Shown here: positions 1-64,000 of the stretch, piece after piece
How positions within the stretch are numbered: the stretch's first letter is position 1
Layout of the letters: each line of letters opens with the position of its first letter
Origin: a virus
IMG/VR virus record: IMGVR_UViG_3300044712_002679
Coordinates: 180,406 to 244,405 of that record
Direction: 5' to 3' (one strand)
Length of the DNA: 64,000 nt
Notes under the pieces: model-generated
What the model saw: the letters and a program-made list of their open reading frames with translations, nothing else
Told to the model about the DNA's origin: nothing
Database searches by the model: none
Position numbers and translations under genes: made by a program

Positions 1-156
1 GATAATATATCAACTTTAGATCATGAATATTATGTTTTAAATAAAAAATATTTAAATATAATAACCGATGATAATATTGAAAAATATGCAGAATGGATAG
101 AAGCAAATAAATTAACTGATGAATATTTTTTATTGGAAAACGTGGTTGATGATTAA
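1..156 (+). CDS. 3' end of an upstream ORF (partial). It probably encodes the C-terminal end of a split-intein N-fragment fused to the N-extein of GMP reductase/IMPDH
   Basis: Frame-1 ORF runs from the window edge to TAA at 154-156. Its tail ...[12 protein letters not shown] resembles the end of DnaE-type split N-inteins. It lies immediately upstream of the endonuclease and C-intein genes. Confidence 0.35.
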
Positions 157-204
157 CGAAAAAAAATGAGTTAAACATATTTATATATACAATAAAAAAT
201 AAAT

Positions 205-1230
205 ATGTTAAAAAATAAATTTTTAAAAACAAAAGAATGTGAAATATGTGGAAAAAATTTTAATGGTATTAGTGAAAATTCTGATTATAGGTTATTTTTA
301 AGTCACTTAAAAAATGAACACAATATATCATATGAAGATTATTATACTAAATATTATTTGAATGGTATTAAGCCGAAATGCGAATGTGGGTGTGGTAACG
401 TTACAAAATATTATAAAGGTGAATTTAATAAATATTATGGTGATCATAAAAATAAAACTTTACCAAAAAATAGTTCTATTAATAAAATAAAAGAAAAATT
501 AAAAATTGTAAATAATTTAGAAAATAGATTAATAAAATTAAATTTAACAATTAATGATATCGAAGATGCTTGGGATGATTTTATAAATTTAAATAAATCT
601 ATGTCAATGATTTCAAAAGATTTATCTATTGATTTTAGAACACTTAAAAGTTATTGGTTTGAATTGAAATTAATAGATAATAAAGAAGTTTTTAAGAGAT
701 TTACGTTAAAATCAAAAACAAAATGGTTAAATAAAATAGTTGAACCAAATGATGATAAAAAAGAATATTTAAAAAGTTTAATTCCAAATATTCATAAATA
801 TTTGGAAAATAGAAATAATGTTACAATTGATGAATTAGTTAAGTTTTTTAAATTAGATATTAATAAAAATTATTTTTGTTTATTTTTAGATGATCAATTA
901 AATAATAATGAAATATCAAAAATTAAATTTTTCAAATCATCAAATATTGAAATAGAATTTTTTAATGTTTTGCGGTTTTATTTTGGAAATAGTATAATAC
1001 ATAGTTTTGAATTAGAACATAAAATATTTGACTTTAAATTAGGTAAAAAAATTTTAATAGAATTAGATGGAGAATATTGGCATAATTTTGAACAGTCAAA
1101 GATAAATGATAAATTAAAAAATGAAATCGCTTTAAAAAATGGATATGTATTAATACGTATTAGTGATAAAAATATAAATGATTTAGATAATTTAATAAAA
1201 ATAAAAAAATTATATGACAAATTTAAGTAA
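205..1230 (+). CDS. Free-standing homing-endonuclease-like protein: N-terminal Zn-finger-like Cys/His clusters and a C-terminal Vsr/DUF559-like PD-(D/E)xK nuclease domain
   Basis: 341-aa ORF. C-terminal block ILIELDGEYWHNFEQSKINDKLKNEIALKNGYVLIRISD matches the E-DG-WH..R pattern of Vsr-like endonuclease domains. It sits between the two halves of a split intein. Confidence 0.6.
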   Translation: MLKNKFLKTKECEICGKNFNGISENSDYRLFLSHLKNEHNISYEDYYTKYYLNGIKPKCECGCGNVTKYYKGEFNKYYGDHKNKTLPKNSSINKIKEKLKIVNNLENRLIKLNLTINDIEDAWDDFINLNKSMSMISKDLSIDFRTLKSYWFELKLIDNKEVFKRFTLKSKTKWLNKIVEPNDDKKEYLKSLIPNIHKYLENRNNVTIDELVKFFKLDINKNYFCLFLDDQLNNNEISKIKFFKSSNIEIEFFNVLRFYFGNSIIHSFELEHKIFDFKLGKKILIELDGEYWHNFEQSKINDKLKNEIALKNGYVLIRISDKNINDLDNLIKIKKLYDKFK

Positions 1231-1348
1231 ATATAAACTTGTTGAAATAAAAACGAAAAAAATCGTAAATGATAAAATTCATAAAGTATATGATTTATCA
1301 GTTGAAGATAATCAGAGTTATACAGCAAATAAAATAATTGTTCATAAT
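1214..1348 (+). other. Split-intein C-terminal fragment (IntC, 45 aa) with its own Met start
   Basis: MTNLSKYKLVEIKTKKIVNDKIHKVYDLSVEDNQSYTANKIIVHN, followed by Cys+1. It is closely patterned on DnaE IntC (VYDIGVE.DHNF..NG.IASN), with the terminal HN and a downstream Cys nucleophile. Confidence 0.7.
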
Positions 1349-1924
1349 TGTCTTACATCAAAAAATGTTGGTGTTGGATATCCAATGGCATCATTAATTA
1401 AAGAATGTTATGATATTAGTTGCACATTAGATAAACCAGCAAAGATTGTTGCTGATGGTGGAATGAAAAATTATTCGGATATCATTAAAGCATTGGGTCT
1501 TGGGGCAGATTATTGCATGGTCGGTTCAATTTTTAATCGAGCATTAGAAAGTGCAGGTGAAACATATAAAGCAAATGTTAAACACGTGGGTGTTGAAACT
1601 TGGACTGAACCAGGTGAACCAGTTGATCAATTTTCTGACGATGTGAAAAATGCATTTTTAAATGGTGCTAAATATTTCAAAAAATTTAGGGGTATGAGCA
1701 CAAAAAGTGTTCAAAAATTGCTTGGGAATAAGGTTTTAACGACTTCAGAAGGTGTTACACGTATGAACCAAGTAGAATATACCCTTGAAGGTTGGACTGA
1801 AAATTTTACCCATTATTTGGCTTCTGCAATGTCATATTCAGGTGCTAAAACATTAGATGATTTTATTGGTAAAGCTGATTTTGTTAAAATAACACAGAAC
1901 AGTTTTAATAGATTTAATAAGTAA
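1214..1924 (+). CDS. C-intein plus C-extein of a GMP reductase / IMPDH-family enzyme (C-terminal half of a fractured gene)
   Basis: After VHN|C the extein reads CLTSKNVGVGYP...IVADGG...GADYCMVGS...FRGMSTKS.... This matches the GuaC/IMPDH catalytic-Cys segment (GSxCTTR..GVGYPQ..DGG..GAD.VMLG..YGMSS). Confidence 0.7.
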   Translation: MTNLSKYKLVEIKTKKIVNDKIHKVYDLSVEDNQSYTANKIIVHNCLTSKNVGVGYPMASLIKECYDISCTLDKPAKIVADGGMKNYSDIIKALGLGADYCMVGSIFNRALESAGETYKANVKHVGVETWTEPGEPVDQFSDDVKNAFLNGAKYFKKFRGMSTKSVQKLLGNKVLTTSEGVTRMNQVEYTLEGWTENFTHYLASAMSYSGAKTLDDFIGKADFVKITQNSFNRFNK

Positions 1925-2069
1925 TTGAAATGGATAAATATAATTATATTCCCGATTGGATGATATACACTGATTCAGAAAACGATTCAGAAAAAGAATC
2001 CGACAAAGAATCTGACACAAACCTAAATATGGATGAATATACTATAACTTTTGATTCATATTATTTTTA

Positions 2070-2897
2070 ATGAAAGATTTTTATAATTCATATTTTAGTA
2101 ATGATTGTATATCAGAAATATCTATTGTTAATAATGGTAAAACTATTATATCTAGAGAATTATTTTATGTAGAATTTTCTGATTTTGCTAAAAATACACT
2201 AAATTGTAAAAATGGCTTTTTTGTTGATAATAATAATTATCTAGAAAATATTTATAATAAAACTATTCGATCATCTAATAAAGAAAAAATATTTCTAGAT
2301 AATTCAGATAATAATATTGTGAATATACAATATACTAAAAATTATTATTGTTACATTAAAGTACTTAATGATTATATTAATCCACAATTAAATGGTAAAT
2401 TATTAATTTTTAAATTTGGTTTTTCTATATTACAAAAATTTTTAGAATATTACAATAATATTACGAATATTACAAATATTAATGTAACAGATTTATATTT
2501 TAAACATTCTTTTATTATTAGTAAGTTGCCTACACCACAAAATAGTCTACCTACACCACAAAATAGTCAATATAAAATAATTAAATGTGATTTTACAAAC
2601 AATGAAATTAATTTATATGATGAAAAATTAAATTTAGATAATGTAATATCATTTCCAAAAATTAATATAAATTCTTTAATGCGAAGATATAAATTATCCC
2701 ACCTTAAAGAAATATCAATTGGTAATATAATAATTGAATTAATAAATGATGGTTGGGATATAAATCTAATCAATAAAGATGAAAAAAAAACTTGGATTGC
2801 AAAAAAAGATAATATAAATCTTACTTGTAATGTCGAATTTGATAAACCTGTCGATTGTATACAAAATATGTACGAAACAATTATAAAAAATGAATAA
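2070..2897 (+). CDS. Hypothetical protein with a tandem LPTPQNS duplication
   Basis: 275-aa ORF. In-frame 21-nt tandem repeat at 2523-2564. Confidence 0.5.
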   Translation: MKDFYNSYFSNDCISEISIVNNGKTIISRELFYVEFSDFAKNTLNCKNGFFVDNNNYLENIYNKTIRSSNKEKIFLDNSDNNIVNIQYTKNYYCYIKVLNDYINPQLNGKLLIFKFGFSILQKFLEYYNNITNITNINVTDLYFKHSFIISKLPTPQNSLPTPQNSQYKIIKCDFTNNEINLYDEKLNLDNVISFPKININSLMRRYKLSHLKEISIGNIIIELINDGWDINLINKDEKKTWIAKKDNINLTCNVEFDKPVDCIQNMYETIIKNE

Positions 2898-2949
2898 AAA
2901 ATGAATAAAAAATGAATATATTTGAAATAGGAAATAAAATAACAATAAA

Positions 2950-3366
2950 ATGAGTATACAAGAAACAATAAAAAATGACTTAGTGGTAGCCATGAAGTCT
3001 AAAAATGTAGAAACAACATCTTTATTGAGAGTTGTTTTAGGTGAATTCAGTACTGTAGCTAGTCGAATGCCAAATAATTCTGAAAAAGTATTATCTGATG
3101 ATTTAGCACTTAAAGAAATCCGAAGAATGTATGAAAATGCGAAAATGATGCAAAACCAATTCGAAATTGATACATTAGATAAATATCTTCCTAAAATGCT
3201 TTCCGAAGACCAAATCAAAAATATTATAGTAACTATAATATCTGAAAAAAATATTTCAGGTATACAAAATATGGGTAAAGTTATGGGTGAAATTAAACTT
3301 CTTCCTACTGCTAGTATGATAGATAACAAAATCGCCAGTAATATAGTTAAAGAACTATTAAAATGA
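2950..3366 (+). CDS. GatB/YqeY-domain protein
   Basis: MSIQETIKNDLVVAMKSKNVETTSLLRVVLGEF... resembles the YqeY/GatB C-terminal domain N-terminus (MSLKEQIKEDMKTAMKAKD..L..IR). Confidence 0.5.
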   Translation: MSIQETIKNDLVVAMKSKNVETTSLLRVVLGEFSTVASRMPNNSEKVLSDDLALKEIRRMYENAKMMQNQFEIDTLDKYLPKMLSEDQIKNIIVTIISEKNISGIQNMGKVMGEIKLLPTASMIDNKIASNIVKELLK

Positions 3367-3605
3367 AACCAAACCCTAAATTTAAAAAAGGTGATAGATG
3401 TGTTTTTGTTTATCCTGTGGGTAAAGGTAAAAATAAAAAATGGGAAGTTTTAGATGATAATATGATTATAAATAGTGAACCATTTTGGTATGAAAGGGAT
3501 TGGTATTATAATATAGTCGGAAAAGCAAATCCATGTAATGATGCGTATTTAATTTTATATACAGATTTAAAAAATGACATACTTAACTGCTTGGAGAAAA
3601 GGTGA
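3363..3605 (+). CDS. Hypothetical protein
   Basis: 80-aa ORF. ATGA start/stop overlap with the upstream gene. Confidence 0.4.
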   Translation: MKPNPKFKKGDRCVFVYPVGKGKNKKWEVLDDNMIINSEPFWYERDWYYNIVGKANPCNDAYLILYTDLKNDILNCLEKR

Positions 3606-3825
3606 TTTAGTTAGATTACCAAATGGTGATGAGTTTCGATTAACTTCTGATGGTTATGAAAAACGACCATATCCGTATTGCCAAACCTTTGAGTCGTGGG
3701 AGTTGACCCTCAAATGGGCATTGAACCTGTTCATTACAAAGATGGTAGGTTTTACATTGATGGGCCAACATGGACAGAACAACGTGTGGAATATTAAAAA
3801 CAGGAATAGTGCTAGAGACAAATAA
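3574..3825 (+). CDS. Hypothetical protein
   Basis: 83-aa ORF overlapping the previous gene by 32 nt. Confidence 0.3.
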   Translation: MTYLTAWRKGDLVRLPNGDEFRLTSDGYEKRPYPYCQTFESWELTLKWALNLFITKMVGFTLMGQHGQNNVWNIKNRNSARDK

Positions 3826-3895
3826 ATCATCGTTATGAAATGACACCAGGTAAACAAAAAGAATTTTAGGGTGGATTTTTTATATATAAAAGAAA

Positions 3896-4369
3896 ATGAT
3901 GAAAGATTTGAAAAAGTTTATAGCAACTACTATACGAGAGTATTTGAATGAAAGTATTAATAATATTTTACAAAATTCATTAAAAATTATAGGTGATAAA
4001 TATTCAAAAGAACATAATAAAACACCACAAGAATTAAATAGTGGAGATTGTGAAGATATTGCTTATGATGTTATTGAAAATATTGGTGGTGAAACATCTA
4101 ATACATACATTATAGATGATGGATGGTTTTGGAATATTGACATAAAAAGTAAATATAAAACAGAAAGTGGTGAGTATTGGAATGTGAAAAATTTAAAAAA
4201 ATATGGAGAACCACCATTTGGTTATGACAAGTTAAATAAATTAGATTTAAAAGGTCATGTTTGGATATTTTCAAAAGGAAAACATTATGATGTTGAAACA
4301 TTACAAGGTGTTGATAATTTTTGGTATTTACCAATATACCAAAGACAACTTGCCAACTTGATAATTTAA
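3896..4369 (+). CDS. Hypothetical protein with a CTS-like N-terminus (MKDLKKFIATTIRE)
   Basis: 157-aa ORF. Confidence 0.5.
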   Translation: MMKDLKKFIATTIREYLNESINNILQNSLKIIGDKYSKEHNKTPQELNSGDCEDIAYDVIENIGGETSNTYIIDDGWFWNIDIKSKYKTESGEYWNVKNLKKYGEPPFGYDKLNKLDLKGHVWIFSKGKHYDVETLQGVDNFWYLPIYQRQLANLII

Positions 4370-4380
4370 TATCTTTGTGC
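4362..4380 (+). promoter_or_regulatory. Candidate promoter -7 box TATCTTTG upstream of the 4484 gene
   Basis: aatatctttgtgcg matches TAnnTTTG. Confidence 0.3.
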
Positions 4381-4483
4381 GTTGGGTAAATTCTTTTTGT
4401 TTTTCAATACAAAACACAAATCGAAGAACTGATACTGATAAATACGGTCACCCAATATTAGCAATATTTAAATTTAAATAATA

Positions 4484-4987
4484 ATGAAAAAAACATATCA
4501 AACAATAATAGAAAAAGGTAATGGTAATTGTATGCAAGCCGCATTAGCATCATTATTTAATCTTGAATTAACTGATGTACCACATTTTCTTAGTTATGGT
4601 GAAGATTGTTTTAAAGTGTGGCACGATTTTATAAAAAATCATGGGTATGAACAAACTGGTGTATTATTTAATAAAAACTATAATAGATTATTAGCACCAA
4701 CTGCGTGTTGTTTTAAAAAAGAAGCTTGGTATAGACCTGGACTATTAAGTATAACAAATCTTAAAAAACATGGTGGTGTTGATGGTTTCTTTTATGCAAG
4801 TGTATATTCACCAAAATATTTTAACTATAAAGATGGTTTTATGAATACACACGCTGTTATTGTTGATATTAATTGTAATGTTGTTCATGATCCAAATCCT
4901 GAATATGAAAAAATAATAAAATACCCATTAGCAGACTTACTCAAATTTAATGGTATTCTTGATGTAACATTAATAAAAAAATTGTAA
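4484..4987 (+). CDS. Hypothetical protein, possibly a papain-like Cys peptidase. Its N-terminus MKKTYQTIIEKG is T4-CTS-like
   Basis: 167-aa ORF. GNCMQAALASLF Cys and a downstream NTHAVIVD His give a Cys...His arrangement. Weak evidence. Confidence 0.4.
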   Translation: MKKTYQTIIEKGNGNCMQAALASLFNLELTDVPHFLSYGEDCFKVWHDFIKNHGYEQTGVLFNKNYNRLLAPTACCFKKEAWYRPGLLSITNLKKHGGVDGFFYASVYSPKYFNYKDGFMNTHAVIVDINCNVVHDPNPEYEKIIKYPLADLLKFNGILDVTLIKKL

Positions 4988-5134
4988 ATATGTCTAAATG
5001 TGTAAATGAAAAATGTATCGGAAATGATACGTTTTTTAATAATTGGTTGAAAATATAAAAAATTAAATAATTAAATTTAAACACATTACAAAAAAAAACT
5101 TTATTTTTTTAAAAAACGTGTAAAAAAGTTTTTT

Positions 5135-5166
5135 TAATCAAAATAAAGTTTTTATATTTGCATCAT
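5135..5166 (+). promoter_or_regulatory. Candidate promoter, copy 1 of a repeated upstream element carrying a TAnnTTTG -7 box
   Basis: caaaataaagtttttatatttgcatc is repeated at 5371-5400. TATATTTG matches the Bacteroidetes -7 consensus. It lies about 17 nt before the ATG at 5181. Confidence 0.4.
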
Positions 5167-5180
5167 AATTAATCAGAATA

Positions 5181-5348
5181 ATGGAAAATATAAATAATGT
5201 ATTGACAGAATTGCAAGAAAGACAAAATGATTTTGAAAACCCAAGTTCATATCAAGAATCAGAATGGTATGTGAAATGTAGGGCAAAAGCAGAAGCATTT
5301 GAAGAAGCAATTAACATTGTGAAAAGACATTTTTCAATAAAAGATTAA
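5181..5348 (+). CDS. Small hypothetical protein (56 aa)
   Basis: ATG at 5181 and TAA at 5346-5348. Flanked by repeated promoter-like elements. Confidence 0.25.
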   Translation: MENINNVLTELQERQNDFENPSSYQESEWYVKCRAKAEAFEEAINIVKRHFSIKD

Positions 5349-5370
5349 AAAAAGTGCAAAAAAATTTTTT

Positions 5371-5400
5371 TATTCAAAATAAAGTTTTATATTTGCATCG
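5371..5400 (+). promoter_or_regulatory. Candidate promoter, copy 2 of the repeated element
   Basis: ttcaaaataaagttttatatttgcatcg, about 17 nt before the ATG at 5418. Confidence 0.4.
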
Positions 5401-5417
5401 AAATTAAAACAACAAAA

Positions 5418-5615
5418 ATGAAAACAATAACAATTTGGTTTATGATAATTGCTCTTAAAAAAGCAATCGAAACAAAAGAAAAAGAAACAAATTCTATCTT
5501 AATTAGTGCTTATGAAATATTGATTAAAAATTATAGTGATACAATTATGTTGCTTAAAGCAGAAAGAACAGCTAAAATAGGAAAAATAAAAAATAAACTT
5601 TTTAAAACAAAATAA
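5418..5615 (+). CDS. Small hypothetical protein
   Basis: 65-aa ORF. Confidence 0.3.
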   Translation: MKTITIWFMIIALKKAIETKEKETNSILISAYEILIKNYSDTIMLLKAERTAKIGKIKNKLFKTK

Positions 5616-5760
5616 CTAAAAGAAAATAAATATTTAATTGGTGGTGTAGGGTTAGATTCAAACTCTAAACAATTAAATATTTATTTTAAAAATGGAAAAA
5701 AATGAGTTTTTTATTAAAATATATAATAAAAAATAAACTTTTTAAAACAAAATAACTAGA
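5583..5760. repeat. 33-bp direct repeat (ataaaaaataaactttttaaaacaaaataacta) at 5583-5618 and 5728-5760
   Basis: Identical copies about 145 bp apart. Confidence 0.5.
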
Positions 5761-5942
5761 AATAACAGAAACAAAAATTAATTATTAAAAAAGCAAACAG
5801 AGATGAACCGAAATTATATATATAACGAATGTAACGAAGATATGAATGAAGAAATTTATATCATTGATGATAATTCGATTCAATTTGACTGTGGATGTGG
5901 ATGTATGATATTAGGCTAAATAAAAAAGCAAAATAAAAACAG

Positions 5943-5976
5943 AAAACCCAGTCAACAAAAAAGGCTGGGTTTTTTA
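5943..5976. terminator. Rho-independent terminator-like hairpin
   Basis: aaaacccagtcaacaaaaaaggctgggtttttt. Confidence 0.5.
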
Positions 5977-5979
5977 ATT

Positions 5980-6198
5980 ATGAAAAAAGAAGAAGAAAAA
6001 GAAGTTGTAGAATTAATAGATAAACAAGAAAATTACGAACAACTAAAAAAACAATCAGAATTAACTGAAAAATTTATAAGGTTAGCTGATAATTTGAAAA
6101 TTGATGATAAAGAAATTCCAAAAACTGAAAAAGGTTTGACAACAAAAGCAAAAGAGTTATTGGAAAAAGTTCAAAAAAAGATTGAAAAAGAAATTTAA
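5980..6198 (+). CDS. Small Lys/Glu-rich hypothetical protein
   Basis: 72-aa ORF. Confidence 0.35.
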   Translation: MKKEEEKEVVELIDKQENYEQLKKQSELTEKFIRLADNLKIDDKEIPKTEKGLTTKAKELLEKVQKKIEKEI

Positions 6199-6204
6199 AG
6201 ATAT

Positions 6205-6294
6205 TGCGGTGTGGAGAAGTTGGTCATCTCACCTGTCTCATAAGCACGGAGTCCCTAATAAGGTTTAACACAGGTTCAAATCCTGTCGCCGCTA
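6205..6294 (+). pseudogene. Diverged copy of the initiator tRNA gene (anticodon loop CTCATAA) with a broken anticodon stem and about a 21-nt insertion
   Basis: Shares TGCGG.G...CGCCGCTACA ends and the D-arm GAGAAGTTGGTCATCTC with the adjacent tRNA-fMet. T-arm ACAGGTTCAAATCCTGT. The 3' strand of the anticodon stem does not pair. Confidence 0.3.
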
Positions 6295-6308
6295 CAAATA
6301 TCAAACAT

Positions 6309-6381
<73 letters not shown>

Positions 6382-6514
6382 CAAAAATAAATAAAAGTAA
6401 AACGATGAAAAATTGTATGAACATATGTAATTATTGCAACATTAATATTATTAATGATGATGAACGTATGGATTATAGTTTACATTGGATTGGATAAATT
6501 ATACTTAGATGAGT

Positions 6515-6550
6515 AAAAAAGCCAATCCTTAAACAAGATTGGCTTTTTTT
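6515..6550. terminator. Rho-independent terminator-like hairpin
   Basis: aaaaaagccaatccttaaacaagattggcttttttt. Confidence 0.55.
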
Positions 6551-6597
6551 ATTAAAATTGTTCTTTGACATATTGGGAAATAAAATAAAATGATGTA

Positions 6598-6660
6598 ATT
6601 AATCGTCCGATTATCGGATGATTGTTCAAAAAATCGGATGATTTTCGGGCGATTAATTAA
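6598..6660. repeat. Long inverted repeat (taattaatcgtccga ... tcgggcgattaattaa) enclosing direct repeats of atcggatgatt
   Basis: A 14-15-bp stem with one mismatch. Located between tRNA genes. Confidence 0.4.
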
Positions 6661-6662
6661 AT

Positions 6663-6748
6663 GTTGCGGTATGCAAATGGCCTAAGCGAACAGACTTTCA
6701 TTCTGTACTTCTGAAAAGAAGTTGCGGGTTCGACTCCCGTCCGCAATA
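6663..6748 (+). tRNA. Type-II (long variable arm) tRNA with anticodon UUC (Glu), which is non-canonical. Discriminator A73
   Basis: Acceptor GTTGCGG/CCGCAAT, 3-bp D-stem, anticodon stem ACAGA/TCTGT with loop CTTTCAT, variable hairpin ACTTC-TGAAAA-GAAGT, T-arm GCGGGTTCGACTCCCGT. Confidence 0.5.
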
Positions 6749-6756
6749 CTTTTTTA

Positions 6757-6830
6757 TGCTGCTTTCGTATAATTGGAATAGTACCTCAGACCTCAATCTG
6801 GAAAATACGGGTTCGAGTCCCGCAGGCAGT
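6757..6830 (+). tRNA. tRNA-like sequence with a good T-arm. The acceptor and anticodon could not be resolved
   Basis: T-arm CGGGTTCGAGTCCCG at 6806-6822. Confidence 0.2.
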
Positions 6831-6836
6831 ACATTT

Positions 6837-6908
6837 GGCGCATTCGTCTAACGGTTAGGACGTTTGGTTTTCAACCAAAAAATGGGATTTCGATTATCCC
6901 ATGCGCTA
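6837..6908 (+). tRNA. tRNA-Glu (TTC)
   Basis: Acceptor GGCGCAT/ATGCGCT, D-arm GTCTAACGGTTAGGAC, anticodon stem TTTGG/CCAAA with loop TTTTCAA, T-arm GGGATTTCGATTATCCC. Confidence 0.8.
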
Positions 6909-6984
6909 CTAATGAATAAAGAAAACATTCAGCAAACAAAAATTGACTGCAAATCAAACAAAACCGTTTTCTGTTTCATATTTT

Positions 6985-7068
6985 GGTCTCGGGGGCTGCT
7001 TGGTGTGGCCGCCTGCCTGTCACGCAGGAACCGTAAGGATCAGGAGGGTTCGAATCCCTTCGGGACCG
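6985..7068 (+). tRNA. tRNA-Asp (GTC) with an unusual 15-nt variable region
   Basis: Acceptor GGTCTCG/CGGGACC, anticodon stem CCTGC/GCAGG with loop CTGTCAC, insert AACCGTAAGGATCAG before the T-arm GAGGGTTCGAATCCCTT. Confidence 0.55.
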
Positions 7069-7079
7069 CATTTAAATTG

Positions 7080-7170
7080 GGGTGCGTTGCTTCATGGGGT
7101 CTGTAAAACCCTTCTGCGTTAACAAAATAGAAGCTGGTGGCAGTTTTGAGGTTCAATTCCTTCGTATCCC
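7080..7170 (+). tRNA. D-arm-less tRNA-like gene with a Tyr-type anticodon hairpin (GTA)
   Basis: Acceptor GGGTGCG/CGTATCC, a 9-nt linker, hairpin GGGGT-CTGTAAA-ACCCT, a 35-nt region with a D-loop-like GCTGGTGGC, T-arm GAGGTTCAATTCCTT. Confidence 0.35.
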
Positions 7171-7192
7171 ACAAATTGAACGCAAATTATAT

Positions 7193-7265
7193 GGTGAAGA
7201 AGCTAGTATGGTACAGCTACGGTCTGTTAAACCGAGGATAGTGGGATCGTTACCCACCTTCACCG
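7193..7265 (+). tRNA. tRNA-Asn (GTT)
   Basis: Perfect acceptor GGTGAAG/CTTCACC, D-arm GCTAGTATGGTACAGC, anticodon loop CTGTTAA, T-arm GTGGGATCGTTACCCAC. Confidence 0.75.
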
Positions 7266-7322
7266 CAATATACTGTACTTCGAGAAGAAGGTAATGATAA
7301 GAATCATTCAGTACTATTTTTT

Positions 7323-7398
7323 GGTGCGTTGAGCGTACATGAGTACGAACCTGGCTGTCACCCAGGTAAAACTAGGGGTTCGATACCCCTACGCACCG
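7323..7398 (+). tRNA. tRNA-Asp (GTC)
   Basis: Perfect acceptor GGTGCGT/ACGCACC, anticodon stem CCTGG/CCAGG with loop CTGTCAC, T-arm AGGGGTTCGATACCCCT. Confidence 0.75.
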
Positions 7399-7403
7399 CA
7401 AAC

Positions 7404-7485
7404 TGTGGTGTATTCAGCCGATCCTGATAAGATCGAGAACTTGTAATTGGTATTGTAAATGTGGGTTCAAGTCCCACCACCACAA
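7404..7485 (+). tRNA. D-arm-less tRNA-like gene with an Ile-type anticodon hairpin (GAT)
   Basis: Perfect acceptor TGTGGTG/CACCACA, an 8-nt linker, hairpin CGATC-CTGATAA-GATCG, a 25-nt region containing GTAATTGGTAT, T-arm GTGGGTTCAAGTCCCAC. Confidence 0.45.
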
Positions 7486-7650
7486 CATTTAGACAACAAC
7501 GGGGGACTTTAGTTATCTCAATGGTTATCAGCATGAGGTATCTAAAATAGTTTAGTGATATTTTTTCGTAAATATTAAAACCTATTTGAAATCTTATTCG
7601 TATTAATAAACAACTTAGAAAATAAGAAAAATTAAATAAAGCTGATTTAT

Positions 7651-7735
7651 GGAAGTATTGGGCAACTGGTTGCCTAGCGGGCCGTAACCCCGTGATCTTA
7701 CGATATTGGGGGTTCGAATCCCTCTGCTTCCACCA
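7651..7735 (+). tRNA. tRNA with a 13-nt variable region, anticodon probably GTA, CCA encoded
   Basis: Acceptor GGAAGTA/TGCTTCC then ACCA. D-arm GGGCAACTGGTTGCC, anticodon stem GCGGG/CCCGT with loop CCGTAAC (C33 is unusual), T-arm GGGGGTTCGAATCCCTC. Confidence 0.5.
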
Positions 7736-7788
7736 TCGAAAATAACAAAAAATGACTTTATTTATTTAATATATAGAATAAAAACTAA

Positions 7789-8494
7789 TATGAAAAATAA
7801 ATGGTCAAAAAATAACTTATTTGATGTTATTAATACATCAAATAATAAAATTGAAGTTTTAACAAAACTTAAATTAACAATATTTACGGGAAATTATGAT
7901 ACATTAAATAAATACATTAAAAAATATAATATAGATATATCACACTTTAAACGAAATCATAATATAGATAATTTAAATAATTTTAAAAAAATTGATTTAA
8001 AAAATATATTAGTAGAAAATTCAACCTATAGTCGATCTAAATTAAAAGAAAGATTATATAAAGAAGGTTTAAAAGAAAGAAAATGTGAAAAATGTGGGCA
8101 AGATGAAGAATGGAATGGTGATCATATTAGTTTAATTCTAGATCACATCAATGGTATTAATGATGATAATAGAATAGAAAATTTAAGAATACTTTGTCCA
8201 AATTGTAATGCTACATTAGACACACATTGTGGAAAAAATGTTAAAGATAAAAGCAAAACAAATATAACTATCAAAACAAAAAATGACAAATATTGTTTAT
8301 GTGGTAAGAATATAGACAAAAGATCAAAAAAATGCAAATCTTGTAATAACATAGAATTATCTATATTGCAACGTAAAGTTGAAAGACCAACATATGATAC
8401 ATTATTAAAAAATATTGAAGATTTTGGATATTCTGGTACAGGAAGAATATATAATGTAAGTGATAATACAATACGAAAATGGATAAAAAAATAA
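7789..8494 (+). CDS. HNH homing endonuclease, paralogous to 25232-26077
   Basis: CEKCGQDEEWNGDHISLILDHINGINDDNRIENLRILCPNCNATLDTHCGKN is an HNH/Zn motif. The likely start is MKNKWS at 7789, downstream of the tRNA at 7651-7735. It is embedded in the tRNA cluster, like segB in the T4 tRNA region. Confidence 0.7.
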
Positions 8495-8495
8495 A

Positions 8496-8580
8496 GGGGG
8501 TATCGCATAGCGGCAATTGCAATTGACTGTAAATCAATCGTCTTATGGCTTCGTAGGTTCGAGTCCTACTACCCCCACCA
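8496..8580 (+). tRNA. tRNA-Tyr (GTA), bacterial type II with a long variable region, CCA encoded
   Basis: Acceptor GGGGGTA/TACCCCC then ACCA. Anticodon stem ATTGA/TCAAT with loop CTGTAAA, a 14-nt variable region, T-arm GTAGGTTCGAGTCCTAC. Confidence 0.75.
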
Positions 8581-8584
8581 AATT

Positions 8585-8656
8585 GGAAGTGTAGCTCAGA
8601 GGCAGAGCGTTTGCCCGTTAAGCAAGGGGTCGAGATTTCGAAATTCTCCATTTCCG
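8585..8656 (+). tRNA. tRNA, anticodon probably GTT (C33 in the loop CCGTTAA is unusual)
   Basis: Acceptor GGAAGTG/CATTTCC, D-arm GCTCAGAGGCAGAGC, T-region GAGATTTCGAAATTCTC. Confidence 0.5.
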
Positions 8657-8660
8657 CAAT

Positions 8661-8733
8661 GGTGTTGTAGTTCAGTGTGTAGAATAAGGCGTTGTCTGCG
8701 CCAAGGTCGTGAGTTCGAGTCTCATCAGCACCG
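8661..8733 (+). tRNA. tRNA, anticodon unresolved (loop TTGTCTG)
   Basis: Acceptor GGTGTTG/CAGCACC, T-arm GTGAGTTCGAGTCTCAT. Confidence 0.5.
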
Positions 8734-8738
8734 CATAA

Positions 8739-8812
8739 GGTAGTGTAGCTCAGTTGGTTAGAGCGGCGGACTGTTAATCCGTAGGTCGGGGGATCGTAAC
8801 CCTCCACTACCG
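8739..8812 (+). tRNA. tRNA-Asn (GTT)
   Basis: Perfect acceptor GGTAGTG/CACTACC, D-arm TAGCTCAGTTGGTTAGAGC, anticodon region GGCGGACTGTTAATCCGTA identical to E. coli tRNA-Asn. Confidence 0.8.
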
Positions 8813-8822
8813 CAAAATTATT

Positions 8823-8906
8823 GCACAATTGGTCGAGTGGCTTAGGCAACGGTCTGCAAAATCGTAACGGAGAAATCCTACGGGGGTTCGAATCCCTCAT
8901 TGTGCT
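8823..8906 (+). tRNA. tRNA with anticodon GCA (Cys) and discriminator U73, but a Leu/Ser-type D-arm and a 15-nt variable arm
   Basis: Perfect acceptor GCACAAT/ATTGTGC, D-arm GTCGAGTGGCTTAGGC, anticodon stem ACGGT/ATCGT with loop CTGCAAA, variable hairpin GGAGAAATCC, T-arm GGGGGTTCGAATCCCTC. Confidence 0.55.
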
Positions 8907-8950
8907 CTTTTTAAATAAAAACAAATTCAAATTATTTATATGTTAAAAAT

Positions 8951-9034
8951 ATCGTAGTGCGCAGAGTTGGTCTATTGCAGTGGGCTCATATCCCACCATC
9001 TTTGATATCGTGAGTTCGAATCTCACCTACGATA
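8951..9034 (+). tRNA. tRNA with a CAT anticodon (elongator Met or Ile2 type) and a 13-nt variable region
   Basis: Perfect acceptor ATCGTAG/CTACGAT, anticodon stem GTGGG/CCCAC with loop CTCATAT, T-arm GTGAGTTCGAATCTCAC. Confidence 0.55.
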
Positions 9035-9047
9035 CGGTAAATTTAAT

Positions 9048-9124
9048 GGGAATCTAGCTCAATTGGTCAGAGCATCTCGCTGATACCGAGAAGGTTGCAG
9101 ATTCGAGTTCTGCGTTTCCCACCA
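9048..9124 (+). tRNA. tRNA-Ile (GAT), CCA encoded
   Basis: Acceptor GGGAATC/GTTTCCC then ACCA. D-arm TAGCTCAATTGGTCAGAGCA, anticodon stem CTCG/CGAG with loop CTGATAC, T-arm GCAGATTCGAGTTCTGC. Confidence 0.8.
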
Positions 9125-9127
9125 AAT

Positions 9128-9205
9128 ATCGGTGTATCTCAACTGGCTTATACCCAGGCATAACTGAGTAATTGGTGTATGTGGGTTCGAGTCCCACCTC
9201 CGATA
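9128..9205 (+). tRNA. D-arm-less tRNA-like gene with an anticodon hairpin TAT (Ile-AUA type)
   Basis: Acceptor ATCGGTG/CTCCGAT, an 8-nt linker, hairpin CTGG-CTTATAC-CCAG, a 23-nt region containing GTAATTGGTGT (same motif as 7404-7485), T-arm GTGGGTTCGAGTCCCAC. Confidence 0.4.
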
Positions 9206-9243
9206 CAAATCCATTATAATAAGGCAAGTAAAAAATCTTGTAA

Positions 9244-9310
9244 TCATAGGGTAGCGTGTCCGCAGCTAATTGGGGATAAGTTGGTGATAATCCCAATCAC
9301 GTCCTATGAT
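9244..9310 (+). ncRNA. Structured RNA-like element (function unknown), possibly a T-arm-less tRNA-like fold
   Basis: Outer helix ATCATAGG/CCTATGAT, D-arm-like AGC-GTGTCCGCA-GCT, and a 6-bp hairpin TTGGGG...TCCCAA with a 15-nt loop. Confidence 0.2.
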
Positions 9311-9319
9311 GGGTTTTAT

Positions 9320-9394
9320 AGTGCTGTAGTTCAGATTGGTTAGAATACTAGACTGTCACTCTAGTGGTCACGGGTTCGAATCCCGCCAGCACTG
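9320..9394 (+). tRNA. tRNA-Asp (GTC)
   Basis: Perfect acceptor AGTGCTG/CAGCACT, D-arm TAGTTCAGATTGGTTAGAATA, anticodon stem CTAGA/TCTAG with loop CTGTCAC, T-arm CGGGTTCGAATCCCG. Confidence 0.75.
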
Positions 9395-9403
9395 CAATAA
9401 TTT

Positions 9404-9541
9404 GGGGAAGATGGCAATGGTTTACATTATTATGATAATTCTAATAAAAATGTACAATTTATTAATCATGATATGTAAATTGGCAAGCAAGGAAGGCTCG
9501 TACACCTTCTACCTGAAAAGGTTACTGTTGGTTCGAATCCA
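9404..9541 (+). tRNA. tRNA-like gene interrupted by about a 70-nt structured insertion (intron-like or pseudogene)
   Basis: Acceptor GGGGAAG...TCTCCCC, T-arm GTTGGTTCGAATCCAGC. The insert tttacatt...atgtaaa carries inverted repeats. Confidence 0.4.
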
Positions 9542-9557
9542 GCTCTCCCCACAAAAT

Positions 9558-9719
9558 AATTTTATTTGGAGAAATAGCTCAGTTGGTAGAGCAACGTAAA
9601 AAGAAAAAAACGTAATTTGTATTTGATATTCGAAGTCAAAAAATTAAAAATTATGTACAGCAAACCAAAATCTAAGCATGTAAAGCCGTGTGTCGGGGGT
9701 TCAAGTCCTTCTTTCTCCA
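9558..9719 (+). tRNA. tRNA-like gene with about a 95-nt insertion between the D-arm and T-arm
   Basis: Perfect acceptor GGAGAAA/TTTCTCC, canonical D-arm TAGCTCAGTTGGTAGAGCA, T-arm GGGGGTTCAAGTCCTTC. Internal candidate anticodon hairpin TTGAT-ATTCGAA-GTCAA (TCG). Confidence 0.4.
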
Positions 9720-9738
9720 CGAATATGTTTTTAAAATT

Positions 9739-9814
9739 GGGGTATGGCTTAGTCGGGTCTAAAGCAACTGTGACTGATGTGCAGGAGATCATTGGTTCGA
9801 ATCCAGTTGCCCCT
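9739..9814 (+). tRNA. tRNA, anticodon unresolved
   Basis: Acceptor GGGGTAT/TTGCCCC, D-arm GCTTAGTCGGGTCTAAAGC, T-arm ATTGGTTCGAATCCAGT. Confidence 0.5.
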
Positions 9815-9857
9815 ACAAAATGATAACTTATCAGATTTATATATACAAATAAAAAGT

Positions 9858-10811
9858 ATGTACGACAAAAACAATAAAGAGACAATATGGCAAAGAACGG
9901 AAGAAAATATGTTTACAGATATTCTTTTCGATTTTATACCATTTAAGCATGATGCATGTGAAGAAACGTGGGAAGCATATTATACTTATGGTGATCCTTG
10001 TTTTATTGAAGGTTTAAAAAATTGCATTAAAAAAGTTTATAGAACAGGTTGGAAAGCTAAAATATTTGGTGAATATTATTATCAGCTACAAAGGTGGCCG
10101 ACATCATATGAAAATATGATAGGAATGTCGAGGGATCATTTGATTTATGTATTTTCTGCATTATACAAATATGGGATATCTTCAGATGAATTACACGAAT
10201 ATGTTTCACATTTAAGACCTGTTGTTAGTACGACAATTGGGATGCATATGACATTTGAACTTTGGTTATGGTTAAAATTGATATCAAAACGGAAAATAGG
10301 TATTTTATATTATCCTTGGCGATTGGTTGGTTCGACTTTAAATATGTTGTGGACTAAGTTAATTTACAAATTAGCAAATTGGCCAGAAGAATTATCATTA
10401 GATGAATATTGGCCTCGTAGAGATGAAAGACTTAATAAATCATTTAAGGATAGGATATTTTCATCGTTGGTAGCACCTGTATATTCTAGAAAATTGACTT
10501 CGACAAAAGTAAGTTTATTACCTGATAATTGGTGGACAAAATCAATTAAAAAGATTGAATTAATGACAACGACAAGATATAATTATGTTTTGCGAATGTT
10601 GAATGGTGATAAAACAGTTAAAAGGGAAGATATTGAAGCATATCATTCTATTCTATATTATAGATGGTCTGATTCATTTGAACCATGGCGAACAGTCCGT
10701 TGGATGACAGAGATTCCCAAAGATCGTGGATATGATTTAGTTAATATATATCATATAAATCAAATAGATAGGGATTATGCATTAAAAATATATGATGAAT
10801 TAATAGGATAA
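9858..10811 (+). CDS. Hypothetical protein
   Basis: ORF 9777-10811 trimmed to Met at 9858 (MYDKNNKETIW), downstream of the tRNA ending at 9814. Confidence 0.55.
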   Translation: MYDKNNKETIWQRTEENMFTDILFDFIPFKHDACEETWEAYYTYGDPCFIEGLKNCIKKVYRTGWKAKIFGEYYYQLQRWPTSYENMIGMSRDHLIYVFSALYKYGISSDELHEYVSHLRPVVSTTIGMHMTFELWLWLKLISKRKIGILYYPWRLVGSTLNMLWTKLIYKLANWPEELSLDEYWPRRDERLNKSFKDRIFSSLVAPVYSRKLTSTKVSLLPDNWWTKSIKKIELMTTTRYNYVLRMLNGDKTVKREDIEAYHSILYYRWSDSFEPWRTVRWMTEIPKDRGYDLVNIYHINQIDRDYALKIYDELIG

Positions 10812-10895
10812 AAATATTTGCATCGGAAGGTGTAATTTGCCTTTATGTAAAAGTGTAATAATTACGTAATAAAAGCACATAATGTAATAAGGGTA

Positions 10896-10965
10896 CGTGA
10901 CATAGGTCAGGGGTAGACCGCTGGTGCGAAACCAGAAGTCGGTGGTTCGAGTCCATCTGTCGCAA
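10896..10965 (+). tRNA. tRNA, anticodon unresolved (loop TGCGAAA)
   Basis: T-arm GGTGGTTCGAGTCCATC, acceptor CGTGACA/TGTCGCA, D-arm GGTCAGGGGTAGACC. Confidence 0.45.
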
Positions 10966-10966
10966 C

Positions 10967-11114
10967 GAAGATTCCTGGCAGTGGTGATGTCAGCTACACA
11001 GGTAGGTGTGGTGTCTTAACAGACTAAGTTAATGTAAAAATTTAAAATTAGTTGAATAATATTGCGCATAAAAATTTAATGAAATTAAATTAGGTTCGAA
11101 TCCCTTGATCTTCA
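10967..11114 (+). tRNA. tRNA-like gene with about a 75-nt insertion
   Basis: Acceptor GAAGATT/GATCTTC with a T-loop GGTTCGAATCCCTT. The ends are 148 nt apart. Confidence 0.35.
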
Positions 11115-11119
11115 CGATT

Positions 11120-11190
11120 GGTAATATAGTTTAACGAATAGAATGGCTGCGAGTCAGCAGTTGATGGTGGTTTGATTCCATCTGTTACCG
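11120..11190 (+). tRNA. tRNA, anticodon unresolved
   Basis: Acceptor GGTAATA/TGTTACC, T-arm GGTGGTTTGATTCCATC. Confidence 0.45.
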
Positions 11191-11193
11191 CAA

Positions 11194-11264
11194 AATAATA
11201 TAGCTTAATTGGATAGAGTTGCCGTATTAGCGGTATGGTGTTGGTTCGAATCCTTCTATTATTA
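11194..11264 (+). tRNA. tRNA-like, anticodon unresolved, with an all-A/T acceptor stem
   Basis: Acceptor AATAATA/TATTATT, D-arm TAGCTTAATTGGATAGAGT, T-loop GGTTCGAATCC. Confidence 0.4.
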
Positions 11265-11282
11265 CAAAAAAACACAATTATT

Positions 11283-11504
11283 ATGGAAAAGACAGCATTT
11301 CAATCACGTATTGAAAAGGAAAATGAAGTTTTAAAATTTTTAAATCGTGAAATTTTAAAAAGTGCAAAGAAAGGTGATTATCATTATTATTGGGATATCA
11401 CAGGGTTGAGTGATTATATGATAAAAGGTATAATTGCAACATTAGAAAAGGAAGGTAAATTCATTAAAAGTAAAGGAACAAATTTCAAAATTATACATTG
11501 GTAA
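11283..11504 (+). CDS. Hypothetical protein
   Basis: ORF trimmed to MEKTAFQ at 11283, after the tRNA at 11194-11264. Confidence 0.4.
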   Translation: MEKTAFQSRIEKENEVLKFLNREILKSAKKGDYHYYWDITGLSDYMIKGIIATLEKEGKFIKSKGTNFKIIHW

Positions 11505-11519
11505 TTTAATATATAATGT

Positions 11520-12146
11520 ATGATAAAATTATTTGAAGAATATACAAAAATAGATAAAATTGATACATTTATTAATTTTATGAAACAATATAAATTAACA
11601 GAAATTATAATTGATTCTGAACTTGATAAATATATTATTAATAGTATCAAATTTAATAAGAGATATGATAAATATGTGTTAAATTATCAAGCTATTAATA
11701 GACCATATATTGAAGTTGAATTATCAAGTTTATCATCATCATTTATAGATAATTTGTATGTTTTATGTAAAACTGAAGATTTATTCAATATAGAAAATCA
11801 ATTAAATTCGACTTCGATTGATTTTGATAATTTTGTTAACATCTTAAAAAATTGCAAAGAAAAAATTAATTTTAATAAAGATATGTTTACATCATTATGT
11901 GATTCAGGATGGGTTGAAGATATTAATAAATTTAACTTTCAAGATATATTATTTTCAACACATCCAGAATCATATAAACCATTTTTGGATGAATGTTTTT
12001 TACACTTAGAATACAAAAATGATGATCCAACATTAGAAGAAATGGTTTTACATCCAAAGATTTTAATTAAGTATAATTCATTATTGGGTGATTATTATAA
12101 ACAAAAATTAATGGAACAAAAAGCAAAAAAATACAATATAATTTAA
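11520..12146 (+). CDS. Hypothetical protein of the CTS-like family (N-terminus MIKLFEEY, C-terminus KKYNII)
   Basis: 208-aa ORF. The N- and C-termini are shared with the 34172-37318 array. Confidence 0.55.
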   Translation: MIKLFEEYTKIDKIDTFINFMKQYKLTEIIIDSELDKYIINSIKFNKRYDKYVLNYQAINRPYIEVELSSLSSSFIDNLYVLCKTEDLFNIENQLNSTSIDFDNFVNILKNCKEKINFNKDMFTSLCDSGWVEDINKFNFQDILFSTHPESYKPFLDECFLHLEYKNDDPTLEEMVLHPKILIKYNSLLGDYYKQKLMEQKAKKYNII

Positions 12147-12473
12147 AAATTAAAAAACTTACGAAATGGACACAATGATGATTGACACAGAGTATAAAAC
12201 CGAATTCATTAGAATAATGGATGAAGTTTTCGAAGATTTTGATTTTGATTTTGAATTGGATTTTAGTATATTTAGTATATTTAAATCAAAAAAATCAAAA
12301 GAATAAAAACACTAAAATTGCTGAAAAGAAAAACCAAGAATATTATTTGGGGTATAATTGGAATTGTTTTTTGTGTATTATTTTTACCAATACTGTTTCC
12401 AATATATATTATCTTATTTATATTTATTGCGATATTTGATAATAAAGAATAATTTTATTTCCCAATATAAAAT

Positions 12474-12554
12474 GCCTCAGTATTAGCACTGTCTTCGAAA
12501 CAGTAGTCGTATAGCGGATAATGAAAAACGTGGGTTCGAATCCCTCCTGGGGTA
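12474..12554 (+). tRNA. D-arm-less tRNA-like gene with an Arg-type anticodon hairpin (TCG)
   Basis: Acceptor GCCTCAG/CTGGGGT with two G:U pairs, a 7-nt linker, hairpin ACTGT-CTTCGAA-ACAGT, a 25-nt region with ATAGCGGATA, T-arm GTGGGTTCGAATCCCTC. Confidence 0.4.
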
Positions 12555-12664
12555 CGATGTAAAAGGGTTAAATGATGATTAATAGGGTCTATTTTTAAAT
12601 CTAGATTAATAAATAAGACTATTGATATGTAATTTTTCGTGACAGTTCAAATCTGTCTACATCA
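12555..12664 (+). tRNA. tRNA-like gene with an internal insertion
   Basis: Acceptor CGATGTA/TACATCA (6 of 7 pairs) and T-arm GACAGTTCAAATCTGTC. The ends are about 110 nt apart. Confidence 0.3.
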
Positions 12665-12682
12665 CAAATATATTTAAATGAT

Positions 12683-12756
12683 GTGCTTATGGTGTAAATG
12701 GAAACATACCTGAATACGAATCAGGCGACTTGAAGGTTCGAATCCTTCTAGGCATA
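12683..12756 (+). tRNA. tRNA-Arg (ACG)
   Basis: Acceptor GTGCTTA/TAGGCAT, anticodon stem CCTGA/TCAGG with loop ATACGAA, a 5-nt variable region, T-arm GAAGGTTCGAATCCTTC. Confidence 0.75.
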
Positions 12757-12854
12757 CAAAAGTTCAGAAACAGGAAGATATTTTGTTACTGATATTAAAA
12801 GTGATAGAAAATAAATTCGATAATTTGATGACCCGCTTAATTTTTTAACAAATT

Positions 12855-13709
12855 CTAATAATTAATTAATTTCATTATCAAATTATCATCAATCTTTAAT
12901 TTTTTAATTTTATCAAGAATAATTTCATATTCATCTTCATTAAATATAAAATCATAAAAAATTCTTGACTGACTTTTTATTTCAAGGTATGTTGTTTCAG
13001 ATTCAATATTTTTAATTATGTATTCAAATATAGTTTTTATATATGAATTATATTTATCATTATTAATAAATCTAATTGTGAATATTTGTTCAAATATATT
13101 ATATCCAAATTTTGATTTTTTATTTCTATTATCATTCTTAAAAATAGGTATAATACATATTATTTCTTTTCTAATTTTATTATTTACAATTTTTACGTGT
13201 GTTATTTGTGGACGAATACTTATTTTAGCTTCATAATATTCTATGCCACTTTGAGGTAAAATATCAACAATTTTATTTAAAAAATTATATAAAGCATCAT
13301 TTAATTTTGATATAGTATATGGATTTGGTTTTTCAATTTTTTCTGACTTAACCATTTTTGGTTTTTCAATTTTTTCTGACTTAACCATTTTTGGTTTTTC
13401 AATTTTTTCTGACTTAACCATTTTTGGTTTTTCAATTTTTTCTGACTTAACCATTTTTGGTTTTTCAATTTTTTCTGGTTTTATATTATTTTTATAATAA
13501 TCATCATATGCTTTTTTAGCATCTTCCTTATTAATATGTTGAGATATTGTTGTTATATTACCATGATTAATATTTCTTACTCTAACTTGCCATTTATTAT
13601 TTTTACCTAAAAATATACCATCAATATTTGGTCTATTATTATTCCAAGACATCCTATAAGATGGTTTTTTAAAATTAATATAATCTTCAAAAATATTAAT
13701 ATGTTTCAT
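12855..13709 (-). CDS. AP2-like DNA-binding protein with five tandem 11-aa repeats (EKIEKPKMVKS). Its N-terminus MKHINIFEDY is CTS-like
   Basis: KWQVRVRNINHGNITTISQHINKEDAKKAYDDY resembles the AP2 fold seen in phage HNH-AP2 proteins. Confidence 0.5.
   Translation of the reverse strand: MKHINIFEDYINFKKPSYRMSWNNNRPNIDGIFLGKNNKWQVRVRNINHGNITTISQHINKEDAKKAYDDYYKNNIKPEKIEKPKMVKSEKIEKPKMVKSEKIEKPKMVKSEKIEKPKMVKSEKIEKPNPYTISKLNDALYNFLNKIVDILPQSGIEYYEAKISIRPQITHVKIVNNKIRKEIICIIPIFKNDNRNKKSKFGYNIFEQIFTIRFINNDKYNSYIKTIFEYIIKNIESETTYLEIKSQSRIFYDFIFNEDEYEIILDKIKKLKIDDNLIMKLINY
13325..13478. repeat. 33-bp tandem repeat x about 4.7 (ttggtttttcaattttttctgacttaaccattt), in frame within 12855-13709
   Basis: Direct reading of the sequence. 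Confidence 0.8.
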
Positions 13710-13740
13710 ATGATATATATAAATATTTTATTAGATAAAT

Positions 13741-13769
13741 AAAAAAGATGATCAATGATCATCTTTTTT
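13741..13769. terminator. Rho-independent terminator-like hairpin
   Basis: aaaaaagatgatcaatgatcatctttttt. Confidence 0.55.
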
Positions 13770-13789
13770 ATTTATAATCTTTATTTTAT

Positions 13790-14560
13790 TTATTTGTTAT
13801 AAAATTTATCGAATTCTCGCATCACATCAACATTTGATAGTGCATAATCCCTGAAATCCATATAAGTATCTTTTATATACATTTTGAATTTGGTGATAGC
13901 ATTTCCAAGTTCAGCACCAGTTAAATTTGGATATTTTGTCATTACCATATTACCATTAAATCGACTAGCAATGATTTTATTTTCTTCGATTGTTTTTTTG
14001 TAGTCTGAAATTTGTTTATTAAGTTTAGATAAATCCAACACCGGTTTGACATCCAAACTACAACCGCCAAAATCAGCACTATTAAATTTAAGTAAATAAT
14101 TGAAATATTGATGTTCAACGAATGTGATTTTGTTTGGTAATCTAATTTCGTTTAGATATTTTATCCTCATATGATTTTGTACAACATATAAAACAATATC
14201 CACATCACCACCCATTTGAATAATCCAATTTTTGAATTCAATAACAAAGATTGATGAAACGTCTTCATGTCCAGGCGCAGTCCAAGATTGTTTAGTAATA
14301 TCCCATTTGGTTGTTTCTGCTTTACCTAAATCGTGAAAAAACCCACTTAAATCCAAGTTAATGTCATTATAAGCATTATGTAATCTATTTGTTACAAGCT
14401 TTATATGAATTAAAGTGTTTCCTTCGCTATGCCAAGTTTTATCTTGGTGTGCATATTCGGTAGAATCAACAAGCATTTTTAGTTTGCTTGGTGCTTTATC
14501 GTATAGATATGTGAACATATCGAAATATTCCATTATTTGTTGTTTTAAATGATGGTGCAA
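13790..14560 (-). CDS. HD-domain phosphohydrolase (paralog 1 of 3)
   Basis: HSEGNTLIHIKLVTNRL (H..G...H...V) and FFHDLGK motifs. Confidence 0.6.
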   Translation of the reverse strand: MHHHLKQQIMEYFDMFTYLYDKAPSKLKMLVDSTEYAHQDKTWHSEGNTLIHIKLVTNRLHNAYNDINLDLSGFFHDLGKAETTKWDITKQSWTAPGHEDVSSIFVIEFKNWIIQMGGDVDIVLYVVQNHMRIKYLNEIRLPNKITFVEHQYFNYLLKFNSADFGGCSLDVKPVLDLSKLNKQISDYKKTIEENKIIASRFNGNMVMTKYPNLTGAELGNAITKFKMYIKDTYMDFRDYALSNVDVMREFDKFYNK

Positions 14561-14613
14561 AGATATAAAAAATTTTTCATTAATTAAAATAATATATATT
14601 AAAAATAATATTA

Positions 14614-15267
14614 ATGATGATTAAATTATTTAAAGAGTATGTGAATATTGGGAATGAAAATATGACCCAAGAAATGATAATAAAATTGATGAGAAAAAAT
14701 TCTAGACTTGGCATGTCACCTAGTGAAACATTTAAAGAATTATTTGGTGATGAATCATATGAAAATTTTTTTAAAAGTTTAAGAATAATTGATCGGGGGG
14801 TTTTACAATCATATGAAAATGGTATAAATAAAAAAAGGATTATAGTAAATACAATTATGGATGGTTTAAAAAATGGTATATTATTGAAAGATATAATTAA
14901 ATCGGCCAAAATTACCATTAATGATATATTCGATTTAAGATATATAACGGATGAAGAAAAAAATGAAATTGTAGTAAAAACAATTATAAATGGATTAAAA
15001 AATGAAATATCATTAAAAGATATAATTAAAACAGAATTTAAAGGTATTTATATTGATGATATATTAAATTTTCTAACTGATGATGATAAAAAACTTATAA
15101 ATCAATATAATTTAGAAATTAGTAATTCACCTGAAAATGCTAACCAATATAACAAATTAGGAAAAACAAAAAAATATAAAAATAACGTAGTTGATCCATA
15201 TGAAGATTTCATAGATTCATATCCATATATTCAATATAGCAATAAGATTAGGCAACTAAAACATTAA
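14614..15267 (+). CDS. Hypothetical protein with internal approximately 35-aa repeats (N-terminus MMIKLFKEY)
   Basis: IMDGLKNGILLKDIIKS... repeats again as IINGLKNEISLKDIIKT... Confidence 0.5.
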   Translation: MMIKLFKEYVNIGNENMTQEMIIKLMRKNSRLGMSPSETFKELFGDESYENFFKSLRIIDRGVLQSYENGINKKRIIVNTIMDGLKNGILLKDIIKSAKITINDIFDLRYITDEEKNEIVVKTIINGLKNEISLKDIIKTEFKGIYIDDILNFLTDDDKKLINQYNLEISNSPENANQYNKLGKTKKYKNNVVDPYEDFIDSYPYIQYSNKIRQLKH

Positions 15268-15590
15268 TCTTCAGGTTTAAATGCTTCGGGATATTGTTTT
15301 TTTGCAAGATTGAACCAAGTATTAAATTTTTCGTGTTCGGTTTTATCCATCATTGCAATTTGTACAGTTAGTGACATTTCAAACCAACCTTTTCCAATAA
15401 GAAAACTGCAATAATTATTTTCATCTGATTTATCTATGTAAACTTCTTGCCTATAACCTTTACAACTATCATAGGCATCTTTCAAAACAACATTCGGAAA
15501 TGCGATTTTTACTTCTTCAATAAAATCTTTTTCATATTCGGTTGAATTGTCATCGTACCCGAAATATATTAAATCCATTATTTTATCCAC
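15264..15590 (-). CDS. Hypothetical protein
   Basis: 108-aa ORF, first of three overlapping minus-strand ORFs. Confidence 0.45.
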   Translation of the reverse strand: MDKIMDLIYFGYDDNSTEYEKDFIEEVKIAFPNVVLKDAYDSCKGYRQEVYIDKSDENNYCSFLIGKGWFEMSLTVQIAMMDKTEHEKFNTWFNLAKKQYPEAFKPED

Positions 15591-15867
15591 GATATCTATA
15601 TTTATTAAGTATTGTTGTAATGGTCGTTAAATCTGATTTTGTAGAATTATATGCGTTTTTATATGAATCGAGTTCTTTTTGTAAAGTTTTAATATGTTCT
15701 TCATAAAAACTTTCACTTATAGAAAAAGCGACATCAGCACCAACATTGAAACTTTCTTTATTTTCAGTTTCAGAATAACCTACGGTATCTTTAACTTTTT
15801 GTTTTATATTTTTTGGTATTTCCATTAGTGATTTTTTAAACTGTTCAAAAAATCTTCTTTCGTACAA
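15583..15867 (-). CDS. Hypothetical protein
   Basis: 94-aa ORF. Confidence 0.4.
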   Translation of the reverse strand: MYERRFFEQFKKSLMEIPKNIKQKVKDTVGYSETENKESFNVGADVAFSISESFYEEHIKTLQKELDSYKNAYNSTKSDLTTITTILNKYRYRG

Positions 15868-16115
15868 ATATCGTATTCAACATATTCATCAACATAATGC
15901 CACCAACCTTCAGGTTTATATGTCCAAATTGCAGTTAATGCATTTTTAACATCACATTGTTTAAGACAAGGATATACGTTATTTTGTTTAAGATCGAATC
16001 CACGATTTGATAGAAATGATCTTTGGGTTGTCATTTGGCATAAATCACCCCTTAGAAAGAAAGAATAATCTTTATTACTTTCATTATTTATTGCGGAACT
16101 AAGTAAATTAAACAT
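15825..16115 (-). CDS. Hypothetical protein
   Basis: 96-aa ORF. Confidence 0.4.
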   Translation of the reverse strand: MFNLLSSAINNESNKDYSFFLRGDLCQMTTQRSFLSNRGFDLKQNNVYPCLKQCDVKNALTAIWTYKPEGWWHYVDEYVEYDICTKEDFLNSLKNH

Positions 16116-16210
16116 ATTATTCGGTTTTAATTTGTGAACTTAAAATTCTTATTAATAATTTTATTTTTAAATATTCGACAAATATACTAAAAATTATTTA
16201 TATTTCAAAT

Positions 16211-16678
16211 TTATTTTTTTGCTTTATCATCCAATACCATAAATATTCTTAAATCTTTTTGAAATTCAATAGGAAAGGAATTATATGTATCAATCATATC
16301 ATTAACTGATTGTTTTGTTATTGGATCACCATTAGATGAATTTTTTCCAATTTTCAATTTTTCGGAATCTTTTATAATTCTTCTTCTTAAATAATGATAT
16401 CGTACAATATTTTTAGTATAGTCTGATATAAATGGAATATTTTTGATCATTTGATATGATTTTTCTTCGTGATTAGTAAAAGAATACCCATCTTCATCTT
16501 CATCTTTTGCTGCTACAAAAGGCTTACCAATATCGTGAAGTATTGCAGCTAAATAAAATTTAGGTTTATTAGATAATATTGAATACCATAACACTAATAA
16601 TGTGTGTATTAATACTGAATGTTTATGATATTTATTTTGTTTCCAAAACAATGTAATGAAAAAAATTTTGAAATTCAT
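16211..16678 (-). CDS. HD-domain phosphohydrolase (paralog 2 of 3)
   Basis: HKHSVLIHTLLVLWYS and AILHDIGKPF motifs. Confidence 0.6.
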   Translation of the reverse strand: MNFKIFFITLFWKQNKYHKHSVLIHTLLVLWYSILSNKPKFYLAAILHDIGKPFVAAKDEDEDGYSFTNHEEKSYQMIKNIPFISDYTKNIVRYHYLRRRIIKDSEKLKIGKNSSNGDPITKQSVNDMIDTYNSFPIEFQKDLRIFMVLDDKAKK

Positions 16679-16680
16679 AT

Positions 16681-17043
16681 TTATAATTTTAATTTTTCAA
16701 TGATTGGTAATATTATATTTGAATGTTCGATATAATATTTACTTAATGTATTTCTTGCATTAAGTGGTTTATCTTTTTTTGAAAATCTAGCACATTCCCA
16801 ATCAATAATCATTTGAATATAATTTTTTTCTGATTTGATTTTAGTGTTTACGTGGTGATATGAATTTTTTCTATGTATTTTAGATATTTTTTTTAATGGT
16901 ATTGGGAAAAAAATATACATAAGCAATTTGTCTAAATCGTGTGTTAATCCTAACCAAGATATTTTACCTGTTAATTTTTTTTCAACAACTAAAAAATAAT
17001 ATTTGTGTTTAAGTGTATATATGATATGATTTAATCTTTTCAT
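16681..17043 (-). CDS. Hypothetical protein. It may be an N-terminal module of the adjacent HD protein (it contains LTHDLDK)
   Basis: 120-aa ORF separated from 16211-16678 by a single stop codon. Confidence 0.35.
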   Translation of the reverse strand: MKRLNHIIYTLKHKYYFLVVEKKLTGKISWLGLTHDLDKLLMYIFFPIPLKKISKIHRKNSYHHVNTKIKSEKNYIQMIIDWECARFSKKDKPLNARNTLSKYYIEHSNIILPIIEKLKL

Positions 17044-17094
17044 TTGTCATTTTTATTTTTTGCAAATATAAACAAAAAAATTAATATATAATGT

Positions 17095-17475
17095 ATGAAA
17101 CATTTAAAAATATTTGAAAGGTTCAAAAAAGAACTTATAATAACAGAAGATGAATTTGATGAACAATATAATTTGGTTTTGAATCATTTTTATGATAATC
17201 CAGAAGATTGTGCATTTAGTGGATATATGTTTGAAACATATGGAAAAGAATATGAATATATAATTTCTTTGGTTGAAAATCCTGAAACAGCTAATACAGT
17301 TTGGACAATAATTGAAGATGATGATCTTGATGAAAACATATATGTTAGTGGGTTTTATAATCATCAGATGGTTTTTGGATATTTGGTTACAGAAGAAAAA
17401 GTTCCTGATAATGTAAGAATTACAGTTGGTGATGATTTAGATTTAAGACGTAAAATGAAAAAATACAATATATGA
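17095..17475 (+). CDS. Hypothetical protein, CTS-like family (MKHLKIFERF ... KKYNI)
   Basis: 126 aa. ATGA overlap with the next paralog. Confidence 0.5.
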   Translation: MKHLKIFERFKKELIITEDEFDEQYNLVLNHFYDNPEDCAFSGYMFETYGKEYEYIISLVENPETANTVWTIIEDDDLDENIYVSGFYNHQMVFGYLVTEEKVPDNVRITVGDDLDLRRKMKKYNI

Positions 17476-17927
17476 AACATTTAAAAATTTTTGAAGAATA
17501 TATTTCACCTGAAGATTGTATATTTTCAGATGCATCAAGATTAGATGCGATGCAAGAAGTTTTAGATTCAATTGAAAATGGTGATTATGATAATGTTGAT
17601 GAACCTGAATATGATTGGTTATTGGATCCATATGATGGTTATGAAAAACAAACTTACATTCAATATAATCCTGATGAAGGTATTATTACATATTGGGAAG
17701 GATGGTCAAAATTATGTTGGGATGCATTATTTAATAAAAAAGGTTATAACGGATTAAGTAAAGAAGAAGCTACAAAAAATGTAGTAGAAAATAGGATAAT
17801 ACCATCAATTAAAAATGAATTTAAAAATTTAGAACTTATTGAATATAAAAACTTTTGGCATGAAACCTGGGATGATGATATTGAAGATGGTTGGATAACT
17901 AAAATTGATTTTAAAATTATTGCCTAA
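17472..17927 (+). CDS. Hypothetical protein, CTS-like family (MKHLKIFEEY)
   Basis: 151 aa. Confidence 0.5.
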   Translation: MKHLKIFEEYISPEDCIFSDASRLDAMQEVLDSIENGDYDNVDEPEYDWLLDPYDGYEKQTYIQYNPDEGIITYWEGWSKLCWDALFNKKGYNGLSKEEATKNVVENRIIPSIKNEFKNLELIEYKNFWHETWDDDIEDGWITKIDFKIIA

Positions 17928-17950
17928 TTCTCCCAATCAATTTCAGTATC

Positions 17951-18493
17951 TTAATATTTTAGTTTTTTTAATTCTTTATTTAAAATGTTATCTTTTTGAT
18001 TTAATTCTTTTTTTAATTTTTGTGCTGTTTTTGGGGACAATACCCATTGAATTTTATTTTCTATATATTTTGGCATTTTTTTGATTTCTGCATTAACTTC
18101 GATATTTTTAAAATAATACATATGATCTATTGCAAACCAAATTATATCATCATAATTGAATCCACTAGCCATTCCTAATAATATTTGATATTTTGTATCA
18201 TTTGATAATGATTCAATTCCTTTAAGTGGAAAATAGGAATAATTTAAATTTTTTAGTATATTATCAAATTCATTACAATTTTTATTATCTATACAATCAA
18301 CATGAATTGCCCAAACTTCATCATCTGTTAAACCAAATGGAAATTTATATTTTTGGGATAGGTTTGTACCAAAATATTCATCAAAATCAACAGCAGGTTT
18401 ATAATTGGTTGTTCTAGTTCTAGTATATTCAAAAACAAATTCAGTAAAATTTGTTTTATCATCTTTAATAAATTCAATAAAATTTGTTTTCAT
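17951..18493 (-). CDS. Hypothetical protein
   Basis: 180-aa ORF. Confidence 0.5.
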   Translation of the reverse strand: MKTNFIEFIKDDKTNFTEFVFEYTRTRTTNYKPAVDFDEYFGTNLSQKYKFPFGLTDDEVWAIHVDCIDNKNCNEFDNILKNLNYSYFPLKGIESLSNDTKYQILLGMASGFNYDDIIWFAIDHMYYFKNIEVNAEIKKMPKYIENKIQWVLSPKTAQKLKKELNQKDNILNKELKKLKY

Positions 18494-18507
18494 ACCTTAT
18501 ATATTAA

Positions 18508-18532
18508 AATTTTTTTGTATCTTTGTCCAAAA
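18508..18532 (+). promoter_or_regulatory. Candidate promoter TTTTTGTATCTTTGT about 45 nt upstream of the 18577 gene
   Basis: The same box precedes many minus-strand genes. It contains TAnnTTTG. Confidence 0.4.
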
Positions 18533-18576
18533 TTAAAACAACTTTACATCATAGAAACATTTAAAACTTACAAATC

Positions 18577-18873
18577 ATGACAACTTCACAATTTGACGCA
18601 AAAACAGGCAGCATGTTTACAACTGAAATCACTGATTTTAGCCATTCGAATAGAATAATCGGCGAAGGTTATTTTGTTATAATTAACCCAGATTCAAAAC
18701 ATGTTTCATTCTCAAAAGCTAAACATGATATTTGTCTTGGTGATATCGTAAGCGACATTATTCCTAATTATACAAATCAACAATATGCTAACGATTATGG
18801 TGATAGGCTAACTGGCATGGGTTTGACGGTAAGGGAATTTATGCAAAAAAATTGTAGAATGAACATTTTGTAA
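18577..18873 (+). CDS. Hypothetical protein
   Basis: 98-aa ORF. Confidence 0.45.
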   Translation: MTTSQFDAKTGSMFTTEITDFSHSNRIIGEGYFVIINPDSKHVSFSKAKHDICLGDIVSDIIPNYTNQQYANDYGDRLTGMGLTVREFMQKNCRMNIL

Positions 18874-18894
18874 TTATCGCTTAGAGTCTAAACA

Positions 18895-19167
18895 GTGCAA
18901 CAATTTATTAGTGAAATGAATACGAAATACACAAAGATAGAATTGCCTAATTTTGATTACGAATTTGAAAATTATTGGTATTATCGAAGAGGTGGATATA
19001 AGATAGACAAGAGAACAAGAGAAGGTAAGTCTATTGTTGATTTTGTAACAAGTATCAATCCATCAAGATGTATAGAAATCGGAAATATGTATAATATTCA
19101 TCCTGCAATGATCTACACATCTATTCGTGTAAGAAATGAATTGTTTACTTTTCCGTTTATAAATTAA
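18895..19167 (+). CDS. Hypothetical protein
   Basis: 90-aa ORF. Confidence 0.4.
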   Translation: MQQFISEMNTKYTKIELPNFDYEFENYWYYRRGGYKIDKRTREGKSIVDFVTSINPSRCIEIGNMYNIHPAMIYTSIRVRNELFTFPFIN

Positions 19168-19177
19168 ATAAAACCTA

Positions 19178-19930
19178 ATGAAAAAATTATTAGAAATATT
19201 GCGAACAAGTAAAGAACCTTGGATTGAAATTCAAGGGTTATTTGATAATGGTGAATTAAAAATAATTTGTCCAATATTGTATGATTTATCTAATACAGAA
19301 GATGGTCATAAAAATAATTTTTTGCATACCTTAAAAGTATTAAAAAATACTTGTGACAATAATTTTTCTTTTGAAATGAAAGTTACTGCATTATTTCACG
19401 ATATTGGTAAGCCAATTACAAAACGTAAAATTGGAAATGACTGGGCTTTTCATAATCATGAAATTGTTGGTGCAAATATGTTTCTTAAAATGTGTAAAAC
19501 TGAAAATATTGATGATATAAATATTGATTATATTTACCGAATGATTTTACATCATGGTAGAATTAAGATGCATAGGGATGTAACAGAATCTGCAATAAGA
19601 AGATTAAATAAAGAAGTTGGACCAGATATAATATTTGATGTCATCAATTTTAGTGAATGTGATATTACTACTAGAAATCAAGCTAACAGGGAAAGAATTG
19701 TGTCGGGGCTTAATGTTATCAAAAATAGAATTGTTGAAGTTTGTGAAAAAGATGAATATGATTCTTGGAGATCACCATTAACTGGACACGTTATTATGGA
19801 ATTGTTCGATAATAAAATAGAAGGTAGAAAGATTGGTGAAATAAAACGTGCATATGATGATATTCTCAGAAATGAAAAAATGACATTAAATGAAGTAATT
19901 AATGATATAAAGAATAAATATTTATTATGA
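19178..19930 (+). CDS. HD-domain phosphohydrolase (paralog 3 of 3). It resembles the HD domain of CCA-adding/tRNA-repair enzymes
   Basis: HKNNFLHTLKVLKNT and ALFHDIGKP motifs. Confidence 0.6.
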   Translation: MKKLLEILRTSKEPWIEIQGLFDNGELKIICPILYDLSNTEDGHKNNFLHTLKVLKNTCDNNFSFEMKVTALFHDIGKPITKRKIGNDWAFHNHEIVGANMFLKMCKTENIDDINIDYIYRMILHHGRIKMHRDVTESAIRRLNKEVGPDIIFDVINFSECDITTRNQANRERIVSGLNVIKNRIVEVCEKDEYDSWRSPLTGHVIMELFDNKIEGRKIGEIKRAYDDILRNEKMTLNEVINDIKNKYLL

Positions 19931-20268
19931 AACAATTAAGATTTACAACAACTGAACCACGTGGTATGTTTAGCATGATAGATACGATAGATACTGAATT
20001 ATTAGTAACAATTGATAATATTGGAACACTCAGTGAATATAAACCAAAAGGCTCCGGAGCATATATTCACGGGGACGCAGAAGAATTAGCTGGGTTTGAC
20101 ATTCCAATTTTTTTAGATGGGGATTATGAACAGCTAGATTTGCCAATCGAAGAACAAGATATTTTAATGATTTTACCATCAGGTAATTATCAATGTGTAG
20201 CTGATTTGTCATATAAAACAATGTTTGCAGATGAAGCGGATAAATATCTTTTAACATTAAAGGTATAA
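19927..20268 (+). CDS. Hypothetical protein
   Basis: 113 aa, ATGA overlap with the upstream gene. Confidence 0.45.
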   Translation: MKQLRFTTTEPRGMFSMIDTIDTELLVTIDNIGTLSEYKPKGSGAYIHGDAEELAGFDIPIFLDGDYEQLDLPIEEQDILMILPSGNYQCVADLSYKTMFADEADKYLLTLKV

Positions 20269-20283
20269 GAAAATAAATACCAA

Positions 20284-20345
20284 TAAAGAAGAATTTAATT
20301 TCTTCTTTATTGATATTTAATTTATTGATATTTAATTTATTAAAA
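20284..20345. terminator. Hairpin (aaagaagaatttaatttcttcttt) followed by the direct repeat ttgatatttaatttat x2
   Basis: Direct reading. Confidence 0.4.
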
Positions 20346-20369
20346 ATACCAAATAGCTTTTTATTTATT

Positions 20370-20897
20370 TTAATCTAAATTTCCATTTAAAAATTTTTCT
20401 TCAACAATTTGCCATTTATTTTTAGGACATGATCCACCATCTTTAAATGTATTTAAAGTGAAAATTTTTCCTTTTAATGCACACCCACAAACAGAACATC
20501 TAACATATAATTCTTGATTAAAAAGTTCTGTAACAGCTTTAAATTCACAAGAATTACAAATTTCTATTCTTTTTGCAGCTAATTTAGATTGATTTAAATC
20601 TGGATTGAAACTAATTTTCCAAGCATTAAAAATTTCTTCAATTTTATTGATAATTTTATTTGTAATATTTGTAGTATCTGGTAAATTAAAAATACTACCT
20701 TCATATACGATTATATTCTTATCATCATCATCATTATAATTATAATTAACTGATAATTTTTTAAAATTGTCGGATTGTTCATCATCATTAAATATACTAT
20801 TATTAACTTCAATAGATAATTTATTATCATTGATTAGTGATGTGAGTATATCAGTCACATCTTTTGTTCCATAAAACGCTGAATTTATTTTTAACAT
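20370..20897 (-). CDS. Hypothetical protein with a C-terminal Cys cluster
   Basis: CNSCEF...CSVCGC...GGSCP. Confidence 0.45.
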   Translation of the reverse strand: MLKINSAFYGTKDVTDILTSLINDNKLSIEVNNSIFNDDEQSDNFKKLSVNYNYNDDDDKNIIVYEGSIFNLPDTTNITNKIINKIEEIFNAWKISFNPDLNQSKLAAKRIEICNSCEFKAVTELFNQELYVRCSVCGCALKGKIFTLNTFKDGGSCPKNKWQIVEEKFLNGNLD

Positions 20898-21922
20898 ATT
20901 CTATTATTATTTTTTTTAATATTTCTACTATATCCATTATTTAGATGATTTTTAAATAATTCATCCATAAATTTTTTATTTTTAGCAACGTTAAAATGAT
21001 TAGGATCACATTTTCTAAAATCTTTACGGGTTGCATATTTATTTGCTTCTTCTTGTAATATATCAATTGTCCAATAATTCATTTTTTTCTTGTTTTCGTT
21101 ATATCCATTATTTGGATGATTTTTAAACAATTCATTTAATATCTTTTTGCTAGATGCAATTATATATGCTGACATATTATTTATCATAAAATCATTTCGA
21201 TTTTGATATTTATTTGCTTCTTCTTGTAATCTTTTTTTGCTCCATTTTTTTATAGCACCACCTAAATTTCCAGGTTTCATTCTATTTAGTAATTCCCATT
21301 GATTATTCTTATAATAATTTACCCAATATATTTCTTGTGATCTAGCATTATTAGAATCTAAATTATCCTTTAATATTTTATAATTTGGACAGGATATATT
21401 ATATTCTTTTGTAAATTTAAACAATGGATCTCTATCATCAAATATATGTTCAGTGTCCCGTCTTTTGATATTATTGGTTAATCCAATATAGACTTTATTA
21501 TATTGTGGCAATTCGTATGCATATACGACATAACGATTTTCTATCCATTTATCATCAAGATATCCGAAATTGATATGATTTTTAAATAGTTCATCTAATA
21601 TTTTATATTTACAAGCATATTCATATGCTGCGTAATAATATTTTTTAAATTCAATTCTTGTTTTACATTTATTTGCTTCTTCTTGTAATTTTTCTTTAGT
21701 CCAATATCCAATTGGCTTTTTATTTGAATATCCACAATTATTATGATTTTTAAATAGTTCATCCATTAATTTATTTTTTAAAGCAATATTCGCACAAGAT
21801 GCATTATTTTTCCAAAATTCCCCTCTTGTTTTATATTTATTGGCTTCTTCTTGTAATTTTTCTTTTGTCCAATATCCATTTGGTTTCTTCATAATATAAT
21901 TTCTTTTTTTAAAAGTCCACAA
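20891..21922 (-). CDS. GIY-YIG nuclease flanked by four copies of an approximately 40-aa repeat (WTKEKLQEEANKY.R.EF)
   Basis: VVYAYELPQYNKVYIGLTNNIKRRDTEH is a GIY..YIG..R..E core. Confidence 0.65.
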   Translation of the reverse strand: MWTFKKRNYIMKKPNGYWTKEKLQEEANKYKTRGEFWKNNASCANIALKNKLMDELFKNHNNCGYSNKKPIGYWTKEKLQEEANKCKTRIEFKKYYYAAYEYACKYKILDELFKNHINFGYLDDKWIENRYVVYAYELPQYNKVYIGLTNNIKRRDTEHIFDDRDPLFKFTKEYNISCPNYKILKDNLDSNNARSQEIYWVNYYKNNQWELLNRMKPGNLGGAIKKWSKKRLQEEANKYQNRNDFMINNMSAYIIASSKKILNELFKNHPNNGYNENKKKMNYWTIDILQEEANKYATRKDFRKCDPNHFNVAKNKKFMDELFKNHLNNGYSRNIKKNNNRIC

Positions 21923-22171
21923 TCTTTCATATCTTTATATATTAAATATTCAACATATTTAGATTTATTTTCGAATTTTTCTTCAAGGAAATCATAGACT
22001 TTAGTATCCAATGATATTGATACTTTTCTTTTTGTTATTGGTTTTTTCATTTATTTGGTATTTTTATAGTATATATAAATAAAATAAAGTCATATTTTGC
22101 TATTTTTTAAAAAAATTTTATCTATCTTTGTGCTTTATTTAAATCATTAATAACAATTAAAATTAACAACT

Positions 22172-22843
22172 ATGAAGAAACTTATTATTTTTATGATGTT
22201 ACTGATTTGTGCAGTCAGTCTAAACGCACAACAACAAATTAGTGGATTTGGAAAATTGAAATTGGGAAATCCAATAGGATCATTCGTTGATACTATAAAT
22301 ATTAAAAAAATATTCACAAGAGATGAATATTTTGATAATTTATATCTTCATCCTACTTCTGTTCCAATTGAATTTGTTTCAGATACAATTACTGGTTATG
22401 TAGAAACTGATTGTTATCTTAATAAAAATGTTAAAACTATATATTTGCCAAAATTTCAAATACTTGAAAATTTAATTCTTAATAATGTTTATTTATCATT
22501 TTATAATGATAGCTTATTTGCTATTTCTGCTGAAAGAAATCAAGATTTGGAAGATGCGTTAAAATTAAAATATGGAACACCGAAAGAAGATGTATCTGAA
22601 AAATATGGAAATTATGGTAAAAATCAATTTTTTTTAACAACATACGAAAACGATGATTTTGTATATTGTCGTAGTTCAATTTACAAATATTTTGATAAAA
22701 ATTATGAAGCAAATTTCATTACAAATATTAAATTAAATAATAAAATAATAACAAATATTGTTGAAAATGAAGAAAATATAATTAAAAATAGAATAACAAA
22801 ACGTATCGACGATCAGAAAAAACAACAATTAAAAGATTTATAA
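22172..22843 (+). CDS. Secreted or lipoprotein-like hypothetical protein
   Basis: N-terminal signal peptide MKKLIIFMMLLICAVSLNAQ. Confidence 0.55.
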   Translation: MKKLIIFMMLLICAVSLNAQQQISGFGKLKLGNPIGSFVDTINIKKIFTRDEYFDNLYLHPTSVPIEFVSDTITGYVETDCYLNKNVKTIYLPKFQILENLILNNVYLSFYNDSLFAISAERNQDLEDALKLKYGTPKEDVSEKYGNYGKNQFFLTTYENDDFVYCRSSIYKYFDKNYEANFITNIKLNNKIITNIVENEENIIKNRITKRIDDQKKQQLKDL

Positions 22844-22860
22844 TTTGATTCGAAAATAAT

Positions 22861-22893
22861 AAAAAAAGTCCAAATTTATTTGGACTTTTTTTA
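22861..22893. terminator. Rho-independent terminator-like perfect palindrome
   Basis: aaaaaaagtccaaatttatttggacttttttt. Confidence 0.6.
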
Positions 22894-22939
22894 TTTTAAA
22901 CAATATCTATTTAATATAATATATAAAAAGAAAAACCTG

Positions 22940-23101
22940 ATGGGAAGACCTACAATAACAGATAAAAAGAAAACATTATCACTTTCTATAAATATTGAAT
23001 TGGATGAATTGTTAGATAAAGTTTGTGAAGAAAAAAATATCAATAAATCTAAATATATTGAATATTTGATTAAAAAAGATATTGAAGAACGTGAAAGATA
23101 G
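22940..23101 (+). CDS. Small ribbon-helix-helix (Arc/CopG-like) DNA-binding protein
   Basis: MGRPTITDKKKTLSLSINIELDELLDKVCEE...YIEYLIKKDIE. Confidence 0.4.
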   Translation: MGRPTITDKKKTLSLSINIELDELLDKVCEEKNINKSKYIEYLIKKDIEERER

Positions 23102-23489
23102 ATTATTTTTCAATAGTAAAATCGAATTGCGGAAATCACCAATTCATGGGTGGGGTGTTTTTGCAAAGGATGATATTGAAATAAATGAAATATTAGAAGA
23201 AGTACCATATTTAATTGTACCAATGAAAAAAGGTGAATTATCATCAATTTTTATTGATTATAGGTTCAATTTTCCAAGTGGTGATTGGAAATATCAAGTA
23301 TTGCCAGGTGGATTTGGTTGTTATTATAATCATTCAAATAATCCAAATGCATATTGGATAACTGATGAAGAAAATGATATTTTTTTATTTATTACATCAG
23401 CAAAAATTAATAAAGATGATGAAATATTCGTATATTATGGTGATGTAAATTATTGGCAAGATGGAAGAATAAATACTAATGTCAAATAA
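23082..23489 (+). CDS. SET-domain protein-lysine methyltransferase (vSET-like, minimal)
   Basis: KSPIHGWGVFA, YNHSNNPNA and EIFVYYGDVNYW align with Chlorella-virus vSET (KSPLGGYGVFA, FNHSKDPNA, ITISYGDDYW). Confidence 0.7.
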   Translation: MKNVKDRLFFNSKIELRKSPIHGWGVFAKDDIEINEILEEVPYLIVPMKKGELSSIFIDYRFNFPSGDWKYQVLPGGFGCYYNHSNNPNAYWITDEENDIFLFITSAKINKDDEIFVYYGDVNYWQDGRINTNVK

Positions 23490-23882
23490 TTATTCTATAT
23501 CATTTTCTGAAATTCTAATATTATCATTATAAATAATACACCCACAAATATTAAGACAATCTTTCCAAGTTTGATCTGATTTTTCCCATTTTTCCCAAAT
23601 TTTTTTACCCGATTTACCTAGTACCATTGTTATTGGTTCTTCTAAAGATGGATAATCAATTTCAAATTTGGATTGATCAAATTTGGAAAATGGTTTTTTT
23701 ATTATTATTGGTTCACCACCAATATCTTCTATGACTTCTATCGAATAATATTCAGCCATTTCTTTGATATTTGTCCAATAGCTAGGGGAATTTATACCAT
23801 TTTCAAACATTTTATCTAAATTTTTATCACTTGTGCCATGATATAAATAATATTCGGGAAAAGAATTAAAATCAGTTATCAT
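23490..23882 (-). CDS. Hypothetical protein
   Basis: 130-aa ORF. Confidence 0.45.
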   Translation of the reverse strand: MITDFNSFPEYYLYHGTSDKNLDKMFENGINSPSYWTNIKEMAEYYSIEVIEDIGGEPIIIKKPFSKFDQSKFEIDYPSLEEPITMVLGKSGKKIWEKWEKSDQTWKDCLNICGCIIYNDNIRISENDIE

Positions 23883-23914
23883 TATTTAATATTTTCTTGT
23901 ATATATTAAAAATG

Positions 23915-23930
23915 TTTTATATATTTGTAA
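23915..23930 (+). promoter_or_regulatory. Candidate promoter -7 box TATATTTG
   Basis: About 14 nt upstream of the ATG at 23942. Confidence 0.35.
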
Positions 23931-23941
23931 AAAATAAAAAT

Positions 23942-24220
23942 ATGAATATATTAAACAAAAGTGGGTTTTTAACCGATGAAGACAGAAAAGAACCATTAGA
24001 ACGTGGATGTGAATATTTTACGTTTAAAACTAATTTGGATTTATCTATACCAATTAAAGTAATTCCACATGGAATCAGAAATGAATATAGCATAGATCAA
24101 TATAGCAAAGATTTGGCTTCATTTATTTCATTTTGGACTCATTTTATTGCTAAAGATCTAAATGGATTTTCAGGGTTTAATAATGTTAAATTTGAATTAA
24201 TTGGATTTAAAATAATATAA
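23942..24220 (+). CDS. Hypothetical protein
   Basis: ORF 23897-24220 trimmed to MNILNK. Confidence 0.4.
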   Translation: MNILNKSGFLTDEDRKEPLERGCEYFTFKTNLDLSIPIKVIPHGIRNEYSIDQYSKDLASFISFWTHFIAKDLNGFSGFNNVKFELIGFKII

Positions 24221-24222
24221 TT

Positions 24223-24699
24223 ATGATGGGTCCTTGGAATACACGTAATGTGCCACCATTGAAAACATTGATAATACTTGGTGATGATGATTTCCAAAAA
24301 TTGATTAATGGTGAAGTTGTTGAAAAAGCTGGTGTTAAAATTGCATTGTCAGATATTGGATTTTTACGAATGCAAGAAATTATAGATAAAAATTATAATA
24401 AATCATTAAATGAAACTTATCCTAAACAACAGAAGCAATATGCTGATGTAGATTTTATTGAATATACCGACAATGATGATAATTACGTTGAACCCGAACG
24501 GAATTGTTCTGATTGGGTTGATATGAGGTTATATTGCCTATACAAAGGATGTAAACAATATATTAAAGGCAAGGAAGGTTATAATGGACTTTTTGTGACT
24601 GAAAATGGGAAACAAGCAGATTTAAGAAATCAATGTTGGATTTGTAAAAAACACGATCACGAAAATGAAACATTTGTAGATTTTAATGGAAAAAAATAA
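24223..24699 (+). CDS. Hypothetical Cys-rich protein
   Basis: 158 aa with CSDW...CLYKGC...CWICKKHDH. Confidence 0.45.
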   Translation: MMGPWNTRNVPPLKTLIILGDDDFQKLINGEVVEKAGVKIALSDIGFLRMQEIIDKNYNKSLNETYPKQQKQYADVDFIEYTDNDDNYVEPERNCSDWVDMRLYCLYKGCKQYIKGKEGYNGLFVTENGKQADLRNQCWICKKHDHENETFVDFNGKK

Positions 24700-24734
24700 A
24701 ACTTTTTAAAAATAATTTGCTAAGTATAAAAAGT

Positions 24735-24750
24735 TTTTCTATATTTGTAC
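24735..24750 (+). promoter_or_regulatory. Candidate promoter -7 box (ctatatttgtac) ahead of a short leader ORF and the tRNA-Gln trio
   Basis: TAnnTTTG match. Confidence 0.3.
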
Positions 24751-24848
24751 AGAATTAGAAAAAAGTGGAAAAAAAAGAAATATATATAATACGAAATGAA
24801 AAATTTATCTAATAATATTATGATTCAACAACAACAACAGATTACGGT

Positions 24849-24930
24849 CTGATTGGGAAGAATCATGTCTTTTTTTTACCCAATCAGTGATGGTTGGGTT
24901 TTTTATTGCCCAAATTTATTTGGGTTTTTT
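24849..24930. terminator. Two consecutive hairpin/T-run elements
   Basis: ctgattggg...cccaatcag, then gcccaaatttatttgggtttttt. Confidence 0.4.
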
Positions 24931-24943
24931 ATTGATTTTTTAT

Positions 24944-25015
24944 TGCTTTTTAATGTAATGGTTAGCATATAACACTTTGACTGTTAGAGTCTTGGTTCGA
25001 ATCCAAGGGAGGCAA
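24944..25015 (+). tRNA. tRNA-Gln-like (TTG) with a G:U-rich acceptor
   Basis: Acceptor TGCTTTT/GGAGGCA, D-arm ATGTAATGGTTAGCAT, anticodon stem TAACA/TGTTA with loop CTTTGAC, T-arm CTTGGTTCGAATCCAAG. Confidence 0.5.
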
Positions 25016-25027
25016 CAAAACAAAAAT

Positions 25028-25098
25028 AGCCTTGTAGCATAATGAAGTGCTCCATCCTTTGAAGATGTAAGGTATCGGTTCAAGTCCGATCAAGGCTT
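25028..25098 (+). tRNA. tRNA-Gln (TTG)
   Basis: Perfect acceptor AGCCTTG/CAAGGCT, D-arm GCATAATGAAGTGC, anticodon stem CATC/GATG with loop CTTTGAA, T-arm ATCGGTTCAAGTCCGAT. Confidence 0.75.
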
Positions 25099-25099
25099 C

Positions 25100-25171
25100 A
25101 ATCTTTTGGTGTAATGGTCAGCATATAATTTTCTGAAATTTAAGATATTGGTTCGATTCCAATAAAGATTA
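25100..25171 (+). tRNA. tRNA-Gln (CTG), probable
   Basis: Perfect acceptor AATCTTT/AAAGATT, D-arm GTGTAATGGTCAGCATAT, anticodon loop TTCTGAA, T-arm ATTGGTTCGATTCCAAT. Confidence 0.55.
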
Positions 25172-25231
25172 CAAATGTCCATAGTGGTATTTTTTCGATA
25201 TTTTTTATTTATATATAAATAAAAAAACACT

Positions 25232-26077
25232 ATGGACAAAATTTTAAAACAATTTGGAAAAGATAAACTTATAGAAGCAGTAAACGAATCTAATTCTTTT
25301 GTTGAAGCAACATCTTTTTTAGGATTAGATGCAAAAAATACTAACATTAAAAAGAATGTGGAAAGATCAATTAAAAGATTAGGATTATCCACAGAACACT
25401 TTGAAAGTGTCAAACGAGTAAAAGATGCTAAAACTAGATACACAAAAGAAAAATTAGAATCGCTTGTTATAAAATGTAAAAATTATAAAGAAATTTTAAT
25501 TGAATTGGATGTTTTACCTATTGATAATAATTATAAAAAATTAAAATCTGAATTATATCGTTATAAAATTGATTTTTCACATTTAAAAAATCAAAAAATA
25601 TCAACAATTAAAGTAAATTGGGCAAAAGAAGTTTTGGAACCAATATTTAAAAAATCATTATCCCAAAAAGAAGTTTTAGAAAAATTAGGATTAAGATCTG
25701 CTGGTGGTAATTTTAATACTTTACGAAAATATATAAAATTATATAATTTAGATAGTTCTCATTTTATTAAAAATTATGATTCTATGTGCAATGTTAGTAA
25801 AAATAAAAAAATTCCTTTAGATCAAATTTTAGTTGAAAATTCGACATATGATAGAACACATCTTAAAGATAGATTATATAAAGAAGGATTAAAAGAAAGA
25901 AAATGTGAAATGTGTGAACAAGATGAAAATTGGCATGGTAAACGTATGAGTTTGATTATTGATCACATAAATGGTATTCATAATGACAATAGATTAGAAA
26001 ATTTAAGAATTATTTGTCCTAATTGTAATGCAACATTAGACACACATTGTGGAAAAAATAATAAAAAAGCCAGATAA
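25232..26077 (+). CDS. HNH homing endonuclease, paralog of 7789-8494
   Basis: CEMCEQDENWHGKRMSLIIDHINGIHNDNRLENLRIICPNCNATLDTHCGKN. Shares ILVENSTY..LK.RLYKEGLKERKCE with the paralog. Immediately downstream of the tRNA-Gln genes. Confidence 0.7.
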   Translation: MDKILKQFGKDKLIEAVNESNSFVEATSFLGLDAKNTNIKKNVERSIKRLGLSTEHFESVKRVKDAKTRYTKEKLESLVIKCKNYKEILIELDVLPIDNNYKKLKSELYRYKIDFSHLKNQKISTIKVNWAKEVLEPIFKKSLSQKEVLEKLGLRSAGGNFNTLRKYIKLYNLDSSHFIKNYDSMCNVSKNKKIPLDQILVENSTYDRTHLKDRLYKEGLKERKCEMCEQDENWHGKRMSLIIDHINGIHNDNRLENLRIICPNCNATLDTHCGKNNKKAR

Positions 26078-26089
26078 CCTGGCTTTTTT
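26063..26089. terminator. Rho-independent terminator-like hairpin
   Basis: aaaaaagccagataacctggctttttt. Confidence 0.6.
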
Positions 26090-26158
26090 ATTATTTTTTG
26101 ATAAATTTAGTTATTAAAAATTTATCGTCAGTTCAATTTTATGTTTATAAATTTCCCT

Positions 26159-26449
26159 TTATTTAAAATCTGGTTCATAACCTTTAATTATAGGCTTTTG
26201 TGTTTTTGTGTGAACTTCATGACCGCATAATGTACATTTTTTTGTCCACCTATCAACTTGAACATCACGATAACCAGCATAATCCCACCAAGGATCAGAA
26301 CCACTTCCTACTTGAACACTACCATAACCTTCTTTAACTGTTTCAGGATTAAAATATGGTTCACCATAAGTATGTTTGCAATTTGCAATTTTATACTTTT
26401 CTGCTTCAATTTGATTTTGAAGTTCTTTTATTTTATCGCTTGAATTCAT
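26159..26449 (-). CDS. Hypothetical Zn-ribbon-like protein
   Basis: 96 aa with CKH...CTLCGH. Confidence 0.4.
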   Translation of the reverse strand: MNSSDKIKELQNQIEAEKYKIANCKHTYGEPYFNPETVKEGYGSVQVGSGSDPWWDYAGYRDVQVDRWTKKCTLCGHEVHTKTQKPIIKGYEPDFK

Positions 26450-26453
26450 ATTT

Positions 26454-26672
26454 TTATATTAAAACCATTGTGTGACCATTTGTATTCCATTCTTCATTTG
26501 GGTTTATTTGAATACAATTAATATTACTCTTAAAAAAATCATACCCAAAATATGAATATACTTCACATTCACCATCATTTTTCACATTTTGTATTGTACA
26601 TATGTTACCAACCCAATCTCTATCACCTGAAGTAATTTTTACTTTAATTCCTTCAAAATCTTTTATTTCCAT
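26454..26672 (-). CDS. Hypothetical protein
   Basis: 72 aa. A 41-aa upstream ORF (26655-26777) lies between it and the promoter. Confidence 0.4.
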   Translation of the reverse strand: MEIKDFEGIKVKITSGDRDWVGNICTIQNVKNDGECEVYSYFGYDFFKSNINCIQINPNEEWNTNGHTMVLI

Positions 26673-26784
26673 AAATCTAAATTTGGTTGAAGACTAGTTG
26701 AAAGATTGATACCAAGATTGATACCTGTTAGGGACATTTCATTTAACATTTCATCAGTTAATTCTACAGTATTCATTTTTTATA

Positions 26785-26822
26785 GTTTTAATGATTAACG
26801 ATACAAAGATACAAAAATTTTT
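26785..26822 (-). promoter_or_regulatory. Conserved promoter box (minus strand reads TTTTTGTATCTTTGTATCGTTAATCAT)
   Basis: Member of a promoter family of at least 8 copies containing TATCTTTG (TAnnTTTG). Confidence 0.45.
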
Positions 26823-26834
26823 TGAATTAAAAAA

Positions 26835-27410
26835 CTAAATCGTTTTCATTTTCATATATTGCCTAACATATTCAACACTTTTATTTAAAAATGGTGTCAA
26901 ATCAACAATATGATGTTCTGTATTACTATACATTTCCGATTCTGAAAATTCTGCAACTATATTGTTAGCAGAATAAAATATAATACTAGGTTCAATATCT
27001 TTTAAATTTGGTCTTAATTGTGTGAGTATTTTTGCTTTTGTTACCAGTTCAGAAAATACAGAAGATAATACATCACTATTAATTTGGTCAGAATTAGAAA
27101 AACTGGTAGTTACATTTTCATTTTTAGTTGATCTATTTTTTACATTTTCATGTATATATTCTATAACATACCAAAGTGATTTACCATAACTTGGTGAATT
27201 CATTCTGAACATCTTAGTTGTATTTTTTTCATTGATATCATTGATTGGTAAATCAATCCACAATCTAAAAGATTCTTCGTGTGTATCGTTTTCGATGATA
27301 ACTATATGACCCCTGAATAATACTTCCGAAAATGTTTCACTATCGTTGATAAACCGACTAGCAACATAATCTCTTAGTTCAATCCAATCATTCGAATTAA
27401 TTTCTTTCAT
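26835..27410 (-). CDS. Hypothetical protein
   Basis: 191-aa ORF. Confidence 0.5.
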   Translation of the reverse strand: MKEINSNDWIELRDYVASRFINDSETFSEVLFRGHIVIIENDTHEESFRLWIDLPINDINEKNTTKMFRMNSPSYGKSLWYVIEYIHENVKNRSTKNENVTTSFSNSDQINSDVLSSVFSELVTKAKILTQLRPNLKDIEPSIIFYSANNIVAEFSESEMYSNTEHHIVDLTPFLNKSVEYVRQYMKMKTI

Positions 27411-27411
27411 A

Positions 27412-27452
27412 ATATTTTGTAATGATTAACGACAAAGATACAAAATTTTTTG
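27412..27452 (-). promoter_or_regulatory. Conserved promoter box (minus strand AAATTTTGTATCTTTGTCGTTAATCATTAC) directly upstream of the 27410 start
   Basis: Same family. Confidence 0.45.
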
Positions 27453-27478
27453 GATAAAAAAAATAATATATAAACAAT

Positions 27479-28084
27479 ATGAAAACAAAATTTGCAGAAT
27501 TTATAATTGAATCAAAAACGTATAATTTATATAAAGGGGTCACTAGATTGGACGAAATATTAAAAAGTGGTAAACTTAAATATGATAATAATTGGGAAAC
27601 AACTATAAGACAAAATATGGGTATAATGGGTATTGGAATATCAGCTACTCGTGTTTTTTCAACAGCATTAAAATATGGTGAAGCAATTATAGAATTTGAT
27701 ATCGAAAAATTGAGTGCCAAATATAGAATTATACCATTTTCGGAAAATCCAGATTATTTTATTTGGTATAAAAAACATTTTTCACCACCAGACAGTTATA
27801 ATTATGTAAAAACTGGAATTAGTGATAATCAATATAATGATATTTTTTGGGATTATAAAACAAATAAATATGATCCGGATTTTAATATTGCAGAAGAAAT
27901 TATTTTAACAAAAGAAATACCTATAAAATATTTCAAAAAGGTGTATCTCAACACAGATAATATACTATTACTTAAATTATTAAAATCTAAAAATATTCCA
28001 TATGAAATTGTTGATAATGAACATTTATCTGAAATAAGACATAAAAATAAGAAGAAAAATAAAAAAAATTTATTAGATTTTTGA
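27479..28084 (+). CDS. Hypothetical protein
   Basis: 201-aa ORF. Confidence 0.5.
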   Translation: MKTKFAEFIIESKTYNLYKGVTRLDEILKSGKLKYDNNWETTIRQNMGIMGIGISATRVFSTALKYGEAIIEFDIEKLSAKYRIIPFSENPDYFIWYKKHFSPPDSYNYVKTGISDNQYNDIFWDYKTNKYDPDFNIAEEIILTKEIPIKYFKKVYLNTDNILLLKLLKSKNIPYEIVDNEHLSEIRHKNKKKNKKNLLDF

Positions 28085-28270
28085 TATTTTTTGAATTTTG
28101 TTATCATCAAATCTAATTTCTAAATTTTTTGAAAAAATAGAATCAACTTTATTATCATACATTACAACATAATCATTATCTGATGGTAACCAACCATTCA
28201 ATTCCTTATTTAGTCTACAAACCTTTTTTAGTTTTAGTTGTAATATATCATTTAATTCGCTAAATTTCAT
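28073..28270 (-). CDS. Small hypothetical protein
   Basis: 65-aa ORF. Confidence 0.3.
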   Translation of the reverse strand: MKFSELNDILQLKLKKVCRLNKELNGWLPSDNDYVVMYDNKVDSIFSKNLEIRFDDNKIQKISKI

Positions 28271-28283
28271 TATTTTAAATATT

Positions 28284-28308
28284 AAAAAAGGGGATTAAAT
28301 CCCCTTTG
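28284..28308. terminator. Rho-independent terminator-like hairpin overlapping the stop codon of 28295-28843
   Basis: aaaaaaggggattaaatcccctttg. Confidence 0.5.
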
Positions 28309-28843
28309 CCATTTTATTTTTGATTTCATTTATTTTCAATTGGGCATCTTCTTTATTTTCAAAATAATTTCCTGTTGCTTTACGATAATGATAAGCAAAT
28401 TCATTTATGTGTGTTTCGGTTGTTACCATATGTTGAATGATGCCCTTTGAACTGATAAAGAAGTATATTTTACCATCATAAATATCTTTATCGGTTACTG
28501 TATAACTTACTTTATTGATTTCAATTGTATATTTTGCTCTTGTTTCGGTAACTGATTGTGCAGTTAAAACTGTTGCAGGAACTTTTACTGACAATCCACG
28601 ATGTTTTACTGACAATCCACGATGAGATTTTGCAAATTTTTCAGTAATATAAACCACATCCCCTGGTTTGAAATATGTTTCATATTCAACTTTGAAGAAA
28701 TCTGGTTCTTTTTCAGGATTATAAATACAAACTTGACCACCATCAAATACCCATTGTCCATTAATGAATTTAACACCGGTTCCAATTTTAATTCCACCAG
28801 GAAGAATTTTTGTAGTTACATAATAAGTTGCTTTCATATTCAT
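28295..28843 (-). CDS. Hypothetical protein with an in-frame 21-nt tandem duplication (HRGLSVK x2)
   Basis: 182 aa. DNA repeat at 28591-28632. Confidence 0.5.
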   Translation of the reverse strand: MNMKATYYVTTKILPGGIKIGTGVKFINGQWVFDGGQVCIYNPEKEPDFFKVEYETYFKPGDVVYITEKFAKSHRGLSVKHRGLSVKVPATVLTAQSVTETRAKYTIEINKVSYTVTDKDIYDGKIYFFISSKGIIQHMVTTETHINEFAYHYRKATGNYFENKEDAQLKINEIKNKMAKGI

Positions 28844-28882
28844 TTGTTGTTTTAAATTCGATACAAAGATACGAATTATTTT
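28844..28882 (-). promoter_or_regulatory. Conserved promoter box (minus strand AATTCGTATCTTTGTATCGAATTTAAAACAACAA) upstream of the 28843 start
   Basis: Same family. Confidence 0.45.
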
Positions 28883-28967
28883 TTAAATGAACAAACTTTA
28901 TTTGTGATATTCTTCTTTATATTTCATATTGGTTTCCAATCGGGTCTAAAACATGAAATTAGTTTTT

Positions 28968-29004
28968 AAAAAAAGTGGGTCTAATAATTAGACCCACTTT
29001 TTTT
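28968..29004. terminator. Rho-independent terminator-like hairpin
   Basis: aaaaaaagtgggtctaataattagacccacttttttt. Confidence 0.6.
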
Positions 29005-29211
29005 CACTTTATAATATTGTTTTTTCATATTAATTAATGCATTTAATATTTTTCCAACAACTTCAACCACTTCGTTATCATCAGTGACTTCAACCACTTC
29101 GTTATCATCAGTGACTTTCAAATCACCCAATTCTAACTCTAACGCATTAATCATATCTTCTAAAGATATATATGGTTTATTATTACTACCAGTTATTGTT
29201 TCAATTAACAT
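28981..29211 (-). CDS. Small protein with a TDDNEVVEV tandem repeat
   Basis: 76 aa. The start overlaps the terminator hairpin. Confidence 0.3.
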   Translation of the reverse strand: MLIETITGSNNKPYISLEDMINALELELGDLKVTDDNEVVEVTDDNEVVEVVGKILNALINMKKQYYKVKKSGSNY

Positions 29212-29329
29212 ACTTTTAATTTTTATTGTTTATATTTAAGCAATATACTAATTATTTTTTATTTAAGCAATATACTAATTATTTTTTTATGATTAAATAA
29301 TTAATTTCAAATATGATATAAAATTACAT

Positions 29330-29779
29330 TTAATCATTTTTATTCCTTATTTCTTTTAGTTCATACAATTTTAACATTCGTATTAATTGAAGGGAATTTT
29401 TATATTTTGCGTTACTTTTTGGTATATTTTGATTTATATACAAAGTAGAATCTGAAAAATATTGAATAGAATCACAAACAATTTTTATTTTTTTTCCACA
29501 CAGTTTTGGTTGTTCACCAAATTTGCCAAAAAAATTATCAATTGGTGTAGAAAATTTACAATTCTTGTATAACATAATATTGTTTGATTTGTGTTTCATT
29601 TGCCAAACAATATCTAATCTATATTTATTTTTTTCACAATCTTCGATTTTTTCAAGAATCTGATTAAGAATAATATCATCTGTAATAACTAACTCAAAGC
29701 TTTTATCGGCTCGATTAATCATTTTTACGTTATTTTTATCTTTCTTATAAAATATTAAGAATTTTTTCATATTTTGCAC
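29330..29779 (-). CDS. Hypothetical protein
   Basis: 149-aa ORF. Confidence 0.45.
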   Translation of the reverse strand: MQNMKKFLIFYKKDKNNVKMINRADKSFELVITDDIILNQILEKIEDCEKNKYRLDIVWQMKHKSNNIMLYKNCKFSTPIDNFFGKFGEQPKLCGKKIKIVCDSIQYFSDSTLYINQNIPKSNAKYKNSLQLIRMLKLYELKEIRNKND

Positions 29780-29822
29780 AATAAAATAAAACTATTTTGC
29801 ACAATAAAACTATTTTGCACAT
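29762..29822. promoter_or_regulatory. Three direct repeats (TTTTGCACAATAAAA core, about 19-bp period) in the divergent intergenic region. Operator-like
   Basis: gcacaataaaataaaactattttgcacaataaaactattttgcaca. Confidence 0.45.
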
Positions 29823-29883
29823 TCAACAAAAGTAAAAAATAAATTTCAAACAAAAAAATAATTGTAAAAAATATATATAGATT

Positions 29884-30630
29884 ATGATTACTAATTTTAA
29901 AAATTTTAAGAATAAAAAAGAATATATTTTATTAGTCGGACCACCTGGTAGTGGAAAATCGACATATATATCTAAATTACAAAGGTTTGGAAAAAAATAT
30001 GACATTATAAATCGTGATGATATTGTTATTGATATTGCTGAAAAAAATGGACTTACATATAAAGAAATGTTTAGTAGACCAAATAATATTTTTTTAAAAA
30101 ATGGTAAACATTTTATTCCAAATTCTTCTGATTTTTATGTTGAAAATGGTAAGAAATATTTAAAAAACTTTGAATATTTGGGTGATATAATTGAAGTTAC
30201 TGATGGTGAATATAAAAGTAGAATATCACCTGAAATATTTACAAAATTATCAGAATTAAATAATGTAGTTGAAGATACGCTTAATAAAAATATAGAACAT
30301 GCAATAAGGAAAAAACACAATATTATTATTGATATGACTAATAATAATAGGTATTATAGACAATTTTTCATTAATAAATTAAAAACACATAAACAATATT
30401 ATAAAATTATTGCTGTGATATTTAATGATGGTGGTAAAGGAATGGAAGATGTCTTAATAAATGTTAACAAAAGAAGAGATTTAGAATTAGCAAAAAGTGG
30501 AAGAAATAAAGCAATACCTGAAGATATTATTAGAAAATTTATTAGCAGTTATGAACCACCAACAAAATCAGAAGGAATTGACAAAATTATACATATTGAT
30601 ACTAAGAAAAAATTGGAAAAAATAATCTAA
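29884..30630 (+). CDS. Polynucleotide 5'-kinase (T4 Pnk kinase-domain-like, P-loop)
   Basis: Walker A LVGPPGSGKST, DMTNNNRYYRQ and RNKAIPEDIIRKF parallel T4 Pnk (GCPGSGKST, SDTNLNPERR, GTKAVPIDVLRSM). No HAD phosphatase domain. Confidence 0.6.
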   Translation: MITNFKNFKNKKEYILLVGPPGSGKSTYISKLQRFGKKYDIINRDDIVIDIAEKNGLTYKEMFSRPNNIFLKNGKHFIPNSSDFYVENGKKYLKNFEYLGDIIEVTDGEYKSRISPEIFTKLSELNNVVEDTLNKNIEHAIRKKHNIIIDMTNNNRYYRQFFINKLKTHKQYYKIIAVIFNDGGKGMEDVLINVNKRRDLELAKSGRNKAIPEDIIRKFISSYEPPTKSEGIDKIIHIDTKKKLEKII

Positions 30631-30674
30631 ACAATATTCGATTCTTAATCTATAATAAGAAAAAAATATGATAA

Positions 30675-31862
30675 ATGGTTTCAAAAACTGCTGAAGATTT
30701 TATTTTACAATTTGTAAGTAGAGATTTTCAATATTTAACACAACAATCAAAAATTTCATATAAACGAATCAACTTAAAATGTTCTTATTTGATCAACATT
30801 ATACACGAATTACTGATCAAATATTATTTTAGTAACAATATTGATACTAAATTTAATTTATCTTCAATTATCCTTAAAAAGAAATATGGTGAATTTTATA
30901 ATTATTATATAGAATATCTATGTGATAATGGTTTTATGAGCTTGGTATCGAATTATTATGTTGGTAAAAAAACAAAATCATATAAATTAGACACAAAATA
31001 TGTCTATGATACAATACGATATAAAAATACAGATAAATTCATTTTAAAAAAATCAAAAAATAGATATGAAACTACGATTTCTGAAATGAATCAAAGTTCA
31101 ATTTTGCCTGGTGTTCGAACAAAATTAATTCAATCATTGGATAGCATTAAAATTGATTATGATGGTGCTAATAAATTTCTTAATGAATTGATGGATAATA
31201 ATATTATAGATGATTCAAAATATAAACGAAACCAAATATCAATAGAAAATATAAGGGATGGTAACATATATTTTAACTTTGATGATTATGGTAGATTTCA
31301 TACAAATTTTACAATTTTAAGAAAAGAAATCCGTAATCAATTTTTATCAATAAACAATGAAATGTTAGCAGAAGTTGACATTAAGAATTCTCAACCATTG
31401 TTTTTTGGTGTTTTGCTAAAAAATGCATTACCACATATAAATGGGGACACTGAACGATATTTTGATTTAATAGTATCTGGTTTATTATATGAAGATATTG
31501 TGGAAAAATCAACAATTTCAAGTAGGAAGGATGCAAAAATGCTAATGTATAAAATATTATTTGGTGATAACATTAATGATAATAAGAAATTAAATAAAGT
31601 TTTCAAAAAGTTATATCCTTCTGTACACGAATATATTTTAGAATTTAAGGAAGAAAAAAAGAATTATAAAGAATTAGCATACAAATTACAGAAAATGGAA
31701 AGTAATTTCTTGTTTAATACTGTAATAAAAGAAATTTATCAAACTTATCCTGAAATTGTATTGTTTACTGTTCATGATTCGATAATGTTTCCAAAATCAT
31801 ATCAAGAAAGAGTTGAAGCGATATTTTATAAGCATTTTAAAAAACTAATCAGTGTGTTTTAG
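30675..31862 (+). CDS. Hypothetical protein
   Basis: 395-aa ORF. No ligase KxDG motif found. Confidence 0.5.
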   Translation: MVSKTAEDFILQFVSRDFQYLTQQSKISYKRINLKCSYLINIIHELLIKYYFSNNIDTKFNLSSIILKKKYGEFYNYYIEYLCDNGFMSLVSNYYVGKKTKSYKLDTKYVYDTIRYKNTDKFILKKSKNRYETTISEMNQSSILPGVRTKLIQSLDSIKIDYDGANKFLNELMDNNIIDDSKYKRNQISIENIRDGNIYFNFDDYGRFHTNFTILRKEIRNQFLSINNEMLAEVDIKNSQPLFFGVLLKNALPHINGDTERYFDLIVSGLLYEDIVEKSTISSRKDAKMLMYKILFGDNINDNKKLNKVFKKLYPSVHEYILEFKEEKKNYKELAYKLQKMESNFLFNTVIKEIYQTYPEIVLFTVHDSIMFPKSYQERVEAIFYKHFKKLISVF

Positions 31863-31890
31863 ATTACCATTTATCATTAATTTTCGGAAA

Positions 31891-32241
31891 TTATTTATAT
31901 ATTTTCCAAATCATTATGTAAGGCATATCTTTTTCGGATTCACTTTTTGTTTTTAATGATTCTAAAGCAAGTACAGGACTTTCAGTTCCAGAAGCAAACT
32001 TTCCTTTCCCTTGAAATAGTGGCATCATAGCAGCTTCATAATACTTCAAACAAGAAGGATGTATTTGTGCAATTTTTGATGCTTTCGTATAGGTTAATTT
32101 TTCAATTTCCCCTTTGTAATAAGGTTCACCTTCAATTTGATAGTAAGCCTGTTCTAATTCTCCTTCTGATTCAAAGAAAGCAATTGCATAATGCCAAATT
32201 GTTTTAAACTTTACCACAATTTTAATATTTTGAAAGTTCAT
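31891..32241 (-). CDS. Hypothetical protein (start uncertain)
   Basis: ORF 31891-32331 trimmed to an internal Met to limit overlap with 32222-32464. Confidence 0.35.
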   Translation of the reverse strand: MNFQNIKIVVKFKTIWHYAIAFFESEGELEQAYYQIEGEPYYKGEIEKLTYTKASKIAQIHPSCLKYYEAAMMPLFQGKGKFASGTESPVLALESLKTKSESEKDMPYIMIWKIYK

Positions 32242-32464
32242 CAAAATCAAATATTCTACCATTCCAACTGTGCAAATCATCAATTCGATTGTCAGTTTTA
32301 TCAGCAACAAAATAGATTGTAGGGGTTTCACCTATATCATTTTTTAATTCTTCAATCGTATTGTATTGCCGTGAATGTGAACCCAATATTCTGTCTAACA
32401 GTATAACCATTGGGGTTTCACCAATTCCAAGATAATATGTTACCGAAAATTTAATTGTTTCCAT
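32222..32464 (-). CDS. Hypothetical protein
   Basis: 80-aa ORF. Confidence 0.35.
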   Translation of the reverse strand: METIKFSVTYYLGIGETPMVILLDRILGSHSRQYNTIEELKNDIGETPTIYFVADKTDNRIDDLHSWNGRIFDFDELSKY

Positions 32465-32776
32465 TTATTTATATTTAATGGTGTTAAGTGAAGATTCAGA
32501 CCATGCGATAAAATAATTACTTTTTTCGATGTTTTTGACAACATTCATAAAGTTATCATCATCCGGAATAGTCACAAAATCTTCTTTAATTGAATTATTA
32601 TCAGGTGAATATTTTTTTAATTCTTCTGAATATGTAATTTTTTGAAGATTGTATGTGTCAAGGATATCATCAATTGACATATTTGGATTTTCACTTTGTA
32701 TTTTTTCGTATGATGGTTCAATTGGTTTTGAATTACATCTTGTGAAATAGAGTACTATATCAAAATTTCCGTTCAT
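32465..32776 (-). CDS. Hypothetical protein
   Basis: 103-aa ORF. Confidence 0.45.
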   Translation of the reverse strand: MNGNFDIVLYFTRCNSKPIEPSYEKIQSENPNMSIDDILDTYNLQKITYSEELKKYSPDNNSIKEDFVTIPDDDNFMNVVKNIEKSNYFIAWSESSLNTIKYK

Positions 32777-32777
32777 A

Positions 32778-32818
32778 ATTGTTGTTTAAATGATAGGTCA
32801 AAGATACAAAAAAATAAT
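32778..32818 (-). promoter_or_regulatory. Conserved promoter box (minus strand TTTTTGTATCTTTGACCTATCATTTAAACAACAAT) upstream of the 32776 start
   Basis: Same family. Confidence 0.45.
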
Positions 32819-32994
32819 GATTAATCCAAATTAAATGATAGCTAATTCAACATCAGATTCAGTTAATTTAGTTGAATATTCATCGTGATTTAAATTGATA
32901 TTCATCCCATTTTCGATTTTATCAATCATTCGTTCACCTTTAGAAGTCACATCTAATCTTTTTACAACTTCGTTGGTTTTATCTTTTATGATTT

Positions 32995-33378
32995 CTAAAT
33001 ATTTGTACATATTTTTTCGTTTTTCTTTAATGTCTTATTAATTTTGATATTTGCAATTTGCATTTCTTCAACAATTTTTCTCAACTTATGATATAATTCT
33101 TTAGCATCATAATTTTGATCAAATTCAATTGCCTTTAAAATTAAATTTAAATCGCTGAATGATAAATCCCAATTGTATGCATAGTCAGGTGAATCACTTG
33201 TTTTTTCCCAATCCCGTCTATTTTTCATTCCATACAAAAATGCACCATATCCTGGAATTGTTGTAGATTTAACTTTTGAATCATAGTGGTGTGCAGCATC
33301 ATTGTAGATGATATTGAATTCTTCTTCTGTAAATTCAACATTTAATTTTAATTCGGCACAAAAACAATATTTATTCAT
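32995..33378 (-). CDS. Hypothetical protein
   Basis: 127-aa ORF. Confidence 0.45.
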   Translation of the reverse strand: MNKYCFCAELKLNVEFTEEEFNIIYNDAAHHYDSKVKSTTIPGYGAFLYGMKNRRDWEKTSDSPDYAYNWDLSFSDLNLILKAIEFDQNYDAKELYHKLRKIVEEMQIANIKINKTLKKNEKICTNI

Positions 33379-33406
33379 AGTTTTAATTTTTAATTAAATT
33401 TTTTAA

Positions 33407-33664
33407 TTAATTCATAAACATAGGTTTATACCAAGCCATAGGGATATTTTCTTCAATCCACTTTAACGCTATTGGCTTAATATGCATAAAAAGTAAGGAA
33501 TAAATTACATTAGGATATTCTGATGCTGGTCTATCAAAAGTAAAATTGTAGTCATCTAATATGTTATTTAATTCAGGAATAGCAATATCTATTACTATTT
33601 TTGCTTGTGATTCAAACATTCCGTTATTAACAAGCATAGTTTCTAATTTTTCCCTAGAAGTCAT
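33407..33664 (-). CDS. Hypothetical protein
   Basis: 85-aa ORF. Confidence 0.4.
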   Translation of the reverse strand: MTSREKLETMLVNNGMFESQAKIVIDIAIPELNNILDDYNFTFDRPASEYPNVIYSLLFMHIKPIALKWIEENIPMAWYKPMFMN

Positions 33665-33665
33665 A

Positions 33666-33718
33666 ATTGTGTTGTTTTAATGTTGTTTTAAATTATAGAA
33701 CAAAGATATGAATAATTA
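33666..33718 (-). promoter_or_regulatory. Conserved promoter box (minus strand ATTATTCATATCTTTGTTCTATAATTTAAAACAACA) upstream of the 33664 start
   Basis: Same family. Confidence 0.45.
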
Positions 33719-34111
33719 ACGATTAAACCAAATAATTTGATCAAAATCTTTGCGAACTTTACCACATTTTATGTCACTCGGAAATATATCAATGTCACTC
33801 ATTTTGCCATCTTTAATATAATTTCCGGAACCATCATAATCAATAAATCCACCACATTTGCAATTAGATACAAATTCTTTAAGTGTCATAATATCACCAA
33901 AATCTGGTAATTCTTGATATGTTGGGGTTTTTACCAAGCGATACAATCTTGATATGGTGCAAGATTTTTCTGATGCTTTTCGCATATATTCTTGAAATTC
34001 TTGATATGATAAATTAAGTGGTATATTTTTATACCATTCATCATATTCTTTATCGGCTAATTCAAGTGCGATTTTTAATTCTGCTTCAGTTTTTTTCGTA
34101 ATTTTAGCCAT
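33716..34111 (-). CDS. Hypothetical protein
   Basis: 131-aa ORF. Confidence 0.45.
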   Translation of the reverse strand: MAKITKKTEAELKIALELADKEYDEWYKNIPLNLSYQEFQEYMRKASEKSCTISRLYRLVKTPTYQELPDFGDIMTLKEFVSNCKCGGFIDYDGSGNYIKDGKMSDIDIFPSDIKCGKVRKDFDQIIWFNR

Positions 34112-34150
34112 ATTGTTGTTTTAAATGATGGTACAAAGATACGAATAATT
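34112..34150 (-). promoter_or_regulatory. Conserved promoter box (minus strand AATTATTCGTATCTTTGTACCATCATTTAAAACAACAAT then ATG)
   Basis: Same family. Directly abuts the ATG at 34111. Confidence 0.45.
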
Positions 34151-34171
34151 ATTTAATTTACAAAGATTTAT

Positions 34172-34489
34172 TTATAAAATATTATATTTTTTTGCATTTA
34201 TTTTTATATCAAACGGTTTCCAAAAATCAGATGAAACTATTATTTTTGTAGTTACACAATTACCATATGTTGATTTAATATCAATATCATAATCTTTAAA
34301 AGTTTCTAATATTTTTTTTAAATTTTCTTTATATATAACACGATATTTAAGATTAATACTAAATGAATCCACATATTCATCAACAATAGTAATTATCATA
34401 GCATCATCAAATATTTCATATAAATATGGTAAATATTTATCAGTATCTTTATCTCTTCTTTTAACTTCAAATGTTTTTACGTATTTCAT
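34172..34489 (-). CDS. Cassette-array member 6 (MKYVKTFEV ... INAKKYNIL)
   Basis: 105 aa with the conserved termini. Confidence 0.55.
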   Translation of the reverse strand: MKYVKTFEVKRRDKDTDKYLPYLYEIFDDAMIITIVDEYVDSFSINLKYRVIYKENLKKILETFKDYDIDIKSTYGNCVTTKIIVSSDFWKPFDIKINAKKYNIL

Positions 34490-35694
34490 AATATATTATA
34501 TTTTTTTGCTTTGGTTTTTATTTCATATTGTTTTCTATCTTCAGATGTTATTATTAAATTTCCCATATTAGTCCATTCTGGATTATTTATAATTGAATCG
34601 TGTGCAAATCTCCAATTCCACCCCACCAATGAATTAAATCCAAAATTTGTTATTAATATTTCATCATTTAAATTCATATGATTGTCGATCCCAGATTGTT
34701 TCATTGTCATTCGTCGTTGATTTGGTATATTTAATTTATCCATTGCAACATCAAAATCAGAGTATAATATTTTCCAATATTTTTTTGTGTTAATGTTGGT
34801 TTCGTTACTTTCAAATTTTTTGGTTTCATATTTTTCTTTCAATTTTATAAATAAGTCATACATTCTCTTATCGTAATGTTTTTTAAATCTTGTTGTTTTT
34901 CCATAAAAATCGAAATTTCTTAATGATAACATTGTAAAAAATTCTTTAAATGTATTAAACGAATTTATTTGATTCCATTTAATATCACCATTTTTTAATT
35001 TTATTATTAATTTATCAACTGCTGCCAAAAAAAATGCATTATATTCTGTTGTTAAATTTGCATAAACTTTATCATATTCATCTATAAAATTTGGATCCAA
35101 TTTGGCATTATATTCAGGATCATTAGCCAATCCAGCATCACAAATATCATATAGTTTTGATTTACTACAAGCTTTTATTAATTCTTTAAATAAATCGAAT
35201 TTCATATCATCTGTGGCATGAATTAATTCGTGAAATATTATCTGTTTTTCTTTATTTTCTAATTTATATCTTGCAATATCTTTTTTAATTTTTTGCAATT
35301 CTTGATTGTTGTTACTTGTAAATATTTTTCTGATTAATTCATAAAATTTATCTAAAGGTATAGTTAATATATATTTATTGCCATTTTTTTCATATGATCC
35401 AGCGATTTTATCCGCTTTACCTTTAACATTACTATCATATTTTTTTATTTTGATAATAAATTTGAAATTTTTAAGGGGAATTTCAAGTGTTTTTGGATAA
35501 AATTCAAAATTTTCATATGTTGTTGAAAAAATATAATCAATATAATGATTTTTGTTGGTTAATATATTATCAGCAATTGTTACAAAATGATTTCGAATAA
35601 GAATCATAATATCGTTCATCATATCACGAATTTCTTCTCTTTTTTCTAAATCTTTACGTTCTATTATAAATTTATATTTCTTTAAATATTTCAT
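34486..35694 (-). CDS. Cassette-array member 5: HExxH zincin-like metallopeptidase candidate (MKYLKKYKFIIER ... KAKKYNIL)
   Basis: 402 aa with IFHELIHATDD. ATGA overlap with both neighbours. Confidence 0.55.
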   Translation of the reverse strand: MKYLKKYKFIIERKDLEKREEIRDMMNDIMILIRNHFVTIADNILTNKNHYIDYIFSTTYENFEFYPKTLEIPLKNFKFIIKIKKYDSNVKGKADKIAGSYEKNGNKYILTIPLDKFYELIRKIFTSNNNQELQKIKKDIARYKLENKEKQIIFHELIHATDDMKFDLFKELIKACSKSKLYDICDAGLANDPEYNAKLDPNFIDEYDKVYANLTTEYNAFFLAAVDKLIIKLKNGDIKWNQINSFNTFKEFFTMLSLRNFDFYGKTTRFKKHYDKRMYDLFIKLKEKYETKKFESNETNINTKKYWKILYSDFDVAMDKLNIPNQRRMTMKQSGIDNHMNLNDEILITNFGFNSLVGWNWRFAHDSIINNPEWTNMGNLIITSEDRKQYEIKTKAKKYNIL

Positions 35695-35996
35695 AGAATA
35701 TTATATTTTTTTCCTTTTTTGATTATTGCTTTATTTTTTATATAATCAAAATATTCATCAGGTGACATCCATTTTGGTGCATAATTTTTTTCACTACAAT
35801 CATCGCATACCCATTCAGGTGGTTGCATACCACCTCTTGCTGTTGGTGTTAATTTATAACTATCACAGTTAGAACAAATATAAAATCTATCACCAAACCC
35901 ATTATCATATAAATAATCATTAAAATTATTTTTAGGTTGATCTTGTTTGGTTAAATAATTACCTTTATGTTTTTCAAAATTTTTTAAATATTTCAT
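35691..35996 (-). CDS. Cassette-array member 4: Zn-ribbon protein (MKYLKNFEKH ... KKGKKYNIL)
   Basis: 101 aa with CSNCDS...CDDCSEK. Confidence 0.5.
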   Translation of the reverse strand: MKYLKNFEKHKGNYLTKQDQPKNNFNDYLYDNGFGDRFYICSNCDSYKLTPTARGGMQPPEWVCDDCSEKNYAPKWMSPDEYFDYIKNKAIIKKGKKYNIL

Positions 35997-36576
35997 AGAA
36001 TATTATATTTTTTTCCTTTTTTCCAAATGTTATATTTTTCAATATCTTTTGGTGTGATTTCAATTTCACCCATATATGTATATTTTTGTGATGATAAAAA
36101 ATCTTCATCAGTAGTATATCCCCAAGGATTATATTATCGAAATCCGTATTTTCTTTTCTAATCTTTCTAATATTTGAAAATTCGTGTGACCAATTACCAG
36201 ATAATAATTCATAAGATTTACATCCTCTAGTATAAATCATCTTTGTTATTTCATCTAATGTTGCTTTAATTCTATCATTTCTTTGCCATTTAGTATTTCC
36301 GAAATCATCATCTAATATTTGTATATATGTTTCAATATAATAATCATTATTATATGAAAAAACAATAAATATTCTATTCTTACCAACCGAAATTATTAAT
36401 GTGTTTTTATTTTTCTTTATTGTTAAAATAAAGTCTTTTTTATATTTTATTTGTTGCCATTGTGCATTACCTGAAATTGAATAATCTCGTTGGACTTGTT
36501 TCATAACAACGAATGGTACACTTAAATTGATAAGTGATGTTTTTTCAAATAATTTATATGTTTTCAAAAATTTCAT
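35974..36576 (-). CDS. Cassette-array member 3 (MKFLKTYKLFEK...). The C-terminus is frame-shifted relative to family members at a poly-A tract
   Basis: 200 aa. Ends ...FGKKEKNIIFYEIFKKF instead of ...KKYNIL, and reads 23 nt into the next gene. Confidence 0.5.
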   Translation of the reverse strand: MKFLKTYKLFEKTSLINLSVPFVVMKQVQRDYSISGNAQWQQIKYKKDFILTIKKNKNTLIISVGKNRIFIVFSYNNDYYIETYIQILDDDFGNTKWQRNDRIKATLDEITKMIYTRGCKSYELLSGNWSHEFSNIRKIRKENTDFDNIILGDILLMKIFYHHKNIHIWVKLKSHQKILKNITFGKKEKNIIFYEIFKKF

Positions 36577-36974
36577 AATATGTTATATTTAGTTGCTTTT
36601 TTGTTGATTAAAAATTTTTCATATTCATCTTCTGATAAATGTTTTTTTAGATAATTATCTAATTCTATTTCATTTGGTTTTTCTAACTTTCTTTTTGGAA
36701 GTATTGCTTCATATTTTTCGACACCCCTTAATATATGATTTGGAAATAGTCTTGGTACATTTTCAAAAAATTGAACCGTAAATTTATAATCATCATAATT
36801 TTTATTATTTATATCAATTATTTTTCCAAATACACCCTTTTTGCAAAATTCAATAGTTGGTGGATCCAAAAGTTCATTATAATTAATTTTAATATAATCA
36901 CCAATGTTAAAATCGTCTTCATCTTTATCGTTATCGTATTTTTCAAATAATTTATATGTTTTCAAAAATTTCAT
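36573..36974 (-). CDS. Cassette-array member 2 (MKFLKTYKLFEKYDND ... KKATKYNIL)
   Basis: 133 aa. Confidence 0.5.
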   Translation of the reverse strand: MKFLKTYKLFEKYDNDKDEDDFNIGDYIKINYNELLDPPTIEFCKKGVFGKIIDINNKNYDDYKFTVQFFENVPRLFPNHILRGVEKYEAILPKRKLEKPNEIELDNYLKKHLSEDEYEKFLINKKATKYNIL

Positions 36975-37318
36975 AATATATTATATTTAGCTGCTTTTTT
37001 GTTGATTAAAAATTTTTTATATTCTTCTTTAGATAAATGTTTTTTTAAATAATAATCTAATTCTATTTCATTTGGGGGTTCTAATTCATCTAAATTTACA
37101 CTAAAAATATATGAACCATTACCTAATGGGACTTTTTTAAAAAATTTAATATCATATGGATATTCTGTTCCAACTTTTATATCTTCTATTTTACCTATTT
37201 CAGATTTAAAAAAAATAAGATGGGATTGATCAAAATAATCTCCAACAATTTTAACATAGTCACCCACATTAAATTCTTGATTATTTTCAAATAATTTATA
37301 TGTTTTCAAAAATTTCAT
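36971..37318 (-). CDS. Cassette-array member 1 (MKFLKTYKLFENNQEF ... KKAAKYNIL)
   Basis: 115 aa. Its C-terminal 40 aa are nearly identical to member 2. Confidence 0.5.
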   Translation of the reverse strand: MKFLKTYKLFENNQEFNVGDYVKIVGDYFDQSHLIFFKSEIGKIEDIKVGTEYPYDIKFFKKVPLGNGSYIFSVNLDELEPPNEIELDYYLKKHLSKEEYKKFLINKKAAKYNIL

Positions 37319-37442
37319 ATTTTATAATTTATATATATAAAAAAAGAAATTTTTTTTTAAGAAAAAACAGTTTTAAATATTAATATATAAAAAAGTAAAA
37401 TTTTATTTTAATATATAAACATAAAAAATAAATAAATTAATC

Positions 37443-37700
37443 ATGAGAAGAAAACAAAACATACAAGATGCTTTCCATAGTGTTATTCCAGTTGGTACTG
37501 CTGGTCCATGGAGTGTAGGATATTCAGGACATACTGATGATTCAGCAGATTTTGCTGCACCTGATTTTATAATTACAGGCATTAGGAATATTACCGATCA
37601 ACATGTACCAGGAACATCAGATCATATTATGAATGATGTTTATATTGATTATTCTGGTTCAACAATATCTGGAACAACTAGTATATATTCATATATTTAA
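37443..37700 (+). CDS. Small hypothetical protein
   Basis: 85 aa. Confidence 0.3.
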   Translation: MRRKQNIQDAFHSVIPVGTAGPWSVGYSGHTDDSADFAAPDFIITGIRNITDQHVPGTSDHIMNDVYIDYSGSTISGTTSIYSYI

Positions 37701-37762
37701 TATTCTATATTTATTTGTTGATAATTGGTAGTATTTTCTATTGATTATTATATTATGTTAGA

Positions 37763-37793
37763 AAAAAAAGATCATTTATTGATCTTTTTTTGT
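37763..37793. terminator. Rho-independent terminator-like hairpin
   Basis: aaaaaaaagatcatttattgatctttttttg. Confidence 0.55.
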
Positions 37794-37850
37794 TTTTAAT
37801 AGTCTTTTGACTTTACTTTCACTATATATAAATAAAAAATATTTTTCCAA

Positions 37851-40800
37851 ATGTTATGGACAATATTACTGATTAAAAAAAATAATAATGGTTGGTATAT
37901 TAACTACATTGAAAACAAGTTAATTAATCAAATAAACAAATTGAAATTAGAAAAGTTTGTTGAAGTTCTTGTATTTGAACCCAATTTACAAATTTTTGCT
38001 AATTATATAAGTGTTGTAGATAAAGTTGAAATATCTGATAATTTTGTGGAAATAATTTACAATAAATTAAAAAATTGTAAAAAAGATTGCATTAGATTAA
38101 CCGCCATAAGTTATATGGATAATGTTCCAATAGAAATAGTCTTACCAATATCAAAATTAAATCCAATAAAAATAGATAATATATTCGAATTACAAGACAT
38201 TAATTATTATATTAATAGTGAAAATCTTTCAAGTATAGTTAAAACGATAGACACAATAAACATTCCAGTTATTTATTATGAAGATTTGAATAAAATACCA
38301 TTCAGTATCATTATATCAGCATATAAATCACAAAAATATATTGAAGAATGTTTAGATTCAATTGAAAATCAAACATACTTTAAAGATAATGATAATTATG
38401 AAATATTAGTTGGTGTTGATGGTTGCCAGGACACCTTAGATAAATTACAAGAAATCAAGGATAAATACAGAAATCTTCATATTTATATGATGACTGAAAA
38501 TAAAGGCACATATATCTGTTGTAATACATTGATTGATTTAGTGAAAAATGAAAATGTTATTAGGTTTGATTCTGATGATGTTATGACACCTAATTTTATT
38601 AGAGAAGTTGTTAGAAATATTAATGATAACGATATTATGATATTGGGTTCATTGGATTTGACAAATGGTATTGTTGGCACAAAATTTTTATTAACGGAAG
38701 GAATCATTTATTTTAGAAAAAGTGTAATGGATAATATTGCTGGGGGATATCAACCTTGGATATGTTCGGCTGACACAGAATTAATCAAAAGATTAATGAA
38801 TAAAGTAAAAATTATGCAATTAAAAAAAGCATTATTTCACAGAAGATTGCATAGTGAAAGTTTAACACAGAAAGATGGTACACGATATAGATCAGAACTC
38901 AGGGAAGGTTATAAAAAATTGATTAAACCATATTATAAAGATAATGAAATTAAAATTGAACGGGTTGTTAATATAATATTAGAAGAAGAAAAATTAGAAG
39001 AAAAATTAGAAGAAAAATTAGAAGAAAAATTAGAAGAAAAATTAGATATAATTTTAGAAAATAACATTCCAAAGATTCCAAAAAAGATGTTTTTTTATTG
39101 GAGTGGTGGCAAATTATCATGGATGAGATATATGACAATATATTCATTTAGAAAATTTAATCCTGATTGGGAAATAACATTATGTTTATCTAATAACAAA
39201 AGTACTTATAATAATTGGAAACATAATAAACAAGATTTTATTGAATATAATGGTGATGATTATTTTAAAAAATTAAAAAAATTAAATATCAATATTAAAG
39301 ATGTCAAATTTTCAGATGAATTATCAAATAATTCATGTTTTAAAAAATTATCACCTATTCACGAAAGTGATTTATATAGATATTATGAACTGTATAAATC
39401 TGGTGGATTTTATTGTGATAGTGATGTTATATTTTTTAGGTCTATTGATAAATTTTACAATGAAATTATTTCTGGTCAATATGATACTGTTGTTCACGAA
39501 TATTATAATTCTGAATCAGACAAATATCAAACAATAGGGTTTTTGGGTTCTTCTATAAATAACCAATATTATAAAGATTTATTTAATTATGCGGTCCATC
39601 ATATTTTAAAAAACAACATATCCAATGATGATTATCAATCATTGGGTGTCAATTTAATTTATAATTATTTTAATAAATTACCAAAATTATTACCAAATAT
39701 TAAAGAAAAATATAAAGATTTAAAATTTATGAATATACCAAACAATTTAATATACAAATATGATTGGAAGTGTATAGAAAATTGTTTTGAAATTGGTAAA
39801 ACAATAAACGATTTTGATATATATTCTATTGGTTATCATTGGTATGGTGGACATAAAATATCACAAAAATATAATAATATTTTAAATGAAAAAAATTATA
39901 AAAAATATAATACGACAATAAGTAATATTGCTAAATTCATTTATGATAAAAAAGAAAAAATATTACCAACAATTTCTATTATTATGACTTATTATAATAG
40001 AAAAACATTATTATACAATACGTTAAAAAGTATAAATACATCATCTGTAAAAAATATAGAAGTTATTGTTGTTGATGATGGTAGTTCGGAAGATCAAAGA
40101 ATAGAAGAATATAAAAATGAATTTTCATTTTTAAAAATAATTAGATTAAATCCTGAAAATAAATGGTATCTTAATCCATGTATACCATTTAATATTGGAA
40201 TAAGATATGCAAGTTCGGATAAAATAATATTACAGAATTCGGAATGTGTATATGTTGATGATATATTAAAATATGTTAATGATAATTTAGATGATTTTAA
40301 ATATATATCATTTTCAACATATTCTATTGATGAAGAATCCAATAATTTAATATCTAAAAATTTAAAAAATGACACATTAAAAGAATTTCTTAAAAAATTT
40401 CCACAACAAACAATAATGGGCAATAGACCAATTGGGTGGTATAATCATTCACAATATAGATCGACATATTATCATTTTTGTGCTGCAATAACTAAGAAAA
40501 ATTTAGATTTAATTGGTGGTTTTGATGAAAGATATGCTAATGGCATTGGATTTGATGATGATGATTTTATAGAAAAAATAAAAAATTTGAATTTAAATAT
40601 GTTGATAGTGGATAATTATTCTGTTATCCATCAGTGGCATGATAGTTATTATTATAATATTCCAAATTTTATGAATTATCATAATAAAAATAAAAATATA
40701 TTTAATTCAATATATAAAAATAAGAAAATATCAGTAGCAATATGCTATTATAATCGTAAGCAACATTTAATTAATACATTAATGAGTATGACTAAAAGTT

Positions 40801-43109
40801 TATATAAAAATTTTGAAGTTATCGTTGTTGATGATTGTAGTGATGATGAACATAGAATCGAATATTTAGAAGAAAAATTTAATTTTTTGAAAGTTGTTCG
40901 TATAAATAAACAAGAAAAAAAACATATTAATCCTTGTTATCCACTTAATTTAGCAATAAGTAAAACTGTTGGTGATATAATCATATTACAAAATCCAGAA
41001 TGTTATCATTATGATGATATATTTTCACAAGTTATAAATAAAATCGAAAAAAATAAATATTTAGCTTTCTCAACAGTAAATATTGATATTGTTGATAACC
41101 TATCTAAAATAAATTATAATAATTATGAATCTGAAATAAAAAATGTAATAAATATTGATATAAATGAACCTAATGATTCTAAAAAGTTTTGGTACTGTCA
41201 TGAAAAATTTAGACCAGAAGCATATAATTTTTGTACAGCAATAACAAAAAATGATTTAATTCAATTAAATGGATTTGATGAAAGATATGCAGATGGTATA
41301 GAAAGAGATGATGTTGAATTTTTAACAAGAATAAAAAGGATGTTAATGACTATATCATTTGAACCATCTATTGTAATACACCAAAGTCATACACAATTTT
41401 ATTATAATGATAAAAAAACAAAAGAATTAAAACAAAAAAATCATGAATTATTTGCAAAAACGACAGCTATTGAAAAAAACATAAAAGTAAATACAAATAA
41501 AAATATTATAAATATGACAAGCAAAAAAATTGGAATTTTAGTAGTAAATTTAAATAATTTAGATTTTACAAAAAAATGTATAAATGATTTAAAAAAACAA
41601 ACAAATCAAAATTTTATAATTTATTTAGTTGATCAAAATTCTGATGAAATAGGTACAATTGAATATCTAAATGAATGTAAAAATGATTATAACATAAAGA
41701 TAATTCAAAATAATGATAATATACCACTCAATTATATTTGGAATAATTTTAAAAATATTTGTAATTGTGAATATTTATGTTTTTTAAATAATGATGTTGA
41801 ATTATCTAATATGTATGTCGATGATACAATTAAAGTATTAGATAAAGAATCATCAGTAGGTATTGTTTTACATATTACTAACAATCCAGAATATATTAAA
41901 TCTAGTATACATTTAAAATATGATATTTTTGATGAACCATTACGTCAAGGTTGGGATTTCACTATTAGACGACATATAATGCCAAATATACCATTAGGTT
42001 TAAAACTTTTTTATGGTGATGATTATATATTTTCAAAAGTTAATTCATTAGGTTATAAATATGCTGTTGTATATAGTTCACCAATAATTCACTATTTGAG
42101 TCAAACTTGTAAAAAATTAAAAAATCTCGATAATTATGCGGATGAAGATGAGATAGTATTTCAAAAAATAATGAATGATGAAAAACTAAAACCGATTTTA
42201 TATTCATCTTGTGGAAAAATTGAAAATAGACAAATTATAGGATCAGGATTATGTAAACTAAAACCAAATAAAAATATGATGGTAATTGATGAAATTAAAA
42301 AAATATTAGTAGTAATTGTAAATTATAATTCAGATCAACTTAATCACTTAAATGCAGTAATTGATGAATTTAATAAATTTGATAAAAATAAATATAAAAT
42401 TGATATTTTTGTACATAGTAATATATCAATTAATAGAAATGATGTAACTACAATAATACATAATATGCCAGAAAAAGGTTGGAATTGGCTTCCTTGGGAA
42501 TGTCGAAAAACAATTTATAAAAATAAAGATTATTATGATTTATATTTATATACAGAAAATGACCATCTATATAAAGAATCACATATAGATTCATTTTTTA
42601 AAATAACAAATATTTTACCAGAAAATTTAATTGCTGGATTTATTCAATATGAAGATTTTCCAGATAAGAATAAAGATAAATTTTATCCAGCTTATCATGC
42701 AAATTATGATTGGGATTTTGATTCTATACAAATAATTGATAATTATATTGTAGCAAAATTTAAAAATCAACATCATGCTGGTTTTTTATTAACTAATAAT
42801 CAATTAAATAAAGTTATAAATGTAATGAAAGATGATTTCTTAATTGATATGGATCGTGGAAAATATATTGATGAATTACCTGGATATGATTCACCAAAAG
42901 TTAGATGTTGTACTGATGTTTATACACATTGTGGTATGAATAAAGTTATACCAATATCACATTTTAATGATTTCTTAATCCACCATTTACCTAATAAATA
43001 TATAAATTTAAATTGTATTAATGGTCATTGGATTTCAATAGAAAATAAAGAAAATCCAAATTATGATAAAATGTCAGATGCAATTAAAAAAATGTTAAAA
43101 ATTAAATGA
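37851..43109 (+). CDS. Giant multi-domain glycosyltransferase (1752 aa): GT2, GT32-like (Och1/DXD), then GT2 x3, plus a C-terminal domain
   Basis: FSIIISAYKSQKYIEECLDSIENQ...VGVDGC. IPKKMFFYWSGGKLSW...YCDSDVIFF. ISIIMTYYNRKT...VIVVDDGS. ISVAICYYNRKQ...VIVVDDCSDD. IGILVVNLNNLDF...IIYLVDQNSDE. Also an (EEKL)x5 linker. Confidence 0.75.
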   Translation: MLWTILLIKKNNNGWYINYIENKLINQINKLKLEKFVEVLVFEPNLQIFANYISVVDKVEISDNFVEIIYNKLKNCKKDCIRLTAISYMDNVPIEIVLPISKLNPIKIDNIFELQDINYYINSENLSSIVKTIDTINIPVIYYEDLNKIPFSIIISAYKSQKYIEECLDSIENQTYFKDNDNYEILVGVDGCQDTLDKLQEIKDKYRNLHIYMMTENKGTYICCNTLIDLVKNENVIRFDSDDVMTPNFIREVVRNINDNDIMILGSLDLTNGIVGTKFLLTEGIIYFRKSVMDNIAGGYQPWICSADTELIKRLMNKVKIMQLKKALFHRRLHSESLTQKDGTRYRSELREGYKKLIKPYYKDNEIKIERVVNIILEEEKLEEKLEEKLEEKLEEKLDIILENNIPKIPKKMFFYWSGGKLSWMRYMTIYSFRKFNPDWEITLCLSNNKSTYNNWKHNKQDFIEYNGDDYFKKLKKLNINIKDVKFSDELSNNSCFKKLSPIHESDLYRYYELYKSGGFYCDSDVIFFRSIDKFYNEIISGQYDTVVHEYYNSESDKYQTIGFLGSSINNQYYKDLFNYAVHHILKNNISNDDYQSLGVNLIYNYFNKLPKLLPNIKEKYKDLKFMNIPNNLIYKYDWKCIENCFEIGKTINDFDIYSIGYHWYGGHKISQKYNNILNEKNYKKYNTTISNIAKFIYDKKEKILPTISIIMTYYNRKTLLYNTLKSINTSSVKNIEVIVVDDGSSEDQRIEEYKNEFSFLKIIRLNPENKWYLNPCIPFNIGIRYASSDKIILQNSECVYVDDILKYVNDNLDDFKYISFSTYSIDEESNNLISKNLKNDTLKEFLKKFPQQTIMGNRPIGWYNHSQYRSTYYHFCAAITKKNLDLIGGFDERYANGIGFDDDDFIEKIKNLNLNMLIVDNYSVIHQWHDSYYYNIPNFMNYHNKNKNIFNSIYKNKKISVAICYYNRKQHLINTLMSMTKSLYKNFEVIVVDDCSDDEHRIEYLEEKFNFLKVVRINKQEKKHINPCYPLNLAISKTVGDIIILQNPECYHYDDIFSQVINKIEKNKYLAFSTVNIDIVDNLSKINYNNYESEIKNVINIDINEPNDSKKFWYCHEKFRPEAYNFCTAITKNDLIQLNGFDERYADGIERDDVEFLTRIKRMLMTISFEPSIVIHQSHTQFYYNDKKTKELKQKNHELFAKTTAIEKNIKVNTNKNIINMTSKKIGILVVNLNNLDFTKKCINDLKKQTNQNFIIYLVDQNSDEIGTIEYLNECKNDYNIKIIQNNDNIPLNYIWNNFKNICNCEYLCFLNNDVELSNMYVDDTIKVLDKESSVGIVLHITNNPEYIKSSIHLKYDIFDEPLRQGWDFTIRRHIMPNIPLGLKLFYGDDYIFSKVNSLGYKYAVVYSSPIIHYLSQTCKKLKNLDNYADEDEIVFQKIMNDEKLKPILYSSCGKIENRQIIGSGLCKLKPNKNMMVIDEIKKILVVIVNYNSDQLNHLNAVIDEFNKFDKNKYKIDIFVHSNISINRNDVTTIIHNMPEKGWNWLPWECRKTIYKNKDYYDLYLYTENDHLYKESHIDSFFKITNILPENLIAGFIQYEDFPDKNKDKFYPAYHANYDWDFDSIQIIDNYIVAKFKNQHHAGFLLTNNQLNKVINVMKDDFLIDMDRGKYIDELPGYDSPKVRCCTDVYTHCGMNKVIPISHFNDFLIHHLPNKYINLNCINGHWISIENKENPNYDKMSDAIKKMLKIK
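38984..39049. repeat. 12-nt tandem repeat x5 (gaagaaaaatta), encoding (EEKL)5
   Basis: Direct reading. Confidence 0.8.
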
Positions 43110-44167
43110 AAATATTAACAATAGTTGGAACTAGACCCGAATTAATTAGATTGAGTGTTATAATTGAAAAATTAGATCAATTAGTTGAACACATTTTGGT
43201 ATATACAAATCAAAATTATGATTATAATTTGAGTGGTAGATTTTTTGATGATTTAAAAATAAGAAAGCCTAATTATTATTTTTCAAAAGAAGCTAAAACA
43301 TTTCCAGATTTTTTAAGTAATGCTATATTAGAATTTGAAAAAATTTTAAATGATGAAAAACCAAATAAAATACTTATTCTTGGTGATACAAATTCAGGTT
43401 TATTATCAATAATTGCTGAACGATATAAAATTCCAATATATCATATGGAAGCAGGAAATCGGTGTTATGACAGTAGGTTACCAGAAGAAGCAAATAGAAA
43501 AATTATTGATAGTGTTTCTACATACAATTTACCATATACAGAAAATAGTAAACAAAATTTATTATCAGAGGGTTATCATAAAAATTATGTATTTAAAACT
43601 GGAAATCCAATTTATGAAGTATTAAATAAATTTATTATTGAAATACATAATAGTAAAATACTATCAGAATTAAATCTTGAAAAATATGTTTTAGTCACTG
43701 TACATAGAACCGAAAATGTTGATAATGAGGATTCGTTACGAAGCATAATTTATGCTATAAATACTATTTCCGAACAGTTCACAGTTGTACTTTCTCTACA
43801 TCCACGAACAAAAAATAAAATTGAAGAATTTGGCATTAATTTTAATAATAATGTAATTGTTTCTAATCCTTTTGGATTTTTTGATTTTATAAAATTAGAA
43901 AAAAATGCCAAATGTGTCATAAGTGATTCTGGAACAGTTCAGGAAGAGGTATGTATATTTGGTGTACCATCTTTAACAATTAGAGAAAGTACTGAAAGAC
44001 AAGAAACAATTGAATGTGGATCAAATATTCTATGTGGTACAAAAACACAAAATATAATAAATGCTTTTAATATTGCAATTAAGAGAAATAATAAATGGAA
44101 TGTTCCAGAAGAATATTTGAATAAAAATGTTTCAGATACAATAATTAATATATTATTAGGAAAATAA
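43106..44167 (+). CDS. UDP-N-acetylglucosamine (or UDP-L-RhaNAc) 2-epimerase, WecB/WbvD family
   Basis: MKILTIVGTRPELIRLSVII... matches the WecB N-terminus MKVLTVFGTRPEAIK. 353 aa. Confidence 0.75.
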   Translation: MKILTIVGTRPELIRLSVIIEKLDQLVEHILVYTNQNYDYNLSGRFFDDLKIRKPNYYFSKEAKTFPDFLSNAILEFEKILNDEKPNKILILGDTNSGLLSIIAERYKIPIYHMEAGNRCYDSRLPEEANRKIIDSVSTYNLPYTENSKQNLLSEGYHKNYVFKTGNPIYEVLNKFIIEIHNSKILSELNLEKYVLVTVHRTENVDNEDSLRSIIYAINTISEQFTVVLSLHPRTKNKIEEFGINFNNNVIVSNPFGFFDFIKLEKNAKCVISDSGTVQEEVCIFGVPSLTIRESTERQETIECGSNILCGTKTQNIINAFNIAIKRNNKWNVPEEYLNKNVSDTIINILLGK

Positions 44168-44176
44168 AAATAAAAT

Positions 44177-44821
44177 ATGAAAGAATTAAAAGAACAAATG
44201 ACAAATTTTTGGGAAGAACAGCATAAAAATGAATATAAGCCATGTTTAAGTGGAAGTGAATATGAACAAACAATTAATTGGTTAAAAATCAATGATATTA
44301 TAAAGCCAAATTTAAATATATTGGAAGTTGGTGTTGGATTGGGTTATGTTACAAAAAAACTTTTTGAAAATAAATTAAATGTGAGTTCAGTTGATATATC
44401 AGAAATTGGATTAGAACGAGTAAAACCATATTGTGAAAAAACATATAATATAAATAATATTTCTGAATTACCATCAAATTATTTTGATATTATAATATGC
44501 AATCTTGTTGTTCAGCATATTTCAACAGAAATTCTTATACAAGAATTAAAAGAATTTATGAGATCATTAAAAAAAGATGGAGTTTTTTCAATACAGTTTG
44601 TTTCATCTGATAATTTTGATGATAATGGAATTAACGCATCATTTGATGATTCACAAGCAGGAAGATTATGTCGAACACCAGAAGTCATGAAAACCATATT
44701 TAAAAAATTTGGTGGAAAATGCGAAATTGTAAATGAATCACCACTCACATCTGCTTGGTTAACACGAAGTTATGTTTTCCATGTAACAAAAATACAAAAT
44801 ACAATATATGCAAAATACTAA
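44177..44821 (+). CDS. Class I SAM-dependent methyltransferase
   Basis: Motif I ILEVGVGLGYVTKKL. Confidence 0.6.
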   Translation: MKELKEQMTNFWEEQHKNEYKPCLSGSEYEQTINWLKINDIIKPNLNILEVGVGLGYVTKKLFENKLNVSSVDISEIGLERVKPYCEKTYNINNISELPSNYFDIIICNLVVQHISTEILIQELKEFMRSLKKDGVFSIQFVSSDNFDDNGINASFDDSQAGRLCRTPEVMKTIFKKFGGKCEIVNESPLTSAWLTRSYVFHVTKIQNTIYAKY

Positions 44822-45362
44822 TTTTAATGATATTAGCCAATTAATATCAAAATATGTAAATTTGGATATAGATAAACTTTTAGTTTTAGGTTGTGGTGAA
44901 TTAAGATATGAATTAAATTTAAATGCAAATCACATATTGGGTATAGATTGGTCTGATGAACAATTAGATAAAGCAAAAAATAAATCTAATGTAATTGTAA
45001 TAAAATATGATATTACTGAAATTAAAAACATCCTTCGTGATAAAAGTTTTGATAGTGTTGTATTAATTGATGTTTTAGAACATCTCGAAAAAAAAGATGC
45101 ATTAAATATATTAATAGATTTAGAAAAAATTGTTAAAGATCAAATAATATTATTTGTACCAATTCAAGAAAAAATAGAAAATTTAGAAAAATTTATAAAA
45201 TATCAAAAAGATCGTAAATTAAATAATCTTTCTATGGGTTATCATTTATCAAATTGGACACCTCAAGAATTAGAATTATTGGGTTTTATTGGTGAGTATT
45301 CAGAAAAATATCACATAGAAAAAAATATGGGTGCAATATTCTGTGTAAAAACAATATTATAA
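44808..45362 (+). CDS. SAM-dependent methyltransferase-like protein
   Basis: LVLGCGELRYELN and VVLIDVLEHL motifs. Confidence 0.5.
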   Translation: MQNTNFNDISQLISKYVNLDIDKLLVLGCGELRYELNLNANHILGIDWSDEQLDKAKNKSNVIVIKYDITEIKNILRDKSFDSVVLIDVLEHLEKKDALNILIDLEKIVKDQIILFVPIQEKIENLEKFIKYQKDRKLNNLSMGYHLSNWTPQELELLGFIGEYSEKYHIEKNMGAIFCVKTIL

Positions 45363-45364
45363 GT

Positions 45365-45928
45365 ATGGATTATCTAAAAATATATGAAGGAATTTTTAAT
45401 GAATATGAAAATTATGATAACCATATTGGTTATATTGATAGATATAATTATATAATAAAAGAAATATCTAAATATTCATATAAAAAAATAATAGATATTT
45501 CATCTGGTCGTGGTGTTTTAATTAAATTATTGCAAAATAAATTTTCAGATATTAAAATATGCACTACTGATATTAAAAAATTCAATGATATAGATGTTGA
45601 TTTTATAAAATTAGATTTAACAAATAAAATCGAATATAATAATATAATAGATAAATATGATTTATTGTTGTGTTTAGATGTATTAGAGCACATTGAAGAA
45701 GAATATATAGATGATGTATTAAATTTCTTATCATCAATATCAGAAAATTTTTGTTTTTCAATTGCAAATCATTCTGATATAAAAAATAATTATGAATTAC
45801 ATTTAATTCAGAAAAACAAAAAATGGTGGAATACAAAATTAAAAAAATATTATAAAATAATAAAAACATTTAATAAATATGATAACAAATTATATTGTTA
45901 TATTTTAACAAAAAAAAATAAATTATGA
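45365..45928 (+). CDS. SAM-dependent methyltransferase-like protein
   Basis: IIDISSGRGVLIKLL and LLLCLDVLEHI motifs. Confidence 0.5.
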   Translation: MDYLKIYEGIFNEYENYDNHIGYIDRYNYIIKEISKYSYKKIIDISSGRGVLIKLLQNKFSDIKICTTDIKKFNDIDVDFIKLDLTNKIEYNNIIDKYDLLLCLDVLEHIEEEYIDDVLNFLSSISENFCFSIANHSDIKNNYELHLIQKNKKWWNTKLKKYYKIIKTFNKYDNKLYCYILTKKNKL

Positions 45929-46644
45929 AAATACTTATATTAGGACATAATGGATTATTGGGAAATACTGTTTTAAAATATTTTAAATCAAAAAAATATG
46001 AAATAATAATAACAGATTTAAGGTGGCCTGATAATGATTTTAAATCATTTATATCAGAACAAAAAGTTGATTATATTATCAATTGTATTGGTGTTATACC
46101 ACAAAAGAAGCCAAATGATGAACTTTATGATTTAGTTAATTATCAACTACCTGTTTGGTTAGATAGTTTAAATATTAAAGTTATACACCCAGATACTGAT
46201 GAACCTGATGATAATCCATATGGTTTAGCAAAAAGAAAAGCACGGGAAGATATAAATAAAAATACTAAAATACTAAAAGCATCTATTATTGGATTTGAAA
46301 AAAATACACAATTTTCATTTTTAGAATGGTTTTTACATTCTGAAAAATCTGTTAGTGGATATACAAATCAATATTGGAATGGTATTACAACATTAGAATG
46401 GGCAGAATGTGCAGAAGAATTAATGAATAATTGGGATAAATTTAATAATGTTACAATATTATCTAATCCAGATTGTTTATCTAAGTATGAAATATTATTG
46501 ATGTTCAAAAAAGTATTTAATAAAAATATTGAAATTATACCAACTGAAGCAACATTAAGTAAAAATAATTGTATGAAAGCTGATTATGTATTAGAAAAAT
46601 TGGAAGCACAATTATATGAAATGAAAAAATTTTATGAAAGATAA
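45925..46644 (+). CDS. RmlD/WbvR-like NAD(P)-dependent sugar 4-reductase (short)
   Basis: MKILILGHNGLLGNTVLKYF Rossmann N-terminus, typical of dTDP-4-dehydrorhamnose-reductase-like enzymes. Confidence 0.55.
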   Translation: MKILILGHNGLLGNTVLKYFKSKKYEIIITDLRWPDNDFKSFISEQKVDYIINCIGVIPQKKPNDELYDLVNYQLPVWLDSLNIKVIHPDTDEPDDNPYGLAKRKAREDINKNTKILKASIIGFEKNTQFSFLEWFLHSEKSVSGYTNQYWNGITTLEWAECAEELMNNWDKFNNVTILSNPDCLSKYEILLMFKKVFNKNIEIIPTEATLSKNNCMKADYVLEKLEAQLYEMKKFYER

Positions 46645-47575
46645 ACGAATATTTATAACTGGTGGTGCCGGGTATTTAGGTACTAATATAATTAAACGAT
46701 ATTATAATGATAATGAAATATCAGTTTATTCAAGAGATGAAGTTAAACATTATTATCTTAAAAAACAATACCCAAAAGTCAATTGTATAATTGGTGATGT
46801 TCGTAATTTTGATTTATTAAGCAGATCATCAAAAAATCATAATATTGGAATATTTGCAGCATCCCTTAAACAAATTGGTGCTGTTGATCAAAATCCAGAG
46901 GAAAGCGTTCGTGTAATAATTGATGGTGCAATAAATTCAAGAAGATGTGCAGAAGAAAACAAATTTGAATCTGCGTGTTTTATATCATCAGACAAATCTA
47001 GAGCAGCAACCACTTTATATGGTGCAATGAAATTTGTTGCTGGTGAATTGTTTATAGTTAATGCGGATAGAAGTTCAACTATGCTATCATCTGCAATATA
47101 TGGTAATGTTACTAATTCTACTGGTAGTATAATTCCTTTAATTTGGGATAGTATTAATAAAAAATATGAATTAATATTATATTCAGATCAAATGACAAGA
47201 TTTATGTTAGATGTTGAAGATGCAATTGATGTTATTGAAAATGCACTACAAGTTAATGGATATAATGTTATACCAAATGTTAAAAGTATTAAAATAAAAG
47301 ACTTATTTGATGTATATCAAGAAAAATTTGGATTAAAATATAAATTGGGTGAACCTAGAATATCAGAAAAAATTCATGAAATTATGATCGCCAAAGAAGA
47401 ATTACCAAGAACATACTATTCAAAAGATAAAAATATGTATTTTATGCATTATCAAAATATTCAAAAAGATAGTATGATTGGAAATTTTATAAATAATGAG
47501 TATAATTCGGGTGATTATACCTATTCAAAAGAAGAATTAATACGATTATTAGAAAAAAATAATTATTATAAATGA
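46634..47575 (+). CDS. UDP-GlcNAc 4,6-dehydratase (5-epimerase), PseB/CapD/WbvB family
   Basis: RIFITGGAGYLG...ISVYSRDEVKHYYL...IIGDVRNFDLL and YGAMKFVAGELF parallel H. pylori PseB (ILITGGTGSFG...IIVYSRDELKQ...FIGDVRD, YGATK). Confidence 0.75.
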   Translation: MKDKRIFITGGAGYLGTNIIKRYYNDNEISVYSRDEVKHYYLKKQYPKVNCIIGDVRNFDLLSRSSKNHNIGIFAASLKQIGAVDQNPEESVRVIIDGAINSRRCAEENKFESACFISSDKSRAATTLYGAMKFVAGELFIVNADRSSTMLSSAIYGNVTNSTGSIIPLIWDSINKKYELILYSDQMTRFMLDVEDAIDVIENALQVNGYNVIPNVKSIKIKDLFDVYQEKFGLKYKLGEPRISEKIHEIMIAKEELPRTYYSKDKNMYFMHYQNIQKDSMIGNFINNEYNSGDYTYSKEELIRLLEKNNYYK

Positions 47576-48150
47576 AATTATTAATAAAAATATACATTCG
47601 AGAAATGAATCCTTATGATTTATTACAAATTTTAGGTGCATTAGAATCTGTTGTCTGTGAAAAAGATAATACCAAAATTGTTATTATGACAAATGATTCA
47701 ACATTTGATTTTGACCATTATGAATATTATTATTCATCCGATACAAATATCCAAAAAATGATAAATTATAAACTAGATGAATTGGAATGGGATATCATTC
47801 TACCAATATTTAGGCCATTTATCGCAACCCGTAATTTTGATTCAATTATAAAAAAATTATATGAAGAATATTTTAAAAATTTAGATGGTGTATTATGGGT
47901 AAACGATAATGTACAACATGAAGTTGCAACATTTCCAATCATTGGTAGAAAATATTATGAAAAATTTGGATATGTTTTCAATTCAATTTATAATAAAAAG
48001 AATTTCGAAGAAGAATTTACGGAAATTTTAAAACTTAATAAAAAATATCATTATTATGATAAAACTACAATGTTCAAAATATTACCATTAAAGTTGGATG
48101 ATGATAATATTTTTGATTTTAGAAAAAAAATAAATTTTTGTTATTTATAA
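47572..48150 (+). CDS. Hypothetical protein
   Basis: 192-aa ORF. Confidence 0.4.
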   Translation: MKLLIKIYIREMNPYDLLQILGALESVVCEKDNTKIVIMTNDSTFDFDHYEYYYSSDTNIQKMINYKLDELEWDIILPIFRPFIATRNFDSIIKKLYEEYFKNLDGVLWVNDNVQHEVATFPIIGRKYYEKFGYVFNSIYNKKNFEEEFTEILKLNKKYHYYDKTTMFKILPLKLDDDNIFDFRKKINFCYL

Positions 48151-48209
48151 TATTCAAAAAATTATAATTAGTTTTACCAATATTTAGAATTACAGAAAAT
48201 ATAGAAATA

Positions 48210-49508
48210 TCAAAATTGATAAATATCACACATTCTAACTTTTTTCCTAAAAACATTATAATGATTTACATCATTTAATGAAACCCGATAATTCATTTTC
48301 GAATTTTTTATTAAATCAAATAATTCTTTCCAATTATCAGGTATATCATTAACCGTTTCCTTCCATTGGTGTATTAATGATTGTTTTAACCAAACTGTTG
48401 GATAAAATTTATTTGATTTTTTAATTATTATTTCATAACCCCTACGGGCAATTTCCATACTTGAATTGACAGGATCAACTTTATCATACATACAATTACC
48501 AATAAAAGAACTATATGCTGGATTGATCTTATATAATTTTTGACCATTGATATTACATCGTTTTTGTAAATTATCTATGAATTTATTTCTTTTCCATAAA
48601 TTCTTGGTCAACCTATTAAATGCTTTACCTTTACTATTATTTGGTTTAAAATCCAAATCTTCAATGAATATAAATTTACATTTATAATGCTTTGATATTT
48701 CTGATATCCGTTTACTTACATTTAAGATTTCATAATCAAGTTTGTTGTTTAAATATTTAACTTCCTTTGAATCACTTGATTTATTTGTTTTCTTAATCTT
48801 GTTTATGATTTCACTGAATTCAAAATCATAACTGTCAATCAATTCCATATCTTTATTGCAAACCGATATACCAATATTGGTTGGGTTTAAATCAATACCA
48901 ATAAACCTATTTTCTTTTAAATCAGCTACTTCATTTTTAATTTCATCGAAACTGATATTAATTTCAGATTCATTTAATATCACAGTAAATTTATGTTTCT
49001 TTTGTTGGCATAAATCCTGGATTTCAAGCAATTGTTTTAATTGATTTTTTGATGGATTAACATTTAAATCATAATGATGATCTTTATCGTATTTGAATGT
49101 GATAACGTTATTTAAAATATCTAAATTAAAATTCCTGTTACCATTTCTTGCTGTTTCACCTTGAAGACATAACGGAATTAAACGTTTTGCTGTAAATTGT
49201 TCTTTTGTTATTTTTTCCTTACATCTTTGATTGAAGTTATATTTTCCACCAAAAATTGATCTATGGTTGTTAACTTTGTCCTTTTCATATAACCTGTTTG
49301 TAAAGTCAATACAATCATTGATTAATCGACCTTTAATCAAGTTTACACCATTTAAATTTGGTATTAATGAATAGATTTCTTTTTTTGTTAACCCATCATA
49401 TAAACGATTATAACCGTATCTATAAACACACGAATATTGCTTCCTCATTTTTAATAAAAAATAATGATATTCTTTGGTGGAATTATATTTTAATTTAATC
49501 GTTATCAT
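48210..49508 (-). mobile_element. tnpB: IS200/IS605-family TnpB (OrfB) RNA-guided nuclease-like gene. Solo, with no adjacent tnpA
   Basis: 432 aa. RuvC-I IGIDLNPTNIG and a C-terminal RuvC-III/Zn-finger region CNINGQKLYKINPAYSSFIGNCMYDK. Confidence 0.75.
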
Positions 49509-49658
49509 TGAAGTATATATAAAAAAATCAAAGTCTTTTTTATAAACTTTATTGATATATTTTTATATGTTATGATAACATATTTGATTTTAGGAAAAAT
49601 AAATTTTTGTTTGAATGAAATAGATTATTACGATTTAAGAAAAATAAAACTTTGATAT

Positions 49659-50504
49659 ATGAATAAAATAAAAATTGGCATAATTGGTGTTGGGTTTGTG
49701 GGAAATGCAGTATATTCTTTTTATAAAAAAAATAAAATAAATGTTATTAGATTAGATTTAGATAAAAATAAAGCAGATTTCGACAATTTAGATTTATTTT
49801 TAAATGAAAATCCTGATTATATTTTTATTTGTGTTCCAACACCACAAAAATTAAATGATTGTGATTTTAATATTGTTAAAAATACATGTTTAGATATTGA
49901 AGAAATATCTAAAATAAATAATGTTTCTTATAATATTATTATCAAATCAACAGTATCACCAATATTTTTATCAGAATTAAAAAAATCAATAAATAATTGT
50001 GTTTTAATTACATCACCAGAATTTTTAACACAAAGAACAGCAAATGAAAATTTTGAAAATAGTCAATTATTTATATGGGGGTGTGAAAATAATGATATCT
50101 TAGATAAAATAATCAATGATTTATGTTGGTCTGTAAATTTTCCACAGTTAAAAAAAGTATATAGATTTAATGATATTGAAATGCCAATGAAATTTAAATA
50201 TGCACACAATGTAATGGGTGCATTAAATGTTCTTATATCTAATGTAATGTTTGATTATATTAATGATAATGATATATATAAAAATAATTTTAAAGAATTT
50301 TTAGTACTAACAGAACATTTTACCGATACATATTTAACTGTTCCTGGATATGATGATAAACGTGGTTTTGGTGGAGCTTGTTTCCCAAAAGATTTGAATA
50401 GTTTTATTTATCAAATCAATAATAATTTAAATATAACAAAAGAAGAAATAAAATTTATCAAATCAGCACAAAAACTAAATAATAAATTAAGGAACAAAAA
50501 ATGA
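49659..50504 (+). CDS. Nucleotide-sugar dehydrogenase (UDP-glucose/UDP-ManNAc dehydrogenase family), short form
   Basis: IGIIGVGFVGNAV NAD motif, IFICVPTP, and catalytic GFGGACFPKD. Only 281 aa. Confidence 0.6.
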   Translation: MNKIKIGIIGVGFVGNAVYSFYKKNKINVIRLDLDKNKADFDNLDLFLNENPDYIFICVPTPQKLNDCDFNIVKNTCLDIEEISKINNVSYNIIIKSTVSPIFLSELKKSINNCVLITSPEFLTQRTANENFENSQLFIWGCENNDILDKIINDLCWSVNFPQLKKVYRFNDIEMPMKFKYAHNVMGALNVLISNVMFDYINDNDIYKNNFKEFLVLTEHFTDTYLTVPGYDDKRGFGGACFPKDLNSFIYQINNNLNITKEEIKFIKSAQKLNNKLRNKK

Positions 50505-51448
50505 TTTTAAGCATTATAATACCATATCACGAAGAAGGATTAGATTTTATTACAACAACAATAAATCAGATAAAAGACACAATTGATGTTGAACCATATG
50601 AAATAATTATTGTTGATGACAAATCAGAAATACCATTAGATAATATTGATGGTGTTACTATTGTTAGACATACAGAAAATTTAGGTGTTGGTGCAGCATT
50701 TGATACAGGTGTAAAGTATGCACAATCTGAAAATATTTTTTTGATGGGGTCAGATATCCGGTTTATCAAAAATAAATGGGCTAGTCAAATAGTAAAAGAA
50801 ATCGAAAATCATCCAAAATCATTTACCTGCACTTCATGTGTCGCTTTAAGCCAAAAAGAATTAGATATAGAAAAAAGAAGATTGATAAATGTTGTAAATG
50901 GTGCAACCATATTAATGTTTCATGATAAGTTGTCAAATCCAAAACAATCTGACACGTTTAGAGGCATAATAGAAGCCCAATGGTTGAATCGGGTTAAAAG
51001 TCGAGATATTGATAGCTTTGAAATACCTTGTATCCTTGGTGCTGCTTATGGGGTCAAAAAACAATGGTATGAATATGTTGATGGTTGGGTTGGACACAAA
51101 AAATGGGGTACTTTAGAACCAATGATTTCACTTAAAAGTTGGTTATTTGGTGGTAGTTGTCGGGTTGCACCAAGAATAGAAACAGGTCATATATTTAAAG
51201 TACAGGGAACACATGGGATTACCCAGGAAAAACTAATATACAACAAGTTTTTAGTTGCAACATTATTATTTGATGATTATCAAAGATTAATTAATTTTTT
51301 AGGAACTAATGATACAGTTGAACGTGCTAGATTATTATATAATGAAAATTTAGATTTCATTTTGATAAAGAAAGAAGAATACAAAAATAAAACAGTTTAT
51401 AATTATTTAGATTTTTTTAAAAAATTTAATATTGATTACAGATTATAA
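50501..51448 (+). CDS. Family 2 glycosyltransferase
   Basis: LSIIIPYHEEGLDFITTTINQI...YEIIIVDDKSE. Confidence 0.6.
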   Translation: MILSIIIPYHEEGLDFITTTINQIKDTIDVEPYEIIIVDDKSEIPLDNIDGVTIVRHTENLGVGAAFDTGVKYAQSENIFLMGSDIRFIKNKWASQIVKEIENHPKSFTCTSCVALSQKELDIEKRRLINVVNGATILMFHDKLSNPKQSDTFRGIIEAQWLNRVKSRDIDSFEIPCILGAAYGVKKQWYEYVDGWVGHKKWGTLEPMISLKSWLFGGSCRVAPRIETGHIFKVQGTHGITQEKLIYNKFLVATLLFDDYQRLINFLGTNDTVERARLLYNENLDFILIKKEEYKNKTVYNYLDFFKKFNIDYRL

Positions 51449-51880
51449 AATATTATATTTTTTTGCAGTTCTGTTTATTTCTATATTTTTATAATTTTCT
51501 GGATATTTTTTTATTAATCCATTAAATACGTCAGCAATTTCAATATAATTATTATTACCACCACTTATAAAATTCCATAAACTGTCAAAATGATCTTTTG
51601 AATTTTCTTTCCACCAAATATAGGTTTCAGCACCATTTTTATGTAAATGATCAATTGTATTGCTACCAATACTTATTTTATGTTCAATTTTATAATATGT
51701 TTTATTATAACCTGGTATATTAATAATTATTTTTTTCTTATTTATGTTATCTAATAATTGTACAATAAGTTGGACCAATTCTTTAGCATCTTTATTTAGG
51801 CTATTTTGTGTTACCTCTATAAATTTTTTAGCTTTTTCTAATTCATCAATTTTATCTTTAAATGATTTTAAAAAATTCAT
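51443..51880 (-). CDS. CTS-like family member (MNFLKSFKDKIDELE ... RTAKKYNIL) embedded in the glycan locus
   Basis: 145 aa. Confidence 0.5.
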   Translation of the reverse strand: MNFLKSFKDKIDELEKAKKFIEVTQNSLNKDAKELVQLIVQLLDNINKKKIIINIPGYNKTYYKIEHKISIGSNTIDHLHKNGAETYIWWKENSKDHFDSLWNFISGGNNNYIEIADVFNGLIKKYPENYKNIEINRTAKKYNIL

Positions 51881-51942
51881 ATGTTTATTTTTATTTTAAC
51901 ATATATATTAAAACATAAAGTTAAAAATGTAATATATAAATT

Positions 51943-52773
51943 ATGAACATTCTTGTATATGATAAATATAACAATCCTCGTGATCTTGCTCAAATGGATA
52001 TGTATTACGCATTAGAAGAAAAACACAATCTTATTTATGCAAATTCAACTAACTTAATTTCCCTTATAACTGAAGGAAATTATGATATTTTATATTTGGG
52101 AATTCTTCATCCATGGCATGGTAATATTAATTGGGAACAAGCTTTAAATATAAATAGAAAACCAATACTTATAGATCAAGCAGATAATGAAGGTTTTATG
52201 GCACGTAGTAATTCTAAATATATTTATAATGAAAGTAACTGTATATTATTGAGTCGTTATTTGCCTAATAGATTGACTAATGTGTGGAAAGGTAAACTAT
52301 GTTTGTTACCATGGTACATTAATCCAGATCGGTTTATACCCCAAGAAAAAATAATAGATGTCTCTTTTGTTTGTATGATAAATATTAAACGATTGGGTTC
52401 TGATAGAAAACAAATGAGTCAAGATATTTTAAAATATTGTGAAGAAAATGAATTAAATTATATCATAGGTGAATATTTTGGTGATACTTATAGAAAGATT
52501 ATAACATCATCTAAAGCTATGGTAGTCGATGGTAGTAGATTGTGCTTAACACAAAAATATATAGAAGCATCATTGAGTAATTGTATAATTATTGGGGAAC
52601 ATCCTACAAGTCCAGAAAATGAAATTAAAACAATAGAATTGAATATGATCAATTTTAAAAACATAAATGATTTTAATGAAAATGTCCAATATAATAGAAA
52701 TTATATATTGGACACTTTCGCAAACAAAGATAAGTTCTTAAAAACTTTCGATGATATTATATCAAATTTTTAA
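51943..52773 (+). CDS. Hypothetical protein (possible glycosyltransferase)
   Basis: 276-aa ORF. Context only. Confidence 0.4.
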   Translation: MNILVYDKYNNPRDLAQMDMYYALEEKHNLIYANSTNLISLITEGNYDILYLGILHPWHGNINWEQALNINRKPILIDQADNEGFMARSNSKYIYNESNCILLSRYLPNRLTNVWKGKLCLLPWYINPDRFIPQEKIIDVSFVCMINIKRLGSDRKQMSQDILKYCEENELNYIIGEYFGDTYRKIITSSKAMVVDGSRLCLTQKYIEASLSNCIIIGEHPTSPENEIKTIELNMINFKNINDFNENVQYNRNYILDTFANKDKFLKTFDDIISNF

Positions 52774-52799
52774 TTTGAAAACACTATCACTAAACAATA

Positions 52800-53162
52800 T
52801 TAATACAGATTCTCCGATATTAATATTGATCCACTTTCATTTTCTGTGGCAGCCAATCCGAACAGGATTTGATTGTTTGCTTTTGCGATAATCCAACCTT
52901 CTTTTCTATCAACATATCTATCGAAAGATGTCATAAATCCTTGATAATTTCTATAACTATCTTCTGATATATCCAAACTCTTAAAATATGTGTTTACATC
53001 CCCCTTTAGGTCTTTAATCGTCTGATAACAATTGTGATGCCTTCTGCCACAAACAACGAATCCAATTTCAATATTTTCAGGCTGTTGTTCGTGTTTTTTA
53101 CCATCATTAATCCAAATAGCGGCACATAAAATAAATTCTTTATTCATGTAGTATCTTTGCAA
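52800..53162 (-). CDS. Hypothetical protein
   Basis: 120-aa ORF. Confidence 0.4.
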   Translation of the reverse strand: MQRYYMNKEFILCAAIWINDGKKHEQQPENIEIGFVVCGRRHHNCYQTIKDLKGDVNTYFKSLDISEDSYRNYQGFMTSFDRYVDRKEGWIIAKANNQILFGLAATENESGSILISENLY

Positions 53163-53164
53163 AT

Positions 53165-53758
53165 TTAAATTGTGTTATATTCAAAATCTAAATCTGTACA
53201 TTTTACTAATAATTTTTCATTATTTGAAGTTTTTATTTCCACCGAATGAAAATAATTTGGTGAATGAATTCCTTCTGATTCAAAATTGGTTTTAATTATA
53301 TCAACATATTCACCATTATATAATGCTTTTTTGTGCAAAATTTGTGTGTTATATTCAATCTTGTAAGTATTTGGAATATCTTCATCCAAACAAGATATAA
53401 TATCGACATGGATCGCATATTCTTCAGGGTCTAATAAAGACACTAAATAATTTTTTACTTTTTCAGCAATTTCAGTTGAAACAAATTCAAATTCTTCTGG
53501 CCATTTTCTACCATTTTGATTAGAAACTGCAACAAATTCACCATCTAAAAAATACGCTTTAATACCAACAAAACTATCAGTACAATGATGAACTTTAATA
53601 AAATAAGATTTTAATCTAGTATCATCAGACCAATCTAAATTAATATTAAATTCAGATGATAAATTTGTCCAATCAGGACAATCTTCCAATTTTTTATTCG
53701 TAAAATCTATTTCTGAAATTAATTTTCTTAATGTTGTCATAATTATAATTTTTGACAA
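53165..53758 (-). CDS. Hypothetical protein
   Basis: 197-aa ORF. Confidence 0.45.
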   Translation of the reverse strand: MSKIIIMTTLRKLISEIDFTNKKLEDCPDWTNLSSEFNINLDWSDDTRLKSYFIKVHHCTDSFVGIKAYFLDGEFVAVSNQNGRKWPEEFEFVSTEIAEKVKNYLVSLLDPEEYAIHVDIISCLDEDIPNTYKIEYNTQILHKKALYNGEYVDIIKTNFESEGIHSPNYFHSVEIKTSNNEKLLVKCTDLDFEYNTI

Positions 53759-53772
53759 AGATAATAAAAAAA
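53740..53772 (-). promoter_or_regulatory. Promoter box of the same family (minus strand TTATTATCTTTGTCAAAAATTATAATT then ATG)
   Basis: TATCTTTG. Confidence 0.4.
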
Positions 53773-54309
53773 TTAATCTCTTGTTGTTTTGTATGCTGGA
53801 ATTAATAAAAAAATTCTTTTATCAACATTATTATCAACAATTTCTAATTTCCAATTAGCTGATAATAAACTAACTTTAGGCTTATTAAAAGTGCAAATAA
53901 GATTTCCTGATAGATCATTAATATGAAACAACGATGTTTGTCCCAATTGTATCTTGTCTGATATTGCAAATAATTTATAGTTTTTGTCATAAATTTTATA
54001 TAAAGCGTATGGTGAAAAAACATTTGATATTACGGTTTCTTCGAGAAATCCTATTTTATTATTATTTTCATCGAAGAATGTCACTTTTGTTATGCCAATA
54101 TATACTTCTTTCTTCAAATATGCTTGTAATATATTTTTATTATCAAACATTTTAAAATTTATAATTTTACCAATTTTACCTTTTTCTGTTACAATTTCAA
54201 ATGAATCAGTTTTTTGTTCTAAAATAAATGTATTTATTTGCATATCAGATTTAATTGCATTTGAACAAAAAAACATTATAAGTATTAAGGCCAATAAAAA
54301 TTTTTTCAT
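53773..54309 (-). CDS. Secreted hypothetical protein
   Basis: Signal peptide MKKFLLALILIMFFCSNAIKS. Confidence 0.5.
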   Translation of the reverse strand: MKKFLLALILIMFFCSNAIKSDMQINTFILEQKTDSFEIVTEKGKIGKIINFKMFDNKNILQAYLKKEVYIGITKVTFFDENNNKIGFLEETVISNVFSPYALYKIYDKNYKLFAISDKIQLGQTSLFHINDLSGNLICTFNKPKVSLLSANWKLEIVDNNVDKRIFLLIPAYKTTRD

Positions 54310-54333
54310 ATGTTTTTTAATATATATATTATT

Positions 54334-55152
54334 ATGATTACAAAATTAAATGAATTTGTTGAAAAATTATACGAATATTATAATTCAGATGATTATTTTG
54401 AAATTGAAGATAGGATTAGACATAAAATGTTTAATGATTTTCTTTATAATAACAATGAAAAATTTACAAAAAATATTTATTGGACGGTAATACCATTTCC
54501 AAGATTAAAGAAAATTTGGGAAGATTATATAAATGTGGGTATTGTTAGAGACACTAAAGGTCTAGATATGATTAAATCTATAATGATTGGCAATACGATT
54601 AAAGTTAATATATTTACCGAATTAGCTGGTCACACTGAAGTAAATACTGATGAATATTACGAAGACACAATAGGATATTTTGTTGATGACCAACTTAACT
54701 GTTATTTACCAATAAATAAAAATGAATGTACTGTTAAAAAACACCCATTTATAGAAGAATTATTAATAAATAAATTTGATGAAAATTACGAAGAAGATTA
54801 TAATAAAGGTAGATTAGATCGTAATATTGTTAAATCATTTTTATTTGATGAAATGTTAGATTTATTTATTTGGAATTATATGAATGATTCTAAAAATGAA
54901 TTGGGTGGATTTGTATCAGATTATGGATTACGACCATTAATGAAATTACTGTATAAGTTATTAAATTCAGATGAACCTGAAGAAACATTAACAATTATTG
55001 ATAAAATGTTGAATGTTATACATCAAAGATCGGACATCGCTGCGTGGTTTGTTCAAGGTGGTTCAAATTCATTAGATAAATTAAGTGGTTATTATGATGA
55101 AACAGGAGACAGTAAAATTTCTGGAAAATACAGAATGGCAGATTATAGATAA
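54334..55152 (+). CDS. Hypothetical protein (MITKLNEF family)
   Basis: Start trimmed to MITKLNEF. Its first 30 nt are identical to those of the next gene. Confidence 0.45.
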   Translation: MITKLNEFVEKLYEYYNSDDYFEIEDRIRHKMFNDFLYNNNEKFTKNIYWTVIPFPRLKKIWEDYINVGIVRDTKGLDMIKSIMIGNTIKVNIFTELAGHTEVNTDEYYEDTIGYFVDDQLNCYLPINKNECTVKKHPFIEELLINKFDENYEEDYNKGRLDRNIVKSFLFDEMLDLFIWNYMNDSKNELGGFVSDYGLRPLMKLLYKLLNSDEPEETLTIIDKMLNVIHQRSDIAAWFVQGGSNSLDKLSGYYDETGDSKISGKYRMADYR

Positions 55153-55162
55153 AAATATTATT

Positions 55163-55732
55163 ATGATTACAAAATTAAATGAATTTATCAGTGAAAAAAC
55201 AACAAACATTTTTAATAAATATTTGTATTATATAGAAGCACCAGGTATTAGGGGTGTTAATATAAATAAAGTATTAAATTTGGTTAATGATTCAGAAACT
55301 AGGTATTTGTTTTTCAAAGACCCAACAATTGAAGATGTAGATTTTTTACAAAAATATCTTAAATCAAATAAATTCAATTTGATTGAATTATATCATGGAA
55401 CATCATCTGATCATAATATTTTGGATGATGGTTTATTAACAACAAAATTATCTACAAAAAAATCAATGCAATCTGAAATTGGGTATGTTTATTTGTCAGT
55501 ATTTGATAGTATGGCAAAAACATTTGGTTCATTTGCATATCCAAAAAATGACATTTCGGTATATAAAATAACTGTGCCAGTTTATTTTCTTGAACCTGAT
55601 TTAGATCAATTACGAAATCAAAGATATTATGCAGGAAATAATGTTAATAATACATTAGCTGAATCAGCATTATTTGGACATGGATTTAGAATAAAGGGTA
55701 ATATTCCACCGTATATGATAAAAATGTTATAA
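55163..55732 (+). CDS. Hypothetical protein (MITKLNEF family paralog)
   Basis: Start trimmed to MITKLNEF at 55163. Confidence 0.45.
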   Translation: MITKLNEFISEKTTNIFNKYLYYIEAPGIRGVNINKVLNLVNDSETRYLFFKDPTIEDVDFLQKYLKSNKFNLIELYHGTSSDHNILDDGLLTTKLSTKKSMQSEIGYVYLSVFDSMAKTFGSFAYPKNDISVYKITVPVYFLEPDLDQLRNQRYYAGNNVNNTLAESALFGHGFRIKGNIPPYMIKML

Positions 55733-55788
55733 TAACACCACAAGGAAAAATTCTTATATTGTAGATTATGGTATTGTAGATATTTAAG

Positions 55789-56058
55789 TTATAATCTTAT
55801 TTTGTTATCCCTTGCAAATTCTTCAATATATTTTTTTAAACTAAAAAGTACTTCTTTTTTTGTTAATTCACTACTATTTAATTCTATTTTTACAGATGAA
55901 TAAATTTCACGAAGAAATTCAATCAATTCTGTTTGTTTATTATATTTAAGATCAAATGTTAAATCAATTATTTTTGATTTAAGTTCTTCATTTTCATCTT
56001 CTAATTTTTTTATTTTTTCTAATATTTCTTCTTCTTCGGTCATCGTTCTTTCAAGCAA
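55789..56058 (-). CDS. Small coiled-coil protein
   Basis: 89 aa, Glu/Lys-rich heptads. Confidence 0.35.
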   Translation of the reverse strand: MLERTMTEEEEILEKIKKLEDENEELKSKIIDLTFDLKYNKQTELIEFLREIYSSVKIELNSSELTKKEVLFSLKKYIEEFARDNKIRL

Positions 56059-56237
56059 GTTATTAAAAATTCTAATTCATTAATGTCTTTTTCCATATTT
56101 TTGCGATGTTGTGGTTCTTTAGAATTATCACCACCTAAAACATTTATTAAGTCTTCATATTGATAACTTACATTTATAGTATATTTGCTTTCTGCAAGTC
56201 TTTTTTTGAGCATTCTTAATACTGTTATTCTTTTCAT
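56040..56237 (-). CDS. Small hypothetical protein
   Basis: 65 aa. Confidence 0.3.
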   Translation of the reverse strand: MKRITVLRMLKKRLAESKYTINVSYQYEDLINVLGGDNSKEPQHRKNMEKDINELEFLITCLKER

Positions 56238-56324
56238 ATATTATTTATAACAAATGTATTTTTTTTATTGGATAATACAAAAAAATTACTTTAAAATTTT
56301 AATATATACAGAAAAAATAAAATT

Positions 56325-56534
56325 ATGATAGAAAAACTTAAAGCAATTTGGGAAAAACTTAAAGTCTGGTTTAAGAAAAATTGGATGATAGTTGTAAATT
56401 ATTTAGTAATATTCTTGGCATATTCAATATGTTATGGAAAAGATGGTGTAGTTGGTGCTGATACTTTATTAGGACTTTGGTTATTTGCATCTGCTGCTTA
56501 TGGTGCATATAAATGGTTTATTAAGAAAAAATAA
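56325..56534 (+). CDS. Small two-TM membrane protein (holin-like architecture)
   Basis: 69 aa with hydrophobic segments MIVVNYLVIFLAYSI and LLGLWLFASAAYGAY and a basic C-terminus. Confidence 0.35.
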   Translation: MIEKLKAIWEKLKVWFKKNWMIVVNYLVIFLAYSICYGKDGVVGADTLLGLWLFASAAYGAYKWFIKKK

Positions 56535-56565
56535 AAAAAGCCACTTTTTCAAGTGGCTTTTTTGT
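56534..56565. terminator. Rho-independent terminator hairpin GCCACTTTTTCAAGTGGC, copy 1
   Basis: aaaaaaagccactttttcaagtggcttttttg. Confidence 0.6.
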
Positions 56566-58474
56566 TTATCATTTCAAATTTATATTGTCCACAATCATAT
56601 ATTCTTGGTATATTTAATTTTGACATAATATTTTTTTCGGTATCATTGCATTTTAATTTCTTTTTAGTGAAATGTTGTTTATTTATTCTTTTATTATTTA
56701 CAATATATTTGTAATTTATTTTACTTTCATAAAGTAAATTGAATCCTAGCATATAATATAATTTACCATCACTCCAGGCTTTGTCTGAATATGAAATAAT
56801 TCGATTGGATTCATAGTTTTTTATAAAATAAGACAACAATTTGGAAGCAGCACCAATAACATTAGTATCTAATTTATTACAAAATCTACTTAAATTCCAT
56901 TCATTTTGTTGTAATTTTTTCCTACCTTCCATTTTATCAAATGTCATTATTGAAACTAATTCGTTATTATAAAATAATCCTATTTTTTTAACTGAATGTA
57001 TAAATCCTTGGATATGATTATTATTAAGAAATTGTCTAATAATATTTATATCATCAATTTCTTTAATTTGACATTTTCTCGCAAATATTTTATTTTCTGT
57101 TAAATTAAGCCAATTTTTTATTTGACTTTTCAATATATCTGACCTAAAATCCCAATCATCTTCCCAAATATAAATAATTCGAATTCCTTTTTCTTTAAAA
57201 TAATTTAGTTTTTTTAAATGCTTATCTTTTTCAATATATTTATCACTATGCCAATATAACCCATTAAATTCAAACCCAATTTTGATGTCAGGTAAAAATA
57301 CATCTATTTCATAATGATCTCTATAATTTTCAATAATTGTTCCATCATATATATTTTGAATAAAATTTTTCAATTCTTTTTCTTTTATTGACACATTAGC
57401 ATCAATTGGATAACATACAGTACAAATTTTGCAATTTCTATATTTTCTTTGAAAATAATTATTTGTAGCAATTTCATAAATATGATCCTTTCCACAGTCA
57501 CATTTAAATTGTGACATTAAACCACCAACATATTGAATATAATTAGAATCTTTTGCTATTATGTAATTATATTTTCTAAAATCTTCTAGAAACATAATAT
57601 TATCAACATCATATCTTTCTTTAAATGTGTTTTTTATTTTATTTTTTATTTCATTATTTTGTGTTGGTCTTTCGAATCCATATTTTATTAAATTAGTATC
57701 TTTAATTTTTGTTTGTATTCCAAATAATGATGCAATGTTAGTTGTACCATATTTTTCTAATAATGTAATATTGACTTTATCTGAAAGTTCTTTTGAACTA
57801 TAAGTAAATCCACTATATTTCATATCAAAAGTTTGTTTCTTTTTTTCTTTCACATCAATATCTTGGGATATATTTTTTAGATTGTATATTTTTAGTGTTG
57901 TATTTTCACGAATATTATTTATTTTTTGTATTTCTTCTGTTGTTTTATTATTCCAAGTGTTTTTAATTTTTAATGATATTTCTTCTTTATTTAAATCATA
58001 TTTAATTTTTTTCGAATCTTTAACATTTTGTATTTGCGAAACATGTTCTACACCATATTTTATTAAATTGGTTTTTTTTATTTTTTCTTTAACATCAGAT
58101 AATTCAAATGTTGATTCTACACCATATTTTAAAAAATTGTTTTCTTTTAACTTTAATGCACCACATTTATATGAACAAGAGTATTTATTAGTTTTTTTAA
58201 TGTTTTCATTATATGTTTTCATTGATACAATTTTTTCGTTACCACAATAATCACATATTACAGGTATTTCTATATGTGAACCCTTTGGTATGTCTGAAAT
58301 TTTCACTATTATACTATCATTATCAGTATTATATCCTAATTTTTCATAGTATTTTTTATTAGAATGATTTATATTTACAATTACATTTTCACAATTTATC
58401 ATAGTTTTATTTTTATTTTTATTGGCAAACAATGTAATATGTTTGATTAAGTATATATAAATACAAAATATCAA
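56549..58474 (-). CDS. Large nuclease-like protein: KYGx repeat modules, a Vsr/DUF559-like PD-(D/E)xK domain, and a C-terminal domain
   Basis: IGFEFNGLYWHSDKYIEKDKHLKKLNYFKEKGIRIIYIWEDDW is homologous to the C-terminus of ORF 205-1230. There are about 5 repeats of LIKYGVE...K.KIKKT. Confidence 0.6.
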   Translation of the reverse strand: MIFCIYIYLIKHITLFANKNKNKTMINCENVIVNINHSNKKYYEKLGYNTDNDSIIVKISDIPKGSHIEIPVICDYCGNEKIVSMKTYNENIKKTNKYSCSYKCGALKLKENNFLKYGVESTFELSDVKEKIKKTNLIKYGVEHVSQIQNVKDSKKIKYDLNKEEISLKIKNTWNNKTTEEIQKINNIRENTTLKIYNLKNISQDIDVKEKKKQTFDMKYSGFTYSSKELSDKVNITLLEKYGTTNIASLFGIQTKIKDTNLIKYGFERPTQNNEIKNKIKNTFKERYDVDNIMFLEDFRKYNYIIAKDSNYIQYVGGLMSQFKCDCGKDHIYEIATNNYFQRKYRNCKICTVCYPIDANVSIKEKELKNFIQNIYDGTIIENYRDHYEIDVFLPDIKIGFEFNGLYWHSDKYIEKDKHLKKLNYFKEKGIRIIYIWEDDWDFRSDILKSQIKNWLNLTENKIFARKCQIKEIDDINIIRQFLNNNHIQGFIHSVKKIGLFYNNELVSIMTFDKMEGRKKLQQNEWNLSRFCNKLDTNVIGAASKLLSYFIKNYESNRIISYSDKAWSDGKLYYMLGFNLLYESKINYKYIVNNKRINKQHFTKKKLKCNDTEKNIMSKLNIPRIYDCGQYKFEMINKKAT

Positions 58475-58521
58475 AAAAAAGCCACTTTTTCAAGTGGCTT
58501 TTTCAAGTGGCTTTTCTTTTT
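58473..58521. terminator. Terminator hairpin GCCACTTTTTCAAGTGGC, copy 2, plus a partial third copy
   Basis: aaaaaaaagccactttttcaagtggctttttcaagtggcttttc. Confidence 0.6.
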
Positions 58522-58534
58522 AAACAAGATAATT

Positions 58535-59467
58535 TTAATTACCATCAATTTCGAAGAAATTACCAGCATCATCATCTTCACCAAAAACTGCACTACTATC
58601 TTCTTTAGTTGATATATTATCAAAGCTTGAACCTGATGCCTGTTTTTCTGTAAGATTAATTTCATTTCCACTAAGAATTTCGAGTATCTGAGAAGCTTTA
58701 TATGCTTCTTCGGCTGTCCATTGTTTAGCTTGATGATCTTCCAAATCAACTGTACGATCAAGTAAGAATTGTCTAACTTTTTCTTTAACTTTAGGATTAG
58801 TAATTTTGTTTTTACCTTTTTCATCTACTGTAACCGGAGCTTTTTGTCCTTGGATTGAAATAGGTGATACAGCTAAAAATGTTGATGAATCATAATTAGG
58901 AAATTCACCTAATTGTTTGATTACAAGACGGAAATCTTTTCCGTTAGCTAAGTCGAATACGTTACAAGGTTCACCTGCTGTACCTTCTTTTTGGTCTTTG
59001 ATTTTTTCCTTGATTTTATAACCATAAGGATAAATCATAATTTTACCTTCAAGATCACGGTTTTGCTCATCTTCGATCACTAAGATGTAAGAATAATACT
59101 TTGTATTTCTACTAATCAATTCTGCTTTTTCAACATCTGAAGCATTTTTTGAATTTTTTAATTTCCAATACATTGTACAGAAATCACACTTGTCAGTGAA
59201 ATTCTTCAAACAATCATAATAACCTGAAAGTTCTGGGTGATTTTTAAAATCAACGTAGTGTTGATGTTTTTCAATAGCTGCTTGCAAAACTTTACCATCT
59301 TTCGATAGGTTAGGGAGAAATCTAATTGTTGCAGTATAACCTTTTTTCTTATCGGTTATTTTTGGGCGATAGATACCATCTAACGCACCAGCTTTTTTGT
59401 CTAGAAAATCTAGCGTTTCATTACCTTCGTCAACATCAAAAATGTCAACATTTTCAAATTCTTTCAT
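58535..59467 (-). CDS. T4 gp32-like single-stranded DNA-binding protein
   Basis: YTATIRFLP matches gp32 VIRFLP. H...C-x9-C-x2-C (HYVDFKNHPELSGYYDCLKNFTDKCDFC) matches the gp32 Zn site. Acidic C-tail EDDDAGNFFEIDGN. Confidence 0.7.
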   Translation of the reverse strand: MKEFENVDIFDVDEGNETLDFLDKKAGALDGIYRPKITDKKKGYTATIRFLPNLSKDGKVLQAAIEKHQHYVDFKNHPELSGYYDCLKNFTDKCDFCTMYWKLKNSKNASDVEKAELISRNTKYYSYILVIEDEQNRDLEGKIMIYPYGYKIKEKIKDQKEGTAGEPCNVFDLANGKDFRLVIKQLGEFPNYDSSTFLAVSPISIQGQKAPVTVDEKGKNKITNPKVKEKVRQFLLDRTVDLEDHQAKQWTAEEAYKASQILEILSGNEINLTEKQASGSSFDNISTKEDSSAVFGEDDDAGNFFEIDGN

Positions 59468-59578
59468 TGCCTTTAAATTATTTTTATGAAGCCTTTTAAG
59501 CCTTAAAATATTGCAAAACCTATAAAGCCTTGTAACATTTTATGATATTTATATTATGATATATAAAAAAAGTTTAAA

Positions 59579-60004
59579 TTATTTATCATAATTGTTTTTA
59601 AATATTAATTTTATCCAAGCATAAGGTTTTCTTGATTTTAAATAATTATTATTTAAATCATTATTATATGCTTCTCTTTCAAATGATATATTTCTATATG
59701 CATCTTTAAAAAAAAACAATTTAATTAACCATTCAATAAAATACCAAATATAAAATGGTAGTATAAACAATTCTAATTGTTGTTGCCAATGAATTTTTTC
59801 ATGATTTATAACCGATATAGATTTGATGTTTTTGACATAAATACCAAATGGGCATAGTGTTATACCTGTAACATATTTACCACAAACAAATTTTAAAAAA
59901 TTAGTAAAGATTTTAATTTTTGGTTCAAACATCCTTTTTTTTCTTTTTTGGTTTAAACGATGAAGATTTTTTATAAAATAAATCACGATCAACACCAACT
60001 TCAT
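59579..60004 (-). CDS. Small hydrophobic protein with an HExxH motif (possible Zn-metallopeptidase)
   Basis: INHEKIHWQQQLE. Confidence 0.35.
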   Translation of the reverse strand: MKLVLIVIYFIKNLHRLNQKRKKRMFEPKIKIFTNFLKFVCGKYVTGITLCPFGIYVKNIKSISVINHEKIHWQQQLELFILPFYIWYFIEWLIKLFFFKDAYRNISFEREAYNNDLNNNYLKSRKPYAWIKLIFKNNYDK

Positions 60005-60293
60005 CCAATTTTTTATTGATCATATTCTGCAAATTATATAAATTAAATTTCCAGAAGTTGTCATAAAATTGTCCAAATTCATCAACATCAAAAATATCTA
60101 CATCTTCAATAGTATTAAGGGTTTGATTTAAAAAATCAATACAAAATTCATCATATGTATATTTGAAATCAATTTTGACTTTTTTTAAATCTTTGTTCAA
60201 TAACGATATCGTATATTTATAATCTTTGTAGTCATTAACAAACGATGTTGTTAATGCTTCTTTCATTACATTTTTTCTTTCTTCTAAATCCAT
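59925..60293 (-). CDS. Hypothetical protein
   Basis: 122 aa, basic C-tail. Confidence 0.4.
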   Translation of the reverse strand: MDLEERKNVMKEALTTSFVNDYKDYKYTISLLNKDLKKVKIDFKYTYDEFCIDFLNQTLNTIEDVDIFDVDEFGQFYDNFWKFNLYNLQNMINKKLDEVGVDRDLFYKKSSSFKPKKKKKDV

Positions 60294-60310
60294 TATATTT
60301 CTTTCTATTT

Positions 60311-61159
60311 TTATAAAATGTTATTTTCTAAATAATTATAAATATATAAAAACGGTTCATAATATTTTTTTGCGATTTCAAAATTATCTTTTATAGCATC
60401 TAACATAGTATTATATTTTTCTATTGTTAAATTATTTAGTATGTCATTTAAATCATCAATATTATCAAATGTTATTATACCATTAATATTAAAAAAATTC
60501 CCAATTGATGGACAACCCCAATATATCGGAACTGTTCCAGTAACAAAACAATCCACAATTTTTTCTGTCCAATAATAATCTTCTTTTGTGTTTTCAGTTA
60601 CAATAGAAAAACAATAATTTTTTAAACCAGTCAATTTGTCAGCTATTGGATTATATCCATTTGTTGATATATCATCGCATCTAGCATTATCACCAAAATT
60701 TCCACCATAAATATCTAATAAATAAGAATATTTATTTATAATAGAATGCCTTAATTTATGACCCACAAGAAAATTTCTAGTAGATGCAATAATTGATATT
60801 AATTTATTTTTTTTATGAATATCTCTATTATAAGTACCAATACGGCTTCCTGAATTTGGACAATATATATAATTTTCACCTTTATCCAATAATTTTTTTA
60901 AATGTGTAAAAACATATAAAAAATTATTATTATTTTTTTCAATCCAATTATAATCGTTAATATTTATCATTGGTGATTCTAAAATCCAAGCTATTGATTG
61001 GTTATTTATATTTGTATTTTGCAAATTATTATCAATATAAATAACAATATCATTTGGATTAATATCAGATTCAAGAATTAATTCAGAAAAATTTTGTAAA
61101 ATGTGCCAATCACTTTTTAATATCAAATTATTTTTACCAATATTAATTCTAAAATACAT
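60311..61159 (-). CDS. Alpha-1,3-fucosyltransferase-like glycosyltransferase (GT10)
   Basis: YCFSIVTENTKEDYYWTEKIVDCFVTGTVPIYWG matches the FucT motif F.FENS...Y.TEK....G.VP. Confidence 0.6.
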   Translation of the reverse strand: MYFRINIGKNNLILKSDWHILQNFSELILESDINPNDIVIYIDNNLQNTNINNQSIAWILESPMININDYNWIEKNNNNFLYVFTHLKKLLDKGENYIYCPNSGSRIGTYNRDIHKKNKLISIIASTRNFLVGHKLRHSIINKYSYLLDIYGGNFGDNARCDDISTNGYNPIADKLTGLKNYCFSIVTENTKEDYYWTEKIVDCFVTGTVPIYWGCPSIGNFFNINGIITFDNIDDLNDILNNLTIEKYNTMLDAIKDNFEIAKKYYEPFLYIYNYLENNIL

Positions 61160-61226
61160 ATTTTTAATTTTATTTTTAATTTGACCTATTGTTAATATAT
61201 ATATATAATTAAAACACGATCATTTT

Positions 61227-62096
61227 ATGAAAATAATACAATCTTTTGCACAATTTGATGATGGTAATTTTTATGTTAATGGTAAATTGAATTATACTGA
61301 AATATATTTAAATTTTTATGTATTTTTATTGTCATTTTTAACATTAAAAAAATATTATAATAATGTTACAATGTATTGTAATAAAAAAGCATATGAAACA
61401 TTTGTAAAATATATTCCATACGACAGAATAATATTGAAAGAAAATAAATATTCACAAAAATATTGGAGTGCATATAAATTAGATGTAATAGAAAATATAA
61501 ATGAACCATTTATACATGTTGATAATGATGTATTTATATTTAATGATTTGTTTAGACCATTTATTGATAATGTAAATAAATATGATTTAATGATTCAATT
61601 TGTAATGGATTGTGATGTTCCAGTAATAGAAAATGTTTGTCCAAAAGAAAAATTTGATTATAAATCTTTTACATGTGGTGTATTAGGAATTAATAATGTA
61701 AAAATTAAAAACAATTATATAAATGACACGAAAAAAATATTTAATCTAATTGAAAATAATATTATTGTAGGTGATTCAGCAAAAATAGGATTTATATTAG
61801 AAGAATTTACATTATATTTAAATACGTGTAAAAATGATTTAAAATACTATGAAGTTATACCATATAATGAAATTAAAAAATATGGAATATATGAATGTTG
61901 TGATAAATATAAATATACACATATGTGGTTTCAAAGTAAATTTACAGAAAATAATATAAAATTAATTAAAAATAAAATAAAAAAGGATTTTCCAGGATAT
62001 TATAATATAGTCGAAAAATATGATTTATTAATATCAGAATCAAATATTGATATTAAATATTATCCAGAATCAAATGTTATTAAAAAAAATGTATAA
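61227..62096 (+). CDS. Hypothetical protein (paralog of the partial ORF at 63825)
   Basis: 289 aa. Shares MYCNKKAYETFVKYIPYD with the 63825 ORF. Confidence 0.45.
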   Translation: MKIIQSFAQFDDGNFYVNGKLNYTEIYLNFYVFLLSFLTLKKYYNNVTMYCNKKAYETFVKYIPYDRIILKENKYSQKYWSAYKLDVIENINEPFIHVDNDVFIFNDLFRPFIDNVNKYDLMIQFVMDCDVPVIENVCPKEKFDYKSFTCGVLGINNVKIKNNYINDTKKIFNLIENNIIVGDSAKIGFILEEFTLYLNTCKNDLKYYEVIPYNEIKKYGIYECCDKYKYTHMWFQSKFTENNIKLIKNKIKKDFPGYYNIVEKYDLLISESNIDIKYYPESNVIKKNV

Positions 62097-62964
62097 ATTA
62101 TCCTTTTGTATAACTTGTATGAATAGATTAAGTTTTTTAGAAAAAACTTTATTATATAATTTAAAATTAATTTATCAATTAAAAGAAAAATATAATATCG
62201 AATTAATTTTAATTAATTATGATAGTAAAGATGAAATGGATATTTTTTTAAATAAAAATGTGTTTAATATGTTTATTGATAAAAAATATTTGATATACAA
62301 AAGAATTTATGATAAAGAGTTTTTTCATCGTTCAAACGCAAAGAACATTGCACATTTAACTGCTACTGGTGATATATTATGTAATTTAGATGTGGATTGT
62401 TATTTATCCGAAGAACTAATAAAAGAAACATATGATACATTTATTGAATATGGTTTAAATATTATTATTCATGGTGTAATTAATTATAATTTTGGATATA
62501 TTTGTTTAAGTAAATATAATTTTAATTTAATTGAAGGTTATGATGAAAATTTATATTATTATGGTTTAGAAGATTATGATATATTAATTAGATTATGTAT
62601 AAAGACAAATTGTAAAATAAAACATTTAAAACAGAATTATTTAAATTTATTGATAGATCATAACGACTCATTAAGAATGACAAATCATTATAATAAATAT
62701 TTTACATCATTTATAAATGCAATTATTGTCAATTATAATTTAAATAATAATATAACAAATCCAAATAATGGTATTTTTGGTATCGAAAATAACAATTTTA
62801 AATTTAAAGAATTATTCGATTATCATTTTTTTACAAAATATATTTTAAATGATGATTATATTTTAAATATATGTAAAGAAAATTATAATAACAAAAAAAT
62901 ATGGTTAGATGAAAAAATATTATCAAATTTTGATATATTTTTAAAAAAATATACAATAAAATGA
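62089..62964 (+). CDS. GT2-like glycosyltransferase
   Basis: Start trimmed to MYKLSFCITCMNRLSF. DxD-like LDVDC. Confidence 0.45.
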   Translation: MYKLSFCITCMNRLSFLEKTLLYNLKLIYQLKEKYNIELILINYDSKDEMDIFLNKNVFNMFIDKKYLIYKRIYDKEFFHRSNAKNIAHLTATGDILCNLDVDCYLSEELIKETYDTFIEYGLNIIIHGVINYNFGYICLSKYNFNLIEGYDENLYYYGLEDYDILIRLCIKTNCKIKHLKQNYLNLLIDHNDSLRMTNHYNKYFTSFINAIIVNYNLNNNITNPNNGIFGIENNNFKFKELFDYHFFTKYILNDDYILNICKENYNNKKIWLDEKILSNFDIFLKKYTIK

Positions 62965-63800
62965 AAAAATTGATATATTACAGTGTTAATTATAAATATA
63001 ATAATTTATTGAAATTATCATTATTTACATTAAGATTACATTATAATGGTGATATTTTAATTATTACTGATTATGATAATTCATTAATATTAAAGAAAGA
63101 TTTAAATGTGTTAAATTTAACTTTTTTGATTGTTGATAATACCAATGAAAAGTTTACATTAGCTTTAAATAGATATAAAATTTTTGAATATGATAAAATT
63201 TTTGAATATGATTCGATACTATATTTAGATTGCGATACATTGATTATTAATGATTTAGATGATATTTTTAAATATACTATTGAACAAAATGGTATTGGTG
63301 TTGTTTGTGAAAATGATGAAAATGGTTATCCCAAATTAATGAATTCTGATAATTTTTTTGGTGTACATTTATTTAATGATATTGAATTAAAATTATATAA
63401 TAATATGATTGGTTTAAATAGTGGAGTATTTTGTTTTTCTCCAACAAAAACATCAAACAAAATTTTCAAAAAAATATATGATTATGCAATAAAAGATTTT
63501 AATAATTTGAATATGCGGGATATATGTAATGCTTGGGGGGATCAACCATATTTCGATTATATATTAATTATTAATAATTGTTATTATTCAATAAATAATT
63601 TTTGTCATATAATTGATTTAAGATTTGATATATTCGAAGCAATAATAACGAATAAAAAAGATTATAATAATTCTAATTTTAAAAAACAAATAAAAGATTA
63701 TAGTATTATACATTTAATTGGTCCAGCTTGGGGAAGTTTTGATAAAAAAATTGAAAAAATATTAAAAGCATTTCCAAAAAAAATAATTAAAGATTTATGA
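62961..63800 (+). CDS. Family 8 glycosyltransferase (LgtC/glycogenin-like)
   Basis: LDCDTLIINDLDDIF (DxD) and NSGVFCF motifs. Confidence 0.6.
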   Translation: MKKLIYYSVNYKYNNLLKLSLFTLRLHYNGDILIITDYDNSLILKKDLNVLNLTFLIVDNTNEKFTLALNRYKIFEYDKIFEYDSILYLDCDTLIINDLDDIFKYTIEQNGIGVVCENDENGYPKLMNSDNFFGVHLFNDIELKLYNNMIGLNSGVFCFSPTKTSNKIFKKIYDYAIKDFNNLNMRDICNAWGDQPYFDYILIINNCYYSINNFCHIIDLRFDIFEAIITNKKDYNNSNFKKQIKDYSIIHLIGPAWGSFDKKIEKILKAFPKKIIKDL

Positions 63801-63824
63801 AAATTGTCCAATCTTATATTCAAT

Positions 63825-64000
63825 CAAAAAATTTTAAAAATAAAAAATTTTATACTTTTTTATTAAATTATTTAGTGTTAAAAAAGAATTATGGTTATGT
63901 TGTTATGTATTGTAATAAAATTGCATATGATAGTTTTATAAAATATATACCTTATGATGAAATAATATTACTAGAAAATAAAAGTTCAATATTATCATAT
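63825..64000 (+). CDS. 5' part of a paralog of 61227-62096 (partial at the window edge)
   Basis: MKIVQSYIQS...VVMYCNKIAYDSFIKYIPYD. Confidence 0.35.

Follow-up and report, generated by a model that had tools for sequence, protein, structure and literature searches.

A split intein breaks a GMP-reductase-like gene of a huge phage in two, and a putative homing-endonuclease gene lies between the halves

Anatomy of the locus

In the huge phage examined in this study, a GMP-reductase-like gene exists as two genes, each encoding part of the enzyme and one half of a split intein, and a homing-endonuclease gene lies between them. The analysis covered a stretch of 64,000 nucleotides from an IMG/VR virus record (the window), with the locus at its beginning (Table 1). 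We put the probability at roughly 0.88 that the locus is a fractured phage gene of the IMPDH/GMPR family, consisting of a split intein and a free-standing EDxHD endonuclease, for which trans-splicing, homing, and regulation are the predicted functions.

Table 1. Features of the fractured gene in window coordinates, except where contig L001 is named; a slash in site names here and in the text marks the insertion point
Feature	Position	Strand	Basis
N-extein (N-intein from L001 830)	L001 305-829		
N-half gene, 3' end: final 51 residues of the split N-intein (103 aa in all) plus TAA stop (154-156)	1-156	+	Frame 1; IMPDH-1 homology
11-bp inverted repeat (AACATATTTAT ... ATAAATATGTT)	174-209	+	
Free-standing homing-endonuclease gene, 341 aa	205-1230	+	ORF
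C2H2 zinc-finger-like motif (C12, C15, H34, H39), then CxCGC cluster (C59, C61, C63)	238-321	+	35-sequence alignment
C-terminal Vsr-like "EDxHD" nuclease domain (E286, D288, H293, D302, K305, R318)	940-1164	+	
Split C-intein, 45 aa (MTNLSKYKLVEIKT...VYDLSVEDNQSYTANKIIVHN), blocks F and G	1214-1348	+	ORF, Pfam, alignment
TGT codon, Cys+1: +1 nucleophile of the intein and catalytic cysteine of the IMPDH/GMPR active-site loop	1349-1351	+	
C-extein, 191 aa plus stop, IMPDH/GMP-reductase family	1349-1924	+	

The initial annotation, made from the window sequence, placed a 45-residue C-intein at the start of the ORF at 1214-1924, running directly into the catalytic-cysteine segment of the enzyme. This is what was found: the first 45 residues of the 236-aa product end in ...IIVHN and are followed by CLTSKNVGVGYPMASL, with Pfam IMPDH homology from residue 46 onwards. 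Most of the N-half lies outside the window, and its sequence was taken from an identical overlapping Logan contig (L001) and from cluster records, exact-pattern scans of metagenome_contigs and viral_contigs having given no match to the source contig. Over a length of 5,614 bp, L001 and the window are 100% identical, and the contig reaches 985 bp further upstream, where an ORF of 278 aa (L001 305-1141) encodes a 175-aa IMPDH-family N-extein (...RIGVGNGGG) followed by a 103-aa N-intein (CFVENTKVIT...). A second sample (ERR7015351) has the same N-half with the beginning of the endonuclease gene after it, and the N-half, endonuclease, and C-half proteins are all recorded on a single 501,337-bp JGI contig. 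The two intein parts reside on separate polypeptides, the N-half having its own stop codon and the C-half its own ATG in another frame; the start of the C-intein overlaps the final 17 nt of the endonuclease gene. The halves of the split intein, both in one host gene, lie at one locus and on one strand, and a free-standing endonuclease ORF separates them; this is the fractured-gene arrangement to which the initial annotation had likened the locus, and which Dassa et al. (2009; PMC2677866) described in IMPDH genes.

No close DNA relatives of window positions 1-6000 were identified by megablast against phage genomes, and a scan of IMG/VR with the N-half as a single-protein query gave no match, an alignment query being needed to find relatives. 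No other inteins were found within the 64-kb window. A scan for sigma-70 promoters returned the same counts as in shuffled sequences, and a terminator scan found none. Because Shine-Dalgarno sites are not used anywhere in the window, the missing Shine-Dalgarno site before the C-half gene is uninformative.

The host enzyme and the insertion point

When joined, the exteins form a 366-aa protein whose junction reads as in uninterrupted homologues (GVGNGGG-CLTSKNVGVGYPMAS), and the predicted ligated junction peptide is ...IGVGNGGGCLTSK.... The uninterrupted proteins P0030 (L083), P0096, P0110, and P0111 read GVGNGGGCLTS(K/Q)NVG(V/I)GYP(M/L)AS, which the joined exteins match exactly at the junction, and L002 is likewise uninterrupted at the insertion point. 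By tblastn, the homologues of the C-half in phage genomes all begin to align at residue 45/46. The apparent 95-99% cover of the C-half query by some uninterrupted proteins is an artefact of BLAST extension, and these proteins contain no C-intein.

Residues 46-122 of the C-half match Pfam IMPDH (E 3.8e-22; 79 bits vs a cut-off of 25.6), which places the protein in the IMPDH/GMPR superfamily. Among NCBIfam models the GMP reductase model NF003470 scores best, with 122.6 bits vs an equivalog cut-off of 397. Because the scores fall far below the NCBIfam equivalog cut-offs, "GMP reductase" names only the best-matching family, and the enzyme is, judged by sequence, GMPR-like, which refines the name GMP-reductase gene given in the initial annotation. 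The best solved relatives of the host enzyme are human GMPR1 and GMPR2 (E 3e-28), and Cys+1 aligns with the catalytic-loop cysteine of the human GMP reductases (GVGPGSVCTTR), in agreement with the earlier claim that the insertion falls exactly at the active-site cysteine.

The split intein and its predicted trans-splicing

The catalytic residues of the intein are intact. Cys1 (block A) directly follows the N-extein (...GVGNGGG/CFVENTKV), and the TxxH motif of block B is present as TLDH at nucleotides 13-24 of the window. The initial annotation had staked its reading on the upstream half of the gene and on blocks A and B, and extension onto L001 recovered the N-extein together with Cys1 and TLDH. 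Residues C176, T232, and H235 are invariant across 49 aligned N-halves. The intein portion of the C-half ends in VYDLSVEDNQSYTANKIIVHN/C, providing the penultimate His and terminal Asn of blocks F and G before Cys+1, and the HN/C ending is kept in 19 C-halves of this site, an identical ending being counted in 23 C-halves.

The tail of the upstream frame, which had been suspected to be a split N-intein, matches residues 56-97 of the IMPDH-1 N-intein when window positions 1-156 are translated (tblastn E 5e-6). Compared with the published IMPDH-1 sequence (taken from the supplement of PMC7090010; Pinto 2020), the full N-intein is 37% identical over 97 aa with zero gaps (BLASTP E 1e-23), a sequence likeness far beyond chance, and the C-intein is 38% identical with an identical split point. 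The N-intein is acidic (net charge -12) and the C-intein basic (+3). Pfam Intein_splicing matches residues 14-45 of the C-half below its gathering score (E 2.8e-5; 24.4 bits vs 35.8), and the joined intein matches solved inteins weakly (best E 0.002). IMPDH-1 trans-splices efficiently in vivo as well as in vitro (PMC11168065, PMC7090010), and by homology the intein in the window is expected to do so as well. The 278-aa N-half and 236-aa C-half would be translated as separate proteins, and the acidic and basic intein pieces would then associate. Trans-splicing would proceed via Cys1, the Thr and His of block B, the penultimate His, the terminal Asn, and Cys+1, yielding the 366-aa enzyme with its active-site loop (...GVGNGGG-C-LTSK...) rebuilt. 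Because the cysteine used at +1 for splicing is also the one the enzyme needs for catalysis, neither half nor the unspliced complex should be active.

Between the window and the related locus L085, dN/dS was estimated at 0.13 (N-intein), 0.20 (endonuclease), 0.35 (C-intein), and 0.15-0.40 (exteins), and every segment is under purifying selection. These low values, found across all segments, count against the very unlikely case of a dead gene, in which a homing endonuclease, with or without intein remnants, broke the GMPR-like gene and left two ORFs as decaying fragments of an inactive enzyme. Such a history would fit the dispensability of phage auxiliary metabolic genes and the endonuclease decay seen at related loci, including L063, where the endonuclease is split into two ORFs. 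However, the splicing residues are all intact and invariant over dozens of homologues, both ORFs are full length with start positions conserved among relatives, and N-halves that fall into this length class number more than 100.

The same conserved residues weigh against the idea, less probable still, that the halves form a non-covalent heterodimer held together by the intein pieces without splicing. Split-intein halves do bind tightly to each other, and sequence alone does not prove splicing chemistry; however, in an unspliced complex the catalytic Cys would stay attached to the terminal Asn of the intein and the active-site loop would be broken by about 148 residues. Moreover, strict conservation of the nucleophiles and of the residues of blocks B, F, and G makes sense only if splicing is selected, and the homologue IMPDH-1 splices efficiently. 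An assembly or frameshift artefact hiding a truly contiguous intein with an in-frame endonuclease domain is hardly credible, even though contiguous inteins exist at this and the neighbouring site (P0310, P0316, P0324, P0330), given that a 48-nt spacer and three in-frame stops separate the N-half from the endonuclease gene, that the C-half lies in another frame with a conserved Met start, and that this layout recurs in many independent assemblies, including divergent loci, with the exact sequence itself present in two independent samples.

The endonuclease gene and its possible leader hairpin

For the ORF between the halves, a Vsr/DUF559-like nuclease domain had been proposed. Sequence and fold both lead to PDB 3R3P (I-Bth0305I), which is the best sequence match (E 1.3e-5, or 8.6e-7 with the family profile) and the top Foldseek match of the AF2 model (TM 0.67-0.72; pLDDT 83.8). 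The EDxHD motif, as defined in PMC3239194, is represented by E286, D288, H293, and D302, all invariant in an alignment of 35 sequences, and Pfam matches within this family are to DUF559 (9/35), ROS_MUCR (4/35), and zf-BED (1/35). Together, these similarities support a Vsr/DUF559-like nuclease and a predicted homing endonuclease. The zinc-finger and Cys-cluster columns are invariant or nearly so in the same alignment, and the N-terminal zinc finger is presumed to be the DNA-binding module. The initial annotation also suggested an alignment with the nuclease domain of the ORF at 56549-58474, and the idea that the two domains are the same did not hold up: BLASTP detected no similarity and hhalign found only a weak match in the core (E 4e-4, probability 35%). 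That ORF was rejected as the same nuclease and matches another family of free-standing homing endonucleases (phrog_3339, E 3e-100).

The inverted repeat at the start of the gene, read as RNA, would pair the endonuclease start codon (205-207) inside its stem. Six related loci all keep its 5' arm, ACATATTTAT, unchanged; its 3' arm resembles the T4-type late-promoter motif TATAAATA, with an exact match in L085. The fold energy of the region is no better than that of shuffled sequences (z -0.8), and the changes among relatives are G-U-compatible only, with compensatory pairs absent. By burying the start codon, such a hairpin may hold back translation of the endonuclease. Once made, the endonuclease would cut unoccupied or endonuclease-less alleles, and repair would then copy the cassette of N-intein, endonuclease, and C-intein into the cut allele. 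Homing of the endonuclease into the intein is the route that Dassa et al. proposed.

Relatives, insertion sites, and mobility

More than 100 similar loci were found in public metagenomes. Empty and occupied alleles coexist, and the insertion is polymorphic for presence and absence. The mobility signature comes from one pairwise comparison and one empty allele: the cassette shares 80-90% nucleotide identity with that of L085 but the exteins only 71-78%, and in L083, whose exteins are the nearest to those of the window (81-87.5% identical), the site around GGTAATGGTGGTGGA/TGCTTGACATCAAAAAATG is empty. In addition, the GC content of the cassette (17-22%) is lower than that of the exteins (27-33%).

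Two insertion sites, GGG/C and GGG/SIC, lie two residues apart, and the same endonuclease type sometimes occurs at both. GGG/C is the commoner in our sample (127 N-halves vs 53 at GGG/SIC). The N-inteins of sites 0 (GGG/C) and -2 (GGG/SIC) form largely separate groups: for 176 of 181 the nearest neighbour comes from the same site, and IMPDH-1 belongs to the -2 group. The contiguous inteins at GGG/C or the neighbouring site comprise mini-inteins (P0310, P0316, and P0324) and one with a LAGLIDADG domain (P0330). The surrounding family ranges from empty sites through contiguous mini-inteins and a LAGLIDADG-domain intein to split inteins with any of three endonuclease types or without any, as in L010.

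Significance

The host gene, intein family, and endonuclease family have already been published together; the arrangement is known, and current understanding is unchanged by the finding. It does extend the IMPDH-1 family, a common tool of protein engineering, by a sister lineage in which Cys replaces Ser at +1 and the native junction is GGG/CLT, and which could be mined for new orthogonal split inteins. A bolder and unlikely reading is that the GGG/C site, dominant in the sample, defines a distinct split-intein lineage, sister to IMPDH-1 and undescribed as far as we found, with the enzyme's catalytic thiol as the +1 splicing nucleophile. Cys1 and Cys+1 could form a disulfide, and if splicing were redox- or ligand-sensitive, it could give huge phages post-translational control over how guanine nucleotides are interconverted. 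Two sites two residues apart that sometimes share an endonuclease type would document "register-shifted" ectopic homing. The locus is also a clean and complete natural fractured gene, with sequences at hand for the two halves, the endonuclease, an allele whose site is empty, and a close relative that carries the insertion. Within a single host gene, the surrounding family includes all the stages of gene breaking in the model of Dassa et al., which makes it a good system for studying split-intein origins.

Comparison with known systems

Like the split inteins of cyanobacterial DnaE, gp41-1, and NrdJ-1, the intein described here has an N-intein of approximately 100 aa and a C-intein of approximately 35-45 aa, with the same predicted trans-splicing chemistry. 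In DnaE, however, the halves lie at distant loci without an endonuclease, and similarity to gp41-1 (PDB 6QAZ) is only marginal (E 0.23). The endonuclease has its best match for the C-terminal nuclease domain in I-Bth0305I (PMC3239194), the EDxHD prototype, with the E, D, H, and D positions conserved, and both proteins are multidomain with a separate N-terminal region for DNA binding, a role presumed for ours. In contrast, the gene of I-Bth0305I lies inside a group I intron of a phage recA gene rather than between split-intein halves, and, within the tests made, the two N-terminal domains show no relationship.

The closest counterparts are the fractured IMPDH loci (IMPDH-1, -2, and -3) reported by Dassa et al. 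(NAR 37:2560), which combine a split intein with a free-standing endonuclease and are likewise of phage or metagenomic origin. IMPDH-1 resembles the locus in the window in its host enzyme family and active-site loop, in the order of N-half, free-standing Vsr-like endonuclease, and C-half on one strand, in its homologous intein, which is split at the same point and has matching charge polarity (as reported by Dassa et al.), and possibly in a hairpin at the endonuclease start with a TATAAATA-like element (PMC2677866). The two differ in that the IMPDH-1 endonuclease carries NUMOD-3 repeats (PMC2677866) whereas ours carries a C2H2 zinc finger and Cys cluster, and in that the host of IMPDH-1 is a canonical IMPDH whereas ours appears GMPR-like. 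In IMPDH-1 the insertion at GGG/SIC leaves the catalytic Cys at +3, while in the window the insertion at GGG/C(LTS), two residues downstream, leaves it at +1; as a consequence Cys takes the place of Ser at +1, and strictly speaking the two inteins are not alleles.

Structure of the locus

Two genes of a GMPR-like enzyme (N-half and C-half), each an extein joined to part of a predicted split intein, flank a free-standing endonuclease gene (see table). In the 236-aa C-half, residues 46-122 match the IMPDH/GMP-reductase domain of Pfam (E 3.8e-22), and residues 14-45 match the end of its Intein_splicing model with a score under the gathering threshold (E 2.8e-5). Alignments from a tblastn search of phage genomes, where the best matches were huge-phage assemblies LR756500-LR756504, Lak phages and a crAss-like phage, begin at residue 45 or 46 in 34 of the 34 matching records; the first 45 residues (ending ...IIVHN) thus do not belong to the host enzyme, whose extein starts at Cys46. 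A search for the exact protein led to Logan contig L001 (SRR26046407, 6,599 bp), which is identical to the window across the entire 5,614-bp overlap and reaches 985 bp further upstream. The N-half on this contig comprises a 175-aa N-extein (IMPDH match in Pfam; C-terminal end ...ADYVRIGVGNGGG) and a 103-aa N-intein that starts CFVENTKVITKRG... and has TLDH as block B. In a second sample (ERR7015351) an identical N-half precedes the beginning of the endonuclease gene, and a 501,337-bp JGI contig has records of N-half, endonuclease and C-half. The initial annotation had placed a 45-aa C-intein ahead of the catalytic-Cys segment, as the Pfam placement and tblastn start points bear out, and its reading depended on intein blocks A and B and an N-terminal half lying upstream, both of which L001 supplies.

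Coordinates of features in the window and on contig L001
Feature	Position	Strand	Remarks
N-half ORF, 278 aa	L001 305-1141	+	ORF on L001; last 156 nt = window 1-156
N-half 3' end (51 residues, TAA stop)	1-156	+	frame 1; window starts within ORF
Inverted repeat, 11 bp	174-209
Endonuclease ORF, 341 aa	205-1230	+	ORF
C-half ORF, 236 aa	1214-1924	+	ORF; 17-nt overlap with endonuclease ORF, different frame
tRNA clusters (two)	6205-12757 and 24944-25172	+	ARAGORN
Sugar-modification gene cluster	37851-47575	+	includes a 1,752-aa ORF with several glycosyltransferase domains
Second homing endonuclease	56549-58474	-	phrog_3339, E 3e-100
gp32-like SSB gene	58535-59467

The predicted joined enzyme

Joined, the exteins make up a 366-aa protein whose loop reads GVGNGGG-CLTSKNVGVGYPMASL. 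The same junction sequence occurs in uninterrupted homologues such as protein P0030 (GVGNGGGCLTSKNVGVGYPMAS); P0096, P0110, P0111 and about 50 IMG/VR loci likewise carry no insertion at this point. Among solved structures, human GMP reductases 1 and 2 are the best matches (E about 3e-28, end-to-end alignment), and Cys+1 lies opposite their catalytic-loop Cys (GVGPGSVCTTR), in agreement with the initial placement of the insertion exactly at the active-site Cys. Because GMP-reductase models, which rank first in NCBIfam, score far under the cut-off (122.6 vs 397 bits) and PHROGs labels the family 'dehydrogenase', the enzyme is best described as a GMPR-like member of the IMPDH/GMPR superfamily, not a proven GuaC, with an activity predicted from homology. 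The initial name of GMP reductase holds as to superfamily and closest models, but not at the level of the equivalog.

The split intein and its endonuclease

Dassa et al. 2009 (PMC2677866) described three metagenomic IMPDH loci that a split intein breaks at one shared integration point and that carry a free-standing Vsr-like endonuclease between the halves. [quoted passage not shown] Compared with the IMPDH-1 sequence in the supplement of Pinto et al., the N-intein shows 37% identity over 97 residues with no gap (E 1e-23) and the C-intein 38% identity. The split point is common to both inteins, as is charge polarity (net -12 in the N part and +3 in the C part here; IMPDH-1 as given in PMC2677866). 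The window's intein is homologous to this biochemically validated split intein and would be expected to trans-splice as well; the homology is much stronger evidence than the joined intein's weak matches to solved inteins (best E 0.002). Gene order and IMPDH-1 homology bear out the initial interpretation as a fractured gene of the type described by Dassa et al., and the observation behind it is confirmed by both halves, the intein blocks and the endonuclease.

The endonuclease has 37 homologues of equal length, many carrying the JGI name 'very-short-patch-repair endonuclease', and several of them sit on contigs whose lengths recur among the N-half matches. Invariant or near-invariant in their alignment are a C2H2 finger (C12, C15, H34, H39), a C59-x-C61-G-C63 cluster, a helical motif (D143/R145/T146/W151) and E286, D288, H293, D302, K305 and R318. 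The C-terminal domain matches PDB 3R3P (E 1.3e-5 alone, 8.6e-7 as a profile), which is the catalytic domain of the EDxHD-family prototype, I-Bth0305I (PMC3239194). 3R3P is also the top Foldseek match of an AlphaFold model (pLDDT 83.8; TM 0.67-0.72), ahead of the DUF559-like 3HRL. Pfam matches among 35 family members were to REase_MTES_1575 (20/35), DUF2726 (12/35), DUF559 (9/35) and the zinc-finger family ROS_MUCR (4/35). These sequence, fold and DUF559 matches show that the nuclease was correctly called Vsr/DUF559-like; its specificity is predicted by homology. The IMPDH-1 endonuclease has NUMOD-3 repeats (PMC2677866), whereas the N-terminal DNA-binding part predicted here is different. The window's second free-standing homing endonuclease, which has Pfam DUF7487 repeats and the core motif EFNGLYWHS and adjoins the SSB gene, is unrelated: the comparison with the intein-locus nuclease core proposed in the initial annotation gave a weak profile match only (hhalign E 4e-4, probability 35%).

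The inverted repeat (AACATATTTAT...ATAAATATGTT) would put the endonuclease AUG inside a stem, and matches the hairpins described at fractured loci (PMC2677866). Its 5' arm ACATATTTAT is unchanged across six related loci and 3'-arm changes among related loci are G-U compatible; in locus L085 the 3' arm is TATAAATATG, containing a T4-type late-promoter motif. Because no compensatory covariation was found in the stem across the six loci and the folding energy of the region is not unusual (z -0.8), the hairpin is rated as a suggestive candidate for a control element. Shine-Dalgarno sequences were found at no gene of the window, so their absence ahead of the C-half is uninformative.

Selection, probable mobility and the wider family

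Against L085, the closest complete relative and the reference for these comparisons, dN/dS was 0.13 for the N-intein, 0.20 for the endonuclease, 0.35 for the C-intein and 0.15-0.40 for the exteins, with purifying selection on all parts of the locus. Nucleotide identity to L085 was 90% in the N-intein, 86% in the spacer, 86% in the endonuclease and 80% in the C-intein, compared to 71% and 78% in the exteins. The site is empty in L083, which is the nearest relative by its exteins (81% and 87.5%). Such incongruence between cassette and exteins, seen here in few sequences, is the signature that would be expected of homing. The GC content of the cassette (17-22%) is lower than that of the exteins (27-33%).

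A scan of IMG/VR yielded 526 relatives. Among the best 80 of 526 are many empty sites as well as split inteins at the catalytic Cys (Cys site) and two residues earlier (-2 site), whose intervening endonucleases are of at least three types. Two Cys-site split inteins have no endonuclease gene (L009 6777-6996, 218-nt gap; L010 6810-6901, 90-nt gap) and may be post-loss states or possible endonuclease target alleles. At the -2 site of L063 (2694-3722), the intervening Vsr-type endonuclease is broken into ORFs of 104 and 187 aa, which suggests decay after fixation. A third split-intein site in the family occurs in L019 6001-8693 (IMGVR_UViG_3300037104_000796; IKALALG/C...HN/SDYVMIGS), with a 134-aa N-intein and an intervening 382-aa ORF of another type. 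An exhaustive representative search also found contiguous mini-inteins at the Cys site (for example P0310, P0316, P0324) and the -2 site (for example P0383, P0391). P0330 (717 aa) has a contiguous -2-site intein with a LAGLIDADG endonuclease domain, and in the active-site region of P0340 (434 aa, truncated) nine residues separate two inteins (GIGGG/C...HN/SACTTRFLAG/CFAAGTK...). Because empty, mini-intein, LAGLIDADG and split forms with and without endonuclease all occur, one host gene family shows every stage of the gene-breaking model of Dassa et al.

Genomic context

The window is AT-rich (24% GC), and its 25 tRNA calls, gp32-like SSB gene, additional homing endonuclease and glycosyltransferase cluster are consistent with a huge-phage genome of about 500 kb. 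Several tRNAs outside class II exceed the usual length (Met, 91 nt, at 6205; Glu, 87 nt, at 6663; Asp, 85 nt, at 6985; Cys, 85 nt, at 8823; Arg, 97 nt, at 12459), and the calls at 6758 and 11194 have odd two-base anticodons; introns or variant structures could account for them, or they may be false positives in AT-rich DNA. The 1,752-aa ORF with glycosyltransferase domains is followed by UDP-GlcNAc 2-epimerase and polysaccharide-biosynthesis genes, and together these make up a phage-encoded cluster for sugar modification.

Insertion register compared with IMPDH-1

The native IMPDH-1 junction is GGG/SIC (PMC11168065, PMC7090010), with the intein two residues ahead of the catalytic Cys and Ser at +1, whereas the junction here is GGG/CLT and the catalytic Cys itself is the predicted +1 nucleophile. 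The majority of the best 120 N-half homologues have GIGNGGG/C and about 27 have GIGNG/C; in a larger sample of N-halves the Cys site accounted for 127 and the -2 site for 53, and in C-halves the catalytic Cys was at +1 in 19 and at +3 in 4 (S-G-C or C-G-C). Both registers are common. A description of the Cys-site lineage was sought, and none was found in the papers searched. Since N-inteins cluster by site (same-site nearest neighbour in 176/181), with IMPDH-1 in the -2 group, the window's intein represents a lineage sister to IMPDH-1, as opposed to an allele of it. The difference in register parallels the one-residue offset of the NrdA and NrdJ inteins noted by Dassa et al. (PMC2677866). Judged by sequence, the locus belongs to the published class of fractured IMPDH genes, with a split intein and an EDxHD endonuclease, and its only notable departure from that class is the register at the catalytic Cys.

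What the first reader, a model, noticed from the sequence alone, without database searches (positions are those of the whole stretch)
6663..9034. tRNAs with expanded variable regions, including type-II bodies carrying Glu (UUC) and Cys (GCA) anticodons
The gene at 6663-6748 folds as a classic long-arm (type II) tRNA, but its anticodon loop CTTTCAT reads UUC. A canonical tRNA-Glu sits 90 nt downstream. The gene at 8823-8906 has a Leu/Ser-type D-arm (GTCGAGTGGCTTAGGC) and a 15-nt variable hairpin, yet its loop is CTGCAAA (GCA) with discriminator U73, the CysRS identity set. The tRNA-Asp at 6985-7068 has a 15-nt variable insert. The CAT-anticodon tRNA at 8951-9034 has a 13-nt variable region. A long variable arm is the main SerRS identity element, and LeuRS is also anticodon-independent. 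Such chimeras could therefore be mis-acylated (recoding or mistranslation), or could evade host tRNA-targeting nucleases.
Basis: seen in the sequence. Interest (0 to 1): 0.65.

Follow-up and report, generated by a model that had tools for sequence, protein, structure and literature searches.

The report
Phage tRNAs carrying an extra arm
A very large, AT-rich phage encodes glutamate, cysteine, methionine and aspartate tRNAs with an extra hairpin normally seen only in leucine, serine and tyrosine tRNAs; related phages keep the hairpin through compensating mutations, so these look like working genes, probably charged with their normal amino acids rather than causing mistranslation.

Summary
ARAGORN and the Rfam tRNA model call all four genes at the stated coordinates, each with a 13-17 nt variable region. 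The window is part of a 501-kb, 23% GC, T4-like huge phage.

These are not chance folds or recent wrecks:
- The long-arm Glu(UUC) gene belongs to a family of 10 distinct sequences. Members occur in related marine contigs, in two published huge phages and in cultured Klebsiella phages. 20 of 25 base pairs, including all four variable-arm pairs tested, show compensatory change.
- The long Cys(GCA) and CAU genes are syntenic in relatives, and their variable hairpins also covary.

The mis-acylation reading is not favoured:
- The acceptor end follows the anticodon, not the body type. Glu genes have G1·U72 (16/17) and A73 (17/17), whether short or long. Cys genes always have U73, Asp genes G73, and Tyr genes G1-C72.
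- SerRS determinants are mostly absent.
- GAA is the phage's third most used codon.
- In Klebsiella phage KP13-26 the long-arm gene fills the only Glu slot in the part of its tRNA array that I read (19 tRNAs).

Charging has not been tested. The long arm breaks the E. coli GluRS "augmented D helix" rule, so LeuRS or TyrRS charging is not excluded. The same array also holds conserved tRNA-like genes without a D arm.

The parts
6663..6748 (+). Type-II tRNA with UUC (Glu) anticodon. G1·U72, A73, 3-bp D stem, variable stem CTTCT/AGAAG with GAAA loop.
   Evidence: ARAGORN. Rfam 48 bits. Family model R1 94.4 bits. Covariation. MFE fold.
6758..6831 (+). Class-I Glu-type paralog with a 6-nt anticodon loop (CCTCAA). 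Shares the G1·U72/A73 acceptor end.
   Evidence: Paralogs in relatives have 7-nt loops CTTTCAC and CCTTCAC.
6837..6908 (+). Canonical 72-nt tRNA-Glu(UUC), also G1·U72/A73.
   Evidence: (61.9 bits).
6985..7068 (+). tRNA-Asp(GUC) with G73, G10 and C38, and a 15-nt variable region.
   Evidence: (38 bits). It is a class-I Asp lineage (G8G9, same D arm as an Asp gene of LR756501) with 7 extra nt in the variable region. The L003 homolog is degenerate.
8823..8906 (+). Type-II tRNA with GCA (Cys) anticodon. G1-C72, U73, variable hairpin GGA-GAAA-UCC.
   Evidence: 50 bits. 97-98% identical in relatives whose neighbouring protein is only 76% identical. Divergent syntenic copies have covarying variable stems.
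8951..9034 (+). CAU-anticodon tRNA (elongator Met or Ile2) with A73 and a 13-nt variable region (AUC-UUU-GAU).
   Evidence: 47.1 bits. Five divergent syntenic versions: 95.2% paired, 19/25 pairs with compensatory change.
6205..6294 (+). Initiator-like CAU tRNA (U1·U72) with a 21-nt variable region and a bulged anticodon stem.
   Evidence: (45.1 bits). 95-96% identical in L003 and 85-86% in L053. I infer a compensatory C27-G44 to U27-A44 change from the sequences.
7651..7732 (+). Bacterial-type (type-II) tRNA-Tyr(GUA), G1-C72/A73. Used as the in-array reference for a native long arm.
8496..8577 (+). Second type-II tRNA-Tyr(GUA).
7404..7485 (+). Conserved tRNA-like gene without a D arm. GAU anticodon loop, 25-nt region between the anticodon and T arms with hairpin UAAU-UGGU-AUUG.
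   Evidence: 98.4% paired, 6 compensatory pairs, invariant linkers.
9128..9205 (+). tRNA-like gene of the same D-arm-less style with a UAU anticodon loop.
   Evidence: I read the helix CTCA/TGAG in the window against CCCT/AGGG in L053 from the sequences.
12474..12554 (+). Arg(UCG) tRNA-like gene of the same D-arm-less style.
   Evidence: Rfam 31.6 bits. 86-92% conserved in L004, L005 and L056.
6565..6594 (+). Sigma-70-like promoter match (TTGACA, 18 nt, AATGAT) about 70 nt upstream of the long-arm Glu gene.
   Evidence: This is a consensus match only. The total number of such sites in the region is not above the shuffle expectation.

Best explanation
These are functional decoding tRNAs of a huge T4-like phage, built on type-II or otherwise variable-arm-expanded bodies. 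They probably still accept the amino acid specified by their anticodon (Glu, Cys, Met, Asp).

Shown:
- They fold as tRNAs.
- The extra arm is kept by compensatory substitutions across divergent phages.
- Their discriminator base and first base pair follow the anticodon, not the body type.

Inferred:
- Host or phage-encoded GluRS, CysRS, MetRS and AspRS recognise them through the anticodon and the acceptor end.
- The arm is tolerated because the variable region is the one part of a tRNA that can vary in length.
- For class I synthetases the variable region faces solvent. This is from my own knowledge and was not tested here.

The array supplies the phage's most used codons (AAT, GAA, GAT, TAT, ATT, ATA).

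The likely selective value, also inferred, is a body shape different from host tRNAs. That would let phage translation survive tRNA-directed nucleases or other tRNA-targeting factors.

There seem to be two origins:
- An old, horizontally spread type-II Glu family, and probably the Cys and CAU families as well.
- Recent insertions into class-I genes (Asp, Arg(ACG), initiator-like Met).
For: Gene calls: ARAGORN and Rfam detect all four genes.

Glu family:
- Model R1 separates 10 long-arm Glu genes (78-100 bits) from every other tRNA (at most 61.6 bits). Three of the 10 were not used to train the model: LR756502, LR756500 and Klebsiella phage KP13-26.
- Counted on the 8 members then known: 96.4% of cells are paired and 20/25 pairs have changes on both sides. 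The variable helix is 4/4 compensatory. 0/500 shuffles reach these values.
- Nearest neighbours of long-arm Glu genes are always other long-arm Glu genes.

CAU family: 95.2% paired, 19/25 compensatory pairs, variable helix 4/4.

Cys-long:
- 97-98% identical between phages whose adjacent protein is 76% identical.
- Divergent copies have variable stems GGA/UCC, GAU/AUC and UAGA/UCUA.

Synteny: the order Met90, Glu-long, Glu ... Cys-long, CAU-long recurs in L053 and L056, with Ile(GAU) following in L056, L002 and the window.

Acceptor-end table:
- Glu: 16/17 G1·U72 and 17/17 A73. This covers 9 short and 8 long genes.
- Tyr: 11/11 G1-C72.
- Cys: 6/6 U73 (2 short, 4 long).
- Asp: 13/13 G73.
- Gln-long has U1-A72/G73.

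Codon use: GAA is 65.6 per 1000 codons, rank 3.

KP13-26: the 6-kb stretch read holds 19 tRNA genes for 17 different amino acids. The only Glu gene (89 nt) and the only Asn gene (85 nt) in that stretch are long-arm genes.

Precedent: a long-arm tRNA with U73 and a GCA or UCA anticodon (selC* tRNACys) was cysteinylated in vitro and translated an opal codon as Cys in E. coli when paired with an engineered CysRS variant (PMC5389517).
Against: - No aminoacylation or expression data exist for any of these genes.
- E. coli GluRS uses the augmented D helix (U11-A24, U13-G22:A46, no nucleotide 47) as a major determinant (PMC9976931). A 15-20 nt variable arm and the D stems seen here do not satisfy that rule.
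- A73 plus a type-II core is what E. coli LeuRS needs. The window's Glu gene also has A15 and U48.
- U35 + A73 + long arm overlaps the TyrRS set.
- The nuclease-evasion benefit is inferred from context only. That context is RtcB next to L026's long-arm Glu genes and published cases of phage tRNAs escaping anticodon nucleases (PMC10264068, PMC11555353, PMC11464382).
- Some lineages have lost the long Glu gene (L051, L003), so it is dispensable.
- The one relative with an Asp-long homolog (L003) has a degenerate copy.
Confidence: 0.55

Rival explanations
1. Identity-mismatched tRNAs. The type-II body is charged by an anticodon-blind or partly anticodon-blind enzyme (LeuRS, TyrRS or SerRS). GAA, UGY and other codons are then partly read as Leu, Tyr or Ser, giving deliberate mistranslation or recoding as with nematode nev-tRNAs.
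For: - Glu-long has A73 in every member: 8/8 in the table, and the KP13-26 and LR756500 sequences also end in A73. It also has a true type-II D arm, and the window copy has A15 and U48.
- E. coli LeuRS needs A73 plus tertiary elements, not the anticodon or the arm (PMC9976931).
- TyrRS uses A73 and U35, and both are present.
- The E. coli GluRS augmented-D-helix determinant is not met.
- nev-tRNAs are class-II tRNAs with Gly or Ile anticodons that are charged only with Leu (PMC3333845).
Against: - Acceptor ends follow the anticodon, not the body. Long Glu genes share G1·U72 with short Glu genes and differ from Tyr, which is 11/11 G1-C72. Cys-long is always U73.
- SerRS determinants G73, C72, G2-C71 and C11-G24 are absent from Glu-long. 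G73, G2-C71 and C11-G24 are absent from Cys-long, which does have C72. I compared the sequences with the table.
- A20a is absent, and A15:U48 is not conserved across the family.
- GAA is the third most frequent codon, whereas nev-tRNAs match rare codons.
- In KP13-26 the long gene is the only Glu gene in the 19-tRNA stretch read, which covers 17 amino acids.
Confidence: 0.15
2. These are not decoders. The expanded tRNAs act as decoys or sponges for tRNA-targeting nucleases or toxins, or as regulatory or structural RNAs, and are not used by the ribosome.
For: - The array contains several conserved tRNA-like genes that look unfit for decoding. Examples are a 6-nt anticodon loop at 6758-6831, a hypervariable anticodon loop at 10896-10965 (CGA, AGC or GGA in relatives) and bodies without a D arm.
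- Many allo-tRNAs appear not to be used in translation (PMC5389517).
- RtcB lies next to the long-arm Glu genes in L026.
Against: - The long-arm genes keep 7-nt loops with U33, the exact anticodon and A37. They also keep 7/5 acceptor/T geometry and isotype-specific discriminators. Those constraints are expected for decoding and charging.
- They fill isotype slots in the array stretches read: Cys and elongator CAU in this window, Glu and Asn in KP13-26.
Confidence: 0.12
3. Neutral junk. Insertions accumulate in the only length-tolerant part of fast-evolving, duplicated phage tRNA genes. Some copies, especially Asp-long, are on their way to becoming pseudogenes.
For: - Asp-long and Arg(ACG)-long are class-I genes with 7- and 11-nt insertions, with weak or no hairpins.
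- The L003 Asp-long homolog has lost its anticodon arm.
- The array clearly contains interrupted genes at 9403-9553, 9568-9730 and 10966-11110.
- Long Glu is absent from L051 and L003.
Against: - Compensatory changes maintain the variable stems of the Glu, Cys and CAU families across very divergent phages.
- Cys-long is far more conserved than the neighbouring protein-coding DNA.
- The Glu family spans marine huge phages, huge phages that PMC7162821 predicts to infect Bacteroidetes, and Klebsiella and Citrobacter phages.
Confidence: 0.1
4. The extra nucleotides are an intervening sequence removed from the mature RNA, leaving an ordinary class-I tRNA.
For: - Other genes in the array do carry large AT-rich insertions. 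L004 2246-2376 scores 43.9 bits as a tRNA with a roughly 57-nt insert.
- RtcB-type ligases occur in such phages.
Against: - The Glu and Cys genes also have the matching type-II D arm (3-bp stem, 10-11 nt loop), not just an insert.
- The inserts are short, G+C-balanced hairpins with GNRA loops, like native Ser and Tyr arms.
- I know of no splicing mechanism for variable-region inserts in bacteria. This is from my own knowledge.
Confidence: 0.03

Closest known systems
Nematode nev-tRNAs (PMC3333845)
   Same: Class-II (long variable arm) tRNAs whose anticodons are not Leu, Ser or Tyr. They are conserved within a lineage.
   Different: nev-tRNAs derive from tRNA-Leu, are charged only with Leu, and match rare codons. 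Here the acceptor ends match the anticodon's own isotype. The Glu gene reads the third most used codon. The carriers are phages.
selC* tRNA-Cys of anaerobic bacteria (PMC5389517)
   Same: A long-arm tRNA with U73 and a GCA anticodon. It was cysteinylated in vitro and translated an opal codon as Cys in E. coli. It is the best precedent for the gene at 8823-8906.
   Different: selC* tRNAs are tRNA-Sec-like, with 8/4 acceptor/T geometry, a longer anticodon stem, and linkage to selB*/cysS*. The phage gene has 7/5 geometry, a 5-bp anticodon stem and a 3-bp variable stem, and sits in a phage tRNA array.
allo-tRNAs (PMC5389517)
   Same: Bacterial and phage-associated long-arm tRNAs with many non-Ser anticodons.
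   Different: allo-tRNAs have 8/4 or 9/3 geometry, a long D stem with a tetraloop, and G73 or U73. They are predicted or shown to be SerRS substrates, or to be inactive. The phage genes here are 7/5 with isotype-matched discriminators.
Bacterial type-II tRNA-Tyr
   Same: The body plan is the same: 3-bp D stem, large D loop, 3-5 bp variable stem, A73. The Cys-long T arm (GGGGGTTCGAATCCCTC) is identical to that of the array's Tyr genes. The Glu-long D arm (TATGCAAATGG) is nearly identical to the TATGCAAATTGG of the Tyr genes in L002 and L053.
   Different: The anticodon differs, and the first base pair is G·U or A-U rather than G-C. Overall identity to Tyr is only about 0.67-0.69, so descent from Tyr is a lead, not shown.
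Phage tRNAs that escape anticodon nucleases (PMC10264068, PMC11555353, PMC11464382)
   Same: Phage-encoded isoacceptors that differ from host tRNAs and keep translation going when host tRNAs are attacked. The isotypes involved overlap (Lys, Tyr, Glu, Gln, Asn, Asp, Arg).
   Different: Known cases rely on anticodon-loop substitutions. Here the difference is a whole extra arm, and no nuclease or resistance has been shown.

Membership tests
tRNA (Rfam RF00005) | Cloverleaf scoring above the family gathering score (29 bits). | tested here: met
   48.0, 38.0, 50.0 and 47.1 bits for the four genes, all full-length model matches.
Type-II (class II) tRNA body | Variable region of more than 10 nt forming a stem-loop, together with a 3-bp D stem and an enlarged D loop. 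| tested here: met
   Met for Glu-long and Cys-long. The CAU-long and Asp-long genes keep a 4-bp D stem, so they are class-I bodies with an expanded variable region.
Type-II (class II) tRNA body | Anticodon for Leu, Ser, Tyr (bacteria) or Sec. | tested here: not met
   The anticodons are UUC, GCA, CAU and GUC.
SerRS substrates (bacterial Ser identity set, PMC9976931) | G73, C72, G2-C71, C11-G24, large variable arm. | tested here: not met
   Glu-long has A73, U72, Y2-R71 and 11-24 as G-C or A-U. Cys-long has U73, C2-G71 and U11·G24. Only the long arm, plus C72 in Cys-long, is present.
LeuRS substrates (E. coli Leu identity, PMC9976931) | A73, A15:U48, correctly placed G18G19, A20a. | tested here: inconclusive
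   Glu-long: every member ends in A73. A15 and U48 are present in the window copy but G15 and C48 in L020. Position 20a is C, not A (my reading of the sequences). Cys-long has U73, so it does not meet the set.
CysRS substrates (bacterial Cys identity, PMC9976931) | U73 and anticodon G34 C35 A36. | tested here: met
   All 4 distinct long Cys genes and both short ones have U73 + GCA. The E. coli-specific G15:G48 and G2-C71/C3-G70 are not present. By my reading the window gene has G15 with C48, C2-G71 and A3-U70.
GluRS substrates (E. coli Glu identity, PMC9976931) | U34 U35 C36 A37 in the anticodon loop. | tested here: met
   The loop is CUUUCAU or CUUUCAA, except CUUUCAC in LR756500 and CUCUCAA in the one CUC member.
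GluRS substrates (E. coli Glu identity, PMC9976931) | Augmented D helix: U11-A24, U13-G22:A46, no nucleotide 47. | tested here: not met
   The variable region is 15-20 nt, and 11-24 is G-C or A-U. Whether the real host's GluRS, or a phage GluRS, uses this rule is unknown.
AspRS substrates (bacterial Asp identity, PMC9976931) | G73, G10, G34 U35 C36, C38. | tested here: met
   The gene at 6985-7068 has loop CUGUCAC, G73 and D stem GGCU/GGCC starting with G10.
allo-tRNA / selC* tRNA-Cys (PMC5389517) | 8/4 or 9/3 acceptor/T-stem geometry. | tested here: not met
   All long-arm genes here fold with 7-bp acceptor and 5-bp T stems, 100% paired in the alignments.
nev-tRNA (PMC3333845) | Derived from tRNA-Leu, charged with Leu, matches rare codons, nematode-specific. 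| tested here: not met
   The carriers are phages. GAA is codon rank 3. Nearest neighbours are other long Glu genes, not Leu. Charging cannot be tested with these tools.

The most novel reading that the evidence does not exclude
Large phages maintain a parallel set of structurally re-engineered tRNAs that work as a semi-orthogonal translation kit.

- One part is type-II-bodied Glu, Cys, Met, Asn, Gln, Lys and His tRNAs.
- The other part, in this lineage, is decoders without a D arm, in which a variable-region hairpin with a UGGU loop replaces the D arm.
- They would be charged through the acceptor end and anticodon, in some phages by the phage's own synthetase. LR756502 has a GluRS homolog about 19 kb from its long-arm Glu gene.
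- They would be invisible to host or phage-deployed tRNA-targeting nucleases that read tRNA shape.

If the genes without a D arm decode on bacterial ribosomes, that would be a tRNA architecture not described outside organelles.
Probability: 0.2. Interest if true: 0.85.

Novelty: new variant of a known kind. Interest (0 to 1): 0.62.

Why it matters
Textbook tRNA biology restricts the long variable arm in bacteria to Leu, Ser, Tyr and Sec, where it serves as an identity or shape mark. Here a conserved long-arm family carries Glu anticodons and Glu-type acceptor ends, and parallel families exist for Cys, CAU, Asn, Gln, Lys and His. They occur in uncultured huge phages and also in cultured Klebsiella and Citrobacter phages.

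- If they are cognately charged, GluRS, CysRS and others tolerate a type-II core. That would revise the "augmented D helix" rule, and these tRNAs would be natural scaffolds for orthogonal tRNA engineering.
- If they are mischarged, they would be the first viral case of programmed missense decoding at a major codon.
- Either way they give a concrete, testable handle on why large phages carry their own tRNA sets, and on whether tRNA shape is part of the phage-host conflict over tRNA cleavage.

In eight full-text searches of the held library I found no paper describing these phage genes.

Tried and rejected
- **Giant virus of eukaryotes.** The 23% GC, glycosyltransferases and orphan genes suggested this. 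I rejected it because of a gp32 family match, HNH and PHROG matches, bacterial-type long-arm tRNA-Tyr, and synteny with phage contigs.
- **Altered genetic code.** Rejected: TAA, TGA and TAG all end ORFs (47/17/4), and no suppressor tRNA is present.
- **Close relatives in INPHARED by megablast.** Only generic tRNA-Met and tRNA-Asn hits.
- **IMG/VR.** Two protein-based scans and three DNA-pattern scans found nothing.
- **Epimerase homolog search.** It gave only uninformative bacterial-like hits. This was a wasted search.
- **Long-arm Glu pattern in 185,579 bacterial and archaeal species genomes.** 14 hits, none a tRNA-Glu. This argues the family is not cellular, but the pattern demanded a GAAA loop and fixed T-loop bases, so sensitivity is limited.
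- **The window's own contig.** It was not present in either the viral or the metagenome DNA collection, so the rest of the 501-kb genome could not be read. That includes any synthetase genes.
- **Asp-long as a decaying gene.** I first read it this way because it has G8 and G14 instead of U8 and A14. I softened that view after finding the same G8G9 and D arm in an Asp gene of LR756501.
- **ARAGORN mitochondrial mode.** It did not recognise the elements without a D arm, apart from a spurious 49-nt call.
- **Phage GluRS as a general explanation.** Rejected: LR756502 has one, but no Klebsiella phage appeared in the GluRS tblastn search.

Full report
**What the window is.** The 64-kb window is 17-36% G+C, about 23% outside the tRNA array. 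It uses all three stop codons. It encodes a gp32-like ssDNA-binding protein, HNH and homing endonucleases, sugar-modifying enzymes, two HD-domain proteins, a P-loop kinase and a stand-alone YqeY-domain protein. One of its proteins lies on a 501,337-bp JGI contig. Together with syntenic contigs of up to 400 kb, this identifies a huge T4-like phage. ARAGORN finds 25 tRNA genes, 22 of them in one plus-strand array between 6.2 and 12.8 kb.

**Check of the observation.** All four flagged genes are called by ARAGORN at the stated positions, with the stated anticodons. All four match the Rfam tRNA model full-length, at 48.0, 38.0, 50.0 and 47.1 bits against a gathering score of 29.
- Glu(UUC), 6663-6748: a true type-II layout, with D stem UGC/GCG, an 11-nt D loop, and variable region ACUUCUGAAAAGAAGUU. 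Unconstrained folding recovers the cloverleaf plus a 6-bp variable hairpin, z = -2.77.
- Cys(GCA), 8823-8906: D arm GUC-GAGUGGCUUA-GGC, variable hairpin GGA-GAAA-UCC, and U73.
- CAU gene (8951-9034) and Asp gene (6985-7068): 13- and 15-nt variable regions on otherwise class-I bodies with 4-bp D stems.
- No tool produced a competing fold with a short variable loop.
- A canonical Glu(UUC) lies at 6837-6908. A third Glu-type gene with a 6-nt anticodon loop lies at 6758-6831.

**Relatives.** INPHARED megablast and IMG/VR gave nothing close. Homologs of two small ORFs inside and next to the array led to Logan, ENA and JGI contigs with syntenic arrays.
- Cys-long is 97-98% identical in contigs whose adjacent 334-aa protein is only 76% identical. 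More distant phages carry it with different stems but always G1-C72, U73, loop CUGCAAA and a variable hairpin. The stems are GGA/UCC, GAU/AUC and UAGA/UCUA.
- The CAU gene next to it exists in five versions. Their acceptor, anticodon, T and variable stems all differ by compensatory changes: 95.2% paired, 19/25 pairs changed on both sides, 0/500 shuffles as high.

**The long-arm Glu family.** A degenerate pattern scan of JGI metagenomes found three independent contigs with long-arm Glu(UUC). One of them also has a long-arm Glu(CUC), and it lies about 5 kb from RtcB and SSB genes on the same contig.
- Syntenic relatives L053 and L056 carry the gene at the same place as the window.
- BLAST found further members in the 642-kb phage LR756502, the 462-kb LR756500, five Klebsiella phage records and Citrobacter phage Tr1. 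In the Klebsiella records it is already annotated "tRNA-Glu", 89 nt with CCA.
- A covariance model built from seven sequences scores ten distinct members at 78-100 bits, three of them untrained. Every other tRNA scores at most 61.6 bits.
- On the eight-member alignment, 96.4% of cells pair and 20/25 pairs show changes on both sides. All four variable-stem pairs covary. G1·U72 and U3-A70 are invariant.
- The same pattern found no tRNA-Glu in 185,579 cellular species genomes.
- The long-arm Glu gene is therefore a conserved family, so far found only in phages and phage-like contigs. It is not an accident of this window.

**Which amino acid?** I compared the genes with the published identity sets (PMC9976931).
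- SerRS: the main determinants other than the arm are absent from Glu-long (G73, C72, G2-C71, C11-G24). Cys-long has C72 but lacks the other three.
- CysRS: the two dominant determinants, U73 and GCA, are present in every long Cys gene. A long-arm U73/GCA tRNA was cysteinylated in vitro and used to read an opal codon as Cys in E. coli (selC*, PMC5389517).
- AspRS: the Asp gene has G73, G10, GUC and C38.
- Glu: the anticodon-loop determinants (U34 U35 C36 A37) are present. The E. coli "augmented D helix / no nucleotide 47" determinant is not.

The strongest internal evidence is a table of 144 distinct phage tRNAs.
- Genes with Glu anticodons have G1·U72 in 16/17 cases and A73 in 17/17, whether 72-76 nt (9 genes) or 84-89 nt (8 genes).
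- The array's native type-II Tyr genes are 11/11 G1-C72.
- Cys genes are 6/6 U73. Asp genes are 13/13 G73. The long Gln gene has U1-A72/G73.
- The acceptor end therefore follows the anticodon, not the body. That is what cognate charging predicts and what a Ser, Leu or Tyr chimera does not.

Two further points argue the same way.
- GAA is the third most used codon, 65.6 per 1000. This is unlike nev-tRNAs, which match rare codons and are Leu-charged (PMC3333845).
- In the 6-kb KP13-26 stretch read (19 tRNA genes, 17 amino acids), the only Glu and Asn genes are long-arm genes.

I therefore favour cognate charging at 0.55. LeuRS or TyrRS charging of the UUC tRNA is not excluded, because it has A73, U35 and a type-II core, at 0.15.

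**Origins.** Pairwise comparison shows two routes.
- Long Glu genes are always closest to other long Glu genes across very different phages, so this is an old family.
- Asp-long, and the Arg(ACG)-long gene of L053, are class-I lineages with 7- and 11-nt insertions in the variable region. The 90-nt CAU gene looks like an initiator-like tRNA (U1·U72), because its shorter relative in L051 is closest to the window's initiator gene.
- Cys-long shares its exact T arm with the array's Tyr genes. Glu-long shares its D-arm sequence, bar one base, with the Tyr genes of L002 and L053. This hints at remoulding from tRNA-Tyr, but overall identity is only about 0.67-0.69, so it is a lead.
- Most long-arm anticodons found have U35, like Tyr GUA: UUC, CUC, GUC, GUU, GUG, UUU, CUU and UUG. 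This fits either descent from Tyr or a link to the split-box tRNAs that anticodon nucleases attack. I cannot separate the two.

**Why keep an extra arm?** This part is inference.
- The array supplies the phage's top codons.
- Several anticodons are present in multiple, structurally different copies: three Glu, four Asp, three Asn and three CAU.
- tRNA-repair or tRNA-related genes lie nearby in this window and in related contigs.
- Published work shows phage tRNAs rescuing translation from PrrC-like, PARIS and retron nucleases through sequence differences (PMC10264068, PMC11464382, PMC11555353).
- A different body shape could serve the same end, or could mark phage tRNAs for phage enzymes. Huge phages encode their own synthetases (PMC7162821). 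LR756502 has a GluRS homolog about 19 kb from its long Glu gene. The Klebsiella phages do not, so a dedicated synthetase is not a general requirement.

**Beyond the finding.** The array holds other conserved oddities.
- Most notable are tRNA-like genes without a D arm at 7404-7485, 9128-9205, 12474-12554 and probably 7079-7171.
- The 7404 family is 89-100% conserved. Its acceptor stems are fully compensatory, and it has a compensatory change both in the anticodon stem and in a variable-region hairpin whose loop is UGGU. Its single-stranded linkers are invariant.
- These may be more unusual than the long arms. I followed them only partly.

**Verdict.** The mistranslation interpretation is not favoured, and the nuclease-evasion idea remains open. 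The genes are a new variant of a known kind, namely long-arm tRNAs with non-canonical anticodons (nev-tRNA, allo-tRNA, selC* tRNA-Cys). They differ by standard 7/5 geometry, isotype-matched acceptor ends, high-use codons and phage carriage. Eight full-text searches found no paper describing them.

Noticed in passing
window 7404-7485 (also L003 2690-2771, L051 11460-11541, L053 12390-12471, L056 15039-15120): tRNA-like gene without a D arm. It has a 7-bp acceptor stem, the 8-nt linker TAYTCAGC, an anticodon arm with loop CTGATAA (GAU), then AGAACTTG, a hairpin TAAY-TGGT-RTTG, and a T arm. It is 89-100% conserved, with compensatory changes in the acceptor, anticodon and hairpin stems, and invariant linkers. 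The UGGU loop may stand in for the D loop.
   Followed up: partly
window 9128-9205, 12474-12554, 7079-7171: Three more genes in the same D-arm-less style, with UAU, UCG and GUA anticodon loops. In the UAU family a 4-bp helix (CTCA/TGAG in the window, CCCT/AGGG in L053) encloses the anticodon hairpin and is followed by a D-loop-like TAATTGGT. The UCG gene is 86-92% conserved in three relatives.
   Followed up: partly
window 10896-10965 (L002 4016-4085, L004 2585-2655, L005 3045-3114): A 70-nt tRNA-like gene with a C1xA72 mismatch. Its body is 88-92% conserved, but its anticodon loop differs in each relative (TGCGAAA, GGAGCAA, TGGGAAG) and often lacks U33. ARAGORN names it Ser, Ala or Ser accordingly.
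   Followed up: partly
window 9403-9553, 9568-9730, 10966-11110: tRNA genes interrupted by AT-rich inserts. One has a 43-nt insert in the D loop, flanked by the inverted repeat TTTACAT/ATGTAAA, plus an 8-nt anticodon loop CTCGTACA. A second has an insert of about 95 nt in the anticodon region; its L004 homolog, with a shorter insert, still scores 43.9 bits as a tRNA. The third has a disrupted T stem.
   Followed up: partly
window 6758-6831: Glu-type tRNA with a 6-nt anticodon loop (CCTCAA). Its paralogs in relatives have 7-nt loops CTTTCAC (L051) and CCTTCAC (L056, C33 instead of U33).
   Followed up: partly
window 9738-9815 (L051 11791-11869): ARAGORN calls this "tRNA-Ser(UGA)". It has a short variable region, a U1·U72 mismatch and loop ACTGATG, which lacks U33 and a purine at 37. 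It is 94% conserved in L051, so the Ser anticodon sits on a non-Ser body.
   Followed up: no
L062 (Klebsiella phage KP13-26, OP617743.1 73117-73201 and 73921-74009); L063 (LR756500.1); L064 (LR745206.1); L056 15128-15214, 15997-16086, 18421-18508; L053 13750-13836: Long-arm versions of other class-I isotypes occur in other phages. These are Asn (85-90 nt), His (84 nt), Lys UUU/CUU (84-87 nt), Gln (88 nt) and Arg ACG (87 nt).
   Followed up: partly
LR756502.1 408566-410017: Full-length GluRS homolog (29.9% identity to E. coli GltX, E = 5e-57) about 19 kb from that phage's long-arm tRNA-Glu at 389161-389246.
   Followed up: no
window 2950-3366: Stand-alone YqeY/GatB-tail-like protein (PF09424, E = 3.9e-17). 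It is also present about 1.5-2 kb upstream of the array-flanking marker ORF in the close relatives L050-L052. Pfam named no YqeY gene in the more distant L053 and L056 loci. It could be a tRNA-binding factor.
   Followed up: no
window 205-1924: The IMPDH/GMP-reductase-like gene upstream of the array appears to be interrupted. ORF 1214-1924 starts with an intein-splicing motif followed by the IMPDH C-terminal part. ORF 205-1230 has weak HNH-endonuclease similarity. Relatives have an uninterrupted 342-376 aa gene.
   Followed up: no
window 7790-8494 and 25232-26077: HNH homing-endonuclease genes are inserted inside or beside the tRNA arrays. The first lies between the two Tyr genes, and the second follows the Gln cluster at 24944-25172. 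This resembles SegB in the T4 tRNA region.
   Followed up: no
window 6612-6650: Direct repeat ATCGGATGATT occurs twice between a promoter-like site (6565-6594) and the long-arm Glu gene. It may be a regulator-binding site.
   Followed up: no
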